DNA of 64,000 nucleotides, taken from sequence record SRR2962707_2250; one strand, written 5' to 3'. Shown here piece by piece: positions 1-64,000 of this stretch (the stretch's first letter is position 1; each line of letters opens with the position of its first letter). Under the pieces are notes generated by a model. It was given only the letters and a program-made list of their open reading frames with translations. It made no database searches and had not been told where the DNA came from. The position numbers and the translations under genes are program-made.

Positions 1-602
1 TCAGTGTATTTCCGAACTACAGGCCATATTTAGGTACTTGTTCTCTGCGATTCATGGACAAGTTTACGGAATGAGTTTCTTCATGTCTTCTGATCAAGCA
101 GCACTTGAATTTATGGACTCGAATTTCGATCAGCCACTTAGCTGCATCTTGACCAAAATTCAACTTATCGGCTCACAAGATGCTTTGAAACATTCTCGAC
201 GGTTAAGATTGACTAAACTCGATACACGTTTGAATTGCTGACAGTATTTCAGCCAATAGCATCGCTTCCAACGAACTGAAGTTTTATGGGAACCAATTCA
301 TTTCTCGGCATATGAACTTTTGTCTAACGCTTCGTCATTTTCAGAAAGCGAAGTAAACTGACATCCCATTAACAATTTTGAATAGACATGCCGGTCATTC
401 AATTTCCCCACCCGCTATCTGAGTGCTAACCAAATACTACTCTTGGCCCGAACATCATTGGCCGGGAGTGTACGGAGTTAGTTGCGGCGGCCACAAGGTC
501 ACCACGCGCAATTAGACAAAACAAATTGGTTCTTATGCTGTAGGCCGCATACCGGCACCAGCCAACAGAGCATTCAAACGTTGCGTAACACTCGGGAGGA
601 AA

Positions 603-1628
603 ATGATGTTCCGTAAACTACTGATTGCCGGTGTCATGACATCGGCATTTGCCGTCTCATTCAATCAGGCACAAGCTGCTGATTATACATTGCGATTCTC
701 GCACCAGTGGCCACCGGTCGCAGGCATGCAAAAAGAATTGTTCCAGGTTTGGGCAGATACCATTGCACAAGAATCCGATGGTCGCATCGAAGTTGAAATG
801 TATCCGTCTGCAACCCTTGCTGCACCACCTGCACAATATGAAGCAGTTCAGGACGGCATTGCCGATGTCGCAGCAGCCATTCAGGGCTACACCGCAAACC
901 GCTTCCCCCTGACACAGGTGGTTGAGCTTCCGGGCCTGATCAACAATGCGGCACATGGTTCGTGCATCATTCAGAGCCTTTATGACGAAGGTCTTATTTC
1001 TGACGAGTATGAAGGCACCCGCCCGCTGTTCCTGTTCACCCATGGTCAGGGCCTGCTCCATACCGGTGAAAAACTGATAGCGACCCCGGACGATCTTGCG
1101 GGCTTGCGTATTCGCCGTCCGACATCGGTTGTTGCCAACATTCTTGAAGCAGCAGGTGCTCAGCCGCTTGGTATGCCCGCCCCGGAATCCTACCAGGCGA
1201 TGCAGCTTGATGTGATCGACGGCGTTGCACTTCCGTGGGAAGGTGCACTTGCCTTCCGTCTCAATGAACTTGCAACGGCCCATACCAGCGTTGGCGATCT
1301 GTATACCCTGTCCTTCCTTGTCACCATGAACGAAGACAGCTTCGAAAACCTTCCGGAAGATCTTCAGGAAGTGGTGAAGAAAAATTCGGGCATGGCTTGG
1401 TCAGAAAAAGCAGGTCACCTGTTTGACGCGCTTGACGAAAAAGGTCGCAAACAGGCCGAAGAAGCTGGTCATACGTTCCTGACCGTCGAAGGCGGCGTTG
1501 ACAACCCGGCATGGAAGCCGGTTCTTGATCAGGCGACCGAGACCTATCTCGCGGATCTTGAAGGCCGAGGCCTTCCAGCCCGTAAAGTTTACGCACGTGC
1601 CAAAGAACTCTCCACGACATGCAAGTAA
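603..1628 (+). CDS. dctP: TRAP transporter substrate-binding protein (DctP family)
   Basis: Signal peptide (AQA-A), LRFSH, IEVEMYPS and DLAGLRIR motifs; GGAGG RBS; followed by dctQ and dctM. Confidence 0.93.
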   Translation: MMFRKLLIAGVMTSAFAVSFNQAQAADYTLRFSHQWPPVAGMQKELFQVWADTIAQESDGRIEVEMYPSATLAAPPAQYEAVQDGIADVAAAIQGYTANRFPLTQVVELPGLINNAAHGSCIIQSLYDEGLISDEYEGTRPLFLFTHGQGLLHTGEKLIATPDDLAGLRIRRPTSVVANILEAAGAQPLGMPAPESYQAMQLDVIDGVALPWEGALAFRLNELATAHTSVGDLYTLSFLVTMNEDSFENLPEDLQEVVKKNSGMAWSEKAGHLFDALDEKGRKQAEEAGHTFLTVEGGVDNPAWKPVLDQATETYLADLEGRGLPARKVYARAKELSTTCK

Positions 1629-2164
1629 CGCCTAGCTCAGAGCCTACCCGCAAGGCTTTTCCATTACTTGACCTGACCGACCGCATCGCCAAGGCGATGC
1701 GGATCGGCAGCGGGGTTCTTTTGATCTTCATCATGACAGTCACGCTTGTTGACGTCGTTGCACGGACGATCTTTACGGCAACCGGCGGCGCGCTTGATGT
1801 GACCTTTACCGGTGCAGTTGAATTGGTCAGCTATGGCATGCTTGCCATGGTGCTTCTGGCATTTCCGTATGGTGTAGACAAAGGACAGGTGATTGTTGAT
1901 CTGTTCACCGACAATTTCAGCCGCCAAACGAAAATGATCATGGAAGCCGTTTACATGCTGGGCTTTACCGCCCTTTCATCCGGCATGGCCATTCGTTTCT
2001 TTGAAGTTGCTGGACGCATGAAACGTTCTGGTGAATCCAGCCAGGATCTGCTGATCCCGCTTCATATTGTTTACAGCTTTGCATCCTGCGCGCTGGCGTT
2101 CCTCGCCCTGCGCTGCATCTTGCTTACGATCGACTATCTTATCTCAGGAGCTAAACGACCATGA
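1619..2164 (+). CDS. dctQ: TRAP transporter small permease
   Basis: About 4 TM segments, DVVAR and IVDLF motifs, lies between dctP and dctM. Confidence 0.88.
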   Translation: MQVTPSSEPTRKAFPLLDLTDRIAKAMRIGSGVLLIFIMTVTLVDVVARTIFTATGGALDVTFTGAVELVSYGMLAMVLLAFPYGVDKGQVIVDLFTDNFSRQTKMIMEAVYMLGFTALSSGMAIRFFEVAGRMKRSGESSQDLLIPLHIVYSFASCALAFLALRCILLTIDYLISGAKRP

Positions 2165-3447
2165 GCGCGCCCCTGATTGGTCTTATCTGTGTCGCGGCCA
2201 TGCTTTTGCTGATCGCGTTTCGCTGCCCGATTTCACTTGCCATGTCAGCCGTCGGCTTTGTCGGCTTTGGCTTGATTGTGGCGTTCAAACCGGCTTTTGC
2301 GCTTTTGGAAAAGGGTCCATTTGAAACCCTGACCGCCTATGGCTTTAGCCCGGTGCCAATGTTCATCCTTCTTGGCGTTTTTGCTTCAAAAGCCCGAATG
2401 TCCGCGGAATTGTTTAACGGTGCCAAAACATTCTTTGGTGGCTGGCGCGGCGGAATGGGTTTGGCGGCGGTGACATCATGCGGTGTGTTTTCAGCCATCT
2501 CAGGCTCCTCGCTTGCCACCGCGGCAAGTATGGCCAAGGTTGCCCTGCCGGAAATGAAAAAGAACGGCTATGTGCCGTCTTTTGCCGCCGGAACGCTTGC
2601 TGCTGGCGGAACGCTTGGCATCATGATCCCACCGTCAATTGCATTACTGCTTTATGCCTTGATCACGGAACATTCCGTGGGACAGATGTTTATGGCGGGC
2701 ATCATTCCCGGTCTGCTTGGCCTGGTACTTTATTGCGCAACCATTGCAGCAATCGTGTTCTTCAAGCCAAGCGTTGCCCAACCGGGGCAACCAACCACGT
2801 TCATTGAAAAGATTATCGGGCTTAAAGGCCTTTTGCCATTTGCCGCGATCTTTACCTTTATCATTGGCGGGATATATGGCGGGTTCTTCACCCCGACCGA
2901 GGCCGCAGCCGTTGGCGCGTTCTTTACCATGATCCTTGCCTTTGCCCGCGGCATGTCCGGCACGCAATTCATCGAGGCGATTGGCGAAACGCTGACCCTT
3001 TCGATCATGATTTTCTTCATGCTGGTCGGCGCGGAGATTTTTGGGTATTTCCTGTCGGTGTCGCGCATCTCGCATTCGCTGGTCGAACTGGTTGTCCAAC
3101 TTGATATGCCACCCTATGCGGTGCTGTTTTGTGTGCTGGCGCTGTACATCGTTTTGGGATGCGTCATGGACAGCATTGCCATGCTGCTTCTCACCGTCCC
3201 GGTGGTGTATCCAATTATCATCGCCGCAGGGTTTGACCCGATCTGGTTCGGTATTTTAACCGTCATCACGGTCGAACTCGGCTTGATCACCCCACCTGTT
3301 GGGATGAATGCGTTCGTCATCAAATCCGTCGCACCGGACATACCAATTGGTCAGATTTTCCGTGGTGTTATGCCCTTTGTCTTATCTGACATTGTCCGGC
3401 TTGCACTGCTGATTGCTTTTCCGTCACTGGTTTATGTCTTGTTATAA
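2161..3447 (+). CDS. dctM: TRAP transporter large permease
   Basis: ISGSSLATAA, GTLGIMIPPS, FTPTEAAA and GLITPPVGMN motifs; ATGA overlap with dctQ. Confidence 0.95.
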   Translation: MSAPLIGLICVAAMLLLIAFRCPISLAMSAVGFVGFGLIVAFKPAFALLEKGPFETLTAYGFSPVPMFILLGVFASKARMSAELFNGAKTFFGGWRGGMGLAAVTSCGVFSAISGSSLATAASMAKVALPEMKKNGYVPSFAAGTLAAGGTLGIMIPPSIALLLYALITEHSVGQMFMAGIIPGLLGLVLYCATIAAIVFFKPSVAQPGQPTTFIEKIIGLKGLLPFAAIFTFIIGGIYGGFFTPTEAAAVGAFFTMILAFARGMSGTQFIEAIGETLTLSIMIFFMLVGAEIFGYFLSVSRISHSLVELVVQLDMPPYAVLFCVLALYIVLGCVMDSIAMLLLTVPVVYPIIIAAGFDPIWFGILTVITVELGLITPPVGMNAFVIKSVAPDIPIGQIFRGVMPFVLSDIVRLALLIAFPSLVYVLL

Positions 3448-3493
3448 TCGCAGTACGGCACACGAAAACCGCCCCTAAAGAAAGGAAACGGAC

Positions 3494-4456
3494 ATGTCCG
3501 AACCTTGTTTTGATGTTGCCCATCTTGGTCATGTCGAACTGTTCACCAACAAGTTTGACGAAAGTCTGGATTTTTTCGTTAATGTCTATGGCTTAACGGA
3601 AAGTGGCCGGGACGAAAATTCCGTCTATCTGCGTGCGTGGGATGATTACGAATTCCACAGCCTGAAATTGACCAAATCCGACACGACCGGCGTTGGTCAC
3701 ATCGGCTATCGCGCCAGTTCAGAAGCTGCTTTGCAGCGTCGGGTCAAAGTGATCGAAGAAATGGGCTGCGGCATTGGTTGGATTGATGGCGATATGGGCC
3801 ATGGTCGCGCCTATCGCTTTACCGATCCGGATGGCCATGTGTTTGAGCTGTATTACGATACGGTAAAATATCAAGCACCTGAATCCGAAAAACCGGCCCT
3901 TAAAAACATCGCACAGCGATATCACGGGCGCGGTGTTGCTGTCCGTCGTATTGACCACTTGAACCTTCTGGCAACAAGTGTGGAGGCCATCCGCGATTTT
4001 ATGCAACAGGCCCTTGGATCGCGCGTGACAGAGCAGATCATGCTCGATAGCGGCGAACTTGCCGGGTGCTGGTTTACGGTCAATAACAAGACCTATGACA
4101 TTGCCTATACCAAGGATGCCACCGGAACACCGGGTCGCTTCCACCATGTAACCTATGCCCTTGATCAGCGTGAAGATGTGCTGCGTGCTGCTGATATCTT
4201 CCTTGAAAACAATGTTTTCATTGAAACCGGCCCCCACAAGCATGCGGTTCAAGGAACATTCTTCCTGTATGTCTACGAGCCTGCTGGCAACCGGGTTGAA
4301 GTCTGCAATGCAGGCGCACGCCTGATCCTGCAGCCCGACTGGCAAACCGTCACATGGACAGAAACGGATCGCAAAAAAGGTCAGGCATGGGGACTTAAAA
4401 CCATTTCGTCCTTCCATACCCATGGCACACCGCCCGTCCCCGACGCAGCGGAATAG
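3494..4456 (+). CDS. Type I (VOC-fold) extradiol ring-cleavage dioxygenase, catechol 2,3-dioxygenase family
   Basis: HLGHVEL, YLRAWDD, RIDHLN, FHHV and GPHKH...FFLYVYEPAGNRVE; the His/His/Glu metal ligands are present. Confidence 0.9.
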   Translation: MSEPCFDVAHLGHVELFTNKFDESLDFFVNVYGLTESGRDENSVYLRAWDDYEFHSLKLTKSDTTGVGHIGYRASSEAALQRRVKVIEEMGCGIGWIDGDMGHGRAYRFTDPDGHVFELYYDTVKYQAPESEKPALKNIAQRYHGRGVAVRRIDHLNLLATSVEAIRDFMQQALGSRVTEQIMLDSGELAGCWFTVNNKTYDIAYTKDATGTPGRFHHVTYALDQREDVLRAADIFLENNVFIETGPHKHAVQGTFFLYVYEPAGNRVEVCNAGARLILQPDWQTVTWTETDRKKGQAWGLKTISSFHTHGTPPVPDAAE

Positions 4457-4484
4457 CCTCCAACGCAAGATGATCGCAAAACAA

Positions 4485-4509
4485 AAGGCAGGGCTTTGAG
4501 CCCTGCCTT
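4485..4509. terminator. Hairpin between convergent genes, probable intrinsic terminator
   Basis: AAGGCAGGGCT-TTG-AGCCCTGCCTT, a perfect 11-bp stem. Confidence 0.7.
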
Positions 4510-4571
4510 CTTCATGTTGCCTTTTGGGAATTAAACCTTCATCGGGCAATGCTCAAATCAAGTCAGTTAAT

Positions 4572-5465
4572 TCACTTTTCCAACATTGCTTTAAGAATCA
4601 TATCCGCACGTTTTTGATACCCAAAGTCCCCGGCATCGAGTTTCAACGCGCCAATCGTGCGCTGCCAATCAACCGTTGCCTTTGCCATCCCGTTGTTTAG
4701 GCCAAGTTCTTCGACGGTAAGTGCGACTTCTTCCATTTCAGCAGCCCGGCGAATGCCATGGGTCATAGAACGTTCCAGCATATAGCCTGCTTTTTCCATG
4801 AAATCGAAACCGGGATAGGTTTTATCTAGGGATGCCAGAACGGTTTCATCAACACCGGCACGACGCCCTGCCAAAACACATTCAGCAAACAAGGCTTCAA
4901 GCCCCTTCATCATGATGGATCGCACCATTTTGATCGCCGATCCGGCACCAACGGTATCACCGGCAATCCCAGGTTCCATCCCCAGAGATTCCAGAATTGG
5001 TTTGGCATCCACGGCATGCGGGCCGCTCAGCAAAATTGGTGTTTTATGCAGTTTGGGATAAACCGGCGCCATCACCGCCATATCGACATACCGCCCACCG
5101 GCCGCTTCGATCAGTTCTGCACTCCGCCGCTTTGTGCCCGGCGCACAGGAATTACAATCAAAGAAAAACGCGCCTTTTGTGATGGAGGCCGCCGCATCCC
5201 GTGCAACCAACGCCGCCTGATCCGCCGTCACCAGCGAGAATACAAGTTCCGCACCGGAAAGGGCGACCGCATTACTGACGGCACCGGTCGCACCGGCTGC
5301 AACATATTCGGCATTTTTGGCATCCCGAATGGCGACATTATTGTCGGTGGTTTTAATGTCAAACGCCCGAATGACAGGAACGATATCGCTGCCCCACCCC
5401 TTCAAAAAGGCTTGGGCTGCTTCACCAAATCCAAGAAAGGCAATGGTATTGATGTCGTTTGGCAT
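4572..5465 (-). CDS. NAD(P)-dependent beta-hydroxyacid dehydrogenase-like oxidoreductase (6PGD/DUF1932-like)
   Basis: AFLGFGEAA Rossmann motif, DCNSCAP, YVDMAVMAPV, IKMVRS and HGIRRAAEM; start moved to ATG 5465. Confidence 0.82.
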   Translation of the reverse strand: MPNDINTIAFLGFGEAAQAFLKGWGSDIVPVIRAFDIKTTDNNVAIRDAKNAEYVAAGATGAVSNAVALSGAELVFSLVTADQAALVARDAAASITKGAFFFDCNSCAPGTKRRSAELIEAAGGRYVDMAVMAPVYPKLHKTPILLSGPHAVDAKPILESLGMEPGIAGDTVGAGSAIKMVRSIMMKGLEALFAECVLAGRRAGVDETVLASLDKTYPGFDFMEKAGYMLERSMTHGIRRAAEMEEVALTVEELGLNNGMAKATVDWQRTIGALKLDAGDFGYQKRADMILKAMLEK

Positions 5466-5632
5466 GTTCTGGAGTTCCCAATTTGATTTTTTGTTTGTGA
5501 TTGTCACGTCGCTTACCCGCAGACGCGAAAGACCATCTTCAACAGCTACCACTGACATCACGAAAGGGAAAATTGATTGCCCGAAATCGGTATTCAAAAT
5601 GCCGATAGCATTCTGCTACGATTTCATCGACC

Positions 5633-6856
5633 TCACCACAACGTGTCAATATTTTGGCTGATTGCTTCAAGCCGCTCTATAAGGTTTTGCTGTATCGATG
5701 TCGGCGACCATCCTTTACGTACCGTCAAACCAATCGGGCGTTCGGTATAGGGAAGATCAATCGGCAGCCTTTTAAGTTCACCGTATTTTTCTTCCTGCAT
5801 AATCTGATGGCGCGAAATGATGGTCAATTTGTCACTGGTTGATAGCATCCGCCGGATCAGGATCAATGAGCCTGTTTCAACGATGCTTTTAGGGCGCACA
5901 GCCTTATCAACCGGAAACATGGTTTCAAAGTAATCGCGTGTTGGTGCCCCGCGCAAAGGCACCGCCCAGCCATATGCCGCTAGATCAGGCGGGGTGATGT
6001 TTTTTTGTTTTGTTAATGGGTGATGCACCCGTCCGACAATCGCCAAGGGATCATCGAACAGTTTGCTTTGCAGCACATCATCGACCGGGACCGGATCGCG
6101 CAACGCCCCAATCAACATGTCGATATCACCGTGACGCAAACCAAATAGCAAATCCTGATAGGGCCCATCGACCACCCGAAGGCGCGTATCAGGAAATTCT
6201 TCCATGATGGCATTCAGTGCATTTGGCAGAATGGCACTCCGTGCCAGCGGCATACTGCCAATGACAATACGCCCGCCACGCCCCCCCTTCCAGGATGCAA
6301 TTTCATCTTCTGCCTGCCCCAGTTCGACCAATGCCAGCTTGGCAAACATGACAAATGTTTCGGCCTGTTTGGTCAGAAGGATGCCGGTACTGGCCTTTTC
6401 AAACAATGGGACCGCACAAAGCTGTTCCAGTTCGCGCGCGGCCCGGTGCAACGAAGGTTGCGACACACCGACATTGCGTGCAGCCAAACTAAAACTGCCT
6501 GCTTCGGAGATCGCAATCAAAGCCCGCAACTGAACCCCGGTGACCAGTTGATACAACTTCACCTGATGCCCACGGTTCCGTCGGCCAAGCCGCATGATCT
6601 CGGCCGTTGCCTGAACAAGATAGTCCTGTAAACGCTCAACTCGACGCACAAATATCTTGCCGGGCTCCGTTACGAATACGCCTTCTGGACGACGATCAAA
6701 TAGCTCAACCCCCAACAGCCGTTCAACTTTTGCCACAGCCTGCGTGACGGCAGGTTGAGACATGTAAACATCTTCAGCCGCCGCACTGATGCTCTGCCGA
6801 CGCGCAACAGCAAGGCAGGCGCGCAAATGTTTCAGGTTCGGGTTTTGCAGGCTCAT
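5633..6856 (-). CDS. galR: LysR-type regulator with two tandem N-terminal HTH domains (GalR-like)
   Basis: Two HTH copies (SISAAAEDVYMSQPAVTQ and SFSLAARNVGVSQPSLHR) plus a substrate domain; divergent from galBCD. Confidence 0.8.
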   Translation of the reverse strand: MSLQNPNLKHLRACLAVARRQSISAAAEDVYMSQPAVTQAVAKVERLLGVELFDRRPEGVFVTEPGKIFVRRVERLQDYLVQATAEIMRLGRRNRGHQVKLYQLVTGVQLRALIAISEAGSFSLAARNVGVSQPSLHRAARELEQLCAVPLFEKASTGILLTKQAETFVMFAKLALVELGQAEDEIASWKGGRGGRIVIGSMPLARSAILPNALNAIMEEFPDTRLRVVDGPYQDLLFGLRHGDIDMLIGALRDPVPVDDVLQSKLFDDPLAIVGRVHHPLTKQKNITPPDLAAYGWAVPLRGAPTRDYFETMFPVDKAVRPKSIVETGSLILIRRMLSTSDKLTIISRHQIMQEEKYGELKRLPIDLPYTERPIGLTVRKGWSPTSIQQNLIERLEAISQNIDTLW

Positions 6857-6992
6857 TCATCATCCCTTCCATGTGATCGTGAACACATTATAGAAAGAAC
6901 TTATAGCAAATGTCATTGGTTCTATTTCACCTGAAAGACCTGCCCGCCTAGCATGGCATCACAAAATGAAACCATGCTAGGGAGTCCTAAAC

Positions 6993-7730
6993 GTGACCAC
7001 CACCAAACCAACCGCACTGGTCGTCAGTGCACATTCCGCCGACTTTGTCTGGCGTTGTGGCGGCGCCATCGCGCTGCATGCCCAGAAGGGTTATGACGTC
7101 ACAGTTGTTTGCCTTTCTTATGGCGAACGCGGTGAATCCGCCAAGCTTTGGAAGCAAGAAGGCTGCACGATGGAGCGGGTTAAAACCGAACGCCGCAAAG
7201 AAGCCGAAAATGCCGCAAAAGCACTTGGCGTGCATGACATCAAGTTCATGGATGTTGGCGATTACCCGCTGGAGCTGAGCCGGGATGAGAAGTTTGAGCT
7301 GGTCGACACGATCCGTGCCGTACAGCCTAAATTCATGCTGAGCCACAGCTTTGTCGACAATTACAATACCGACCATTCCTATGCGACCCGTGTTGCCATT
7401 GAATGCCGTATGATCGCACAGGCCTGGGGCCATAACCCGGGCGAGAAAGTTCTGGGCGCACCGCAGCTTTATCTGTTTGAGCCCCATCAGACCGAACAGA
7501 TGGAATGGAAGCCCGATCACTTCCTTGATATCACCGATGTATGGGATCAGAAATGGGCTGCTATTCAGTGCATGGAAGGTCAGGAACATCTTTGGCACTA
7601 TTACCAGAATGTCGCGGAAAACCGTGGCAACCATTTCCGCCGCAATTCCGGCGGTCAATCTGGTGGACGTAACGCCAAATATGCTGAAGGCTTCCAGTCG
7701 GTTTACCCACGTACCGTGGATGAACTGTAA
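6993..7730 (+). CDS. galB: 4-oxalomesaconate hydratase (PIG-L/LmbE family)
   Basis: [24 protein letters not shown] and FEPHQTE motifs; context next to galC and galD. Confidence 0.85.
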
Positions 7731-8404
7731 TGGGTGGCATCGTCGTTCAAAACATCACCCGCACCGATCTTTCGATTGTGGACGGTTTGGGTAAATGCGG
7801 TGTTGCCACCGTGCATGAAGCACAAGGGCGTACAGGTCTTTTGCAATCCCATATGCGCCCGATTTATCCTGGTGCACGGATTGCCGGTAATGCGGTCACG
7901 GTTTCGATCGCACCGGCCGACAACTGGATGATCCATGTCGCGGTTGAACAATGCCGCGAGGGGGACATTCTGATTGTCGCACCGACATCGTCCTGCGATG
8001 CCGGGTATTTTGGTGAACTTCTTGCCCGTTCACTGATGTACCGAAAAGTTCGCGGCCTAATCATCGAAGCCGGTGTACGTGATGTTCTTGATCTCACCGA
8101 GATCAAGTTCCCTGTCTGGTCCAAGGCTGTTTCGGCGCAGGGCACAGTCAAGGAAACCGTCGGGTCGGTTAATGTCCCGGTAGTAATTGGAGGTGCGGCC
8201 ATCCATCCCGGCGACGTGGTTGTTGCTGATGATGACGGGGTTTGTGTCGTTGCACAGGCCGACGCAGCAAAGGTTCTGGATCAGTCCATCGCACGCGAAG
8301 AAAAAGAAGCCAAAACCCGCGCCCGCCTGATGAAGGGCGAATTGGGTCTGGACATCTATGACATGCGCCCGCGCTTGGCAGAGAAAGGCTTGAAGTATGT
8401 CTGA
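7730..8404 (+). CDS. galC: 4-carboxy-4-hydroxy-2-oxoadipate/HMG aldolase (RraA-like; GalC/LigK)
   Basis: [33 protein letters not shown] and GELGLDIY motifs. Confidence 0.9.
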
Positions 8405-9473
8405 GGGCATCGCAGCATATAGCAGCATTCGCTGTATGTGGATGCGCGGCGGCACATCCAAGGGCGGGTATTTTCTGTCAGATGATCTGCCAGAAGACAC
8501 TGCATTGCGTGATGCTGTTTTGCTGCGTGTTATGGGATCCCCTGATTCCAAACAGATCGACGGGATGGGGGGTGCCGACCCCCTGACCTCCAAGGTTGGC
8601 GTGATCAAAAAATCTGATCGCCCCGGCATTGATGTCGATTACCTGTTTCTACAGGTCTTTGTTGACCGCGCGGTTGTCACGGACAAACAAAACTGCGGCA
8701 ATATCCTTGCCGGTGTCGGGCCGTTTGCCATTGAACGGGGATTGGTTGACGCGAAAGATGGTCAAACCAAAGTCACCATTTTTATGGAAAACACCGGTCA
8801 GACAGCCACCGCCACCATTGAAACCCATAACGGCAAACCGGTTTATTCCGGAAATGCCCGCATTGACGGGGTTCCGGGCACATCTGCGCCAATCCCGCTA
8901 TTATTCAGTGATACGGCAGGCACCACCTGTGGCGCATTGCTTCCGACCGGCAACAATGTTGATGTGATCGATGGTGTGAATGTCACCATGATCGATAACG
9001 GGATGCCGGTTGTTGTTCTGTCGGCTTCTGACATGGGCATTACCGGGCGCGAAAGCCGCGAAGAACTTGAAGCTAATGACGTGCTTCGCACCAAACTCGA
9101 AAGCATCCGCCTGCAATGCGGGCCTCTGATGAATCTTGGCGATGTCAGCGACGCATCCGTCCCGAAAATGACCATGGTTTCTCCGGCCGAACATGGCGGC
9201 GTTGTATCGACCCGAACCTTTATCCCCCATCGTTGCCATGCATCAATTGGGGTTCTGGGTGCGGTCAGTGTCGCAACAGCCTGCCTGTTACCGGGATCAC
9301 CCGCTTCAGATGTCGCAGCCAACAATATCAATGCACTTTCGACCCTTTCGGTGGAACACCCGTCAGGCGAAATGAGCGTGATTATCGAAAAAACAAATGA
9401 TGGTGCAGTCGACAAGGCCGGTTTGCTGCGCACTGCGCGCAAGCTGTTTGACGGCGATGTCTTTATCGACTGA
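8397..9473 (+). CDS. galD: 4-oxalomesaconate tautomerase (PrpF family)
   Basis: [40 protein letters not shown] and RTARKLFDG motifs. Confidence 0.9.
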
Positions 9474-9531
9474 CACCAAAACTCAAACAAAAGAATAATA
9501 ATAATAAAACCAAGGAAGTAGGAGGAAGACC

Positions 9532-9669
9532 ATGACGCGGAACCCGCGTGTGGCAGAACACATTAAAGCACCATTCATTGGTGCTTGCCTGGCGCAAATC
9601 GCTTTCTGTGGTGAAGGTGGTGTATCGCAACCCGTATGCATCTCCCCCATACTGGGGGCAGGCATATGA
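9532..9669 (+). CDS. Putative 45-aa small protein, absent from the ORF track
   Basis: AGGAGG RBS just upstream of ATG 9532; open frame MTRNPRVAEHIKAPFIGACLAQIAFCGEGGVSQPVCISPILGAGI; its TGA overlaps the permease ATG (ATGA). Confidence 0.5.
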   Translation: MTRNPRVAEHIKAPFIGACLAQIAFCGEGGVSQPVCISPILGAGI

Positions 9670-11582
9670 TCAGCACATCAGCATTACGCACTCATCTGAT
9701 TACCATTATGGCATCATCGATGGTGGTTGCCTGTATTCTTTGGAATCTTGAGGCACCGACCCGGTTGGGCTTTGCCCTGTTACCACAGCAATATATGGCA
9801 TTCCAACTTGGTCTGGCTTTGACCATCACCTATTTGAAATTCGGTTTTCAGGGTGAGGAAAAGTCAAACATTGGTTGGTTCCACGGCACCGTCGCCGCAG
9901 CGATATTTGCTGTTTTAATGTACGCCGCCATTGATTTCGTGTGGCTTCTGAAAGAACAGGCTTATCGTCCGTGGCAAATCACGCTTATTGGTGCGGTTGT
10001 TACATTGGCCGTTGTCGAAGGCATTCGCCGCCGCACCGGCTGGATGCTGTTTGGCATCGTCGTCGTCTTCATGATCTATTCGCTGTTTGCCGACAAAGTT
10101 CCCGGCCAATTGATCGGCAAGGCGCTGACGATTGAACGATTGGTGCAATATATCGGCTTTGATCCCAATGCGGTGTTTTCGACCCCGCTTGCGGTCGGCA
10201 CAATCATCGTGATGTTGTTTGTCTTCTTTGGCAAACTGTTGTTTGCCGCAGGTGGTGGTAACTTCTTTACCGATCTTGCCATGGCGGCAACCGGCCGTTC
10301 GCGCGGCGGCAGTGCAAAAATTTCGGTCGTTGGTTCGGCCTTGTTTGGCTCGATCTCCGGCAGTGCCGTTTCCAACGTTGTCACCACCGGTGTTGTCACA
10401 ATTCCTCTGATGCAGCGTGGTGGCTATACCAAACGTGATGCTGGTGCGATTGAAGCTGTGGCATCAACCGGGGGACAGTTAACCCCGCCAATCATGGGGG
10501 CTGCGGCCTTTTTGATGGCCGAGTTTCTTGATATTTCCTATTTCACGGTTGCCGCTGCCGCACTGATCCCAGCAGCTCTTTATTACCTGAGCGTCTTTAC
10601 GCAGGTTGATCTGATCGCTGGCCGCGACAACATCCAACCGGCCGATGCCGAAACCATGACAGTTCGTCAGGTTCTCAAAGAAGGCTGGCACTTTATCATT
10701 CCGTTCGCAGTCCTCCTTGCCGGTCTGTTCTGGTGGCGGATGGATCCGGAAGATTCAGCCCTTATGGCCGCTGTTGCCATTGTGGTTGTCGGGTTTGTGC
10801 GCGGATATCGCGGATATCGTCTGACCCCAAAAATGCTGGGCCGTACCTTTATCGAGACTGGCACCGGCATGGTCGATCTGATCCTTGTCGTTGCTGCAGC
10901 CGGCTTTGTTATCGGCATCCTGAACATTACCGGCCTTGGCTTTGCCTTGACTCTGGTACTGGTTGATGCGGTTGGATCGAACGCCTTCTTGCTGTTGGCC
11001 ATTTCGGCGGTAATTTGCGTAATCCTTGGCATGGGTATGCCGACATCGGGCGTTTATGTGCTGCTTGCTGCCCTTGTCGCACCATCACTGGTCGAAGCCG
11101 GGATCGAACCCATCGCAGCCCATCTGTTCATCCTGTATTTCGGCATGATGTCCATGATCACCCCACCGGTGGCACTTGCAGCATTTGCAGCAGCAACCAT
11201 CACCGAGGATGATCCATTGGCAACCGGCCTGGCATCGATGCGCATTGGTTGGGCTGCCTTCATCCTTCCCTTCATCTTTGTCGCAACACCGGCAATCCTG
11301 ATGCAGGGCGACTGGATTGATATCACCGTCAATTTCGGTCTTGCGGTTGTTGGTGTGATCGCTGTTACCGCCGGGATTGTCGGGTACTGGTCGCGTGGTC
11401 TTGGCCCTGTCCTTCGCATTGGCTTTACCGCAGTGGGCTTCTTGGCCATGCCACTCGGCTTCTTGCCGGACGCCTTCAACATGGAACTTCACATCGTCGC
11501 AGCCATTGCCGCCATCTTGCTTGCGGTCGGACTGCGTATTCAGGGTGCACATAAAAACGAACTGAAATCAGGAGGAAACTGA
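9666..11582 (+). CDS. TRAP transporter fused 4TM/12TM permease (TAXI type)
   Basis: GSISGSAVSNV, EAVASTGGQLTPPIMG, LGMGMPT and SMITPPVALA motifs. Confidence 0.92.
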   Translation: MISTSALRTHLITIMASSMVVACILWNLEAPTRLGFALLPQQYMAFQLGLALTITYLKFGFQGEEKSNIGWFHGTVAAAIFAVLMYAAIDFVWLLKEQAYRPWQITLIGAVVTLAVVEGIRRRTGWMLFGIVVVFMIYSLFADKVPGQLIGKALTIERLVQYIGFDPNAVFSTPLAVGTIIVMLFVFFGKLLFAAGGGNFFTDLAMAATGRSRGGSAKISVVGSALFGSISGSAVSNVVTTGVVTIPLMQRGGYTKRDAGAIEAVASTGGQLTPPIMGAAAFLMAEFLDISYFTVAAAALIPAALYYLSVFTQVDLIAGRDNIQPADAETMTVRQVLKEGWHFIIPFAVLLAGLFWWRMDPEDSALMAAVAIVVVGFVRGYRGYRLTPKMLGRTFIETGTGMVDLILVVAAAGFVIGILNITGLGFALTLVLVDAVGSNAFLLLAISAVICVILGMGMPTSGVYVLLAALVAPSLVEAGIEPIAAHLFILYFGMMSMITPPVALAAFAAATITEDDPLATGLASMRIGWAAFILPFIFVATPAILMQGDWIDITVNFGLAVVGVIAVTAGIVGYWSRGLGPVLRIGFTAVGFLAMPLGFLPDAFNMELHIVAAIAAILLAVGLRIQGAHKNELKSGGN

Positions 11583-11583
11583 A

Positions 11584-12558
11584 ATGAACAAACTTGGCAA
11601 AGCACTATCCATCGGACTATTTGGTCTTTCAATCGGTGCAAGTGCAGCATCTGCACAGGTCGTGACCGTTGCAACTGGCGCACAAGGATCCCTTGCCTAC
11701 AATTCCGGGCAGGCTGTCGCCAAGGTTGCCAATGATGTCGGCATCACAGCCCGTACGCAGCCGCTGGTTGGCTATCTTCCGTTGATTAATTCCGGCGAAG
11801 TTGATTTCGGTTTTTCCAATGGTGTTGAAGCTGAATATGCCTATTCCGGCACAGGAAACTATGACCGCACCAATGGTAATATGCGCCTTGTCGGCACCAT
11901 GTTCCCGCTGACCACCGGCCTGATGGCGGCATGTGATCTTGGCCTGAAGTCGGTTGATGATCTGAAAGACAAGGCAAGCGAACTTCGCATTGCATCCGAA
12001 TATACATCTTCGACCATCATCCCATATTACATCATGGGTGGTTTGGCCAATGCCGGGCTTAAATACGAAGATTTTCAGATGGTTCCTGTGGCCAGCTTTG
12101 TTGCCGGGATCGATGCACTGGGCGATGGTTTGGTTGATATCGCCCTTGTCAGTCTGAATGCCGGTGCCGGTCAGCAGGCCAGTGTAAAACTTCAGGACCG
12201 TGGCGGTCTTTGCTACATCTCTCTTGATGATTCCGTTATTGGCATGTCCTTATTCAAAGGCTTCCTGCCAGCTGGCGACATCGTCAACTTCAAACAGAAT
12301 GAAAAGATCAATGGCCTGCAAGGTTACGACGTAAACCTGATGCAGATCCCATGGGTACTGATGACGAATGCCGATGTGAGCGATGAGCTTGTTTACAATC
12401 TGACCAAAGCCATTGCCGAAGGCCGTGATGCGCTTAAGGCAAGCTTTGGTGCTTTTGCCGGTGCAAAGCCGGAGAAAATGGCACCGAAAAACATTATGCC
12501 ATATCACCCAGGTGCTTTGAAATATTTTGAAGAAGCTGGCATTCCGGTCGGTAAATAA
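11584..12558 (+). CDS. TAXI-family TRAP solute receptor
   Basis: Signal peptide, VATGAQGS, LVYNLTKA and PYHPGALKYF motifs. Confidence 0.9.
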   Translation: MNKLGKALSIGLFGLSIGASAASAQVVTVATGAQGSLAYNSGQAVAKVANDVGITARTQPLVGYLPLINSGEVDFGFSNGVEAEYAYSGTGNYDRTNGNMRLVGTMFPLTTGLMAACDLGLKSVDDLKDKASELRIASEYTSSTIIPYYIMGGLANAGLKYEDFQMVPVASFVAGIDALGDGLVDIALVSLNAGAGQQASVKLQDRGGLCYISLDDSVIGMSLFKGFLPAGDIVNFKQNEKINGLQGYDVNLMQIPWVLMTNADVSDELVYNLTKAIAEGRDALKASFGAFAGAKPEKMAPKNIMPYHPGALKYFEEAGIPVGK

Positions 12559-12641
12559 CAGACCCAATAAAGGCAGCACCTGACCATCGCAGTATCGGTG
12601 CTGCCGTTTTTACCGCGCACAAGACAACAGGAACGTTTGAC

Positions 12642-13298
12642 ATGATGAAGACCATTACCGCATCGGATGGCCATACACTTAGCTGCTGGTTTGAACCAGC
12701 CGTGGGTGACCGCCGCGGCGGGATCGTTATCCTTCAGGAAATTTTTGGTGTTACCGACCAGCTTAAAGGTGTTGCTGCAAAATATGCAGCCCTTGGCTAC
12801 GAAGTCGCAATCCCAGCGCTGTTTGACCGTCAGGAACGTGATGCCGTGGTTCCGTTTGATCAGGGTCCCCGTGGTCGTGACATGATGCTGGCATCTGATC
12901 TTGAACAAACCACAACTGACATCGATGCCGCGGTTAAGGCCCTTGCCGCCAATGGTGGCAAAGTCGCTGTGATTGGTTTTTGCTGGGGTGGCGGCTTGGC
13001 CCTTCGCGCGGCGCAGGACCTTGATATCTCAGCTGGGGTTGCCTTTTATGGCACACGTCTGCCGCAATATCTTGATCGTCCGCTTAAGGCAGCTTTCCTT
13101 GGTCATTTCGGCACCAAAGACGACCATGTCCCCGCCGAAATGCTTGATGAAGCCAAGGCGTATCTTCCGGAAATGGAAATCCACATGTACGAAGCCGGGC
13201 ATGCCTTTGCCAACGACGCCCGTCTATCATATGTCGCCGATGCCGCCGATACGGCCCACGCGCGCACCAAAGACTTTTTGGCGAAACATGTTGGCTGA
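12642..13298 (+). CDS. Dienelactone hydrolase family protein
   Basis: QEIFGV, GFCWGG nucleophile motif, AGHAF. Confidence 0.9.
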   Translation: MMKTITASDGHTLSCWFEPAVGDRRGGIVILQEIFGVTDQLKGVAAKYAALGYEVAIPALFDRQERDAVVPFDQGPRGRDMMLASDLEQTTTDIDAAVKALAANGGKVAVIGFCWGGGLALRAAQDLDISAGVAFYGTRLPQYLDRPLKAAFLGHFGTKDDHVPAEMLDEAKAYLPEMEIHMYEAGHAFANDARLSYVADAADTAHARTKDFLAKHVG

Positions 13299-13414
13299 TC
13301 ACGCATAGACGTAATTCGAAGCATTACGAAAGCCACCACCATATAGCACGCCCTTAGTATCGATTTAGGGGCATGCTATATGTGACTGTTTTTCGGATTT
13401 TAACGAGGACACCG

Positions 13415-14296
13415 ATGCCCCCATCGCCGGACTATCTTCCTTTCCATCCCAATCCGTCCAAACCAGAATTTACCCTGCCGAAGGGCACGTGGGATGCACA
13501 TTGTCATGTTTTTGGGCCCGAGGTTGAATTCCCCTTTGCGTCGGAACGTAAGTATACCCCTGTAGATGCCGGCAAAGACAAGCTGTTTGAATTGCACAAG
13601 CATCTTGGCGTTGAACGTTCGGTCATCGTACAGGCGACCTGCCATGGTGCAGATAACCGTGCGCTTGTTGATGCGCTGAATGCGTCAAATGGTCGGTATC
13701 GTGGCATTGCAACAGTTCGCCCGGACGTTACCAAAGAACAACTTGATGAATTGGATGCTGCCGGTGTGCGTGGTGTTCGATTTAACTTTGTCAAACGTCT
13801 GGTGGATGACACCCCGCGCGAAGATTTCCTTCAAATCGTTGATCTGATCAAACCTTATGGCTGGCACATCGTTGTCTATTTCGAAGCCGCCGACCTTGAA
13901 GGACTTGAACAGTTCCTGATCGATATGCCGGTCACCGTCGTCATTGATCATCTTGGTCGCCCGGATGTGACCAAAGGTATTGATCATCCTGATTTCCAGC
14001 GGTTCCGCAAACTGGTCAAAGAAAACGATCATATCTGGGTCAAGGTTACGTGCCCTGAACGCCTTACCGTTGCAGGCCCCCCCTATGAAGATGTTGTTGA
14101 ATTCGGCAAAATCATTGTTGAAGAAATTCCAAATCGGGTCATTTGGGGCACCGACTGGCCTCACCCAAACATGAAAAGCCACGTCCCAGATGATGGCAAA
14201 CTGGTCGATCATATCCTGCGCGTTGCCCCGACGAAGAAGCAGCAGCAAGCTCTTTTGATCGACAATCCGACCCGACTTTACGATCCTGAAAACTAA
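13415..14296 (+). CDS. ligI: 2-pyrone-4,6-dicarboxylate lactonase (amidohydrolase_2)
   Basis: DAHCHVFGP, VQATCHG, GVRGVRFNFVKRL, IDHLGRP and WGTDWPHPN motifs; GAGG RBS before ATG 13415. Confidence 0.85.
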   Translation: MPPSPDYLPFHPNPSKPEFTLPKGTWDAHCHVFGPEVEFPFASERKYTPVDAGKDKLFELHKHLGVERSVIVQATCHGADNRALVDALNASNGRYRGIATVRPDVTKEQLDELDAAGVRGVRFNFVKRLVDDTPREDFLQIVDLIKPYGWHIVVYFEAADLEGLEQFLIDMPVTVVIDHLGRPDVTKGIDHPDFQRFRKLVKENDHIWVKVTCPERLTVAGPPYEDVVEFGKIIVEEIPNRVIWGTDWPHPNMKSHVPDDGKLVDHILRVAPTKKQQQALLIDNPTRLYDPEN

Positions 14297-14479
14297 CGGT
14301 CACAAACCTGACCAAACCACACTGCATTGGGCAAAAGCCCAGACATTTTGATCGGCGATGAGAAAACGTTTTGACGATAGATTGGTGTTTGCCCGCCAAC
14401 CTGTAGCATTCATCGCCGGTCATCCCTGGACTACCGGTTACAGCACGAACATCAGTCCAACGAATAGCAATAGCGTGCA

Positions 14480-14880
14480 ACACATGTAGCAGAGTGCGTT
14501 CTTCGTATGGTCGATCGTACTCCTCGCAGTTTTCTGCTGTCACAATTAAAACCGGCAGACTGATCTCGGCCGGCACCTTTTCATCCCGTACGATCCGAAT
14601 AGCCGCCTGCGCAGAAGCACAGGCTATCTTCATCGCATCGAAGGCAGCTGTTGCAAGCAACGTCCCCTTCTTTAACGCGACAAATGCATCTGGAACGCTG
14701 ACAACAGGGACTTTATGCCCAGCTTCTTCAAGCACCTGAATCACACCTAAAGCCATGAAGTCATTGGCGACCAAAAACCCGTCAAATTCCATCTACGCCG
14801 TAAGAGTTTTGGCGATTTCCATGTATGCATCTGTACGCTGATATTTACCAATCCACGCGCAACGATCGAGGCATTTGGAT
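14480..14880 (-). pseudogene. Remnant of an RbsB-like sugar ABC substrate-binding protein (C-terminal part only)
   Basis: ANDFMALG...GTLLATA...VTAEN motifs; upstream in-frame TAG and frameshift; no N-terminal half or signal peptide; boundaries approximate. Confidence 0.65.
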
Positions 14881-15027
14881 TGGCGGCAATCCCATCTTCA
14901 AACCAATTGGTGCGTAATAATTTTTCAGAATACTACTACGACATTAGTTATGAAAAACGGGCAGCCTGTGGGGAACAGGGCCGCCCGCTTTCATCATAAT
15001 TTTGTCCCCGAAATCAGGGACAAGAAC

Positions 15028-15750
15028 TCAGACCAGACCGCCATTTGGCTGCACAATCTGGCCCGCAATCCACGATGATTTTTCCGATGCAAGGAAGGCA
15101 ACAACTTCCCCAATTTCCTTTGGATCACCAACCCGGTTAAATGGGCTCATGCCAGCTGAACGTTGAACCGCAGCTTCGTCCTTGCCCGACCGGAACAAGT
15201 CGGTATCAACCGGCCCTGGAGCCACACCATTTACCCGTATACCGCGCCCTGCCAGTTCCTTTTGCATGGAACGCAGCAGGCATTCAACCGCTGCCTTGGT
15301 TGCACTGTATGGACCAAGACCTGGTGCGGCAAACCGAACAAGCGACGTCGTCAATCCAATGATCGTACCACCATCAGCAACATTGGCAGCGGCACCTTTC
15401 AGGATGTTATAGGCCCCGACAATATTGACTTCGACCAGATCACGGAACTTTTCGTCATCAAACTGACCAAGCGGCCCCGGTGGGACATTGATCCCCGCAT
15501 TGGCAACAACACAGCTTGGTGCACTACCAAAGTCAGATGATACTTTCCCAAACACATTCGCCACCGATTTCGGATCACGAATGTCAACCTGATAGGCTTT
15601 GATCGTTACGCCTGCCGGGGCGGGCATCGGGTCTGGCTTGCTGCTGACATAGGTCAGTGCGACGTCATATCCGTCACGTCCCAATGCTTCGACAATTGCG
15701 GCACCAATGCCACGCGACCCGCCAAATACAAGTGCTGTTTTCTTCGTCAT
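15028..15750 (-). CDS. Short-chain dehydrogenase/reductase
   Basis: GGSRGIG, NAG, YSATK and VNGVAPGPVDT motifs. Confidence 0.92.
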   Translation of the reverse strand: MTKKTALVFGGSRGIGAAIVEALGRDGYDVALTYVSSKPDPMPAPAGVTIKAYQVDIRDPKSVANVFGKVSSDFGSAPSCVVANAGINVPPGPLGQFDDEKFRDLVEVNIVGAYNILKGAAANVADGGTIIGLTTSLVRFAAPGLGPYSATKAAVECLLRSMQKELAGRGIRVNGVAPGPVDTDLFRSGKDEAAVQRSAGMSPFNRVGDPKEIGEVVAFLASEKSSWIAGQIVQPNGGLV

Positions 15751-15796
15751 GGTAAGCTTCCGTTTCCAATGAAATTCTAAGTGATCAAAGAGCCGA

Positions 15797-17275
15797 TCAC
15801 GCCGTAATTGAGACAACCCGTTCTTCGGTCAGTTCATGGATGGCGTAATGCGGTCCTTCGCGGCCAAAGCCACTGTCTTTCGAGCCGCCATAAGGCATCA
15901 GATCAACACGCGAGCTTGATGTTTCATTGACATGTACACCACCCACTTCAAGGCGGCGCACGGCGGCAAAGGCATCCGACATTCTGTTGGTGAAAATGCC
16001 ACTGGCTAGCCCATACGGCGTTGAATTCACCCGATCAAATGCTTCATCCATGGCATCAAACGGAATGATAGAGACAACCGGACCAAAGACTTCCTGACAT
16101 CCGACCCGCATGTCTGCTGATACATCCACCAGTAATGTTGGTGGAACAACCGCACCTTCGCGCGGACCGCCGACCAATTGGCGGGCACCTTTCGCGACCG
16201 CTTCCTTGATCCATTCTTCAACCCGAATGGCGGCATCAATTGTAATCAGCGGCCCCGTCACCGTGGTTTCGTTACCCGGATCGCCAAACGGAACTGCTTT
16301 GACAAGGTCGGCCATCTTCGCAACGACGTTGTCATAAACAGACCTCTGCACCAGCAGCATCTGAACCGATGTGCAAACCTGTCCCGCCTTTCTGAAACCA
16401 GCCGAAACGACCTTGGGCAAAGCCATATCAAGATCAGCATCGTCATTAATAATGGTAAAGGCGATCGATCCCAGTTCCATCTGGGTTCGACGCAAATCCG
16501 CCTTTGACTGAATGGCTCGTCCCACTTCAGTACTGCCGGTAAAGGCGATGAAGCGAACACGTTGGTCTTCCATTGCCTTGCCAACCACGCGCGCCCCGCC
16601 ATGCAGAACAGACAAAAGCCCCTTAGGCAAACCGGCCTGCAACAGTATTTTTGCCATTTTGCAGGTTGTAATCGGGGTATTGCTTGAAGGTTTAACAATA
16701 ACGGCATTGCCCGCCGCCAAGGCCGGTGCGACCTTATGCATGACGGTATTGAGCGGCGAATTAAACGGGGTTACCGCCAAAACCACGCCCAATGGCACAC
16801 GAAGCGTGAACGCCATACGATGTGATTGCCCCGGTGCGCCTGCGATGGGAACAACATCCCCGCTTAGGCGCCGGGCTTCTTCGGCGGAAAGACGCAGCGT
16901 TTGCAGACATCTAGAAATTTCGCCATTGGCATCTGATCGGGTGAAGCCTGCTTCGGCCTGAATGGTTTTGGCAAGGTCTTCGCGGTTTTCTTCGATCAAC
17001 ACGGCCGCACGTTCAAGGATCGATCCCCGTTCGTAATTGTCCGGTGCGCCACGCTTAAAGGCAGCGTGTGCGGCATCTATCATTACCGCGATCTGGTCAT
17101 CAGATGCAGAGGCCGCAACAGCAATTGGTTCTTGGGAATATTTATCCAGAACCGTCACCGCTTCAGCTGCACCTTCAACCCATTCGCCATTGATCAACAA
17201 GTGGCACGTTTCCGATGAGCTGGTCGCAGCACTATTGGCATTTATTGTGCTCAATTTCTTTTCCTTCCTCATCAT
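15797..17275 (-). CDS. Aldehyde dehydrogenase family protein
   Basis: TPFN, KPS, FTGSTEVG, MELG, GQVCTS and EVFGP motifs; start codon uncertain. Confidence 0.93.
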   Translation of the reverse strand: MMRKEKKLSTINANSAATSSSETCHLLINGEWVEGAAEAVTVLDKYSQEPIAVAASASDDQIAVMIDAAHAAFKRGAPDNYERGSILERAAVLIEENREDLAKTIQAEAGFTRSDANGEISRCLQTLRLSAEEARRLSGDVVPIAGAPGQSHRMAFTLRVPLGVVLAVTPFNSPLNTVMHKVAPALAAGNAVIVKPSSNTPITTCKMAKILLQAGLPKGLLSVLHGGARVVGKAMEDQRVRFIAFTGSTEVGRAIQSKADLRRTQMELGSIAFTIINDDADLDMALPKVVSAGFRKAGQVCTSVQMLLVQRSVYDNVVAKMADLVKAVPFGDPGNETTVTGPLITIDAAIRVEEWIKEAVAKGARQLVGGPREGAVVPPTLLVDVSADMRVGCQEVFGPVVSIIPFDAMDEAFDRVNSTPYGLASGIFTNRMSDAFAAVRRLEVGGVHVNETSSSRVDLMPYGGSKDSGFGREGPHYAIHELTEERVVSITA

Positions 17276-19809
17276 TACAACCACAGGACTTCTTTGCGGT
17301 AATCGAGATCATTCAGCAGCTTTTCAGCCGTGCATTCATGGAATACTGCCCCGTTTTCGAGCGCAAAAACCCGATCTGCCAAGGCAAGCACAAGATCAAG
17401 GTTATGCTCGACAATCAGGATCGGCAGATGTTCACGCAGCTTGTCGAGCACAAGGAAAAGTTCCTCAACAACTGTCGGGGCCAATCCTTCGAACGGCTCA
17501 TCAAGCAGAAGCAATCGGACATTGCCCGAAAGCGCACGGGCAATAGCCAGCATCTGCTGTTCACCACCAGAAAGGTAATCAGCATGGCTGGTCCGGCGTT
17601 CTTTTAAGCGCGGGAAAATTTCGTAGATTTTCTCTAGCGTCCAGACCGTGCCGTTTTCGCCATCGGTCTCGCGGGCAAGCCTGCCCAGTGCCAGATTTTC
17701 CTCAACCGTCATCCCGGCAAAAAGACCCCGCCCCTGCGGGACATATCCAACGCCCATGCGGGCGACCAAATGGGGCTCAACGCCGACAAGTTCCTGACCT
17801 TCAAAGTCAATCGAACCAGATTTTGCCGGCACCAGACCGCTGATGGTTTTTAGGAATGTTGATTTGCCCGCGCCATTGCGGCCCAGAAGGGCAACAATTT
17901 CACTATGCCCAATCTCAAGGCAGGCATCGTTAAGGATGTGACTTTTGCCATAGAAGGTATTGATGTCCGTGACTTTCAACACCGTTCCCGGTCGCGCTGC
18001 AAACGACGTTTTCATTGCCGCAATTGCTGCTGCACCAGACCCGGTATAAATCTCCTGAACATGTTCATTGGCACGGATATCAGCAGGCTTTGCCGTGACA
18101 AGGCGTTGGCCATCATTCATCACCGTGACTTCATCGGCAAAACCAAGAATACGGTCAATGTCATGTTCAACAATCAGGATCGGAATATTTTCCGCCATGG
18201 TCTGGATCAGACGACCAACACGTTCTCGCTCGGCTGCGGACAAACCTGCAAGCGGCTCATCCAAAAGCAAGATCTGCGGGCGACTTGCCAAAGCAATGCC
18301 AAGATCAACCAGCCGCTGCCCGCCATAGGACAAGTCCCCTGCCCGGATATCTTCGATCCCTTCAAGGCCAAGGAATTTGAGAAGCTCTGCCGTTTCGGCA
18401 TTGATATCGTCAAATTCATCGATATTGCGCCAGAAGTTAAACCGTGCGCTATGCTTTGCCTGTGCTGACAAGCGCAGGTTTTCTTCAATCGTCAGACCTT
18501 CGAACAGATTGGTGATCTGGAAAGACCGCGCCAAACCTGAATGACAAATTGCGGACGGGTCTTTTCCCTGAATTTCCTGTCCCAGCAAGGTAACCTTACC
18601 TGCGGTCTGGGCATGTTGCCCCGACACCAGATTAAACAGGGTCGTCTTCCCCGCCCCATTTGGTCCGATAAGTGCGTGAATTTCGCGGGGGCGCACTTTC
18701 AGACTGACATTCTGAACAGCCTTGATCCCACCGAAGTTTTTCGAAATACCCTCAACATCTAGAACAATGTCACTTGCCGGTTTGGGACGCAGATATTGCG
18801 GAAGGGTCAATCCTTCGTAAATTTTGCGCCGGCTCATCGCAGCTGTTTCTTCCGGTAGCGGCCGCCAATAACGCAGAAGTTTCTCACCCAAGCCAACAAG
18901 GCCGCCGGGCAGATACATAATGAATGCAACAAAGGTCAGGCCGAACCAGAACAGCCAGTCCGAACTCCACGCTGAAAACAGTTCGCGGAACAGAACATAG
19001 AAGACAACGCCAACGGCCGGACCAAGAATATTGGCATGCATGCCGCCAATTACGACCATCGCCAACAGTTCCCCCGACATTTCGATCGAGGTAGATTCAG
19101 CCGTCACAATGTAATGCTGGAACCCGGACAACCCGCCCGCCAAGGCCGTTACGACCGATGACAGAACAAACACAGCAAGCTTGTAACGCTGGACGTCATA
19201 ACCTTGGAAAGATGCACGTTGTTGATTTTCACGAATGGCAACCAACACATGGCCAAACGGCGATTGCACGACGCGCAGCAAAAAGCAAAGCGTTGCAAAC
19301 CCGATCACGGCGACGAAAATATAATAGTTTAGATTGTCATCAAGATTGACCGGCCCAACCATACCACGCTGCAGGCCCCCCAACCCGTCCTCGCCACCGG
19401 TCACTTCGGTCCAGCGGAACGCGATAGAGAAAGTCAAAGCCGACAAGGCCAAGGTCATCAGAGCGAAATAGACCCCGCGACGACGCAACATCAATGCACC
19501 AATAACGGCTGACAAGACCCCGACGAAAACCATCCCGAACAACAATGGCAGAATGATCTGATCGTTAAACCAATAGCGTTGTGCCAATGCCGCAGCATAG
19601 GCACCGATCCCGAACCAGGCGGCATGCCCAAATGAGACAAGCCCAGTATAGCCCATCATCATATTCAGGCCGAGGGCGGCAATGGCAAGTGCAACAACCA
19701 TGGTCGCCGCACTAAGCGTCAACCCGATCATTGGCAAAACAATCGGAAGAATGACCAGGGCAGCAAACCCGATCAGCAATGTACGTGATTTCAACATCAT
19801 TTTTATCAT
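17275..19809 (-). CDS. Liv-type ABC transporter fusion: permease (LivM) plus two ATPase domains (LivG, LivF)
   Basis: N-terminal TM domain with GGEDG; two Walker A motifs (GPNGAGKT, GRNGAGKS), two signatures (LSYGGQ, LSGGEQ), two LLDEP. Confidence 0.92.
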   Translation of the reverse strand: MIKMMLKSRTLLIGFAALVILPIVLPMIGLTLSAATMVVALAIAALGLNMMMGYTGLVSFGHAAWFGIGAYAAALAQRYWFNDQIILPLLFGMVFVGVLSAVIGALMLRRRGVYFALMTLALSALTFSIAFRWTEVTGGEDGLGGLQRGMVGPVNLDDNLNYYIFVAVIGFATLCFLLRVVQSPFGHVLVAIRENQQRASFQGYDVQRYKLAVFVLSSVVTALAGGLSGFQHYIVTAESTSIEMSGELLAMVVIGGMHANILGPAVGVVFYVLFRELFSAWSSDWLFWFGLTFVAFIMYLPGGLVGLGEKLLRYWRPLPEETAAMSRRKIYEGLTLPQYLRPKPASDIVLDVEGISKNFGGIKAVQNVSLKVRPREIHALIGPNGAGKTTLFNLVSGQHAQTAGKVTLLGQEIQGKDPSAICHSGLARSFQITNLFEGLTIEENLRLSAQAKHSARFNFWRNIDEFDDINAETAELLKFLGLEGIEDIRAGDLSYGGQRLVDLGIALASRPQILLLDEPLAGLSAAERERVGRLIQTMAENIPILIVEHDIDRILGFADEVTVMNDGQRLVTAKPADIRANEHVQEIYTGSGAAAIAAMKTSFAARPGTVLKVTDINTFYGKSHILNDACLEIGHSEIVALLGRNGAGKSTFLKTISGLVPAKSGSIDFEGQELVGVEPHLVARMGVGYVPQGRGLFAGMTVEENLALGRLARETDGENGTVWTLEKIYEIFPRLKERRTSHADYLSGGEQQMLAIARALSGNVRLLLLDEPFEGLAPTVVEELFLVLDKLREHLPILIVEHNLDLVLALADRVFALENGAVFHECTAEKLLNDLDYRKEVLWL

Positions 19810-20687
19810 TACCGCTCAAATTTCTGGATCGCCTCGCCGAGCAACCCACGCGGGCGCAGCAACAAGACAAGCAGCATCAGCACATACATCGATGCCTCGG
19901 ACGCAGCAGGGATGAAATGCACAGTGACCCCACGCAAAACCCCAACCAGCAAGGCTGCAACAATGACACCCCAAAAGCTGCCAAGACCGCCGATGACCAC
20001 CACGACAAATGCGATTGTGATGATTTCCGCCCCCATGGCCGGATGGACCATCGTGATCGGAGCGAACAAAGCACCCCCAAGGGCGGCAAGCCCTACACCA
20101 AGCATGACAACAGCCGTCATATAGGGCTGAAGGCGGATGCCCAATGCGGCAACCATGTCAGGTTGTTCAATCCCCGCACGGACCACACGACCAAATGACG
20201 TGCGGTGCATCAGGAACCAAAGACCCGTAAGGATCAGGGCCACGACCAGCAACATCAAAAGGCGATATTTAGAAAACAGGAAGTCACCCAGAATGACCGA
20301 ACCTTTGACCCATTGCGGCAAAACAGCCGACAGCGGGGCAGCCCCCCAGATCATGCGGATTGCCTGTTCGGCAACCATCGCCAGACCAAACGTGATCAGA
20401 AGGCTTAAGATCGGGTCTTCACGGTAAAAACGCCGCAGGATGAAACGTTCAAACGCAATTCCCAAAATGGCGACCACGATGGGCGACATAACGACAGCCG
20501 GTCCAAACCCAACCAGATTGACCAGCGTCACCGAGAAATACGCCCCGAGGGCGTAAAAGGCGCCATGCGACAGGTTTACAATGCCACCAACACTGAAAAT
20601 CAGTGAAAGACCAAGCGCGATAAGCAAGTAGTAACCGCCTTGAACCAAGCCATTTACGACCTGCTCAAGTAAGAAAACATATTCCAT
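19809..20687 (-). CDS. livH: Liv-type ABC permease (LivH-like)
   Basis: LGLSLIF...NLSHG, GRVVRA, IGGLGS and RPRGLLG motifs. Confidence 0.88.
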   Translation of the reverse strand: MEYVFLLEQVVNGLVQGGYYLLIALGLSLIFSVGGIVNLSHGAFYALGAYFSVTLVNLVGFGPAVVMSPIVVAILGIAFERFILRRFYREDPILSLLITFGLAMVAEQAIRMIWGAAPLSAVLPQWVKGSVILGDFLFSKYRLLMLLVVALILTGLWFLMHRTSFGRVVRAGIEQPDMVAALGIRLQPYMTAVVMLGVGLAALGGALFAPITMVHPAMGAEIITIAFVVVVIGGLGSFWGVIVAALLVGVLRGVTVHFIPAASEASMYVLMLLVLLLRPRGLLGEAIQKFER

Positions 20688-20778
20688 AGGTTTTCCATGG
20701 TTGAAGGCTGCCTGCGATCGCAGGCGCATTGCGGGAAGTAGTCGATCCCGTTTCGGTGCGGGATCGACCGTATCTAAA

Positions 20779-22050
20779 TCAGGCTTTGCAGGTTGCCATG
20801 TCTGTCGACGGATAAATCATCTCAAGCGGCTGATTTGGCCCCGGCACGGCAGCACCAAGCTGCATCATGTCATGCACATCGCTATAAGAGCCTTCCGGCT
20901 TGACCGCGAACGGATATGCTTCCTGAATAAGCTGATGGTCGGCCGCACGGAAATAAGCCGGACGATCTTTGAGGATGTCGAATTTCGCACCCGATTCAAA
21001 ATAGCCAACCAGATCAGCCGTGTTCGCACCGCCAGTTTCAGTCATGGCCTGTGCCGCAATCTTAAGTGCGATATATTCGATCCATGCGTGGTTTTCCGGC
21101 GTCTTGCCATACTTGGTCTGGAAGGCTTTGACGAAGCTCTGCGAACCGGAAGTCTGTAACGTATCGTACCAAACCGTCGGCCAGGTTCCGGCAAGATTGC
21201 CGACACCAGCGGCCCATGCATCAGCCGTATTCAGGTTAAAGCCAACCGTCGGGTATGGCAGGCCGAACTCGGCATATTGTTTGACGAAGTTCGTTACCTG
21301 ATTGCCGGCAAGGTTCAAGCAGACAACATCCGGGTTTGCCTGACGGATTTTCAGGATAAAGGCACTGAAATCGGTCACGTCGGTTGCAACCAGCTCATCC
21401 CCGATCAATTCGCCGCCATTGGCGTCAAAGAAGCTTTTTGCCGCTACCAGAAGATCATGTCCAAAAACGTAGTCAGATGTGATGGTGAAGAACTTTTTAC
21501 CATCAACCATGCCGTCACGTTTCAGCGCGCTGCCAACCGCATTGACCATCACGGTGTTTGGAATGTCCGTGCAGAACATATACGGGCTGCAGCGATCCCC
21601 ACGCAGAACGTCCGAACGCGGACCAAGCGCCATGAACAGGCGTTTGTTACGTGTCGCAACTTCTGAAATGGCCAATGCCGACGCCGAACTGATTTCCCCC
21701 ATCAGGAAATCAACCTTGTCACGTTCCAGCAGGCGCTGTGCTTTAGTCGCGGCGGTTTCCGGATTAATGGAATCCTCCGAGCTGACTTCAAGCATGCGGC
21801 CATTAATGCCGCCAGCAGCATTCACTTCTTCGGCTGCCATCTGAATGCCTTCAACAGCCCACTGGCCAAGCGTTCCCAGGAAGCCAGTCATTGGTGTCAG
21901 ATGCCCGATTCGGATCGGACCTTCCTGCGCACGCAGGATTGCAGGCATACCGATTGCAGAAACAGCTGCAAGACCGACACCCATCTTCAAAGCGGAACGG
22001 CGCGATACCGTTCCCATACCCGATTTCGTCTTCGCGTCATCAGTATTCAT
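20779..22050 (-). CDS. Liv-type ABC substrate-binding protein with Tat signal
   Basis: SRRSALK twin-arginine motif, PAILRAQ, IRIG, NAAGGINGR and DYVFG; GGAGG RBS before ATG 22050. Confidence 0.88.
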   Translation of the reverse strand: MNTDDAKTKSGMGTVSRRSALKMGVGLAAVSAIGMPAILRAQEGPIRIGHLTPMTGFLGTLGQWAVEGIQMAAEEVNAAGGINGRMLEVSSEDSINPETAATKAQRLLERDKVDFLMGEISSASALAISEVATRNKRLFMALGPRSDVLRGDRCSPYMFCTDIPNTVMVNAVGSALKRDGMVDGKKFFTITSDYVFGHDLLVAAKSFFDANGGELIGDELVATDVTDFSAFILKIRQANPDVVCLNLAGNQVTNFVKQYAEFGLPYPTVGFNLNTADAWAAGVGNLAGTWPTVWYDTLQTSGSQSFVKAFQTKYGKTPENHAWIEYIALKIAAQAMTETGGANTADLVGYFESGAKFDILKDRPAYFRAADHQLIQEAYPFAVKPEGSYSDVHDMMQLGAAVPGPNQPLEMIYPSTDMATCKA

Positions 22051-22178
22051 GGTTTCCTCCCTAAAGCGGGCATCATCTTGTTTGTCGTCAATACGCATCC
22101 TGCGATTGACAAATCTTTCGCCCATGTAAATTCTTAGTCCTTGAGAGGACCCGGGAAAAATACCGATTAGTGAACCCT

Positions 22179-22197
22179 GTATAAGCTAGCCTTATAC
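22179..22197. promoter_or_regulatory. LysR-type binding box
   Basis: GTATAAG-N5-CTTATAC (ATAA-N7-TTAT, fits T-N11-A) in the divergent intergenic region. Confidence 0.6.
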
Positions 22198-22221
22198 CCA
22201 CCCGCCCGGTCATGGATTCAG

Positions 22222-23214
22222 ATGGACATTCGTCAGCTCCGATATTTCGTAAAAATCGTAGAAACAGGAAGTTTATCAAAGGCTTCTAAGCAGTTATTTG
22301 TTGCTCAACCTGCGCTTAGCCAACAGATTTCCAAGCTGGAAGAATATGTCGGAAGACCGCTTCTGATCCGCTCATCCAAGGGCGTAAAACCCAATCAGAA
22401 CGGTCAGGCGCTGTATCATCATGCCCGATTGGTGCTCCGCCAGTTCGAACAGGCAATCTCAATTGCCAAGGCAGAAAACGAAACCGTGCAGGGAATGGTG
22501 TCCATCGGGCTTCCTGCAACGACGGTTGCCGCCCTTGGTCTTGATCTTATCAAGCGGCTGCGCGAACGCTATCCCGGCATTTTGATCAATGTCGTCGAAG
22601 CCATGAGCGGCCATATCGATCAATTGATCCACCAAAACCAGCTTGATCTGGCTGTTCTGTTTAACGACGAACATGACGATGAACTGGTGATCGAACCGTT
22701 GATGGTCGAAGAACTGTTTCTGTTTTTATCCGAAGACAGCAAGCTGTTACCGCCAGAACAGACAACGGTCACCGTTGCCGAAGCCGCCGCACTGCCGCTT
22801 ATTGTTCCAACCAGCAGCCACGGTCTGCGTCGCCGGATTGAAACCGAGTTTTCAAAATACGGGCTTGGAATGAATGTGGTTGCCGAAATTGATTCACTGG
22901 CACTTTTGATGAACTGCGTGCATCAGGATATCGCAGCAACCATCAAACCACGTGGTGCGATCATGCAGGAAGCTGACGGCGGGCGAAAATGGCGCTGTCT
23001 TGCCTTTTCCGATGCCCATCTACGCCGAAGCAATTTCCTGTATTCGCTGCCACCGGAATCGATGACGCCCGCGACAAACATTGTCGCAGCCGAGCTAAAA
23101 GGCGCCGTTCAGGATTTGATCGACAACCCGGCCATCAAAGGGTTTGAGCAATTCCCAACTCAGGGAAACCCCACCTCGACTAACAACGGCAAGACCAAGC
23201 TTACCGCCATTTAA
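22222..23214 (+). CDS. LysR-family regulator (Nac/TcuR-like)
   Basis: MDIRQLRYF...GSLSKAS...QPALSQQI HTH and LysR substrate domain. Confidence 0.9.
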   Translation: MDIRQLRYFVKIVETGSLSKASKQLFVAQPALSQQISKLEEYVGRPLLIRSSKGVKPNQNGQALYHHARLVLRQFEQAISIAKAENETVQGMVSIGLPATTVAALGLDLIKRLRERYPGILINVVEAMSGHIDQLIHQNQLDLAVLFNDEHDDELVIEPLMVEELFLFLSEDSKLLPPEQTTVTVAEAAALPLIVPTSSHGLRRRIETEFSKYGLGMNVVAEIDSLALLMNCVHQDIAATIKPRGAIMQEADGGRKWRCLAFSDAHLRRSNFLYSLPPESMTPATNIVAAELKGAVQDLIDNPAIKGFEQFPTQGNPTSTNNGKTKLTAI

Positions 23215-23244
23215 TTGATTTCAGGATCGCTCAAAGCTGAAAAA

Positions 23245-24057
23245 TCAGGAAGAAGCACCAAGTGCTTTGGACAAGGCCAAAGCCGCTTCTTTCAATTCCT
23301 CGGTGCGTTTGATGACAACCTCGTCATTCATACGCCAAACCGGGCCCGACACCCCCATTGCCGCAACACACCGCCCGGCAAAATCATAAACCGGCACCGC
23401 AATACAGCGTACATCCGGGTCCAGTTCGCATCGATCATGCGCGACATCGGTTTTGCTTATATCGGTCAATTCACGGCGCAGTTTTGCCTTGGTGGTGATG
23501 GTGTTTTCGGTGAAAGCCCGCAAATCCATATCCGCCAAAAGAAATTCGAGTTCCGCATCATTGCATTTACTCAGCAACAACTTGCCGATTGCCGTCGCAT
23601 GCGCGGGCCGGACCGCCCCGGTACGTTCGGACATTTGCAACATGCCCTTGGCCGCCATACGGGCCACCAGAACGATTTCGGCATTTGAACGCACGGCAAG
23701 ATGGGTCGCTTCGCCGGTCGTATCGCTTAGTGCCGAAAGAACGGGCGTGCCTTCAAGCAGCAAGGCATTTTCGTTCATTGCGCCGGCAGCAAGCATAAAG
23801 ATCTTGCTGCCGACGAGATAGCGTTTGCTATCGTCTTTTTTGGTCAGGAACCCAATGTTTTCAAGGGTACGGATCAGGTGAAAGGCCGTACTGTTATGTA
23901 AGCCCGACTGTTCACTCAACTCCGTCAAAGGAATGCCGTTTGGCCCGGCTGATGCCACCAGATCAAGCAGCATCGAGGCACGTTCAAGTGACTGGATGCC
24001 GCCCTTTTCCGCGGGCTTATCGTCGGTTTTCTTTTTGGTCTTGGTTGCCAACGCCAT
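23245..24057 (-). CDS. IclR-family regulator
   Basis: IQSLERA, STAFHLIRTL HTH, HATAIGK and RCIAVPV motifs. Confidence 0.93.
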   Translation of the reverse strand: MALATKTKKKTDDKPAEKGGIQSLERASMLLDLVASAGPNGIPLTELSEQSGLHNSTAFHLIRTLENIGFLTKKDDSKRYLVGSKIFMLAAGAMNENALLLEGTPVLSALSDTTGEATHLAVRSNAEIVLVARMAAKGMLQMSERTGAVRPAHATAIGKLLLSKCNDAELEFLLADMDLRAFTENTITTKAKLRRELTDISKTDVAHDRCELDPDVRCIAVPVYDFAGRCVAAMGVSGPVWRMNDEVVIKRTEELKEAALALSKALGASS

Positions 24058-24077
24058 TCTTGATCCACCTTGATGGG

Positions 24078-24446
24078 TTATTCGTCTGTAACAGGTGTTG
24101 TTACCACGATGAATGTCAAATCGCCTAGACCACTATTGACGATGGAATGCCAGGTTCCCGGCGCAATGAAAATCACGTCATTCTTCCGAACAACACGCTT
24201 TTCATCATCAATCTCCATCAGGCCTTCGCCGTCAAGAACGTGATAAACCTGTTCCTGAACCTTATGAACATGGCGTTCGACATAGCCCATTGGCTGATAG
24301 GTCGATATCCGATAATCAAGTTGTTGCGACCCGGTGGTTGCTGGCGCCACCAATGCCTTGGACAGTGCCGACCCGAAATGGCCCGGGAACTGTTGCCACG
24401 GTTCTTCGGCGATATTGCGAATGCAGGTTTTGCGTTCTTTGGTCAT
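24078..24446 (-). CDS. Cupin_2 domain protein
   Basis: HVHKVQEQVYHVLDGEG and APGTWHSIVN metal-binding motifs; GGAGG RBS before ATG 24446. Confidence 0.88.
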   Translation of the reverse strand: MTKERKTCIRNIAEEPWQQFPGHFGSALSKALVAPATTGSQQLDYRISTYQPMGYVERHVHKVQEQVYHVLDGEGLMEIDDEKRVVRKNDVIFIAPGTWHSIVNSGLGDLTFIVVTTPVTDE

Positions 24447-24471
24447 GATATCCTCCCGATATAATTTTACG

Positions 24472-26250
24472 TTATGGCTTCCACGGCGTTCCGAAAACCG
24501 GTTCTTTTGGCGCCAGCGGCGGCAATTCCCAAGACCCCGTTGCTGGCGGACGAATGTCGGCATCAACATGAACATCAATCAGGGCAGGCTTATTCAGCTT
24601 AACGGCCTCTTCAAGGGTGGCGGCAAAGTCCTGTGAACGCGTCACGGTAAAGCCGGCAACACCCGATGCCCGCGCCCATGCGGCAAAATCAGGGTTGTAA
24701 GGTTTCTGATTTTCGCCCTGATAGAACGCTGTGCCATATTCACGACCGTCGAAATATGCGTATTGCAGGTCGCGGATCGCCCCCCAGGCAAAGTTGTTCC
24801 AGACAACCCAAACCACCGGAATATTGTATTCCACCGCCGTACAAAGAACATGCGGCACCATGGTAAATCCACCATCCCCACAAACCGAAACGCAGACCTT
24901 ATCGGGTGCGGCCAGTTTCGCCCCCATGATCGCACTTGGGCCAAAGCCCATCCCGGAATAGCCCCAAGTATTGAGCATGGTTTGCGGTTTACGCGCTTCC
25001 CAAAACTGCATGAACCAATTGTGGTGGATGCCGCTATCAAGCGAAATGATCGCATCGTCTGGAAGGACTTTCCGACAATCTTCCACAATGCGTTCTGGAC
25101 GGATCGGGGATGAATGGGTGGTAAAGCCGGGTGCAACATACGCATCCCATTCCTTTTTCCATCCGGCAATGTCGGCATGCCAGCCCGTCAAACGCGGATC
25201 ACTGCCAACGTCGCGACGATCAAGTTCAGCAAGAACCTGTGTCAGGAAGGCACGCGCATCCGCCAAGATTGCCATATCAGGCAAATAGTTTCGGCCAATT
25301 TCAGCGTGATCCACATCAACATGGATCAGTTTGGTTTTCGGGAAATTCCATGAATATCCTTCCCGCCAGGATGACGCCGAACGATCATCGAACCGCACAC
25401 CAATTGCCAAAACCACATCAGAATGGCGGCCTGCCTGATTGGCCTGATAAGCGCCGTTACGACCGATAAAGCCCAACGACAACGGATCGGACATATTCAT
25501 GCAGCCCATGCCGTTTGGCGAACTGATCACGGGAATGTTCAGGCGTTTTGCCAAGGCGGTCAGTTCTTTGGACGCCTCGGACAAAGTCACACCATGACCG
25601 ATGAAAATCACCGGACGTTTTGCCGCCAACAGGGTGTCGACAATGGTTGTAACATCTTCGTTGCTTGCACCACTGCGGCGTTTGCCGAAGCTTGAACCGG
25701 CGACTTCCTCGGTAACGTCAGCTTCTTCCTGAAAAAGGTTATAGGGAATATCAAGATTAACCGGCCCCGGACGCCCGGTTGTCATCGTCATCGCAGCTTG
25801 GCGCATGGCAAGTGGCAACATCTCGACCCGGCTCGGCTGGAAGCTGCGCTTTACAACCGGCTTGATGACGTTATTGAAATCAGCCTGATGATGCAGGTTG
25901 AGTTCCTGAAACGGGCCACGGTTAAATTGCGAGGTCGGGACATTCGCCGTGATCGAATAGATCGCAGAACTATCGGTCTGGGCGACCGCAAGTGCCATGA
26001 TCTGGTTGGCCGATCCCGGTCCGGTCGAGGTCAGCGTTGCTGCCGGTTTATGGGATACCCGGAAATAACCATCGGCCATGTGGACCGCTGTTTGTTCGTG
26101 GCGCGGCGACACCAGTCGAACCTCGTCACGCACATCATACAGACAATCAAGCAAACCGATATTGCCATGTCCACAAATGCCAAAGACATGATCAATGCCT
26201 TCTTTGACCAATGATTCAGCGATGATATCGCCACCCTTTTTCGTCACCAT
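24472..26250 (-). CDS. ThDP-dependent enzyme (acetolactate-synthase superfamily, GHGN-type N-terminus)
   Basis: FGICGHGN, RHEQ, GRPGPV and GDGG...NN ThDP-binding motif. Confidence 0.9.
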   Translation of the reverse strand: MVTKKGGDIIAESLVKEGIDHVFGICGHGNIGLLDCLYDVRDEVRLVSPRHEQTAVHMADGYFRVSHKPAATLTSTGPGSANQIMALAVAQTDSSAIYSITANVPTSQFNRGPFQELNLHHQADFNNVIKPVVKRSFQPSRVEMLPLAMRQAAMTMTTGRPGPVNLDIPYNLFQEEADVTEEVAGSSFGKRRSGASNEDVTTIVDTLLAAKRPVIFIGHGVTLSEASKELTALAKRLNIPVISSPNGMGCMNMSDPLSLGFIGRNGAYQANQAGRHSDVVLAIGVRFDDRSASSWREGYSWNFPKTKLIHVDVDHAEIGRNYLPDMAILADARAFLTQVLAELDRRDVGSDPRLTGWHADIAGWKKEWDAYVAPGFTTHSSPIRPERIVEDCRKVLPDDAIISLDSGIHHNWFMQFWEARKPQTMLNTWGYSGMGFGPSAIMGAKLAAPDKVCVSVCGDGGFTMVPHVLCTAVEYNIPVVWVVWNNFAWGAIRDLQYAYFDGREYGTAFYQGENQKPYNPDFAAWARASGVAGFTVTRSQDFAATLEEAVKLNKPALIDVHVDADIRPPATGSWELPPLAPKEPVFGTPWKP

Positions 26251-26312
26251 TGTATTTAAGCCTTCTGAGTTTTGATCTTTTTCTGATCTTTGAGTATCGA
26301 ACTAACTTGTCG

Positions 26313-28016
26313 TCAAATTTCGCTGCCCGCAGCATGCTGTCCGGCGATCCAGCCAAATGTCATGGCTGGTCCCAATTGCGCCCCCGCCCCCGGGTATTCC
26401 CCGCCAAAGGGCGACTGCATGTCATTGCCACAGACATAAAGCCCCTCAATCGGGCGGCTTTGTTGATCAAGCACGCGCGCATGGATATCCGCCCGCAACC
26501 CCCGACTGGTGCCAAGAGGAGTGGGATAGAGTTTGACCGCGTAGAACGGGCCATTCTCAATTGGACCCAAACATGGATTTGGTCGATGATCCGCATCGCC
26601 ATTTCCCCGGTCATAGATGGTTTCCCCACGATGGAAGTCGTCATCCCGGCCCCGTCTGGCAAAGCCGTTAAACCGACGCACCGTTTCATCAAGACGGGTT
26701 GATGAAATGCCAAGTTTTTCGGCAAGAGCAAGAATGGTCGGTGCTTTGATCAGATAGCCAGAACGGACATATTTCCCCAGAAATGGCGTGCGTGGTCGCA
26801 CAAGGCCCAGCCCATATTTTGCAATGAATGCCCGGGTGCAAATCATCCATGCCGGAATGGCGACGTCGCTGTTATTGGCGCGATACATCCCGCGGACAAA
26901 TTCGTGATAGGACACCGCTTCATTCACAAATCGCTGACCCGACTGATTAACAATCAGACTTCCCGGCTTGGCACGATCAAGTACGATATGCGGATAGACC
27001 GCCGTTGAACCATCGGATCGTTTCATGACCGAACTTGGAAACCAAAGGGCATTATCATCACCCGAACGTCCAAGAACACCACCGACATCCAGACCAAGCT
27101 CAATCGACTTTCCGACACAGCCCGGTGCCGCCGGGCTAAATTCCGCAACTGGCTGGGGCAGTTCACGGGCCCGCCATATCTCGCTGCTGGGAAATCCGCC
27201 GCCGGCAAGAACAACCCCCTTCGTCGCGAGGATGACCGATCCGGGTCCAACAAGCTTAACGCCTGTGATTTTGCCGTCATCGCGCACAAGTCGGGTTACT
27301 GAAACATTGCAAAAAACCAAAACACCATTCTTCGACACAGCGTCTAAAAGCCGGGCGACAAGCGCATTCCCCATGACAAGGCGTGTGCCGCGTTTCCAGA
27401 ACAGCCGATCCCGGAGATACCGTGTCAGTAATTTAATTCCAAGCCACGCCCCTGAAAGTGACCGATCCGCTTTCAAAAGCTGGGCCGCTTCGCCGCGCGT
27501 GATCATCATTTTGCCAAACAGCATCAATTCAGGGATCGGCCATGCCAACCGATCAAACAACGGGCCGAGTTTCCGGCCATCAAACGCAACAGGCTCAAGG
27601 GCACGCCATCCCGGTGCCGCACCGTCAATATCTTGTCGGTAATCGGCTGCAGCCTTGAACGGGCGAAAGGTAATCCCGGCACGGTCCGCAAGGTTTGCTT
27701 GCATGACCGGCGCAACATCCAAAAAACGCTGCCAAAGGTTACGCGGCGCACGACCTCCGACCAGTGTTTCGATATAGCGATGCGCGGCCGATTGGTCCTC
27801 CATGCCAGCTTCTCGCATAAAGCTGTTGTTCGGCACCCAGACTGTCCCGGATGAAAACGCACTTGTGCCTCCAATCTTTTGGCTGTGCTCAAGCACGACA
27901 CAGCGCAATCCAGATAACGAGGCACTCAGTGCTGCCGTCAGTCCCGCGACACCGCTTCCCAGAATAATCAGGTCTGTTTCTTGAGGTAATTCCTGTTCTG
28001 GATCTGACTTTGGCAC
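26313..28016 (-). CDS. FAD-dependent oxidoreductase (FAD_binding_2; 3-ketosteroid-dehydrogenase-like)
   Basis: GSGVAG, GGTSAFSSG, RFVNEA, GLYVCGND and YPGAGAQLG motifs; GTG or TTG start. Confidence 0.88.
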   Translation of the reverse strand: MPKSDPEQELPQETDLIILGSGVAGLTAALSASLSGLRCVVLEHSQKIGGTSAFSSGTVWVPNNSFMREAGMEDQSAAHRYIETLVGGRAPRNLWQRFLDVAPVMQANLADRAGITFRPFKAAADYRQDIDGAAPGWRALEPVAFDGRKLGPLFDRLAWPIPELMLFGKMMITRGEAAQLLKADRSLSGAWLGIKLLTRYLRDRLFWKRGTRLVMGNALVARLLDAVSKNGVLVFCNVSVTRLVRDDGKITGVKLVGPGSVILATKGVVLAGGGFPSSEIWRARELPQPVAEFSPAAPGCVGKSIELGLDVGGVLGRSGDDNALWFPSSVMKRSDGSTAVYPHIVLDRAKPGSLIVNQSGQRFVNEAVSYHEFVRGMYRANNSDVAIPAWMICTRAFIAKYGLGLVRPRTPFLGKYVRSGYLIKAPTILALAEKLGISSTRLDETVRRFNGFARRGRDDDFHRGETIYDRGNGDADHRPNPCLGPIENGPFYAVKLYPTPLGTSRGLRADIHARVLDQQSRPIEGLYVCGNDMQSPFGGEYPGAGAQLGPAMTFGWIAGQHAAGSEI

Positions 28017-28042
28017 CAAAACCTCCCAAACTTATTTTTGTT

Positions 28043-28070
28043 ATTATGAAATCAATTTTCATAATGTCAA
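28043..28070 (-). promoter_or_regulatory. Sigma70-like promoter with overlapping palindromic operator (probably for the IclR regulator)
   Basis: Minus strand TTGACA-N16-CATAAT; perfect IR ATTATGAAA-N5-TTTCATAAT at 28043-28065. Confidence 0.65.
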
Positions 28071-28095
28071 ATTATAAGCGTAACTTTTGTAACTG

Positions 28096-29226
28096 TCAGG
28101 CCGCGTTCTTATCGACATCCACGCCAACCAGTGCCTTGTGATCGTTCTTTTCGACCGCAAACACCATCAATGCGACCAGACGGTAGAACCCGTGAATGAA
28201 CTTGCCATAAGGCATTGACAGGAAAAGGGTCATGACCACACCAAGATGCAGACTAAGGACAACACCAACCAAGACGGTTTCCTTGACCAACATCAACCCA
28301 AGACCTGTGATGCTGGTCATCAACAGCAAGAACAGGAAGCTGACATCCATACCCTTATTTGATTTTCCCTTAGGTGCTGAATCAGCCTTGGCTTTGAGAT
28401 GAAGCAAGCCGATCGGGCCGACAATCAAACCAATACCACCCGAAATCCCGAACAGTTTGGGCAGGCTGAGATATCCATAGGGTGCAGGCAGATCGAAGCC
28501 ATAATGCATGATCGTACCCGACGAGGTCGCAGCAAAGCACAGCATAAAGCCCCAGAAGGTCATCTGGTGATACCACCGCCGCGCCATGGACGGGGTTTCG
28601 TCAGGATAGGAACATCCCTGTCTATTGCCGCCGTCAAGATATTTCAGGGTCAAGGCATCCTTCATCCCCTGAAACACACGCGGACAATCAAGTTTAAGCG
28701 GGCTCGGCAGTCGCATTGTGCGCCAGAACTTCGTCACCGACGCCGTCAGAGCGATCAAAACGAATAACCCGACAGCACCAAACGTCCCCGCCAGAACATT
28801 GTGTGAAATCACGCCATAAAACCCATTGTCATGCTGGGCAAAGAAATCTGCCCCAGACAGGATTGCGGTTCCGGCAATGAAAAGGGTGATGACAACAATC
28901 GACAGAATGCTGACCCAAAGGCCGTTATTGGCGAACAGCTTGCCCATGAAGCCGGGCCATGCATAAACGCCATAGTTTTCCTGACGCAATTCAGCCATCG
29001 CGGCCGGAACATTAAGCGCAAATTCATGTGGCGGGGCATACTGACAATTGTGGTAACAGGCCCCGCAATTGTGACAAAGGTTCGAAAGATAATCGACGGT
29101 GTCGGAATTGAATTCCAACCGGAATTCCATTGCCTGAAAGACCGCGCAATGACCTTCGCAATAACGACAGGCATTGCAGATCGACATAACCCTTGCGGCT
29201 TCTTGTGTTTTATCGGTTGAGCGCAT
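28096..29226 (-). CDS. tcuB: Tricarballylate utilisation 4Fe-4S membrane protein
   Basis: CNACRYCEGHCAVF, CHNCGACYHNCQYAPPHEF and PYGKFIH motifs. Confidence 0.92.
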   Translation of the reverse strand: MRSTDKTQEAARVMSICNACRYCEGHCAVFQAMEFRLEFNSDTVDYLSNLCHNCGACYHNCQYAPPHEFALNVPAAMAELRQENYGVYAWPGFMGKLFANNGLWVSILSIVVITLFIAGTAILSGADFFAQHDNGFYGVISHNVLAGTFGAVGLFVLIALTASVTKFWRTMRLPSPLKLDCPRVFQGMKDALTLKYLDGGNRQGCSYPDETPSMARRWYHQMTFWGFMLCFAATSSGTIMHYGFDLPAPYGYLSLPKLFGISGGIGLIVGPIGLLHLKAKADSAPKGKSNKGMDVSFLFLLLMTSITGLGLMLVKETVLVGVVLSLHLGVVMTLFLSMPYGKFIHGFYRLVALMVFAVEKNDHKALVGVDVDKNAA

Positions 29227-30598
29227 AATCAGCAGCCTCGCTTCCTGCAATTCGTCCAAATACGTTGCCAATCGTCATGCCAATTCCGGCGAGATATCCC
29301 TGCCCCAGAACGTTGCCTGCCATGATTTCACCTGCTGCAAAGATGTTCGGGCTTTCCGTGCCCGAAGCCATCTGCATCTGGGCTTTTGCGCTTACTTCGA
29401 CACCGAGATAGGTAAATGTTATTCCCGGGCGCAGCGAATAAGCGCTGAACGGTGGCTGATCGATGGTCTGTGCCCAGTTGGTCTTGTTCACCGCAAGTCC
29501 GCTGGTATGAAGACCATCTAGCTCGGTATGATTGAAATCACCCTGCCCTGCGGCCGCATTATAGTCGGCAACCGTCTTTTCCAGTTTTGCAGGATCAAGG
29601 CCCATGGCCTCGGCCAGTTCCGGAATACTGTTGGCGACAATTGCCGGGAAGACAGGCGGCATGAAGCCACCTTGAGCCTTTTTATCAATAATCACGTGGG
29701 CAACCTGATTTGGTTGATCGGCAACCAGACGCCCCCAAATCGCATAACGTTTGGGCCAGAAATCTTCGCCTTCATCATAAAATCGCTCGGCATTTTCATT
29801 CACAACAATTCCAAGCGATACGCAATCGACCCGCGTGCAAATACCGCCATCAAATTTCGGGGATCGCCCGTCAATTGCCACCGCATGGCACTGGTTGGGT
29901 TCGCCAATTTGCTGCGCACCGGCATCAAGCAACATGCGCAAAAGCGTCCCGCGATTATACGGCGTGCCACGGATCAGGAAGTTTTCGGCAATCTCACCCC
30001 AGGCTTCTTTAAGCCATTCGATGTTGGCTTCAAACCCGCCGGCGGCCGCAACAAACGCTGATGCGGATATCGGCGTATCATCAACCCAAACACGTTTGAA
30101 CGCGCTATCCTCGATGTCGATTGCAGTAACCATGGCGTCATAATGCACCTCAATGCCAAGCCCCTCTGCATGGCGATAAAGCGCGTTTAACAGCTGCTTA
30201 CCACCGCCCATGAAAAAGGCGTTCGTTCGGCCAAGATGCAACGTCCCCCCCAAGGGGGGCTGAAACTGAACTCCTCGCTTTTCAAGCCATGCGACAGCTT
30301 CGCTTGATTGACGCAATGTCATGCGGGCAAGATTCTCGTTGGTCTTGCCCTTCGTCACACGCAGCAGATCTTCCCAATACTCATCCTCGTCATAGGTACC
30401 GCTTAGAACGGAAAGTGGCCCGAGATGCATTGGCCGAAGATTGCGGGTATGGCGCGTATTCCCCCCCCGATGAGTTCTTGGCGCGCCCTCGATCAGGCAA
30501 ACGCGCGCACCTTTTTCCGCCGCCACAATGGCCGCAATCAAACCGGCCTGCCCCCCACCGGCGACGAGCACATCATAATGATCATGATCGGTCTTCAC
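29210..30598 (-). CDS. tcuA: FAD-dependent tricarballylate dehydrogenase
   Basis: RGGNTRHTRN, RTNAFFMGGGK, CHAVAIDGRSPKFDGGI and DFWPKRYAIWG motifs. Confidence 0.92.
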   Translation of the reverse strand: MKTDHDHYDVLVAGGGQAGLIAAIVAAEKGARVCLIEGAPRTHRGGNTRHTRNLRPMHLGPLSVLSGTYDEDEYWEDLLRVTKGKTNENLARMTLRQSSEAVAWLEKRGVQFQPPLGGTLHLGRTNAFFMGGGKQLLNALYRHAEGLGIEVHYDAMVTAIDIEDSAFKRVWVDDTPISASAFVAAAGGFEANIEWLKEAWGEIAENFLIRGTPYNRGTLLRMLLDAGAQQIGEPNQCHAVAIDGRSPKFDGGICTRVDCVSLGIVVNENAERFYDEGEDFWPKRYAIWGRLVADQPNQVAHVIIDKKAQGGFMPPVFPAIVANSIPELAEAMGLDPAKLEKTVADYNAAAGQGDFNHTELDGLHTSGLAVNKTNWAQTIDQPPFSAYSLRPGITFTYLGVEVSAKAQMQMASGTESPNIFAAGEIMAGNVLGQGYLAGIGMTIGNVFGRIAGSEAADYALNR

Positions 30599-30623
30599 GT
30601 GACGCTTTCCTCTCTTTGCATTT

Positions 30624-30643
30624 TTGTATACTTATGCATACAA
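30624..30643. promoter_or_regulatory. Putative GntR-type operator upstream of tcuA
   Basis: TTGTATAC-TTA-TGCATACAA with palindromic ends TTGTAT/ATACAA; related half-sites near 33813-33832 and 39391-39398. Confidence 0.5.
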
Positions 30644-30773
30644 TTTTTATCAAACTTGTCGCCCGATGGTTTTTCTGTCAAGTCAAAAGGAACAACCAGC
30701 TTGCTTTGCAGGGTTGGTTCTGTCGCCGTCCCTCAGCCTTAAGGGGCCTGCTTACCCCCTCACAACTTGCTGC

Positions 30774-32174
30774 TCAGCTTGTCAAAAACATGCCGCGCAC
30801 GGGCTTATCCGCCCCAACCTGCCAAAGCTGTTCCAGGCGTTTTGATGGCTCGGTCAACATCGAGCATTCGCTTGCCAGCTCGATAAACTTGTCCCCAAGT
30901 TGCTGATCAGAAAGTGCCGCATCCGGATCACCAATCCGGGTTGGCTGATAATGTTCAACCAATCGCCCGTCTTTAAGTTCAATCGAAACGCGCGCTCCGC
31001 GTGCCTCCGGAAATGCCTCTTCCGCCTGTGGGTCACAGTAAAGGTCGCATTCGTCGACCAATCTTGAAATCTCAGCGTGGGTGAGACGATCAGGCCCAAA
31101 GGCATCCAGCCGGACTGATCCCAAAACAAGCCCGTGTGCAACAACATAGCGAAGGTTGAACTTCCCTTCGAACGGGGCATCATGGCGGGCATTTCCCGTC
31201 ACATTCAGGGCCGTTTGATAGGTGCCGATGCGAATCGCTTTGACATCGGGGGCAGAAAACCCGTGCTGATTTTGCAGGAACAAGGCCCCGTCAATTGCCG
31301 CAAAGGTATGGCCGCAACAACCATGGTTTTTGAATGTCATCCGCGTGATGTTAAAGGACTGGCCTAGACTTTTTGCCGCCTTGTGCCATTCAACATTCAT
31401 ACTCATCGCCGCCCCGAAACCGGCATCGCCTTCAAGGATATCAAGCGCACCTGTTACACCATGCTGTGCGGAAATGGCGGCAAGATAGCCGCCTTCGGCC
31501 GCACGCCCAGCATGCAAGGGTTTACTCATGGCGTCTGATCGAAATGCTTGCTGCAACCCTGCCGCAAACGTCCCCGCTGTTGCCAATGCGTGGGCAGCAT
31601 GATTGGCATCCAGCCCCAACACCGCAGCACTCGCGGCCGCCGCCCCGAATGTCCCAACCGTTCCGGTTGTATGCCAAAAACGGTAATGGGCAGGTTGGAT
31701 GACTTCGGCAATGCGTGTCGAGACTTCGTAACCGACAATGATAGCCCGCAATAAGGTGTCTTGCGTCGCACCGATATGCTCACAAGTCGCCATCGCTGCC
31801 GCAATCACCGGACAGCCCGGATGATAAATTCCGTCACGGTAAATATCATCGAACTCGACAATGTGGGATGCCGTCCCATTTATAAGGGCCGCAGCACGTG
31901 GCAATGCATTCAATACACCACCGTTCTCATTGTGGCGTCCTTTTTGCCCCAGCAGAGTGCACTGCCCCACCCCGATCTCATCACCAAGTGCGGCAACAAG
32001 ATTGGTTGCCGGTTCTTTGTCTGCTCCTGCAAGAAGGGCCGCCATATAGTCAATCAAGGCGCGTCTTGCGTGATGATAGACGTCATCATCAAAATCAAAG
32101 GCACCCGCCTTGGCAATGAAGGCCGCAAAATCGGCAAGGGGGGACTTGGGTATCGCCGTTTTCCCTGCGGACAT
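30774..32174 (-). CDS. MmgE/PrpD family protein
   Basis: NGTASHIVEFDD, HPG, GYEV, SKPLHAG and FKNHGCC motifs; start overlaps the upstream stop. Confidence 0.9.
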   Translation of the reverse strand: MSAGKTAIPKSPLADFAAFIAKAGAFDFDDDVYHHARRALIDYMAALLAGADKEPATNLVAALGDEIGVGQCTLLGQKGRHNENGGVLNALPRAAALINGTASHIVEFDDIYRDGIYHPGCPVIAAAMATCEHIGATQDTLLRAIIVGYEVSTRIAEVIQPAHYRFWHTTGTVGTFGAAAASAAVLGLDANHAAHALATAGTFAAGLQQAFRSDAMSKPLHAGRAAEGGYLAAISAQHGVTGALDILEGDAGFGAAMSMNVEWHKAAKSLGQSFNITRMTFKNHGCCGHTFAAIDGALFLQNQHGFSAPDVKAIRIGTYQTALNVTGNARHDAPFEGKFNLRYVVAHGLVLGSVRLDAFGPDRLTHAEISRLVDECDLYCDPQAEEAFPEARGARVSIELKDGRLVEHYQPTRIGDPDAALSDQQLGDKFIELASECSMLTEPSKRLEQLWQVGADKPVRGMFLTS

Positions 32175-33772
32175 CAGAACTGTGTCCAATATTGTTTCGG
32201 ATCAATCCTTGCCCCAATGACAAGCGGTGTATTGGTCATCGGCGTTGCAAGGGCATCGGCCAGATCCTGTTCATTCTCGACCATCACACCGTTACAGGAC
32301 ATGGATTCCGCCATTTTGACGATATCGGTATCTTCGATCACGGTTCCGGTCGATGGATACTGACGAGCCATTTGTTTAAGCTCGATCCGGTTTAGCGAAT
32401 TGTCGCAGAATACAACGACCTTAAGCCCGAGCCCCAGCGACGCGGCCAGACGCAATTCGCTTTGAACCATGGCAAGCCCGCCATCCCCGGTAAAGCAAAT
32501 GACATTGCGATCCGGATAAAGGTATTTCGCAACCATCGCGGCCGGCAGCGAAAAGCCCATCGATGACAAACCATTTGAATTCAGGCAACTGCGCGGATTG
32601 TGCGTCGTCCAACCTTGCCCAACCAACAATTTGTGCGACCCGACATCCGCCGTCACAATCGTATCGGTGGGCGCATTGACCTTGGCTATGCGGATCACAT
32701 CTGAGGGGTTGAGTATCCCGCTCACACGTCCTGCTTCATATGCCGCCATCAGGGCGTCCCGATGGGTGCGAATATCACCCTCGGTGAAACCTTCCGCACT
32801 CTTCACCTCATCAGCAAGAGCAGCAAGGATGTGGGAAATTGATCCCACCATCTCAAGCGGGCTTGCGTAAATCTGGTCGGTATTTGGAACGGTATCGATG
32901 TGCAAGACCGGGGCAGATACATCCCATGGCTTAATCAGTTCAACCCCATCAAAGCCCGCAGCAATCACAAGATCGGCCGAACGCACCAAATCCCACATCT
33001 GGGCATTGCAGGCCATATCCAGAACGCCTGCAAACAAGGGATGGGTTTCGCCAACTGTTCCCTTTGCCATCGGCGATGAAACAAGTGCGGCCCCAATCCG
33101 TTCGGCCAGTGCGGCAATCTCGGCACCGGCATTCCCCTGCAGCGCGGAAATACCGTACAGAATGACCGGGCGGTTGGCCTTGTTGATCATGGCAACGGGA
33201 TCAGCACCCTCCTCGCCATAGACAACAATGCCGTGACCAACACCATTGGTCGGCGGCAAATGGATCTCGTCATCAGTTGCTTCGGCACCGACATAATCGG
33301 CCGGGGTCGTGATATGTACCGGCCCCTGACGTGGGGCCATCGCCGTTCTGTGCGCCTTGCGCATGATGTGCCCGGCGGTATGTGGGGCAATGCTGGTTGC
33401 CCATTTAGATACCGGCGCAAACAGGCTGTGCTGATCAACCACCTGATGTGTAAAGGTCGGCAACCGCTTGGTATCTATCTGGCCGGAAATGGCAATCATT
33501 GGCGTGCGGTCAAGATAAGCATTGGCCACCGCGTTCACCAGATTGGTCGCCCCCGGTCCCAACGTGGACAAAGCTACCCCCGGCTTTCCGGTCAACATGC
33601 CATAGGCCTGCGCCATTAAGCCTGCTGTGCCTTCGCGGCGACCAAGGATGAAATCAACGCCAACATTCCGGCATCCCTCAAGCAACTCGACACTCGGGTC
33701 ACCCGGATACCCAAACATCACATCGATTCCTGCGGCGCGCAGATATTGTGCCATTACTTCTGAGACATTCAT
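32174..33772 (-). CDS. ThDP-dependent enzyme (acetolactate synthase-like), second copy
   Basis: FGYPG, TLGPGATN, DVGSH, SSMGF and GDGG motifs; GGAGG RBS before ATG 33772. Confidence 0.9.
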   Translation of the reverse strand: MNVSEVMAQYLRAAGIDVMFGYPGDPSVELLEGCRNVGVDFILGRREGTAGLMAQAYGMLTGKPGVALSTLGPGATNLVNAVANAYLDRTPMIAISGQIDTKRLPTFTHQVVDQHSLFAPVSKWATSIAPHTAGHIMRKAHRTAMAPRQGPVHITTPADYVGAEATDDEIHLPPTNGVGHGIVVYGEEGADPVAMINKANRPVILYGISALQGNAGAEIAALAERIGAALVSSPMAKGTVGETHPLFAGVLDMACNAQMWDLVRSADLVIAAGFDGVELIKPWDVSAPVLHIDTVPNTDQIYASPLEMVGSISHILAALADEVKSAEGFTEGDIRTHRDALMAAYEAGRVSGILNPSDVIRIAKVNAPTDTIVTADVGSHKLLVGQGWTTHNPRSCLNSNGLSSMGFSLPAAMVAKYLYPDRNVICFTGDGGLAMVQSELRLAASLGLGLKVVVFCDNSLNRIELKQMARQYPSTGTVIEDTDIVKMAESMSCNGVMVENEQDLADALATPMTNTPLVIGARIDPKQYWTQF

Positions 33773-34387
33773 GGACCGATCCTCCCGGTTTGATTTCTTG
33801 TATGATTTTGAATTGCATACATTTGCACACAATTAAAAATCAAGTGTTTTATTTCACATTTCAAATAGCTGGTAAAAGTGGCCCGAAAGACATCCCTCTC
33901 AAATACTGAAACACTTCGTTACAAAATCTCAAAATATATAAATTAAAACATATACTTAATTGACGCATTTCAAAATTCGACAAGATCAAACCATACACTC
34001 AAAATACGAAAATCGGCGCCTATTCATTCACTCTATAACAAAAATCAATAGGATTAGCTGCTTGTTCAATTTCCTATCAGCACGCCCGATCCATAGCCTG
34101 AAGTTGAAATTGACGCGCAGCAAGTACCTGGTGCCCGCCCATTAAGCCCGCATCGACAGGCGCACATCCTGTCAAAACATGTTCGGGGAGAAAGGGTTAA
34201 GCCAAAAAGGCAATCACGATTTCCATTCATGCCGCGCGTCAAATACACGGAAAAACAGCAATCAATTGACTGGCGCACAAAATCAAAAACAACCCGCGCC
34301 GGACATAACCGACCAAATATCACCTGTGGCAAAACCGCAAAATGCGTGTGCCGCCGGGGTCAAAAAAATGGTCACGGAGGAACGAAA

Positions 34388-35455
34388 ATGAAAAAGCTGA
34401 TGTCCGCAGCATTTGCCTGCGCACTCTTGCTACCATCTGCCGCATCTGCGGCTGATTTCACCGACAAGACAGTCGAATTCTGGGTGCCGTTCAAAGAAGG
34501 CGGCGGAACCGATACCTGGGCGCGCGCCTTGCAGCCCTTCATTGCGGAAAAACTCCCGGGCAATCCCGACGTCATCATCGTTAACGAGACAACCGGTGGC
34601 GCAATCGGCGGGTCAAACGAATTTCACCGCCGCATGAAACCGGGTGGGGAAATGATCTTTGGCACCACCGGTTCGGTGCAGTTCCCGTTCCTGCTTGGTG
34701 ACAAGCGCGTGCGCTATGACTATGCTGACTGGGAACCGGTTCTGGCATCCCCGGTTGGTGGTGTTGTCTATCTTCGCACCGATAGCGGTGTAAAAAGCGT
34801 TGATGATTTCTCGACCTTGAAAGACATGAAGCTTGTCTTTGGTTCGCAGGCCATCACCACCCTTGATCTTGTGCCGCTGCTTGCCTTTGAAATGCTGGGT
34901 CTTGATGTCCAGGCCGTATTTGGCATGAAAAGCCGCGCTTTGACCCGTCAGGCCATCCAGCGCAGCGAAGTCAACATCGATTACCAAACCACCCCGACCT
35001 ACCTTAAGCACGTTGTCCCGCTGGTGGAAGAAGGCGAGATGGTTCCCTTCATGAGCCTTGGCGCCCTTCAGGCTGATGGCACCATTGGCCGTGACCCGAC
35101 CTTCCCGGACATTCCAAGCTTCCCGGAAATCTATGAAAAAGTGCATGGTGAAAAGCCATCCGGCCCAGCGTGGGATAGCTGGAAAGCGTTCTTTACTGCA
35201 GGTTACGGGACACAGAAATTTATTGTCCTGCCGAAATCGACCGATCAGGACGTGATTGATACCTACCGTGCTGCAATGAAAGAAGTTGCTGCCGACCCGC
35301 GGGCCCAGAAAGTTCTGAAAGACTCGCTTGGCAACTACGAAATCATTGTTGGCGATCAAGTCGTTCAAGCCATGAAAGACGCGACCGAGGTTCCAGAAGA
35401 AGCTCAGGCGTGGATCACGGCATGGCTCAAAGAGAAATATAACTTCTCCAACTAA
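34388..35455 (+). CDS. tctC: Tripartite tricarboxylate transporter substrate-binding protein (TctC/Bug-like)
   Basis: Signal peptide, VPFKEGGGTD...AR motif; GGAGG RBS before ATG 34388. Confidence 0.82.
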   Translation: MKKLMSAAFACALLLPSAASAADFTDKTVEFWVPFKEGGGTDTWARALQPFIAEKLPGNPDVIIVNETTGGAIGGSNEFHRRMKPGGEMIFGTTGSVQFPFLLGDKRVRYDYADWEPVLASPVGGVVYLRTDSGVKSVDDFSTLKDMKLVFGSQAITTLDLVPLLAFEMLGLDVQAVFGMKSRALTRQAIQRSEVNIDYQTTPTYLKHVVPLVEEGEMVPFMSLGALQADGTIGRDPTFPDIPSFPEIYEKVHGEKPSGPAWDSWKAFFTAGYGTQKFIVLPKSTDQDVIDTYRAAMKEVAADPRAQKVLKDSLGNYEIIVGDQVVQAMKDATEVPEEAQAWITAWLKEKYNFSN

Positions 35456-35544
35456 CGAAAACCAAATCGGCTCTCAGTCCGGTGCCGGATTTCTGGCACC
35501 GGACTTTCCCGCATTTACACACTCATTGGGAGCGGAAAACACTC

Positions 35545-37518
35545 ATGGTCGAGGCACTTGGCGGCGCGTTTCTGCAAATCTTCAGCACCGCGTCGATGTT
35601 CTATCTTATTGGCGGCGTTATCATGGGCCTTGTGGTCGGGGTCTTACCCGGCTTTGGTGGCACAGTCGGCCTCGCAATTCTTTTGCCCTTTGTTTATGGC
35701 CTTGACCCGGCATCCGGCCTTGCCTTGATGATCGGGGTTATGGCCGTAATCTGCACAGCAGACACTTTCCCTGCAGTCTTGATTGGCATTCCCGGCTCTG
35801 TTGGATCACAGGCAACAGTCCTTGATGGCTACGAACTTGCCAAGCAAGGGCAAGCTGGCCGCGCATTGGCCGCTGCTTTTACCGCCTCATTGTTTGGCGG
35901 TCTGATTGGTGCCGTGATCTTGACAGCGATCATTCAGGTTGCCCGGCCACTGGTGTTGTCATTTGGCACCGGGGAAATGTTGATGCTGGCCGCTCTTGGC
36001 CTCTCAATGGTTGGATTGCTTGCCGGCCGGTCCTTTATCAAAGGGCTTATTGCCGCCTTGCTGGGTCTTTTGATCGGCATGGTCGGCATGACCCCGACGT
36101 CGAATGAATACCGGCTTGATTTCGATACGCTTTACCTGTCCAACGGCGTGCCGTTGATGGTGATTGCCATTTCGATCTTTGCCATTCCTGAAATTGTTGA
36201 CCTGCTGCGGCGCGACACAGCCGTATCGGGTGAAACCAAATTGACCGGAAGCTGGATTACCGGCGTCAAGGATGCCTTGCGCAACAAATTCCTGATATTG
36301 CGATGTGCCGCTATTGGAGCGCTTGTCGGTATGTTGCCCGGGCTCGGGGCATCGGTTGTTGACTGGATTGCCTATGGCCACGCGGTACAAAGTGCCAAGG
36401 ATAAGGATAGATTTGGCAAAGGTGACATTCGCGGGGTTCTTGCCCCGGAATCTGCGAACAACGCCAAAGAAGGCGGTTCTCTTGTCCCCACATTGATCTT
36501 TGGCATTCCGGGATCGGGCGCCACGGCGGTTCTTTTGGGCGGCATGATCCTGCTCGGTGTTGAACCGGGCCTGAACATGATCAAAAGCGACATTGAAACC
36601 GTCTATCTGATCATTTGGTCTTTGGCGATTGCCAATCTGATCGGGGCTGCCCTTTGTGTTGTTCTGGCCCAGCCGATTTCAAAACTGACACGGGTGAATG
36701 TCCGGCTAATCGCACCGTTTCTGATCGTGCTTCTGATCTTTGCGACCTATCAATCATCGCGCAGTTGGGGCGATCTGATCTTTGCCATGGGGATCGGGAC
36801 ATTTGCGATCTATATGCGCCGGTTCGGCTATCCCCGCCCGGCTTTGATGATCGGTTTTGTGCTCTCGACCGGTGTTGAAACCAACTTTTACCAGACCTAT
36901 CAGTTCTATGGGCTTTCGGTCTTTGAACGTCCGATCTTCCTGATCCTTCTGGCCATCTGCTCTTTGACCCTGTTTGGCGGCTTACGCCTTCTTAAACGTC
37001 AAAACAAGGCAGCGCCGGACAACCCGATGACAAAGGCCAATCTTGGGCAGTTTGTCATGGCCGGATTGATGGCGCTCCTTGCGGTTTTTGCCCTGTTCTT
37101 TACCAAAGACCTTTCGTGGCAAGGCAACATCTTTACGCAAATTATCGCCATTCCAATGCTGCTTTTGTCCGCCGTCCTTATCTGGCGGTTACGACGTGGC
37201 GGCCTGCGCAATCCCGACATCGAAGACCTTGACCTTCTAACAGGCGATGGCACGGAACACCACAAAACCGGCGTTTGGTTCCATCTTGCATGGATTGTCG
37301 GTCTTTTGGCGGTTGCTTTCCTGCTGGGTTACTGGCTCGCAATTGGTGTCTTCTTGTTTGCCTTCCTGTCAATTCGCTCAGGGCTAAGCCTTGTGCGCAG
37401 CACCTTGGTTGCCTGTGGTGTTCTGGCTGGTGTGTCGCTTCTTTCATACCTGCTGCACCTTTATTTCCCGCAAGGGTTGATACAGGAAATCTGGGATCTC
37501 CCGTTCCCGTTGGCATAG
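35545..37518 (+). CDS. tctA: TctA permease with a fused C-terminal TctB-like domain
   Basis: GVLPG, IPGS, DGYEL, APESANNA and PTLIFGIPG motifs; about 150 extra hydrophobic C-terminal residues; no separate tctB. Confidence 0.85.
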   Translation: MVEALGGAFLQIFSTASMFYLIGGVIMGLVVGVLPGFGGTVGLAILLPFVYGLDPASGLALMIGVMAVICTADTFPAVLIGIPGSVGSQATVLDGYELAKQGQAGRALAAAFTASLFGGLIGAVILTAIIQVARPLVLSFGTGEMLMLAALGLSMVGLLAGRSFIKGLIAALLGLLIGMVGMTPTSNEYRLDFDTLYLSNGVPLMVIAISIFAIPEIVDLLRRDTAVSGETKLTGSWITGVKDALRNKFLILRCAAIGALVGMLPGLGASVVDWIAYGHAVQSAKDKDRFGKGDIRGVLAPESANNAKEGGSLVPTLIFGIPGSGATAVLLGGMILLGVEPGLNMIKSDIETVYLIIWSLAIANLIGAALCVVLAQPISKLTRVNVRLIAPFLIVLLIFATYQSSRSWGDLIFAMGIGTFAIYMRRFGYPRPALMIGFVLSTGVETNFYQTYQFYGLSVFERPIFLILLAICSLTLFGGLRLLKRQNKAAPDNPMTKANLGQFVMAGLMALLAVFALFFTKDLSWQGNIFTQIIAIPMLLLSAVLIWRLRRGGLRNPDIEDLDLLTGDGTEHHKTGVWFHLAWIVGLLAVAFLLGYWLAIGVFLFAFLSIRSGLSLVRSTLVACGVLAGVSLLSYLLHLYFPQGLIQEIWDLPFPLA

Positions 37519-37538
37519 CTCGATTATGGGAACCACTG

Positions 37539-37571
37539 CCCCGCTGCGCGGTCATGCAGCGGGGCTTTTTT
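37539..37571 (+). terminator. Intrinsic terminator after tctA
   Basis: GCCCCGCTGCG-N6-TGCAGCGGGGC followed by a T run. Confidence 0.8.
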
Positions 37572-37614
37572 CTTCTAGCGCCTGCGCCATCACATTCGCC
37601 ACACAGAGTTGCCA

Positions 37615-38655
37615 ATGATCAAGATTGATGCCTCACACCTCACCCGACTGATCGCAACAATACTGATCGGTATTGTTGGTGGGGTTGGCGCAGAACAACT
37701 TGGCGTGCCGCTTCCATGGTTGCTTGGCCCGCTTGCAACAACCGCGCTTGCCAGTATTTCGGGTGTCAAAACCGCAAGCAGCAAACACGTTCTCTCCCCT
37801 GCACGCACCTTTCTGGGCGTTGCCATCGGCGCATCCTTTACGCCTGCCCTTCTCGGTCGCATTGATGAAATGATGCTAAGCCTTGCCTTTTTACCAGTTT
37901 ATGTCGCGGTCATCGCACTGGTTGGCTATCCGTTTTTTCATCGGGTTTGTGGTTTTGACAAACCAACGGCCTATTACGCCACCATGCCTGGCGGGCTTCC
38001 CGACATGATTGCCTTTGGCGCGGCGGCTGGGGCCGATGTTCGGATATTGTCGATTGTACAGGCGACCCGCGCCTTTGCCGTGGTTGTCATCTTGCCACTG
38101 TTTCTGAGCATGGCACTTGGCATTGAATTTTCACGCGGACAGCCGATTGGCAGCCACTGGAACGAAATCCCGCGGAACGAAGAAATACTTATCCTTACTT
38201 GTGCGATGGGGGGCTGGTTTGTGGCCGCAAAACTGCGCGTCAAAGGCGCGACGATCATTGGCCCGATGCTCACCGCTGCCGGCATGAGCATGACCGGGCT
38301 GATCTCCCACCGCCCCCCAATTGAAATAATGACGATCGCCCAGCTGGTTGTCGGGGTTTCAATTGGCTGCCGTTATGCCGGAATTGACCGCCGCACCGTC
38401 ACCATTTCTGCCGGATCTGCGATTGGATTCTGCATTCTGATTTTTGCCGTTGCCGCCGGATTTGCGGGCTTTGTATCCGTGATCGGAAATATCGATTTTC
38501 TCGATACGATTTTGGCTTATGCGCCGGGTGGGCAGGCCGAAATGACTTTGCTGGCGATCATTGCCGGAGCCGATGCCGCGTACGTTTCGCTGCATCATGT
38601 GTGCCGGGTTTTTGTCGTCGTACTTGGCGCACCAATTGCCCAGCGGTATCTTTAA
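37615..38655 (+). CDS. AbrB-family (AbrB duplication) membrane protein
   Basis: PLPWLLGP, MPGGL and YAPGGQAEM duplicated motifs. Confidence 0.88.
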   Translation: MIKIDASHLTRLIATILIGIVGGVGAEQLGVPLPWLLGPLATTALASISGVKTASSKHVLSPARTFLGVAIGASFTPALLGRIDEMMLSLAFLPVYVAVIALVGYPFFHRVCGFDKPTAYYATMPGGLPDMIAFGAAAGADVRILSIVQATRAFAVVVILPLFLSMALGIEFSRGQPIGSHWNEIPRNEEILILTCAMGGWFVAAKLRVKGATIIGPMLTAAGMSMTGLISHRPPIEIMTIAQLVVGVSIGCRYAGIDRRTVTISAGSAIGFCILIFAVAAGFAGFVSVIGNIDFLDTILAYAPGGQAEMTLLAIIAGADAAYVSLHHVCRVFVVVLGAPIAQRYL

Positions 38656-38672
38656 TGGTCTGCGTTAAGAGA

Positions 38673-39326
38673 TCAGCTTTCAAGCTCCGCCTGAAGGCGA
38701 ATACGGGCGCGATAGGCGCTATTGATATGCGCACGTGCGGCTTTCTCCGCCTGATCGGGGTCGCGCCGGGCAATGGCATCAACAATGGCCTGATGCTCGT
38801 CAAGCGACTGATCCCCGCGGTTTGGGATAGCAAGCGTCGTCCCCGCCAACAGCACAAGCGATACCCGCATATTTTCAAGCAGATCATCCAGGAACCGGTT
38901 ACGCGCCAAAAGATGAATTTGCCGATGAAACAGCTTGTTGCGGCGCATCAGCTGCCCCGGATTATCAACAAAAGCACGGTCCGCATCGACCATTTCGCGC
39001 AAGACGTTAATTTCGACATCCGTCGCATGCAGGGCCGCAAGCCTTGCGGCCGTGCCCTCCATCACTTCACGCACAAGATAAAGCTCGCCGATTTCGCGGT
39101 AATCAAGAACCGTAACAACGGCCCCGTGATGTGGCTCATGGGTTACAAGCCCCTGCTGCTCAAGACGTTTAAGGGCTTCACGCACTGGTGTTCGGCTGAT
39201 CCCGAACCGATCGGCGATTTCAACTTCCCGCAGACGGCTCCCCGGTGCCAGATCCCCACAATCAATCGCATCAAGCAGCATGTCATAAGCGCTCGATCCG
39301 CTCGGTTTTGTTTGCATTTTGGCCAT
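38673..39326 (-). CDS. GntR-family regulator (FCD domain)
   Basis: LAPGSRLRE...FGISRTPVREAL HTH; FH...ARN and EH..IVDAI motifs; start uncertain. Confidence 0.92.
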   Translation of the reverse strand: MAKMQTKPSGSSAYDMLLDAIDCGDLAPGSRLREVEIADRFGISRTPVREALKRLEQQGLVTHEPHHGAVVTVLDYREIGELYLVREVMEGTAARLAALHATDVEINVLREMVDADRAFVDNPGQLMRRNKLFHRQIHLLARNRFLDDLLENMRVSLVLLAGTTLAIPNRGDQSLDEHQAIVDAIARRDPDQAEKAARAHINSAYRARIRLQAELES

Positions 39327-39443
39327 GTCTCGGGGCTCCGGAAGTGTTTTGTACTTAACAAGCATCATCTTGATACATTTGGACTCGGGCGTATACAACC
39401 GTAAAACGCTCTGTGACACAACCGACATCCGGGAGGAAGCCTT

Positions 39444-40160
39444 ATGTCCCTAAAACAGGAAATCGCACCAAACGGTGTCTTGCGTTTCGCCATTAATGTC
39501 GGCAACGGCGTTCTGACGGAATATGACACGCAAACAGGTAAGGTTGGCGGCATAACGGTCGAGCTTGCGCGTGATCTCGCGCACAAACTTGATCTTCCCC
39601 TAGAATTGAAAATCTATCGATCCGCCCGAACCGTTGTCCAAGACGCATCAAAGAATATCTGGGACATTGGTTTCATTGCACGCGATCCCAAACGATCCGC
39701 ACAGATTACCTTTACCAGTCCCTATATCCTGATCGAAGGCTGTTATCTTGTGCGATCGAGTTCGAACATCGTAACAAATGCCGATGTCGACCATCCCAGT
39801 GTCACCGTCGCCGTTGGCAATGGCGCTGCCTACGACCTTTTCCTGACCAGACATCTGCAAAAGGCGCAAGTACAGCGTACCGATGGTACTTTGGGTGTCC
39901 TCGAAATGTTTGAAAAACATCACCTTCCGGTTGCCGCTGGCATTCGTCAGCCGTTAGCCGATTATGCAGCACAGAACGATCATGTCCGCCTCCTGCCCGA
40001 ACCTTTCATGTTCATCGAACAGGCAATTGCCATCCCATCGGGGAGCGCAGCTGTTCAGGAATACTTACAGAACCATGTTCATAAGATCATTCAAACGGGC
40101 TACGTCAAGTCGCTCATTGAGCGCTTTGGCAAAACCCAAGCATCAGTTCCAAATGCCTGA
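39444..40160 (+). CDS. SBP_bac_3-like substrate-binding-fold protein without a signal peptide
   Basis: APNGVLRFAIN, WDIGF, FTSPY and AYDLFL motifs; GGAGG RBS; no hydrophobic leader; no permease next to it. Confidence 0.8.
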   Translation: MSLKQEIAPNGVLRFAINVGNGVLTEYDTQTGKVGGITVELARDLAHKLDLPLELKIYRSARTVVQDASKNIWDIGFIARDPKRSAQITFTSPYILIEGCYLVRSSSNIVTNADVDHPSVTVAVGNGAAYDLFLTRHLQKAQVQRTDGTLGVLEMFEKHHLPVAAGIRQPLADYAAQNDHVRLLPEPFMFIEQAIAIPSGSAAVQEYLQNHVHKIIQTGYVKSLIERFGKTQASVPNA

Positions 40161-40210
40161 TATGCGGCAATGCGATCAAAAACGGGAGGTCTGGTTTTCG
40201 AGAGAAGCGA

Positions 40211-40264
40211 TGGTGCCCCCGGGGAGAACCGAACTCCCACCCACTAGGTGAAACAGATTTTGAG
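40211..40264 (-). mobile_element. 3' half of tRNA-Leu(CAA); probable att site at the island's left boundary
   Basis: Minus strand CTCAAAA (anticodon loop)-TCTG...-GGGAG TTCGGTT CTCCC (T arm)-CGGGGGCACCA; no D arm or 5' acceptor strand. Confidence 0.8.
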
Positions 40265-40290
40265 GCGGAGTATATATGACACCAACGCTT

Positions 40291-41829
40291 TCACGTCGCC
40301 TTCTCCATCGACCATTGCACCCGCTCTGCCAGGAACGTGGCAAACGGCCTGACATCCATGTCGACACTCGCCGTCTCAAGCCCTGCGAGATAGGCGTTGC
40401 GATCCTCCACTCTCACGACCGTCCATGGATAACCGCCCGCCGCCAGCATGGCATTCATCAGAAACCGCGCCATGCGCCCGTTGCCGTCAGGATAAGGATG
40501 GACGTAGCCCACAAGCCAGTGCCCCAGCACGGCGCGCACGGCGGGTTCGGTTTCCTTTTCCAGCAGATCGAAGAGCCCCTGCATGCCTTCGGGCACGACC
40601 TCGGAACGCGGCGGCACGTGAGACGAGCCGCGCAGATAGACGGGGTGATTGCGATACCCGGCAAGGGCGCTGGGCTTCAAGATGCCCGCTACGACAGACG
40701 GGCCGAACAATTCACGATACCAGTCCCGGTGCTGGTCGAGCACTTGCGCGCCGGGCTGTGCGCCGTCTAGAATGGCGGCGACCGAATCCTTCACTTTCTG
40801 AAAGGCCTGCCAATAACCGCGCGCGGCAAGAGCGTCGCGGCTCTGCCTGTCCTTTTCATCGATTTGAGGATTCCATCCACCCTGCCGTACTCGGTCGATC
40901 AGTTCGGGCGTCACGCTATAGCCTTCGATGGACAGGGAGTGGTAGGCATCGCTCTCATAGATGTCCTCGACAAACTTCATGTAGCGGCCCTTATCAGCCG
41001 GCATGCCCGGTGCTTTGGGGAATATCTCCATGACCGGCCCGCGCTGGCTTTCCCAGATGGCATTGAGCCGGGCGACAATGGGAGCCACGCCTGCAACGAC
41101 CGCCGGAACATGGGTTTGCGTGGCAAAGGGATCGCTCTCCCGCACATCGTAGCTGGCGCTTTTCATGGTCTTGACGATTTCATCGGCGAAACCATCGCGG
41201 CCCACGCGACGGAAAGCCCCGGCAAGGCGTCCCGCCACCGCGGAATGGCCGCCATCGAGCAACCGTCCTAGGATACCGGACACATTTCGTACGGCACTCA
41301 GCACCACCTGCGCCTCGATGGGCGCGCGCTGAAAGAAGGACTCGGTGACCTTCACAAGGGCGGCGTCAGGCGCGTAGAGGCGCAGGCCGTTTCTCTCAAC
41401 CAAATCTTCTCCTGACGGCATCTTTTTGACCTTGAGGTCATAGAGCGAGGTGCCGAACAGAAGCTCCAGATTGTTGTTTGTGCCTTTGGCGCTGTTGATG
41501 ATCACCTGCCGGGGAATCGCGGTCGCTTCGGCATGAAGCAACAGCGACTGCTCAGGGGACAAGAACCAGTCATTCTCGAACCGGTCGCGGCAATAGCGGG
41601 CGCAGAATTCCCAGAAGGAGGCGTACCACGGGGTGGTATCACCGGGCTGCGCCTGCGGCCCGGTCGACATGAGCCAGCCCTTGATGACATCACGCAGGAA
41701 CCCATGCTGCAGGAGCCGCTCACGATGAACGCGGCTCAGGTCGCTGGATTTGAATATACGCCGCCCCCCGCTTTGCAGCTCTTGCAAGGCGCTTAGGGAG
41801 TCGGCGAGCTTTTCGTTTGGTGTAGCCAT
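40291..41829 (-). CDS. Fic-family protein with a long N-terminal extension
   Basis: Canonical HPYPDGNGRMAR motif and YHSLSIEG; visibly more GC-rich than its neighbours. Confidence 0.92.
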   Translation of the reverse strand: MATPNEKLADSLSALQELQSGGRRIFKSSDLSRVHRERLLQHGFLRDVIKGWLMSTGPQAQPGDTTPWYASFWEFCARYCRDRFENDWFLSPEQSLLLHAEATAIPRQVIINSAKGTNNNLELLFGTSLYDLKVKKMPSGEDLVERNGLRLYAPDAALVKVTESFFQRAPIEAQVVLSAVRNVSGILGRLLDGGHSAVAGRLAGAFRRVGRDGFADEIVKTMKSASYDVRESDPFATQTHVPAVVAGVAPIVARLNAIWESQRGPVMEIFPKAPGMPADKGRYMKFVEDIYESDAYHSLSIEGYSVTPELIDRVRQGGWNPQIDEKDRQSRDALAARGYWQAFQKVKDSVAAILDGAQPGAQVLDQHRDWYRELFGPSVVAGILKPSALAGYRNHPVYLRGSSHVPPRSEVVPEGMQGLFDLLEKETEPAVRAVLGHWLVGYVHPYPDGNGRMARFLMNAMLAAGGYPWTVVRVEDRNAYLAGLETASVDMDVRPFATFLAERVQWSMEKAT

Positions 41830-41839
41830 GGGGTCACAT

Positions 41840-41959
41840 CAAGTTTTTTATGTCGTTTCATTACAAGTATATGGCGTCGTGCCACAACAAGTCTATCATG
41901 TTGTTTGATTGCGCGTTTTTTATGTTGTGCGATTTCACGTAATTAATGTCATCCCATGG
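41840..41959. repeat. Five degenerate 24-bp tandem direct repeats upstream of fic
   Basis: Units start at 41840, 41864, 41888, 41912 and 41936; invariant C1, G4, T5, T9, G13, T14, T17, A21. Confidence 0.75.
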
Positions 41960-42491
41960 AAAATACACGGATTTTTACCAAAAGACAGAACTAAAGCGGC
42001 GCTATGATGGGCGTCAAACTTTGACCCCGGGAGGCATCGTCACCCGTCCTACCGTTCCCGCTCAAAATCCATGTCATCATGGTTGAATGAACCTCAGACG
42101 GGTCAAGTTAATTCAACAACACTTATGATTGAAAGAGACTAACATTCATCTACTTGAGAATCAGGTGTTGTGATGCTCCTTTGCAATCTGATGGTTCATA
42201 GAAGCCCCCGCAATGCACTTTTAACTCTGACACGTGACCAATTGGAAAAAGCCACTGCGGTATATTACGGCTACGATTGTAATGACTGGGCCACCCATAA
42301 GCAGGCTTAAGGCTTCGTCCCTTTGGCGAGCGTATTCGTCACAACGCGGACCCTGATATCGGTCTGAAGAGTTCATTCTCACGTGCTGAGCAAATTTTTC
42401 AACGCAACATTTTGGAAAAAATTGAAAGGCAACACGAAGTGGATAGGCTGGTTGCACTTTGAAAGTGAATAGCAACAGATCCCGAAATGGC

Positions 42492-42626
42492 ACTATTCAT
42501 GTCGTGCGCACAGAATGGCAGAACACGTGCGAAGAAGCGAAACTATCCGAAGTCGATCGAAACCTGTTCTGGGAGAGGATATTCCTGAACCCGTCCATCT
42601 TCGAGGGTGAGTACGAATTTTTCTGA
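42492..42626 (+). pseudogene. C-terminal remnant of a HipA-family kinase
   Basis: Translates as ...EWQNTCEEAKLSEVDRNLFWERIFLNPSIFEG, which resembles the C-terminus of this HipA subfamily; no upstream body. Confidence 0.6.
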
Positions 42627-42627
42627 C

Positions 42628-42662
42628 AGCTATATTTCTCAGGAAATTTGAGAAATATAGCT
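42628..42662. repeat. Perfect 14-bp inverted repeat
   Basis: AGCTATATTTCTCA-GGAAATT-TGAGAAATATAGCT directly after the remnant's stop codon. Confidence 0.8.
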
Positions 42663-42894
42663 CCTAAACCGGCACTTGGAATCGTGTTGAGACGACCTGA
42701 AATTCTTCCATTTTTGGAGTTTTGATGGTGAGCAGGTTTCACTTACTCCATAAGCGCATGGCTCAGGTTCTGCCAAACAAGTCACCAAAAAAGATGCAGC
42801 AAAATAACACACTGGCAGCAAACAAAATTGTCTTTAATTACTTGACATCCGCGCCGGAGTTGACATTATCGCAGTATCGCGATTAATTGTTGCG

Positions 42895-43035
42895 GTAAGA
42901 AAATTGGGCCTATGAACGGGATTGCTTAGCAATGCGCCCCTCCGGCTTCTGTGAAAGCAAAAGCTACCCGCCCAAGAGCGGTTATAAAGCGAGCCTAGTT
43001 AAAAGAAGCCCTGCTTTCGAGCGGGGCTTTCTTAT
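42895..43035 (+). ncRNA. Candidate structured small RNA
   Basis: TTGACA at 42842 and 42860 upstream; several hairpins including a GAAA loop; 5'/3' closing stem; TTCG-loop terminator at 43006-43035. Confidence 0.45.
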
Positions 43036-43305
43036 GTTCCGCCAAAACGTCATTTTCCAAATTTTTCTTTGTCGCAATGGGAGTGAGCCTAGCCCTTTGA
43101 TGGCCTTGCTAACTCCACCATCAATTACTGGGAAGGAACTTGGCTGCACAACTATGGAGGCCTGAAGGTTTCGATGATAGACTAAGATAATCACGGGCAT
43201 GAGCCTTATGAAAGTATCTCTTCAGGTAACCTCGGCGCCTTGGTCATTGATGAGTACCAGCACAGAAACGGCGCAACTTGCACTTCAGAAACCGAGTCAG
43301 AACCG

Positions 43306-43635
43306 ATGTCCAGTAACGAACATTCTCCCCTTGTTTCAAGCGCCTTGGAGTTGTTTGGGAACCTGATAAAGGTCCGTCGGCTCGAACGTGGGATCACGCA
43401 AAAGGACTTGGCGCGATCTCTCGACATCTCTGCTCAGACTGTTCGATGTATCGAAACCGGTCAGGGTAACGTTAAGGTCGGAACAGTATTTGAGGTTGCA
43501 AACCATCTGGGGATTAGCTTGTTTGAACTGGATGAAGTCTCCGTGCATGAGATGAACGAAGAACTTCGCGACCAGCTAACTGTTCTCCCCCAAAACCTCC
43601 GACAACCCAGCAAGAGTGTATGTGTTGATTTCTGA
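43306..43635 (+). CDS. Xre/HTH_3 regulator (HipB-like antitoxin)
   Basis: IKVRRLERGITQKDLA...TVRCIETG HTH; C-terminal VDF stop overlaps the hipA start. Confidence 0.85.
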   Translation: MSSNEHSPLVSSALELFGNLIKVRRLERGITQKDLARSLDISAQTVRCIETGQGNVKVGTVFEVANHLGISLFELDEVSVHEMNEELRDQLTVLPQNLRQPSKSVCVDF

Positions 43636-44848
43636 CCAAGGAACAACTGACAAACTTTATGTTTGGACTTGGCTTGCAGGCGAAACTACGCCCGTCGTTG
43701 CTGGTGTTCTTGTAGCTGACGGTTATGTCGGCTATGGGCTGAGGGGGTCGAACACCGCTAAACATGCCTTCTATTATGGCAGAAGTTACCTCTCCAATTC
43801 AGTCGCTGTTCCACTGTCTATTCCGGACTTACCATTGAAGAACGGCCCGCTTTGGCCATACCGACGTCATGGCTTGCACGGTATCTTTCGTGATGCCCTC
43901 TCACAACGCGGCACGCTTACTGGCGAGTACAGACCGCAAGACTTTGAAAGCCCTCAACTGTTTGATTTCGCAAACAGTTATCCAGATCGAATTGGTGCGA
44001 TCGGCTTTCACCTCAGTCCAACCGAGTATATCAAAAACGAACAACCGCCCCAAAAAGATTTGGCAACCTTGGTCAGATCCGCACGTGAAGGCGGCATGCC
44101 ATTTTCCACGACTGGCGTCGGCGGTGCGCAACCTAAGTTTCTCTATGACACTGATGATCGAAAGCTAATCGTAAAGCTTTCCAACAAGAACCTAATCTCT
44201 CAGTATGATGTAAGGCTGGAGTACTTTGGCATGAAGCTCGCTAAATCTTGCGGCATTGAGTGCTCACGCACCGACCTTAAAAATGTAGATCATCAACCAA
44301 CATTGCTTGTTGAACGATTTGACCGTGAACAAACAGATAATGGTTGGCTGCGGCATCACATGGTTTCAGCTCAAACAGCGCTGGGATTGCATGATGATAA
44401 CCTGCTCAAGGCTAGTTATGAGTCACTCGCGGAATTGCTTGGCAAGCGGGCGCGAGAACCTAAGAGGCAACTCAGAGAACTCTTCCGCCGTATGGTTTTC
44501 AATGTCCTGATCGGCAATACAGATGATCATGCAAGAAACCATTCACTGTTCTGCATAGGCGAAGAAGTCAAGCTGACACCAGCCTACGACATGGCTCCAC
44601 AGATCGATCCCACTTCAGTACAATCCATGCGTATTGCGGGTCGAGACCCTCGAAGTACACTCAAGAATTGCTTGCTGGCAGCCGCGAGCTTCCAGTTGGC
44701 TCAGATTGAGGCGCAAAATGTGATTACCGAACTTAAAGAACGGGTTCTGAACCACATCCCTCGGATTGCTGAAAAAGCTAACCTGACATCACACGAACAA
44801 GGCCTCATTCAAAAACTAGTTCAACAACGCTGTCGAACTGGAGATTAA
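43625..44848 (+). CDS. hipA: HipA-family Ser/Thr kinase toxin
   Basis: GGAQPK loop, LLVERFDR, GNTDDHARNHS and LTPAYD motifs; TTG start inferred. Confidence 0.88.
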   Translation: MISDQGTTDKLYVWTWLAGETTPVVAGVLVADGYVGYGLRGSNTAKHAFYYGRSYLSNSVAVPLSIPDLPLKNGPLWPYRRHGLHGIFRDALSQRGTLTGEYRPQDFESPQLFDFANSYPDRIGAIGFHLSPTEYIKNEQPPQKDLATLVRSAREGGMPFSTTGVGGAQPKFLYDTDDRKLIVKLSNKNLISQYDVRLEYFGMKLAKSCGIECSRTDLKNVDHQPTLLVERFDREQTDNGWLRHHMVSAQTALGLHDDNLLKASYESLAELLGKRAREPKRQLRELFRRMVFNVLIGNTDDHARNHSLFCIGEEVKLTPAYDMAPQIDPTSVQSMRIAGRDPRSTLKNCLLAAASFQLAQIEAQNVITELKERVLNHIPRIAEKANLTSHEQGLIQKLVQQRCRTGD

Positions 44849-44849
44849 C

Positions 44850-45722
44850 TTGCCGAGAGATGATAACGAGTTACTTGCCCTTTTGGAGCCACTCAAAGTG
44901 TCTGAGAGCTCCCGTTACAGGCCTGCTCTGATGGAGTTTGCCAACAAGCTGTCCGTTGCGTCTGAAAATTTGTCAGCACTTGCGTCCAATCACGAACTTG
45001 ACAATGTGCGGCGCTCGGCCCTCATAGAAGATATTCACTTCAGCAATTTGATCGAGGGCTATCAAGTTCCCTACGAACAAATTGAAACACTCCTTGCGGA
45101 ACCAAAGAGTTCCGAAAGGAGTTCGGGTGAAGCTCAAATGTTGGCTGCCAATTACGTTGAAGCAGAAGTCTGGGCCAATTCTCTACCAGCTGAAACCGAT
45201 CTACTTTCCGCTCAATCGCTTTGCTCGATACACGGGAAACTGTTTAGGTGCGGTACCACTTACAGCACCTTTGTACCAGGTACGTTTAGAGAGGTCGATG
45301 TCATCGTTGGCAGCCACCTTCCCATCAGCCCCGGTGCAATACCACGCTTCGTTCAGCGGCTTTCTGAAGCCTATCGGCACGGGCCCCAGAAGGAAAGAAT
45401 CCTTAATCTAGCGTTTGCACATCATCGGCTTGTTTGGGTCCATCCATTCGTCGACGGCAACGGCCGCGTTGCAAGGTTTGTCAGCACTCAGATGCTGGCG
45501 AACACCCTACCCGCGACCCGATATTGGTCACTGTCGAAAGCCCTTTATGAGAGCAAAGAAAGGTACTTCGAACTGCTTGCAGCATGTGACATGCCAAGGC
45601 AGGGAGATCGGGATGGCAGGGGAAATATGAGCGAGGCCGCTTTGGCAGAGTTCAGCAGTTTCATTCTCAACTTGTGCTTCAGCAAGGTCAGAGAAACCAC
45701 AGAAAATTTAGAATCAGCCTAA
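44850..45722 (+). CDS. Fic-family protein
   Basis: SNLIEG and HHRLVWVHPFVDGNGRVAR motifs; starts 1 nt after the hipA stop. Confidence 0.88.
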   Translation: MPRDDNELLALLEPLKVSESSRYRPALMEFANKLSVASENLSALASNHELDNVRRSALIEDIHFSNLIEGYQVPYEQIETLLAEPKSSERSSGEAQMLAANYVEAEVWANSLPAETDLLSAQSLCSIHGKLFRCGTTYSTFVPGTFREVDVIVGSHLPISPGAIPRFVQRLSEAYRHGPQKERILNLAFAHHRLVWVHPFVDGNGRVARFVSTQMLANTLPATRYWSLSKALYESKERYFELLAACDMPRQGDRDGRGNMSEAALAEFSSFILNLCFSKVRETTENLESA

Positions 45723-45944
45723 CACTATTGCACCTTATTGTTATTCATCCCTGATAATGGGATTTTGAAAACGCTCTCAGAACACGAGACACTAAGACGC
45801 AAGACCAAATCAGAACATCAGAGTTCTTCAAGGTTCCACCAACCACGATGCAAGAGATATGAAATTACGCTCAACCTAAGCTCCGTCTCGATATAATCTC
45901 CGACGCCGATTTGGTATCCTTGCAGGTACAGTAGGTTAAGGACA

Positions 45945-46301
45945 TTGACAAAAATGCCGACAAGATCAGACGACTTGGAAAGGAAGCGGGTCTCAGCTCA
46001 ATCCGCCTTTGGGAAAATCAGCAAAGCTTGGCTTCTGTCCGAAGAACAAGCGCTAGCACTTTCGGGGACGGCACCAGAAACTACAGAGAAAGACCAACTA
46101 GAACGCCTTACATGCATCATCAGTGTTTATGTCTGTCTTCAAGAATATTTCTCTCCGGAGATTGCTGATCAGTGGGTTCAACTGAAAAACGATGGTCCAT
46201 TGTTTGAAGGTGAGAGACCAATAGACACGATGATCGAAGGCGGCGCTGATCAAATCAGGGAGATTGCGACTTATCTCAAAGCCTTGCTGCAAGGACTTTG
46301 A
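45945..46301 (+). CDS. Xre/MbcA/ParS-type antitoxin
   Basis: F..I...W.LS...A.AL N-terminus; ADQWVQLKNDGPLFEGERPIDTMIEGG C-terminal toxin-binding domain. Confidence 0.8.
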   Translation: MTKMPTRSDDLERKRVSAQSAFGKISKAWLLSEEQALALSGTAPETTEKDQLERLTCIISVYVCLQEYFSPEIADQWVQLKNDGPLFEGERPIDTMIEGGADQIREIATYLKALLQGL

Positions 46302-46511
46302 TTGACGAGGTTACCTGCAGCCACTCCAAGTAGGAAACAGGTCATCAAACCAGGATCCACACTTTACAGGTTTGTTTGGATACGTCTATTTTTTGGCTGG
46401 AATGGTCGCCGCTAACTTTGTGATACAGCATTAGAAGCTTTCTCAAATTTCGTCATAAAGGCTCGTCTTGTGAAAGCGAGAAACGTGATGGGTTTTTTGA
46501 AGACACAATAG
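46302..46511 (+). pseudogene. Possible decayed RES-domain toxin
   Basis: Begins straight after the antitoxin stop; IKPGSTLYRF...LFFG..GR resembles RES N-termini; in-frame stops follow. Confidence 0.3.
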
Positions 46512-46665
46512 CTTCGCGGGAACTTTTCTTATTCCACCTGCACGGGGTGAGATGAACTATCGTCATTGATTGAAAAGTACGCACTTCAGGCAGGATCAGC
46601 CCGTACGAGGCCCCGCAGAAAAACTGCCGAAAACTTCAACCGCAAGAATTCCACTGCAGCGACAG

Positions 46666-47118
46666 TTAAACGCCGAACTCAGTATGCATTTTTGCCTTGC
46701 TGCCAATATCTTCGATGAAGTTCGTCAAACAGCCAAGGAGTTCTTCATTGATCTCCGATCCAACAGCGCACTCCCATACGATTGCTGTACGCCATCCAAT
46801 ATCGTGTAATTTTCGTATTGCTGCCTGGTCTCTCTTGACGTTTGCAGCAAACTTTTGCGTCCAGAAATCCGTATTTGTCGATGGCACTGTCGACTTCTTG
46901 CATCCCTCATGACGATGCCAAAAGCACCCATGGACGAAAACCACAAGCCGCCACTTCGGCAGCACTATGTCCGGTGAGCCGGGCAACAGACGTACATTGA
47001 GTCTGTACCGATAGCCCACAGCGTGGAGTGCTTTTCTCAGCAGGACCTCTGGCTTCGTGTTTCGGCTCCTGATGCCTGACATCATCTTGGAGCGGGTTTT
47101 GGGGTCAACTATATCCAT
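46666..47118 (-). CDS. vsr: Very-short-patch repair endonuclease
   Basis: RSKMMSGIRSRNTKPE, LPGSPDIV, FVHGCFWHRH and VWEC motifs. Confidence 0.95.
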   Translation of the reverse strand: MDIVDPKTRSKMMSGIRSRNTKPEVLLRKALHAVGYRYRLNVRLLPGSPDIVLPKWRLVVFVHGCFWHRHEGCKKSTVPSTNTDFWTQKFAANVKRDQAAIRKLHDIGWRTAIVWECAVGSEINEELLGCLTNFIEDIGSKAKMHTEFGV

Positions 47119-47154
47119 GATTTTTCAAACATAGTGCAACCAAGATCATTTTCC

Positions 47155-47181
47155 ACCTGGTGGCACCTGGTGAAACCTGGT
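47155..47181. repeat. Three ACCTGGT copies at exact 10-bp spacing in the vsr/MTase divergent promoter
   Basis: ACCTGGT at 47155, 47165 and 47175. Confidence 0.9.
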
Positions 47182-47209
47182 ACAAGGCCCCAACGCACGG
47201 GGAGAAAAG

Positions 47210-48703
47210 ATGTCCAAAGATTTTGCCATCATTGATCTATTCGCCGGTCCAGGAGGGTTGAGTGAAGGATTTTCAAGGGCAGGCCGCGACAAGGAAACCC
47301 CAATGAAGACCCATCTCTCAATCGAGATGGATGACCACGCAATTCAAACGTTGCGACTGAGAGCATTCCTGCGGTCCTTTGACCGATTTCCCCAAGAATA
47401 TTATGACGCTATCAATAGTGGTCTTGAGCTTCCTGACTGGGCCGAGCTCTATCCCAACAATTGGAAAGTTGCGGCTAAGGAAGTACGTCAACGTGTTTTG
47501 GGAAGTGACGGTGTATTCAAGGAACTAGCGACCGAACTAGATGACGTACGCGAACGTCATCACGGCGATACTATCTTGATCGGTGGACCTCCCTGCCAAG
47601 CATACTCATTGGTTGGAAGATCGAGAAATCGGGGCAAGGCAGGCTACGTTCCCGAAGATGACGATCGGCACTTTCTTTATCGCGAGTATGTTCGCATTCT
47701 AGACCGGCTTCGCCCTGCGGCCTTTGTGATGGAAAACGTTAAGGGGATGCTATCGAGCCAAATTAATGGCGGTCGGATTTTCAGTAAAGTCCTTGACGAC
47801 CTCGAGGTGGCGGGAGATGGATACCGTTTGTTACCGCTGGCAACTTCAACCCCAATCGACGGCTCCCGAGCATTGGCCAAAGACTTTCTGATACGTTCAG
47901 AAGACTTCGGAGTTCCTCAAGCACGCCATCGAGTTATCATTCTCGGAGTTAGGGTCGATCTCGCTCAACGCCTGAAACTCCACAGCCCACTCCTCGGCGC
48001 TCCACAAAAGCAGGTGCACGTAGGCACCGCAATTGACGGACTTTCACCGCTCCGCAGCGGACTCAGCCGTGGTGATACAACAGAAGCTTGGAAAGCTGCA
48101 GTTCGTGAACAGGCTATACGCATTACCAAAACAGGAAGTATTCCAGAAGAAGTAAGGGACATCGCTCAAAAGGTTTCTTCTGCCACCAACTTGCCTGACG
48201 CAAGGTCAAGTCGCGAGAGGGCGACTGCTGGCGATATACCGAAACATCTCCTCCACTGGTTTGATGATGAGCGGCTTCGGGCAACGCTGCATCACGAGAC
48301 CCGCGGACATATCCCGGAAGATATTGGTCGCTACCTTTTCTCTTCTGCTTTTTCCAACGCGCACTCACGTTCTCCGAAACTGGACGAGTTTCCAGAGTTT
48401 TTGTTGCCAGCTCATAAGAATCGAGATTCTGGACATTTTTCAGACCGTTTCCGAACCCAAGTGAGTGGGCGCCCATCGACCACTGTCACAAGTCACATAT
48501 CCAAGGATGGTCATTATTTTATCCATCCCGATCCCACCCAGTGCCGCTCACTCACCGTAAGGGAGGCTGCGCGCTTGCAAACATTCCCTGACAACTATTT
48601 GTTCTGTGGGCCACGAACCAAACAATATCATCAAGTGGGTAATGCGGTACCACCTTACCTAGCATGGCAAATAGCTAAAGCGGTTTACAAAATTTTGGGA
48701 TAA
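47210..48703 (+). CDS. dcm: DNA (cytosine-5) methyltransferase
   Basis: Motifs I DLFAGPGG, IV GGPPCQ, VI ENVKG, VIII PQARHR, IX REAARLQTFPD and X QVGNAVPP. Confidence 0.95.
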   Translation: MSKDFAIIDLFAGPGGLSEGFSRAGRDKETPMKTHLSIEMDDHAIQTLRLRAFLRSFDRFPQEYYDAINSGLELPDWAELYPNNWKVAAKEVRQRVLGSDGVFKELATELDDVRERHHGDTILIGGPPCQAYSLVGRSRNRGKAGYVPEDDDRHFLYREYVRILDRLRPAAFVMENVKGMLSSQINGGRIFSKVLDDLEVAGDGYRLLPLATSTPIDGSRALAKDFLIRSEDFGVPQARHRVIILGVRVDLAQRLKLHSPLLGAPQKQVHVGTAIDGLSPLRSGLSRGDTTEAWKAAVREQAIRITKTGSIPEEVRDIAQKVSSATNLPDARSSRERATAGDIPKHLLHWFDDERLRATLHHETRGHIPEDIGRYLFSSAFSNAHSRSPKLDEFPEFLLPAHKNRDSGHFSDRFRTQVSGRPSTTVTSHISKDGHYFIHPDPTQCRSLTVREAARLQTFPDNYLFCGPRTKQYHQVGNAVPPYLAWQIAKAVYKILG

Positions 48704-48748
48704 AAAAGGCCTAAATGTTGGCTTGGTCAGATGGGGTGAAAGCGATCT

Positions 48749-50827
48749 CTAACCAAGCGCCTCAACCGGGATGCCATCTTCAGCCAATCGGTCGATAAGA
48801 AGTTTCATCGCATTCCTTTCAGGTCTGGAAAGCGAGATGTTTCCACCGGCCAATTTCGCCAACGCGCTATTGGATTTGTCCGTAAGAAGATGTTTTTCTT
48901 TTGCATTTTTGCGAACGATATCCGCTTTTGCGACAATCGAAAGCAGTACGACATCAAGATCAATCTCGTTATCGATTTTTTTCGTATCGCGCCCGTCTTT
49001 TCTCAAATCTTTTTCTGCATCGACACCGACCAAAACATGTTCAGGGAGATCTGTCACATCGAAGTCAGTTTTTGAAACTGCCTCCCAGCAAGCCTGCATT
49101 TTGCAGTACTCACCTACATTTCGAACGTTGGTGGGGGTACTTCTAATCGCACGAGCCACTTGAGGCGCAAGAGCAACAATGAACTCTTGAAGCTCATCAG
49201 GTACATCCTGCGACGACCAGATGATATCCCAGTTAAGCGATGCCTGCCCAAGGCTCCGTACATTATGAGCAAGCCAAGCCATCGTATAAGCCACAGTCTG
49301 CGACTTGAAACCGCGATCAAGCTGATACCAATCCGATTGCGCGATCATCTTGTCAGTCCACCTGAACAGCAGCGCCATAGAGCACACGTTCTTGAACCAA
49401 GTTTCGTTATAATCAGCCTGATGGGTCTTCCATGACTTCGCCGTTTCGTTGGCGAAATGCATAAAGCATTTCTGCGCACCCTTCGAGACAATGTCAGGTC
49501 GGCGACGGAAAGTGACCAAGTATTTTGCAAGATCCGTTTTGACCATGACTTTAGCCTTGGGAAACTCAACTTGGTACTTTCGTCTTTCCGACTGGCTGGC
49601 ATAAGCCATACCATCTCGATACTGGCCCCGCGCACGCTCGTAGAACCATTTCTCTCCTGAGAGCGCCCCATCCTGAGGCGGAGCTGCGAGAACCCGCGAA
49701 TAGCGTTCCACAAGAAGATGAAATGGGTGATTTGAGAAGAAATCTGCCTCCGAGATACGATTTTGCGTGTTCGCATAACGTGAAATAAGGGGGACTACTT
49801 TTTCAACGGCACTTTCGGGCACAACCGACAACTTCATCTGCACATGAACTTGGTCTAGTGCAGCCTTTCCCACATCCTTTGCATACAGGATTGAAGCCGT
49901 TGTCTGTCCTCCATTCACGATCTGAAGGTCACGAATGGATGAAATGGCGAGCTGACCGTCACCCAGTTCCTTGAGCTCCACCCCGGATGCCGTCGCTGTC
50001 AAACCGTTATTATAAGCGAAAAACATCTCAGGCTCTTCGCGAATCGTCGTAAGAATCCCCTTGTTTACCTTTGTTCTTGCTTGGAGGTAGGTTCTGACAT
50101 TCTGTTCAAGCAAACGTGCCCCATAGAGCCCATAAACTTCGGCCAACAACTCGCCCGGGATCGCCAATAGGTAAGATTCATAATCAGCCGATGAGCGGGA
50201 AGCTCTTAGACAAGGAATTGGACTACCGGAGATTTCTACTAGATCGACCTCGATAGCTTCGGGTGCTGCCCTTGATTTCTGAATGTCAGCATACCTGGCA
50301 ACGTCGAGCACTGTATATACGACACGGACCCCCGCAACGTCTGCCGCCAACTGCGGAGGCTTCCTCGCAACGAGGCGAGCATTGGACAGCAAAATCACAC
50401 GCAACCGTCGGATCGTATGCTGATTCGAATATATCGGATAGGCTGCTGAAAAGGCAGAGCTACTATCTTCGAGCGCGTTGATAAAATCAGGAGAGAGAGC
50501 GTTCTCAAAAAAATTGGTAGCCTGCTTCAATGCAGAATCAATACGTGACGCCTGAAGTGAATGTAGATCCTTTCCTTCCCGGTAGTCACAGACCGCCAAA
50601 TAAAGCGTCCCACGATCCGGATCAAACGCATGGCCATCGACACGATAAGGTCGGGAGCCCCCTTCTTTTCTGCAATGTGCGTACTCAAGATCAATTGTAT
50701 CGCCGTTCTCGCTCGCGGCCTCGGCATATATTTCAAAAAACGCCTCTTCCTGAAACAATCCACTTGCTTCTGCCTCAAGCATTACGTCTTCACGTAGATC
50801 CTCAAACGCCACATCCAGATCATCCAT
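48749..50827 (-). CDS. AIPR family protein (MzaE-like)
   Basis: LLEQNVRTYL, FFAYNNGLT, QIVNGGQTT, YANTQN and WFYERARGQY motifs. Confidence 0.9.
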   Translation of the reverse strand: MDDLDVAFEDLREDVMLEAEASGLFQEEAFFEIYAEAASENGDTIDLEYAHCRKEGGSRPYRVDGHAFDPDRGTLYLAVCDYREGKDLHSLQASRIDSALKQATNFFENALSPDFINALEDSSSAFSAAYPIYSNQHTIRRLRVILLSNARLVARKPPQLAADVAGVRVVYTVLDVARYADIQKSRAAPEAIEVDLVEISGSPIPCLRASRSSADYESYLLAIPGELLAEVYGLYGARLLEQNVRTYLQARTKVNKGILTTIREEPEMFFAYNNGLTATASGVELKELGDGQLAISSIRDLQIVNGGQTTASILYAKDVGKAALDQVHVQMKLSVVPESAVEKVVPLISRYANTQNRISEADFFSNHPFHLLVERYSRVLAAPPQDGALSGEKWFYERARGQYRDGMAYASQSERRKYQVEFPKAKVMVKTDLAKYLVTFRRRPDIVSKGAQKCFMHFANETAKSWKTHQADYNETWFKNVCSMALLFRWTDKMIAQSDWYQLDRGFKSQTVAYTMAWLAHNVRSLGQASLNWDIIWSSQDVPDELQEFIVALAPQVARAIRSTPTNVRNVGEYCKMQACWEAVSKTDFDVTDLPEHVLVGVDAEKDLRKDGRDTKKIDNEIDLDVVLLSIVAKADIVRKNAKEKHLLTDKSNSALAKLAGGNISLSRPERNAMKLLIDRLAEDGIPVEALG

Positions 50828-51806
50828 ATATCAATTTCTCCAAAGTCGAATGCAGGTCTGCTCCGTAAGGCTGACAGTCGGAAACACGAATTCTGTAACG
50901 TACTTGCTCCACCCCGTGCCTAAGTTCGGCGCGCTCTATACGTGGGAAATCACCCCTGATTTCGTAAACAGCTCTGTCAACCAACATCCAGATCTCGTCG
51001 TCGTACTCTTCATGCGGCTCATACCCTGCTTCCAACAGTCCAATGGCAAGAAGATCAGATGCAGTACCTCCAGTAGCTTCAGCAAGGTCAATCAGTTCTT
51101 TCGCAATAGAGTTGAGAGTGCATGCATTAGATGTACCGCTTGGCACTGGAGAAATACCTTGGTTGCAAAGTAATATTTTGCCCTGCACAGGATCCAACTG
51201 ATCCTCAGATGAAATCGAAATCATTCGATCTGCGGTTACGACTTGAGTTTTCACTTCAAAAATCGCTGAAGCAATTACAAAGTCCTGCTCGTGCCCCTCG
51301 TGTCCTGTCCACGCGAGAAGTGCGGGTAAAATTTCCATTCGCGGCAGTAGTTCGTCTCTTAGAAACAGAAGTTCACCGACCAAACCAATTCTCTCGCTCC
51401 GGGTTAGCCGGTTGTCTCGACGCCTCTTCAACATTTCGTGCCAACGATGCAGTTCTTCGAGCGTTTTTAGGAGCCCCTCAGGAGATCGAGATGCCGAAAT
51501 TGCATTGGTTGCGAGCATCAACCCTGTACACATCAGTGAGAAGTTCTGAAGATCCGCATCATCTTGCAGGACAACAACTAGACGCGTTCGGTCATTTGCC
51601 ACACTTTCGAGCTTGATCGACATCCCTTTGACACTAGGAAGAACCGGTCTTTTGTCGTCAGGATTCTCTGTATCAAGCAAGAAAACAAAACGCCCGCGAC
51701 AATCTCGACCGATACGGAAATCAAGTGGATGAGCACTGTCGGCAATGAGAACATTGCGTGCGCCGATTTCGGGTGCAAGGCTGAGAGACCTCCAACGTTC
51801 AAGCAT
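50820..51806 (-). CDS. PD-(D/E)XK nuclease-like protein (DUF4420; MzaD-like)
   Basis: GLVGELLFL, WTG...QDF...FEVKT and ISSEDQL motifs; overlaps both neighbours. Confidence 0.85.
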   Translation of the reverse strand: MLERWRSLSLAPEIGARNVLIADSAHPLDFRIGRDCRGRFVFLLDTENPDDKRPVLPSVKGMSIKLESVANDRTRLVVVLQDDADLQNFSLMCTGLMLATNAISASRSPEGLLKTLEELHRWHEMLKRRRDNRLTRSERIGLVGELLFLRDELLPRMEILPALLAWTGHEGHEQDFVIASAIFEVKTQVVTADRMISISSEDQLDPVQGKILLCNQGISPVPSGTSNACTLNSIAKELIDLAEATGGTASDLLAIGLLEAGYEPHEEYDDEIWMLVDRAVYEIRGDFPRIERAELRHGVEQVRYRIRVSDCQPYGADLHSTLEKLIYG

Positions 51807-54504
51807 CTGGCTCCCCCAACATAGCCTCGGCGTCGTCGTCCTCTTCGAATTCGTACTGATCCCGAAGTTGCGCCAGATAAACTGCGTTAACCTGGTAAGT
51901 ATGCTCTCTTGCCGGCTGCTTAGTCTCTGGCAGACAGAAAGACAACGTTACAGCGACATCACCCACTCTCAGTATATCGTCGGACTGTTCTATGTGATCT
52001 TTATCGTTACGCAGACTAGGTTCGAAGATATGAATGAGCATCAATGGATGTTTACGGACGCTACAGGCCGCACGCTCGTTTTTGTATTCGCCATTGGCTA
52101 CTCGCTGAGTTGCAATCCGTTGTTGGTCTTCATCAAGTTCAATCTCAGCATCTGGTTGATCAGCGACCCTGCTCCTCCCACCATAGACCTTATAGGACCC
52201 ATTTTTTACCAAACCCTTTTCCCGCCTTCTCAGTGAGAGGTTCTGGCCAGCAAGCAATATTGGTTTTCCATCAGTCCGACGCATGGGAATTGCGACATCC
52301 CAAACAGACATTTCGCCCGAAATTCGATCTTGAATGTAGTCCTGAAAAAGAGATGCATCCGAAATCTTGGAGAGATCGGCATGTGCTCCAAAATTGAACC
52401 GGTCGATCAAGTTCAATACTTCTCGACCGTTCACATTGTCCCAAAAAAGATAGCCCTTTGTAGCTACGTTGGGGGCTCCCAACTGCTCCAAGAAAGACGA
52501 CACGGATGCGTAATTTTCAGCACTTTTTTGGGTATCATTTGGCAGTGCATGACCTTCGACATGGCGAGCGGAGTAGTCTTGAGCGACGGTCAGCTTTTCT
52601 GCCGTCCGCATTTTATTGGCAGCTGTCACCCGGATTGCCAAAGGGCTTTGACGAACCTTAAGACCGAAATCCGCCGGTGTACTGTTGGCAGCTTTCATAC
52701 GCTTGACTTCTCTACGAAGCTCCTCGGTGGCCTCATCTACATATTCATAGTGATCGAAGGACATCTTTGGTAGGTACAGGCGGCAAATGTCCTCATAGCT
52801 AGGACGATAACCGAACCAGCGTGCCATCTGCATAAGTGTGTCGCTCGCCCCCACATTTCGGAGGAGATAAGATACGGTCAATCCCTCAAGCGTCAAACCA
52901 CGGGAAAGTGCAAGACCACCAATGGCTATGACGTGAAGGCCGTGTTCCTTGTTGAGGGTATAGTCAAGTACCCCGCCTTGCATATTTACGGTTCGGACTT
53001 CGATGCTCTGGATACCTTCGTTAAGACGTGACAGAACGTCTGACCAATTGTATTTTGTACCCGAGTATTCCCTCTCGAAGCTCTCCTTGAATTCTGCCAT
53101 CGTATCGTCCCGGATATTCTCTGGAATGAGGTTACCATGAACCGAAACCGCGTCCTTAAGTTCGGAAAGGTACGCGTGGGCATGGCCAAGAATTTGTGTC
53201 TGGATAGCATTGAAACGGCTGACGTTGATCATCATCGAACAATGTGCATCGCCCTTACCTTGCAGAACCCTAATTGCACGAGTCAGACAGAAAACCCGGA
53301 TCGCATGCTTCAGGCTTTCGGGTAGATCATTGATCAGATCCCCACTCTTATGCTTAAGCGGCAGCAAAGTGCGATAGTCGTCAACGATCTTGACCATTTC
53401 CGTCCGTAAGTCGCCGTCTTCCCTGAAGACCCTGTGCGAACCGACATAGTTCGAGGGTGGGTCGAGGGCTTTGATGAAGTTTCCAGGAAACAGGTCGTCA
53501 TGCTCCATGTCTTCGCATGATTCAGGATCAATAAAGATATTGGCAAAAGGAGTGGCCGTGTATCCGACGTATGCAGATCGCGGAAAACGGTTCAAAATCT
53601 TCCGAATTGTACCGTTTATCGCCGTCGTGAGCTTGGGGTCCTTAGCAGTATTGATCGATGCATTGTCCGCCTCATCATCGATAAGAAGTAGTGGAAGTTC
53701 GAAACCACCAGTCTGCTCTTGGTCGTCAATCCATTTCTCAAGTCTTTCTAGGACTGACTTGTTCTTCTTGGTCACAAAGATCATCGGTTCTTGGTGGCCA
53801 GTCAGACCAAAATAGATCCCATCCATGCCGGATTTGAAGTCTGAATCTCTCGTCGTTCCAACAGCAGGGATCCTCCTTTCCGTTGCAAATCTCTGGATCG
53901 GTAGAGACTGTTGTGCAGCGGCATTCGCGACCGAAATCTTTCCTATGAACGTCTCGTCCAAGCGTTCCTGCGTCTGTGTTCGCAGCGAATTCGTAATACC
54001 CGCAAGAAGAATGATAACGCGATAGCCAGCGTCCGCCGCCTTGCAAATCAGGGCCGAATAGTTGGTTGTTTTGCCCATCTGCACATTGCCCATCACCATA
54101 CCTCGGACGGCCTGATACGATGGATCAAGTGGGTTACCACAAAGATCGAGGATTTCATCCGTGTCGGAGTCCAGCGTCGCGACGACGTTCGACGGCAGCA
54201 CCCCGGTCTCACGATAGAATTTGCTGAGACGGTTCCAATAGTAGAACTGAAGGTCCGATTTCTTTTTTGAAAGCCACGGCTGGTGCCCCTTCGAAATCAC
54301 TGCACCGCGCCTTTGGGTCACACTGAAACTCGCCTGCAATTCGCGAACGATAAATGCGGTCCCTTCCTCGCCTAGATTAGTGAAAGGCCCTTCACGAACT
54401 ATTTCTTCTATGGCGCCTTCAGGCAATCCCGCACCGCTGGCAAAAAGATCTGCGTATTTCTGTTCGATGTTCAAACGGAAGTAAGCTAGCTCCGCATCAT
54501 GCAT
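51799..54504 (-). CDS. Z1-domain protein with SF2 helicase-like N-terminus (MzaC-like)
   Basis: GNVQMGKT, IDDEAD, YTATPFAN, SMMINVS, LSRGLTLEGL and QMARWFGYR motifs. Confidence 0.9.
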   Translation of the reverse strand: MHDAELAYFRLNIEQKYADLFASGAGLPEGAIEEIVREGPFTNLGEEGTAFIVRELQASFSVTQRRGAVISKGHQPWLSKKKSDLQFYYWNRLSKFYRETGVLPSNVVATLDSDTDEILDLCGNPLDPSYQAVRGMVMGNVQMGKTTNYSALICKAADAGYRVIILLAGITNSLRTQTQERLDETFIGKISVANAAAQQSLPIQRFATERRIPAVGTTRDSDFKSGMDGIYFGLTGHQEPMIFVTKKNKSVLERLEKWIDDQEQTGGFELPLLLIDDEADNASINTAKDPKLTTAINGTIRKILNRFPRSAYVGYTATPFANIFIDPESCEDMEHDDLFPGNFIKALDPPSNYVGSHRVFREDGDLRTEMVKIVDDYRTLLPLKHKSGDLINDLPESLKHAIRVFCLTRAIRVLQGKGDAHCSMMINVSRFNAIQTQILGHAHAYLSELKDAVSVHGNLIPENIRDDTMAEFKESFEREYSGTKYNWSDVLSRLNEGIQSIEVRTVNMQGGVLDYTLNKEHGLHVIAIGGLALSRGLTLEGLTVSYLLRNVGASDTLMQMARWFGYRPSYEDICRLYLPKMSFDHYEYVDEATEELRREVKRMKAANSTPADFGLKVRQSPLAIRVTAANKMRTAEKLTVAQDYSARHVEGHALPNDTQKSAENYASVSSFLEQLGAPNVATKGYLFWDNVNGREVLNLIDRFNFGAHADLSKISDASLFQDYIQDRISGEMSVWDVAIPMRRTDGKPILLAGQNLSLRRREKGLVKNGSYKVYGGRSRVADQPDAEIELDEDQQRIATQRVANGEYKNERAACSVRKHPLMLIHIFEPSLRNDKDHIEQSDDILRVGDVAVTLSFCLPETKQPAREHTYQVNAVYLAQLRDQYEFEEDDDAEAMLGEPDA

Positions 54505-55999
54505 TCGTCCACCACCCTTTTGACTTCAGATGTTCCTCAATGACCGCCGTTTGCCCGGCCCAAGGCTCGGTTACTTGCAGCAGATCCCATAACTTCTCGA
54601 ATGATCCTTCAGCATGCGCCAGAAGTGATGGCAAGGCCGCTTCGAGACGTTCGATAAAAGCATCCCGATCAAGCGCGCTCTGATTCATCATTTCAGGTCT
54701 GACCGAGAAGTCTTCGCCAATACTAACTGCCGGAAAACAATCCTCAATGACGGCAAGCGCTGCCCCGAACGACTGAGCGACTTCAGAGTCCTCATACTCA
54801 AGCATCTGCGCAATTAGCGGATGCTCGCGATTCAGATAATATCGAACCTCACCGTTACGGACATACTTTGCCCATACGGGAGTTTTACCATCGGTAGGCT
54901 TGATCCGACCTCCGCGCGATTGAAACACTTTTCCAGACTGGCTTTTGAGCCCCTTTACGATTTCTTTCAGCCGTGATCGCAATCCAGATGGCAGTTGGGC
55001 TTCAGACTTATCCACCGTTATCTTCCAAATTGCGTCGAGGCTATTGGGAATACTCACGGCTATCCTGACCAACTGAGACAACTCACCATGACGCACCAGC
55101 CGAAACCAAGTGCCATGCATTATCAGGCGATGCTGCCTATAGATGTAGAAACCCTGGTTCCGGACGAAGCCTTCCTCACCGCCCAATCTCTCATGGTCAA
55201 GTGACGAAATCTTCGAGAAATGCGGAAGGATGAAGGCCTGAACATTGAACGGTTTACCTTCCAGTGCGAGATGCTCGACTGGACCTTCCTGTGTTGCCAA
55301 ATGATCACGCAAGAACGGATCGACAGGAGCAAGCAGCCCACCATTGAACGAGATCTTCAACTTTCTGAGGCCGAACTCCCCGGCAATATAGCGGTGAAAC
55401 GTAAGTGCCAATTCAGACTTGGCGTGCGCGACTATCTCGTTGAAACCCTTGCTGCTAACCCTTCCGAACTCGGAAAGGCGGTCGCATTTGGTCCATATGA
55501 CTTCAGTTCCATCACGTTCAAGAAGCTTGCTAGTCGCAATTTTTTCAATTTCACAGGGCTCCAGTATCGCCATTTTCCAGTCTGTAAGATCATCGAGATC
55601 CCAGCTTGCACCAGAAAGAACCCCTTTCTTCCTCGTCAGAACAGTCAAATGCCTGCATTGGGAAAACGACGCAGACTTCATGCCCCAACCAAAGCGCCCC
55701 AAGTCGTCGTCAGCGCGCTCATCATCGGGATTTGCACTTGCAGGCCGCATGGCATCACAAAGTTCCTCTTCGCTCAGACCATGGCCGTCGTCAAGAATTC
55801 GGACTTCCGGCTCACCATCGCAACGGACACAGAGAATATCGATAGAGCGTGCCTTGGCCTTGATGCTATTGTCCAGCAGGTCAGCAAGTGCACTTGGCAA
55901 GTCGTAGTTTCCAAAGCTCCGCGCAGACGTCATAAGCGCAGACGCATCAGGTGGATTATTTGTGTACTTCACCAAGCGTTGAAACCCTATCCAGAACAT
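54497..55999 (-). CDS. GHKL/MORC-type ATPase (HATPase_c_3; MzaB-like)
   Basis: ALADLLDNSI, DDGHG, DLGRFGWGMKSASFSQ, GT and QGFYIYR motifs; alternative GTG start at 55972. Confidence 0.9.
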   Translation of the reverse strand: MFWIGFQRLVKYTNNPPDASALMTSARSFGNYDLPSALADLLDNSIKAKARSIDILCVRCDGEPEVRILDDGHGLSEEELCDAMRPASANPDDERADDDLGRFGWGMKSASFSQCRHLTVLTRKKGVLSGASWDLDDLTDWKMAILEPCEIEKIATSKLLERDGTEVIWTKCDRLSEFGRVSSKGFNEIVAHAKSELALTFHRYIAGEFGLRKLKISFNGGLLAPVDPFLRDHLATQEGPVEHLALEGKPFNVQAFILPHFSKISSLDHERLGGEEGFVRNQGFYIYRQHRLIMHGTWFRLVRHGELSQLVRIAVSIPNSLDAIWKITVDKSEAQLPSGLRSRLKEIVKGLKSQSGKVFQSRGGRIKPTDGKTPVWAKYVRNGEVRYYLNREHPLIAQMLEYEDSEVAQSFGAALAVIEDCFPAVSIGEDFSVRPEMMNQSALDRDAFIERLEAALPSLLAHAEGSFEKLWDLLQVTEPWAGQTAVIEEHLKSKGWWTNA

Positions 56000-56205
56000 C
56001 TCCTCCTAATATAGTGACCATCTTTTTTTTCTAACGTAAATGGTTATTTCTGAGATTCTCAAGAAGAATGGAAAAGTTAAAGCGCCACAAAGCCTTGATT
56101 TCGCTCAGCACTCATAAAAGAGCATACTTGCGGAGTCGGTCATTTCCAGCTAGATTCAAATTTGGTAAGAGATCTTGCTGGACTTCGCGTCCTGTAAGTT
56201 TCAAT

Positions 56206-56234
56206 AAAGGCCCGCCCGGCAAAGGCGGGCCTTT
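56206..56234. terminator. Intrinsic terminator directly after rep
   Basis: AAAGGCCCGCC-CGGCAAA-GGCGGGCCTTT. Confidence 0.75.
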
Positions 56235-57239
56235 TTATGTGATGATCTTCATTTTGTCCTCCATAGTCATGTGACGATGCTTTCTGCGTCTTAAGCGATC
56301 CTTGGTTGGCGTCTTTACAAAGAACGCCTGCTTATGCTCTTCGGGATCAATGTGTTCTAGAATCATCCCCTCATCTGTCAGCTTTACGGCGTTTGGACCA
56401 AAGGCTGTTGAGGCAGTCTTAAGGACTGGCGCGTATCGGTTTCTAAACCTTCCCGGCGTTTCGTTGTATCCAAAGAAATTAATCAGCTCGTCCCATCCAA
56501 CAAACTCTCTTTTGTTCTCGGAAACCTGCGGCAGCCGGTAAGAAAGAAACATCAAGAGATCAATGGCAAAAGACGACCCTGCAAGGCATTTCAAGATTTC
56601 TGTCGGGATTGGAACGGAATCAGTTAAAAACCCCATGTAGGCTTGCTCGGTCAGTGTTATTGAGGCTGGCCATCTCATCTTCGCGGGATGGCCATTCAAA
56701 AAGTGGTGAATGTCACTCTCTGCGAAGGTGGCGCCTTCAATGATGCCCTGGCTATTGAAGATGCTTATGGTTTGATTTTCGGTGTTGGCATGACTCAAAC
56801 TAAAGTGACAAAGCGTTAGGCGGAGTATCTGCTCTTTTAGCTGAGAAAGTGTGTATCCACTTACGGACAACCCCATCGAGGCAACCCAGTCGCGTATTAC
56901 GGGAATTTCGATGTTCCGATCGCCAAATCTTCTACTGGGATCCTTAGCCTGTGCAGAAAGCCAAATAAGAAAGAGCCTCGCCTTCGAGCCATATGGGATC
57001 CCAAAATATTGAGGGCTTTCAACACCGCCAATCGTAAGATCAAGAGCTAAAGGTGTCACTGTGAGGCTCAGATTAGCTATTCTCCTATCGAACGAAGCAG
57101 TGTTCTTGGCAGCGCTTTTGTGTGGCAGGCCCGCAATTAAAAAGGTGCTATGGGAGCTTAGAACAGCGTTACCTAATCTGCGATCAGTACTCGCCTGAAG
57201 ATTGCCACTGATCAGATCAAAACGCTTTGGAGTGATCAC
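56235..57239 (-). CDS. repA: Plasmid-type replication initiator (RepA_C/IncW-RepA-like)
   Basis: AGLPH, GIPYGSKARLFLIWL, LKEQILRL, WPASITL, SFAIDL..FLSYRL and W..L..FFG motifs; GTG start with GAGG RBS. Confidence 0.75.
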   Translation of the reverse strand: MITPKRFDLISGNLQASTDRRLGNAVLSSHSTFLIAGLPHKSAAKNTASFDRRIANLSLTVTPLALDLTIGGVESPQYFGIPYGSKARLFLIWLSAQAKDPSRRFGDRNIEIPVIRDWVASMGLSVSGYTLSQLKEQILRLTLCHFSLSHANTENQTISIFNSQGIIEGATFAESDIHHFLNGHPAKMRWPASITLTEQAYMGFLTDSVPIPTEILKCLAGSSFAIDLLMFLSYRLPQVSENKREFVGWDELINFFGYNETPGRFRNRYAPVLKTASTAFGPNAVKLTDEGMILEHIDPEEHKQAFFVKTPTKDRLRRRKHRHMTMEDKMKIIT

Positions 57240-58516
57240 TTTGCACCTCTACTAATCACATAATTTACGCTCGATTTTTACCATGATCGATTTGCCGTGC
57301 CAGCCAAGTTCTTATTGTTTCGACCCTGCGGTTCTACGCTTGGAGAAATGATTGAATGGATGATTTTCTCAAACATCAGCTCACCTCACAAATCGACCGT
57401 TCACATTCCCCAAACAGCCTCACCCCAACTGCAAGCAGTTAATATTAGGCCGAATTTAGAGCGACACAACCGCATCAGTACTCGCCACCGACCAAGCTAT
57501 CGCCAGACCTCTCTAGGAAGCGGTCTCTGAAACTCGACATTTCAAAAACCAAGATTCCAGAAAAATCACCGAATTTTATTACTAAGATCTTGGGGGTGAG
57601 GGCGCAATACCGCAAAGTTGTTGCAAAGTCAGAAAACAACAGGCCGATTTTGGCGATTTTGGACCTTCAAATGCGTAGACCTTGGTGGCCTCTACCTGCA
57701 TTCCAGAATCATTACTCGTTGTCGAACACGTCTTGGAACCACCAAACCCAGCGAACTAGTTGAGAAACTTTTTGCCCTTGGGTCTGAAAAATGCCGAACC
57801 GCAATGATCAAAAAATCGCATAATGGTACATTTCCGGTTTGCCGTGGAAAACACCAAAAACCCTTTTACCCTAGCATCCTTGGCTACACTGATTCGAAGG
57901 GTTTTCATCAACAACCGTCAGATTAAAAACTGGCTTCAAGGTACACTTCAACGACAAGACAGAGCACGCCGTACCCGTTACAGATCTGAAGTGGCAATCA
58001 CGCTAGAAACCACGATAGATTACACAAAGCCATTTAGTCAGCTTGATATATTCATGTCGATTTTCGTGCTCTAATGGCTCGCTGGTAGAGTGCCACAAAA
58101 ACAATAATTCTCCTGCTGCAGTGTTTCGGTTTGGGCATCAGGATACGTGTTGCCAACTATCTAGCGCTGCCGGAATTGTACTTTACTCGGCCCTGCACAC
58201 GTTATCCGAAACGTACCTTTTAACAGTTAGCCGTCTAGGCCATCACTCGCAATTTCTCCACAAGCAGTACAACTCCGTTTCAGAAACGAAAGATGAATTC
58301 TGATTAGAAAACTTCAATTTCTTCTGTCAAATTTTCACGTATGCAGCCTGAATTGAGCAAATTCAAGAACATGGCTGAAAAGCAAAATCGATCTAAAAAT
58401 ATTCTCAATTTTTCTACTTCATGCCCATGTACCGGGACAAGATGAAGTAACGATATTTCAATGACTTATAAAAAAATCAATCAATTCAATCTTGCTAAAT
58501 ACAGGTGTAAATTATT

Positions 58517-58532
58517 TATCAACTAATTGATA
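58517..58532. promoter_or_regulatory. IHF consensus site on both strands within an AT-rich tract
   Basis: TATCAACTAATTGATA matches WATCAANNNNTTR in both orientations. Confidence 0.55.
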
Positions 58533-58594
58533 TAATTAGATAAAATTTTAGAATGCTTGATTTTTGATACACTTCGCTTGGTGAGAAGGCTAGC

Positions 58595-58682
58595 TTGCCC
58601 CGTAGATTTCTTACTTTTACCCCGTAAATTTCTTATTTTAACCCGCACATTTCTTATTATTGCCCCGTAAATTTCTTATTAT
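58595..58682. repeat. Four 21-22 bp direct repeats (iteron-like)
   Basis: Approximate consensus TTRCCCCGTAAATTTCTTATT; spacings 22/21/22; flanked by AT-rich DNA. Confidence 0.85.
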
Positions 58683-58892
58683 TCTCTCTGTAAGCAATTG
58701 AAAATATGGATTAAATTCCCTCCCGAACATAAAGAACACTTTAGAACATAAGAGAATCTCTATTATTTCTTCGACACTTCGTGCCGAACATAAATTCTTT
58801 TTGTCTGGATTTGACTTCTCAAGTTTTGATCTCAAATAGATTCCTCACGCCACAGCATGCTTGGTTATCCATTCAGAGGAACTAATGAACTT

Positions 58893-59927
58893 CTATATAG
58901 CAAAACCTTTCAAAGTCGCCGCAAGCTCAGCATCTAGCAGCAGAGCATCGTCGAGCCTTTTCTTCCAGGCACGGCCTCTGGAATACGCATCTCTCCAAGC
59001 AAGATTGAGTGCATTGGGCCGGGTTTCCATCAAAACCTTACATAACAGTTTTGCCTGGCGAAGATCCTTCTCAGCCTTCTCAGCAACCGAGCCATGGCGG
59101 CGCGACGAAATAATCATCTTGTGAACTGCGTATCGCTCTGGTCGAGGAACACGCACGAGAAAAGATACCCCATGCAACACACAGATCTGCAAACTGTCGA
59201 CCAACAGAAAGTTCAAGTGATGCAACGATTGAGCATCCAATGAGAAAGCCGGCAAAGACAAAACCCCTTCAGCTTCGGCAAAAGATGGTGTCAAAAACTC
59301 AACCACATGCTCGGAACGCTCGCCTTTCGCCCAACGCCAGCACCTCTTCGGATCAAGCCCGCTCAAAGGTATGTATCCGAGATTGTCCAGCAGGCCAGGC
59401 ACCGATATCCGCTCAAATCTGGCTATCTCCGCTGAGAGCTTTTGAAAGCTTGCGATATCAACATCTCGGGTGAAATCCGCATAACCAGCACCAAACTTCA
59501 CCCCCAAAAGAAGTTCATATGACCGGAAAGCATGCGTACCAACAAGAACCCCTCCCAAACGAAACAAGCCATTTCTCGCCATTGCTTCAAGAAGTCTACC
59601 TGTCTCTTCTTCGGGCTCCAGCAGGCTTTCCTGCATCAAAATATTTAGATACCTGTCTTTGCGAGCTTCGATATCATCCGCACGAACCTGACCCGATTGG
59701 ATCAACTTCAACCGCTCATTCAATTGGGGAGTTTCATTGCCAATGTAGCGCAGATCCCTTGCAACACCATTTTGTAAACCAGTCACGCAATGCACATTGC
59801 GGCCCACAAGATGTCGTTCGATGTTCTCTTTGCAGCATAACAACTCCTCGAGCGCCAACGTTTCTGTCAGTCCCTCAGCCGCAGCACAAACATCATCCGG
59901 AAGCTTGCTTACATGCGAAGCCATCAT
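58893..59927 (-). CDS. GSU2403-family nucleotidyltransferase-fold protein
   Basis: GLFRLGGVLVGTHAF, TRDVDIA, VEFLTPS and PRPERYAVHKMI...KAEKDLRQA motifs. Confidence 0.8.
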   Translation of the reverse strand: MMASHVSKLPDDVCAAAEGLTETLALEELLCCKENIERHLVGRNVHCVTGLQNGVARDLRYIGNETPQLNERLKLIQSGQVRADDIEARKDRYLNILMQESLLEPEEETGRLLEAMARNGLFRLGGVLVGTHAFRSYELLLGVKFGAGYADFTRDVDIASFQKLSAEIARFERISVPGLLDNLGYIPLSGLDPKRCWRWAKGERSEHVVEFLTPSFAEAEGVLSLPAFSLDAQSLHHLNFLLVDSLQICVLHGVSFLVRVPRPERYAVHKMIISSRRHGSVAEKAEKDLRQAKLLCKVLMETRPNALNLAWRDAYSRGRAWKKRLDDALLLDAELAATLKGFAI

Positions 59928-60001
59928 TGAAGTCGTTCTTTCGTCCCTGAGCTAATACCAAGCCATGAGCCTAAGCTGCTAACCTGCGCACACAAGAACT
60001 A

Positions 60002-60043
60002 ATGCCGTTACAACACAAACTATTTTTTGTGTTGTAACGGCAT
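60002..60043. repeat. Perfect 18-bp inverted repeat
   Basis: ATGCCGTTACAACACAAA-CTATTT-TTTGTGTTGTAACGGCAT. Confidence 0.9.
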
Positions 60044-60181
60044 CCATGGGCTTCTCTTTTTTCAAAAGACCAAACCGACATCCGGTTTCCATACAGCAAT
60101 GTATCTTTCTTGGTTTTCCTTTGGCTTAATCGCCTTCCAGCCGCCTGAATCCAGAACACATACTTGATCTTTTAGAGTTTG

Positions 60182-60232
60182 AAATTGCAGGGATTGGACG
60201 CGCTCTTAACGAGCGTCCAATCCCTGCAATTT
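60182..60232. repeat. Perfect 20-bp inverted repeat followed by a T run
   Basis: AAATTGCAGGGATTGGACGC-N11-GCGTCCAATCCCTGCAATTT. Confidence 0.9.
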
Positions 60233-60247
60233 TTTTAAGAGTAAGTT

Positions 60248-62020
60248 TTGTATAGAGAAATTCACAACACTCCGGTTCCGAACACCGTTCCCCAGAATTT
60301 GAAAGAACTCCAGAATTTTATTACCCACTCCTCGCTCCCCCCAAGTAAGCGCAGAAAGCTAGGTAATGACATCCAGTCTGTAGGTCACTGGCTACAACAA
60401 CCTCTTGCTCAGATCTCCACATCACCAAGGAAACTAAGCCTTGCGCTGATAGAGCTTAAACGCAGAAGGATACCAAGAATATCAAGCAAGCGTCGGACAA
60501 ACGTAACAAGCAACTTGCGACAGGCGCTGGAAGTTTCCGGCAATTGCTCACGACTGAACAGCACCTCATTACCGAAAGGGCCTTGGACCAAGCTCTACAC
60601 TGATTTCCTAGACTCACCTGAGAAGTCAATACTCAGACCCTTTGCGAAATACTGTGCAGCGAACGACATCATCCCTTCAACCGTATCCTACGAAGTGTTT
60701 GAAGCTTGGTATCAATGGAAGGAGGAGAACCTGTTAAGGGTCACGTCCAACCACAAAAAATCAATGCTGCGCGCGATCAAATGCTGGAACGTTCTTGTTA
60801 CACAGGCTGGCACATTTGAGTTGTGCCAAGTAGACACGCGCTGTAAGCGCCCACCTGCGGGTCTAATCAATCACCTTTTGCCTGCAAGCTTTCTGATCGA
60901 CTTGGTCAATTTCAAGAATCTTCGAGGCGCGCAGATTACAAGGCCTTCTGAACCAATCAGCCGCTATCACGAAGCCTTTCAACGATCGAATGGCGCCCCG
61001 TTGTCGGCGACCAAGGTCGAGCATTGTGTTTCATCTGTGAAGCTTGCGGCCAAGACCGCCATTGCCTTGGGAATAAAACAAGCGGACGATCTCAGGACGC
61101 TATCTGATGTTCTAACTGTCGAAATAGCGAGCAAGACTGTCGAACAGGCAGAGAACCGAAATGGTCCCAGCGAATACCTTCTCTCCATTGCAAAAGACCT
61201 TAGATGTGTCGCCAAACGTTGGACATCATTGTCTCAGCTGGAGGAAACGCAATGGAAGGAGCTAATCGCAGGCATCAGCAATCACCTCGCTGTCTCGATC
61301 GGTCATCACCGGAACTTTATGACCGAGAAAAATCGAACGAAGCTGCTGAGAGTGCTGGAAGACAAAGCACTGGAGCGACTGATTTCATTCCCTAGGAAAA
61401 CCCTGAATACAAACGAGGAATACCGGCTAAAACAGGGTACCGTCACATACAACATGGCGCTCGACGTTTGTTGTGCGGTTGCTGTGGCGATTTTATTAAC
61501 GCTGCCTCTTCGCCGCGGAAATCTGTGCCGGTTGAAATGGAAGACCAATGTATCGACTGCAGCAGATGATGAAACTGGATTTTTAAGTATCCCAGGGAAC
61601 GAAGTTAAGAACAAACGTCCCCTTACTGCCATCTTGCCAAAGCATGTTTGTCACCTGCTCTGGCTGTATCGAGAACACTACTGGCCAGTTCTACACCCAA
61701 AGGATAGCCACTGCCCATTTCTATTCCCGACCCGAGACGGTCGTCATCGTGCTGCGCAGCCATTGGCAGACATGATTGCCCGCCGCATCAAAGAAGCAAC
61801 CAATCTCGAAATCAACGTTCACTTGTTTCGCCATATCGTCGCGACACTTGCAATTCAAGAAGCGAGCAAAAGCGGAGAAATATCTCACGCCCGCTCAATC
61901 GTTGAAGGATTGCTAGGCTCGTCTCCTGGCAGCAATGTTTCACATCGATACGCAGAACTGACAACGACAATTGCCGCTGACTGGTTTCAACGGAACGTGA
62001 CTGCAAAGTTTCTTGAATAA
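60248..62020 (+). CDS. Large tyrosine recombinase-family protein
   Basis: LPLRRGNL (R), EVKNKRP (K), HLFRH (HxxR), LLGS in place of LLGH, HRY (Y); start uncertain. Confidence 0.8.
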   Translation: MYREIHNTPVPNTVPQNLKELQNFITHSSLPPSKRRKLGNDIQSVGHWLQQPLAQISTSPRKLSLALIELKRRRIPRISSKRRTNVTSNLRQALEVSGNCSRLNSTSLPKGPWTKLYTDFLDSPEKSILRPFAKYCAANDIIPSTVSYEVFEAWYQWKEENLLRVTSNHKKSMLRAIKCWNVLVTQAGTFELCQVDTRCKRPPAGLINHLLPASFLIDLVNFKNLRGAQITRPSEPISRYHEAFQRSNGAPLSATKVEHCVSSVKLAAKTAIALGIKQADDLRTLSDVLTVEIASKTVEQAENRNGPSEYLLSIAKDLRCVAKRWTSLSQLEETQWKELIAGISNHLAVSIGHHRNFMTEKNRTKLLRVLEDKALERLISFPRKTLNTNEEYRLKQGTVTYNMALDVCCAVAVAILLTLPLRRGNLCRLKWKTNVSTAADDETGFLSIPGNEVKNKRPLTAILPKHVCHLLWLYREHYWPVLHPKDSHCPFLFPTRDGRHRAAQPLADMIARRIKEATNLEINVHLFRHIVATLAIQEASKSGEISHARSIVEGLLGSSPGSNVSHRYAELTTTIAADWFQRNVTAKFLE

Positions 62021-62078
62021 ATTAATTTCCGGAATTTTTTGGAGAAGCCATCAATTAATTAAGGCTTTTCCAAAAATT

Positions 62079-62091
62079 CAAGTAGTTGATT
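62079..62091 (-). promoter_or_regulatory. IHF consensus site upstream of xis/int
   Basis: Minus strand AATCAACTACTTG matches WATCAANNNNTTR. Confidence 0.5.
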
Positions 62092-62249
62092 TTATTGTTA
62101 AAATTATAACTTAAGTAGAAAACTCATTATTTCATGAAGCTTCTTTGAACTCTTAAACTCAGATCGTTTGAAATTAATTCAACAAATAATTTCGGGAATC
62201 TGGAAACGAACTCAAATCGTCTTTAGCACAATTTGAAGACGAGAGTTTG

Positions 62250-62474
62250 ATGCGATTACTGAACGCTAAAGAAGTTGCCTACCGTTTGGGCTACTCAACC
62301 TCCTGGTTCCATAAAAACCGTATAACGCTCTATCACAACGGCTTTCCGTTCCCCCGCCCCGGCACCAAACGTTGGGATCCAGTCGCTGTCAGCAACTGGA
62401 TGCACGAAGGCGAAAGCAATCCATCATCCTCCCGCAATGTTTCCGCAAGCCGGCAGGCCTTGAACCAGCTGTAA
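62250..62474 (+). CDS. AlpA/excisionase-like HTH protein
   Basis: RLLNAKEVAYRLGYSTSW...GFPFP...RW...V..W pattern; directly upstream of the integrase. Confidence 0.8.
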   Translation: MRLLNAKEVAYRLGYSTSWFHKNRITLYHNGFPFPRPGTKRWDPVAVSNWMHEGESNPSSSRNVSASRQALNQL

Positions 62475-62499
62475 TCAGCACTTCTTGAAGGAATTACCA

Positions 62500-63633
62500 A
62501 TGAAAAGAAAAACGGCGAAACGCCAAAACCCTCGTTACATGACCTCCAAAACACTCGGCGATGGAAACTTGTCGTATTATTACGAGCCACCAAAAGACGC
62601 GATTTTGGCAAAAATCGCTGAGCGCCATGCATTGGGTCAAGATTGGGAAAGGGCCGCGACACGTGTAATGGAACTGAACCAACGCGTCGATGAATGGCGA
62701 AAGCAAGAAAAGGGAAACCCGTGCCTTCGTGAGACTTTTGGTCAATTCAGCGTCAAAGCACTTTGCGAAGCGTATCTTGAAAGCAATAACTTTCAGCGAC
62801 TGAAGGACAATACGAAAAGAGACTATCGCTCAAAGATTAATGAGATCATCGCGCTCCCAATAGGCAACAGCAAAATGAGTCTTGGGCAAGTTAACTTTCA
62901 CGAAATCAAGGTAAGTGACGCCGACAAGATTTATTCTTCACTCAAGATTGGTAAAAAGGGACAACCTCGAATCACACACGCTAACGGAATCATGCGCGTT
63001 CTCCGACTGGTCTTTAACCTGGCGAAAAGATGGCACGACCTACCACAAAACCCGTTTGAAAATCCTGCCCTTGAAAGCCGAAAACCAAGAAAGATCATCT
63101 GGAGCAATGAGCAACTTGTATTGTTCTGCGAAACGGCTTTGGACATGGGTTTGATTTCAATCTACCTGGCAGCAATGATCGGACGAGAAACAGGGCTACG
63201 TGTTACCGACATCAGAAACTTGAAATGGGGAGACATAGGCGAAGATTTCATCGAGATCTCAGCGAGCAAAACCGATGCTTCGCTATCGATCCCAATTACC
63301 TCCACGCTGAAGAACGCACTTTCAGAGCACCGCTCTGAGGATGATGAATTTGTCTTGCTTACCGATGGAAAGAAGCTTCCCTACACAGAAATGCGATTGT
63401 CGCAGAAGTTCACGACGGTCAGAAGAGAAGCTGGATTACCTGAGCATCTTCAGTTGCGGGATTTCCGCAGTACACTGCTAAATGAACTCGCTGATGCCGG
63501 TGCGACTGAGGACGAAGTGATGGCAGTTTCAGGTCACGCGGATCGAGCAACACTGAAGCACTACGTTAAACCTACAAAACGGCGAGCTAGTGCAGCATAC
63601 ACAAAGCTGCTAAGTCAACGTAACTCCGGTTGA
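62500..63633 (+). CDS. int: Tyrosine integrase
   Basis: TGLRVTDI, SKT, LRDFR, VSGH and KHY catalytic residues; N-terminal arm/core-binding region. Confidence 0.92.
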   Translation: MKRKTAKRQNPRYMTSKTLGDGNLSYYYEPPKDAILAKIAERHALGQDWERAATRVMELNQRVDEWRKQEKGNPCLRETFGQFSVKALCEAYLESNNFQRLKDNTKRDYRSKINEIIALPIGNSKMSLGQVNFHEIKVSDADKIYSSLKIGKKGQPRITHANGIMRVLRLVFNLAKRWHDLPQNPFENPALESRKPRKIIWSNEQLVLFCETALDMGLISIYLAAMIGRETGLRVTDIRNLKWGDIGEDFIEISASKTDASLSIPITSTLKNALSEHRSEDDEFVLLTDGKKLPYTEMRLSQKFTTVRREAGLPEHLQLRDFRSTLLNELADAGATEDEVMAVSGHADRATLKHYVKPTKRRASAAYTKLLSQRNSG

Positions 63634-63662
63634 AAACCATCACTGACATTTGAAGCAATACC

Positions 63663-64000
63663 ATGAACGTCAGCAAAAAAGTGAACGTGTACGAGTCCAA
63701 GGGGCACCTTCAAATCGGTGAGCTAACAATCACAGATGAAGGCCATCGAAGGTACTCTGTATTCGATTACGCAGATGAATGGGTTGCCTATGAAAATGCA
63801 TTTCCCATCTGCCCGGAGATGGAACTGCGTGGCGGACCCTTTTTCCGCTCGAGCAACCTTCCCCGCGACTCAATCCACCAAGTATTTCAGGATGCCACCC
63901 CAGACAGCTGGGGCAGAAAGCTTCATGAGAGAGCATTCTCATGCAAGTTCTCGGAGCACGACTTCCTTCTTAATGCACCATCTGAAACTTGCATCGGATC
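63663..64000 (+). CDS. HipA-family protein, N-terminal part (cut by the window end)
   Basis: Open frame from ATG 63663: IGEL...SVFDYADEW...AFPICPEM...FQDATPDSWGRKL, a HipA N-terminal domain pattern. Confidence 0.75.
   Translation, partial: MNVSKKVNVYESKGHLQIGELTITDEGHRRYSVFDYADEWVAYENAFPICPEMELRGGPFFRSSNLPRDSIHQVFQDATPDSWGRKLHERAFSCKFSEHDFLLNAPSETCIG

Follow-up and report, generated by a model that had tools for sequence, protein, structure and literature searches.

Paired CCTGG boxes between divergent vsr and C5-methylase genes: putative promoter-site autoregulation in proteobacterial defence cassettes

Why does the short gap between two divergent genes, one encoding a Vsr-type endonuclease and the other a C5 cytosine methylase, hold three copies of ACCTGGT at 10-bp intervals? 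We analysed a 64,000-nt stretch of DNA (sequence record SRR2962707_2250), hereafter the window, in which the elements concerned lie as follows, the three copies being read directly from the sequence:

46666-47118, minus strand: vsr, very-short-patch T:G mismatch endonuclease, 150 aa (Pfam PF03852, E 1.2e-31, 108.8 bits versus 27)
47119-47209, no strand: divergent vsr/methylase spacer, 91 bp (ORF list and sequence)
47155-47161, plus strand: site 1, ACCTGGT (core CCTGG 47156-47160), conserved
47165-47171, plus strand: site 2, ACCTGGT (core 47166-47170), specific to this window
47175-47181, plus strand: site 3, ACCTGGT (core 47176-47180), conserved, overlapping a candidate extended -10 element
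47210-48703, plus strand: C5 cytosine DNA methylase, 497 aa (Pfam PF00145, DNA_methylase, E 7.4e-49, 167.4 bits)

The preliminary description of this DNA had placed ACCTGGT at 47155, 47165 and 47175 in the 91-bp gap and had noted that the first two copies extend further; the sequence and the ORF list confirm the former, and CACCTGGTG at 47154-47162 and 47164-47172 confirms the latter. All three copies are contained in TTTTCCACCTGGTGGCACCTGGTGAAACCTGGTACAAGG (47149-47187). Repeat units 1 and 2 are identical at nine of ten positions (90%), and Tandem Repeats Finder describes a period-10 array of 2.8 copies (47154-47181), one of only three arrays (four rows) in the 64 kb with a score of at least 40. 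The spacer (47119-47209) gave no Rfam match above chance, and its RNA fold does not exceed that of shuffled sequences (z +0.61).

The two flanking genes, like the Mza-like genes described below, are ordinary members of their families. The Vsr scores 143.1 bits with NCBIfam TIGR00632 (cutoff 97.85) and shares 42% identity with its E. coli K-12 counterpart across 149 aa (residues 2-147), placing it in the Vsr family. Residues M14, I17, F67, W68, W86, K89 and N93, which we take to be DNA contacts in E. coli Vsr, are kept in the alignment, and may set the sequence context of the T:G mismatch that is nicked. The methylase translation contains DLFAGPGG, GGPPCQAYS, FVMENVKG, PQARHRVI, RSLTVREAARLQTFPD and QVGNAVPP, and with these motifs (I, IV, VI, VIII, IX and X) it belongs to the C5 methyltransferases; motif I starts at residue 9, and there is no N-terminal DNA-binding extension. 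By profile and TRD (target-recognition domain) the enzyme does not match the Dcm/EcoRII type, scoring 56.7 bits with the Dcm subfamily model NF007772 against a cutoff of 710. Only residues 4-279 and motif IX align with E. coli Dcm (BLASTP, hhalign), leaving the TRDs unalignable, and solved structures offered nothing closer than the general C5 fold, as in HaeIII and DNMT1. Among PADLOC models the methylase matches DrmMII best (PDLC02649, 290.6 bits), although the window differs from DISARM in having this DrmMII-matching methylase without the drmABC genes. The DrmMII of class 2 DISARM has been reported to mark CCWGG; that of Serratia marks MTCGAK, and the motif of the methylase therefore cannot be read off from the model name. 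Vsr partners are also on record for other motifs, e.g. YGCCGGCR in Caulobacter, and Vsr deprived of its partner methylase has been reported to damage DNA in Caulobacter.

Is the array more than chance? ACCWGGT occurs seven times in the window, namely the array's three copies and the four that the preliminary description had rightly listed as isolated. Shuffled sequences hold 4.9 ± 2.6 copies and at least seven were reached in 22 of 100 shuffles, so the number of copies is unremarkable, and what stands out is their clustering alone. CCWGG occurs 49 times; the array's three sites span 20 bp, and the tightest other triple, having no site in common with the array, spans 342 bp. When 49 sites were placed randomly, three fell within 20 bp in 0.46% of 20,000 trials, and at the window's density the 91-nt spacer expects 0.07 CCWGG (P for at least three, 5e-5), both estimates assuming an independence of sites that is untrue for a tandem duplication. 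Since the three copies possibly originated by 10-bp duplication and would then not be independent events, comparison with relatives is the real test.

Across the window, CCWGG is the most under-represented 5-mer (49 against 121.7 expected, O/E 0.40, z -6.6), and the next are the GANTC words GAATC (0.51) and GACTC (0.47). This CCWGG/GANTC pattern is common to nine related genomes, with the cassette present or absent. CCWGG O/E was 0.40 in the window, 0.52-0.65 in four cassette-bearing relatives and 0.27-0.74 in five without the cassette; among the fetched loci it was 0.65 for those with spacer sites, 0.80 for those with site-free spacers and 0.76 in the rest. We rejected a CCWGG avoidance specific to cassette carriers, because depletion is similar in the four carriers and the five non-carriers. 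A fourth CCWGG lies at 47249-47253, 40 nt inside the methylase gene and within the GPGG codons of motif I. It was rejected as a hidden fourth site, since the Pro codon is CCA or CCT in 34 of 68 relatives and is unbiased.

The close carriers are four genomes related to Thalassospira sp. HF15 (L004), with methylases ~90% identical to that of the window, and the same spacer is found on two metagenome contigs, giving six close relatives altogether. All six keep the 91-bp length and match the window exactly at sites 1 and 3 and the bases flanking these, whereas the spacer varies elsewhere. The middle unit, however, reads CTTGG in L082, L084, L119 and L120 and TTTGG in L004 and L083, and in none of the six CCTGG. 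The triplet with 10-bp phasing is thus a feature of the window only; what has been conserved is a pair of sites at a distance of 20 bp. The triple phasing stressed in the preliminary description is accordingly not supported as the conserved unit; what recurs is a pair 19-20 bp apart. An alignment of nine spacers, whose methylases are 68-100% identical, contains only two conserved blocks, ATTTTYSACCTGGT and AAACCT(G/A)GTAnA: site 1 belongs to one of them, and the latter, which holds site 3, is the best-conserved block of the spacer. TTTTCCA is also kept in the window's clade. The sites turn over within this clade, with sites 1, 2 and 3 in the window, 1 and 3 in L004 and L003, a shifted site 2 plus site 3 in L002, only site 3 in L005 and only site 1 in L001.

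The three-copy 10-bp array is probably without function as such, its middle copy being a by-product either of 10-bp slippage or conversion between units 1 and 2 or of a T-to-C change in an older CTTGG, possibly driven by Vsr, and this would be compatible with a functional two-site design. Besides the absence of a middle CCTGG from six relatives in which the spacer length of 91 bp and units 1 and 3 are retained, this account is favoured by the near-identity of units 1 and 2 in the window, which are less alike in L004. Two further loci, L023 and L031, carry three sites, spaced 8+11 and 7+15 and not 10+10. On the other hand, three-site arrays have arisen at least three times (the window, L023 and L031), and even within the promoter spacer a third site would provide one more target facing the same side of the helix. 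The middle-unit variants CCTGG, CTTGG and TTTGG, together with ACCTAGT and ACTTGGT in other lineages, lie on the axis of 5mC deamination and VSP repair. In the 9.3-kb alignment of three cassettes, six of ten single CCWGG changes are inner-C transitions, whereas five palindromic control words give 20 of 95 (Fisher P 0.014); in the same comparison against all other NCWGN words (84 of 206), the difference is not significant (P 0.33).

The two-site design extends well beyond this clade. A scan of genome contigs confirmed 588 methylase relatives, and the survey used the best 80 of these. A vsr lies divergently beside the methylase gene in 51 of the best 80, which with the window gives 52 spacers, mostly 57-92 bp long with one of 207 bp. 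CCWGG is present in 39 of the 52, with at least two sites in 19 and three in 3, and is missing from the other 13. The 61 sites in 3,919 spacer nt correspond to 15.6 per kb, against 2.14 per kb elsewhere in the same loci; 8.6 sites were expected. We then grouped the methylases at 60% identity into 39 clusters, 18 with and 21 without a divergent vsr. Over the 39 clusters, upstream enrichment was seen for CCWGG (20.9 against 8.3 expected) and for no other G+C-rich 5-mer of its class. Ten of the 18 divergent-vsr clusters carry CCWGG in the spacer (binomial P 8e-5 to 6e-4), whereas among clusters without a divergent vsr a site within 100 nt occurs in 5 of 21, which is the chance level (P 0.37). The preliminary description had proposed as a test that orthologous vsr-methylase spacers keep such sites, and these spacer and cluster counts bear it out. 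In 15 of the 19 loci with at least two sites, the first-to-last span is 19-20 bp, in Rhodobacterales, Sphingomonadales and Marinobacter, and the downstream site reads CCTGGTAnAnn throughout these groups and Methylobacter. The A...T flanks of ACCWGGT are found at only 22 of the 61 spacer sites. As a general word, ACCWGGT accordingly fails; the part of that earlier proposal which may still hold concerns the window's clade, where both conserved sites read ACCTGGT and ACCWGGT is possible as the recognition word. A co-variation of motif and TRD, also suggested as a check, did not appear: the TRDs of 76 relatives could be aligned (29-83% identity) and did not split by spacer sites.

Where the boxes lie relative to the promoters was examined by eye and with the orthologue alignments, which gave two candidate elements:

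47128-47155, minus strand: weak candidate vsr promoter, with -35 TGGAAA (47150-47155), a 16-bp spacer and -10 TATGTT (47128-47133), by eye
47178-47186, plus strand: candidate extended -10 of the methylase promoter, with TG (47178-47179), one nucleotide and TACAAG (47181-47186), by eye and from conservation of TGGTAnAnn in orthologues

A consensus promoter scan reported nothing for the methylase or vsr in the spacer 47119-47209. By eye, TGGTACAAG at 47178-47186 fits the extended -10 form TGnTAnAnn. The methylase transcript would start near 47192, ~18 nt before the ATG, with a Shine-Dalgarno GGAG downstream of the predicted start at 47199-47202. The vsr candidate, if real, might give a near-leaderless mRNA. 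On this predicted map, site 1 would occupy -37 to -33 of the methylase promoter and abut the vsr -35 hexamer where the two -35 regions meet, and site 2 would fall at -27 to -23 inside the methylase promoter spacer. Site 3 would cover -17 to -13, its top-strand inner C being at -16 and its bottom-strand inner C pairing with G -14 of the TG motif. For the largest clade, with its 70-bp spacers, GGTATACC could be a -10 element in both directions. Inspection by eye spoke against TGGCAC in the window as a sigma-54 element: it lacks the GC element downstream, and its place is taken by TTACAT or TGACAC in relatives.

Our preferred reading is that the CCTGG boxes are the methylase's own putative CCWGG-type targets placed in its core promoter, with feedback by methylation or by occupancy, a reading that we regard as evenly poised between right and wrong. 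One box would lie over the -35 region where the back-to-back promoters meet and the other on the extended -10, the third copy in the window lying between them. When methylase is scarce or the DNA newly replicated, the sites would be unmodified or hemimethylated and the promoter would fire; when methylase is plentiful, the sites would be methylated or occupied by the enzyme, and RNA polymerase binding would be lowered. The methylase, and possibly Vsr too, would thereby come under negative feedback. Since the methylase has no N-terminal DNA-binding extension, any such effect must act through catalytic DNA binding. Seven lines of evidence count for this feedback reading: conservation of sites 1 and 3 in close relatives, conservation in divergent spacers, the geometry, the turnover of sites, the variant axis, the travel of the boxes with the cassette and precedent. 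As two of the sites are kept in distant relatives, the methylase would probably use them to gauge and limit its own production. The tentative assignment of CCWGG as the target comes from indirect pointers in the sequences, namely the boxes themselves, the Vsr partner, the DrmMII match and the variant spectrum. Counting against the feedback reading are the TRD unlike that of Dcm and the other motifs on record for DrmMII and Vsr partners, the single orientation of nearly all spacer sites, the 13 spacers with no site and the chance-level counts upstream of methylases lacking a divergent vsr, the non-significant NCWGN comparison, a CCWGG depletion shared with non-carriers, and the empty promoter scan. 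So do reports that, in E. coli and Caulobacter, 5mC within promoters left local transcription without detectable change.

Alternatively, the boxes might be ordinary expression signals of a compact divergent cassette, unrelated to the methylase target, with TGGTA as the extended -10 and the upstream box as part of a -35 or as a vsr ribosome-binding site, CCAGGA. All but one of the 61 spacer sites read CCTGG on the methylase-sense strand, 22 of them followed by TA. A CCWGG enzyme is indifferent to orientation, so this bias counts against the boxes being CCWGG targets, and with the confinement of the enrichment to the divergent arrangement it means that they could be plain promoter or ribosome-site elements. 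The 70-bp spacers point the same way, their upstream box lying 9 nt from the vsr start with TCCTGG reading CCAGGA on the vsr strand, as does a TRD unlike that of Dcm. In the window's clade, however, the upstream box lies 37 nt from the vsr start and so does not act as a ribosome site. Furthermore, at least six clusters keep the CC before TGGTA although their methylases share only 44-55% identity, and we know of no promoter role for a CC at this place. Plain signals would also have to account for boxes that shift within the clade while their count is kept, for the independent three-site arrays of L023 and L031, and for variants that cluster on the CTWGG/CCWAG axis. We consider this alternative rather unlikely.

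The boxes travel with the cassette across classes (Alpha- and Gammaproteobacteria), and the only sequence-specific DNA proteins that travel along are the methylase and Vsr. It is very improbable that some further DNA-binding protein, be it a regulator of the host or a cassette product so far unrecognised, uses the direct repeats as its operator. Repeats of this kind, with a spacing of one or two helical turns, are typical of operators, and an HTH protein is encoded close by (43240-43635). The boxes, however, are kept in alpha- and gammaproteobacterial cassettes with different neighbours and effectors, so that a binder would have to be either universal or carried along with vsr and the methylase gene, and the HTH gene adjoins a HipA-like kinase gene outside the conserved 9.3-kb block.

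Self-limitation of the methylase through its own promoter sites, the reading that we prefer, can be compared with known systems. LlaDII has a C5 enzyme, and CfrBI presumably combines a single site with N4-methylcytosine, as against two or three boxes and a C5 enzyme here. The methylase genes of CfrBI, AhdI and LlaDII have been described as controlled by promoter methylation, a mode of regulation said to be rarely used, and M.EcoRII, a CCWGG enzyme, has been reported to repress its own gene. The analogy with CfrBI drawn in the preliminary description is apt, as judged from a review of promoter-methylation control. The CfrBI genes are divergent, like those of the window; their promoters are described as overlapping, as is predicted here, and methylation of CfrBI's own site in the overlap lowers the methylase promoter. 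The partner gene encodes the restriction enzyme in CfrBI and Vsr in the window. In AhdI and LlaDII, promoter methylation is reported to affect only the methylase gene, which would liken them to the feedback proposed here, although they are classical type I-like and type II systems. M.EcoRII and the dual-function methylases SsoII/Ecl18kI/MspI differ in having an N-terminal repressor region, whereas the window methylase begins directly with motif I and has a TRD that does not align with the Dcm/EcoRII type. In E. coli dcm-vsr, a C5 methylase is paired with Vsr as in the window, but the genes are described as overlapping and co-transcribed, in contrast to the divergent pair with its 91-bp control region. 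What is new here is best filed as putative promoter-site autoregulation of a modification gene, attached to vsr and to defence systems other than classical R-M.

The gene content downstream of the methylase shows which defence systems these are. The methylase gene is convergent with a Mza-like four-gene defence operon (48749-55999, minus strand), whose Pfam assignments are as follows:

48749-50827, minus strand: AIPR
50820-51806, minus strand: DUF4420, PD-(D/E)XK
51799-54504, minus strand: Z1
54497-55999, minus strand: HATPase (HATPase_c_3)

PADLOC scored MzaC at 423 bits, MzaE at 247 bits and MzaD at 57 bits, and the NCBIfam MzaB-E models match the operon in the MzaB-E order, all well below their equivalog cutoffs. 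HATPase, Z1, DUF4420 and AIPR stand here in the same order as in MzaABCDE, but the validated mza of E. coli and Salmonella has in addition a sigma-factor-like mzaA, and the descriptions covered name no methylase among its five genes. No MzaA was found among the eight ORFs scanned with PADLOC (within 43616-54504). A system of cytosine methylase, Z1 and DUF4420 had been predicted earlier, and mzaABCDE has been reported to be active against T4. The region upstream of the defence operon (56000-56234) contains no CCWGG. Over 46746-56048 of the window, L115 (G021) and L116 (G022) share only ~2 kb, comprising vsr and the methylase gene at 85-86% nucleotide identity (blastn pieces >300 nt), and G003 and G001 share the whole 9.3 kb. 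The ~2-kb sharing in two of the four close carriers suggests, as far as sequence comparison goes, that the effector operon has been exchanged or diverges faster.

Other gene sets are joined to the vsr-methylase module elsewhere: DUF6339 with two unnamed genes (L008, L054), an SNF2 helicase (L021), a 1710-aa FtsK-like protein (L024), UvrD with MZB (L049) and DrmE_C with NERD/UvrD (L030). Attachment of such different effector sets to the same module suggests a portable modification unit. At the 20 loci with no detectable Mza genes, no EcoRII-like nuclease was found beside the methylase in the 45 of 78 candidate ORFs that were scanned. It is tentatively possible that vsr and the methylase gene form a portable self-gauging module, in which the paired targets at -35 and -14 would read the methylation state, hemimethylated after replication and unmethylated in a new host, and would set the output of methylase and Vsr in the service of many unrelated effectors; the CTWGG-to-CCWGG bias of Vsr could then create sites such as the middle copy.

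If the boxes are cognate sites, the predicted self mark of the Z1-DUF4420-AIPR systems is a CCWGG-type 5mC, and the locus would illustrate how a balance is struck between a methylase and a Vsr with the potential to damage DNA. A conserved two-site version across proteobacterial defence islands would also widen the known use of promoter-methylation regulation. The literature covered on Mza, DUF4420, Z1, Vsr and CCWGG in Alphaproteobacteria contained no report of these boxes or of the methylase motif, and that on Z1-DUF4420-AIPR (Mza-like) systems and the other effector sets named no self mark.

On one flank of the cassette (43240-46301) lie the HTH and HipA-like kinase pair, a Fic-domain gene and a weak Xre-antitoxin-like ORF, and on the other (60248-63633) a nucleotidyltransferase gene and two integrase-family genes. 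In between, a plasmid-iteron-like repeat of four 22-bp units, alternatively described as 1.9 units of 43 bp, lies at 58598-58683, ~1.4 kb from a RepA_C-domain gene (ORF 56235-57239, minus strand). From the HTH/HipA-like and Fic genes, the RepA_C gene with its iteron-like repeats and the two integrases, the region looks like a mobile or plasmid-like island, and its flanking genes together resemble a mobile defence/toxin-antitoxin island.
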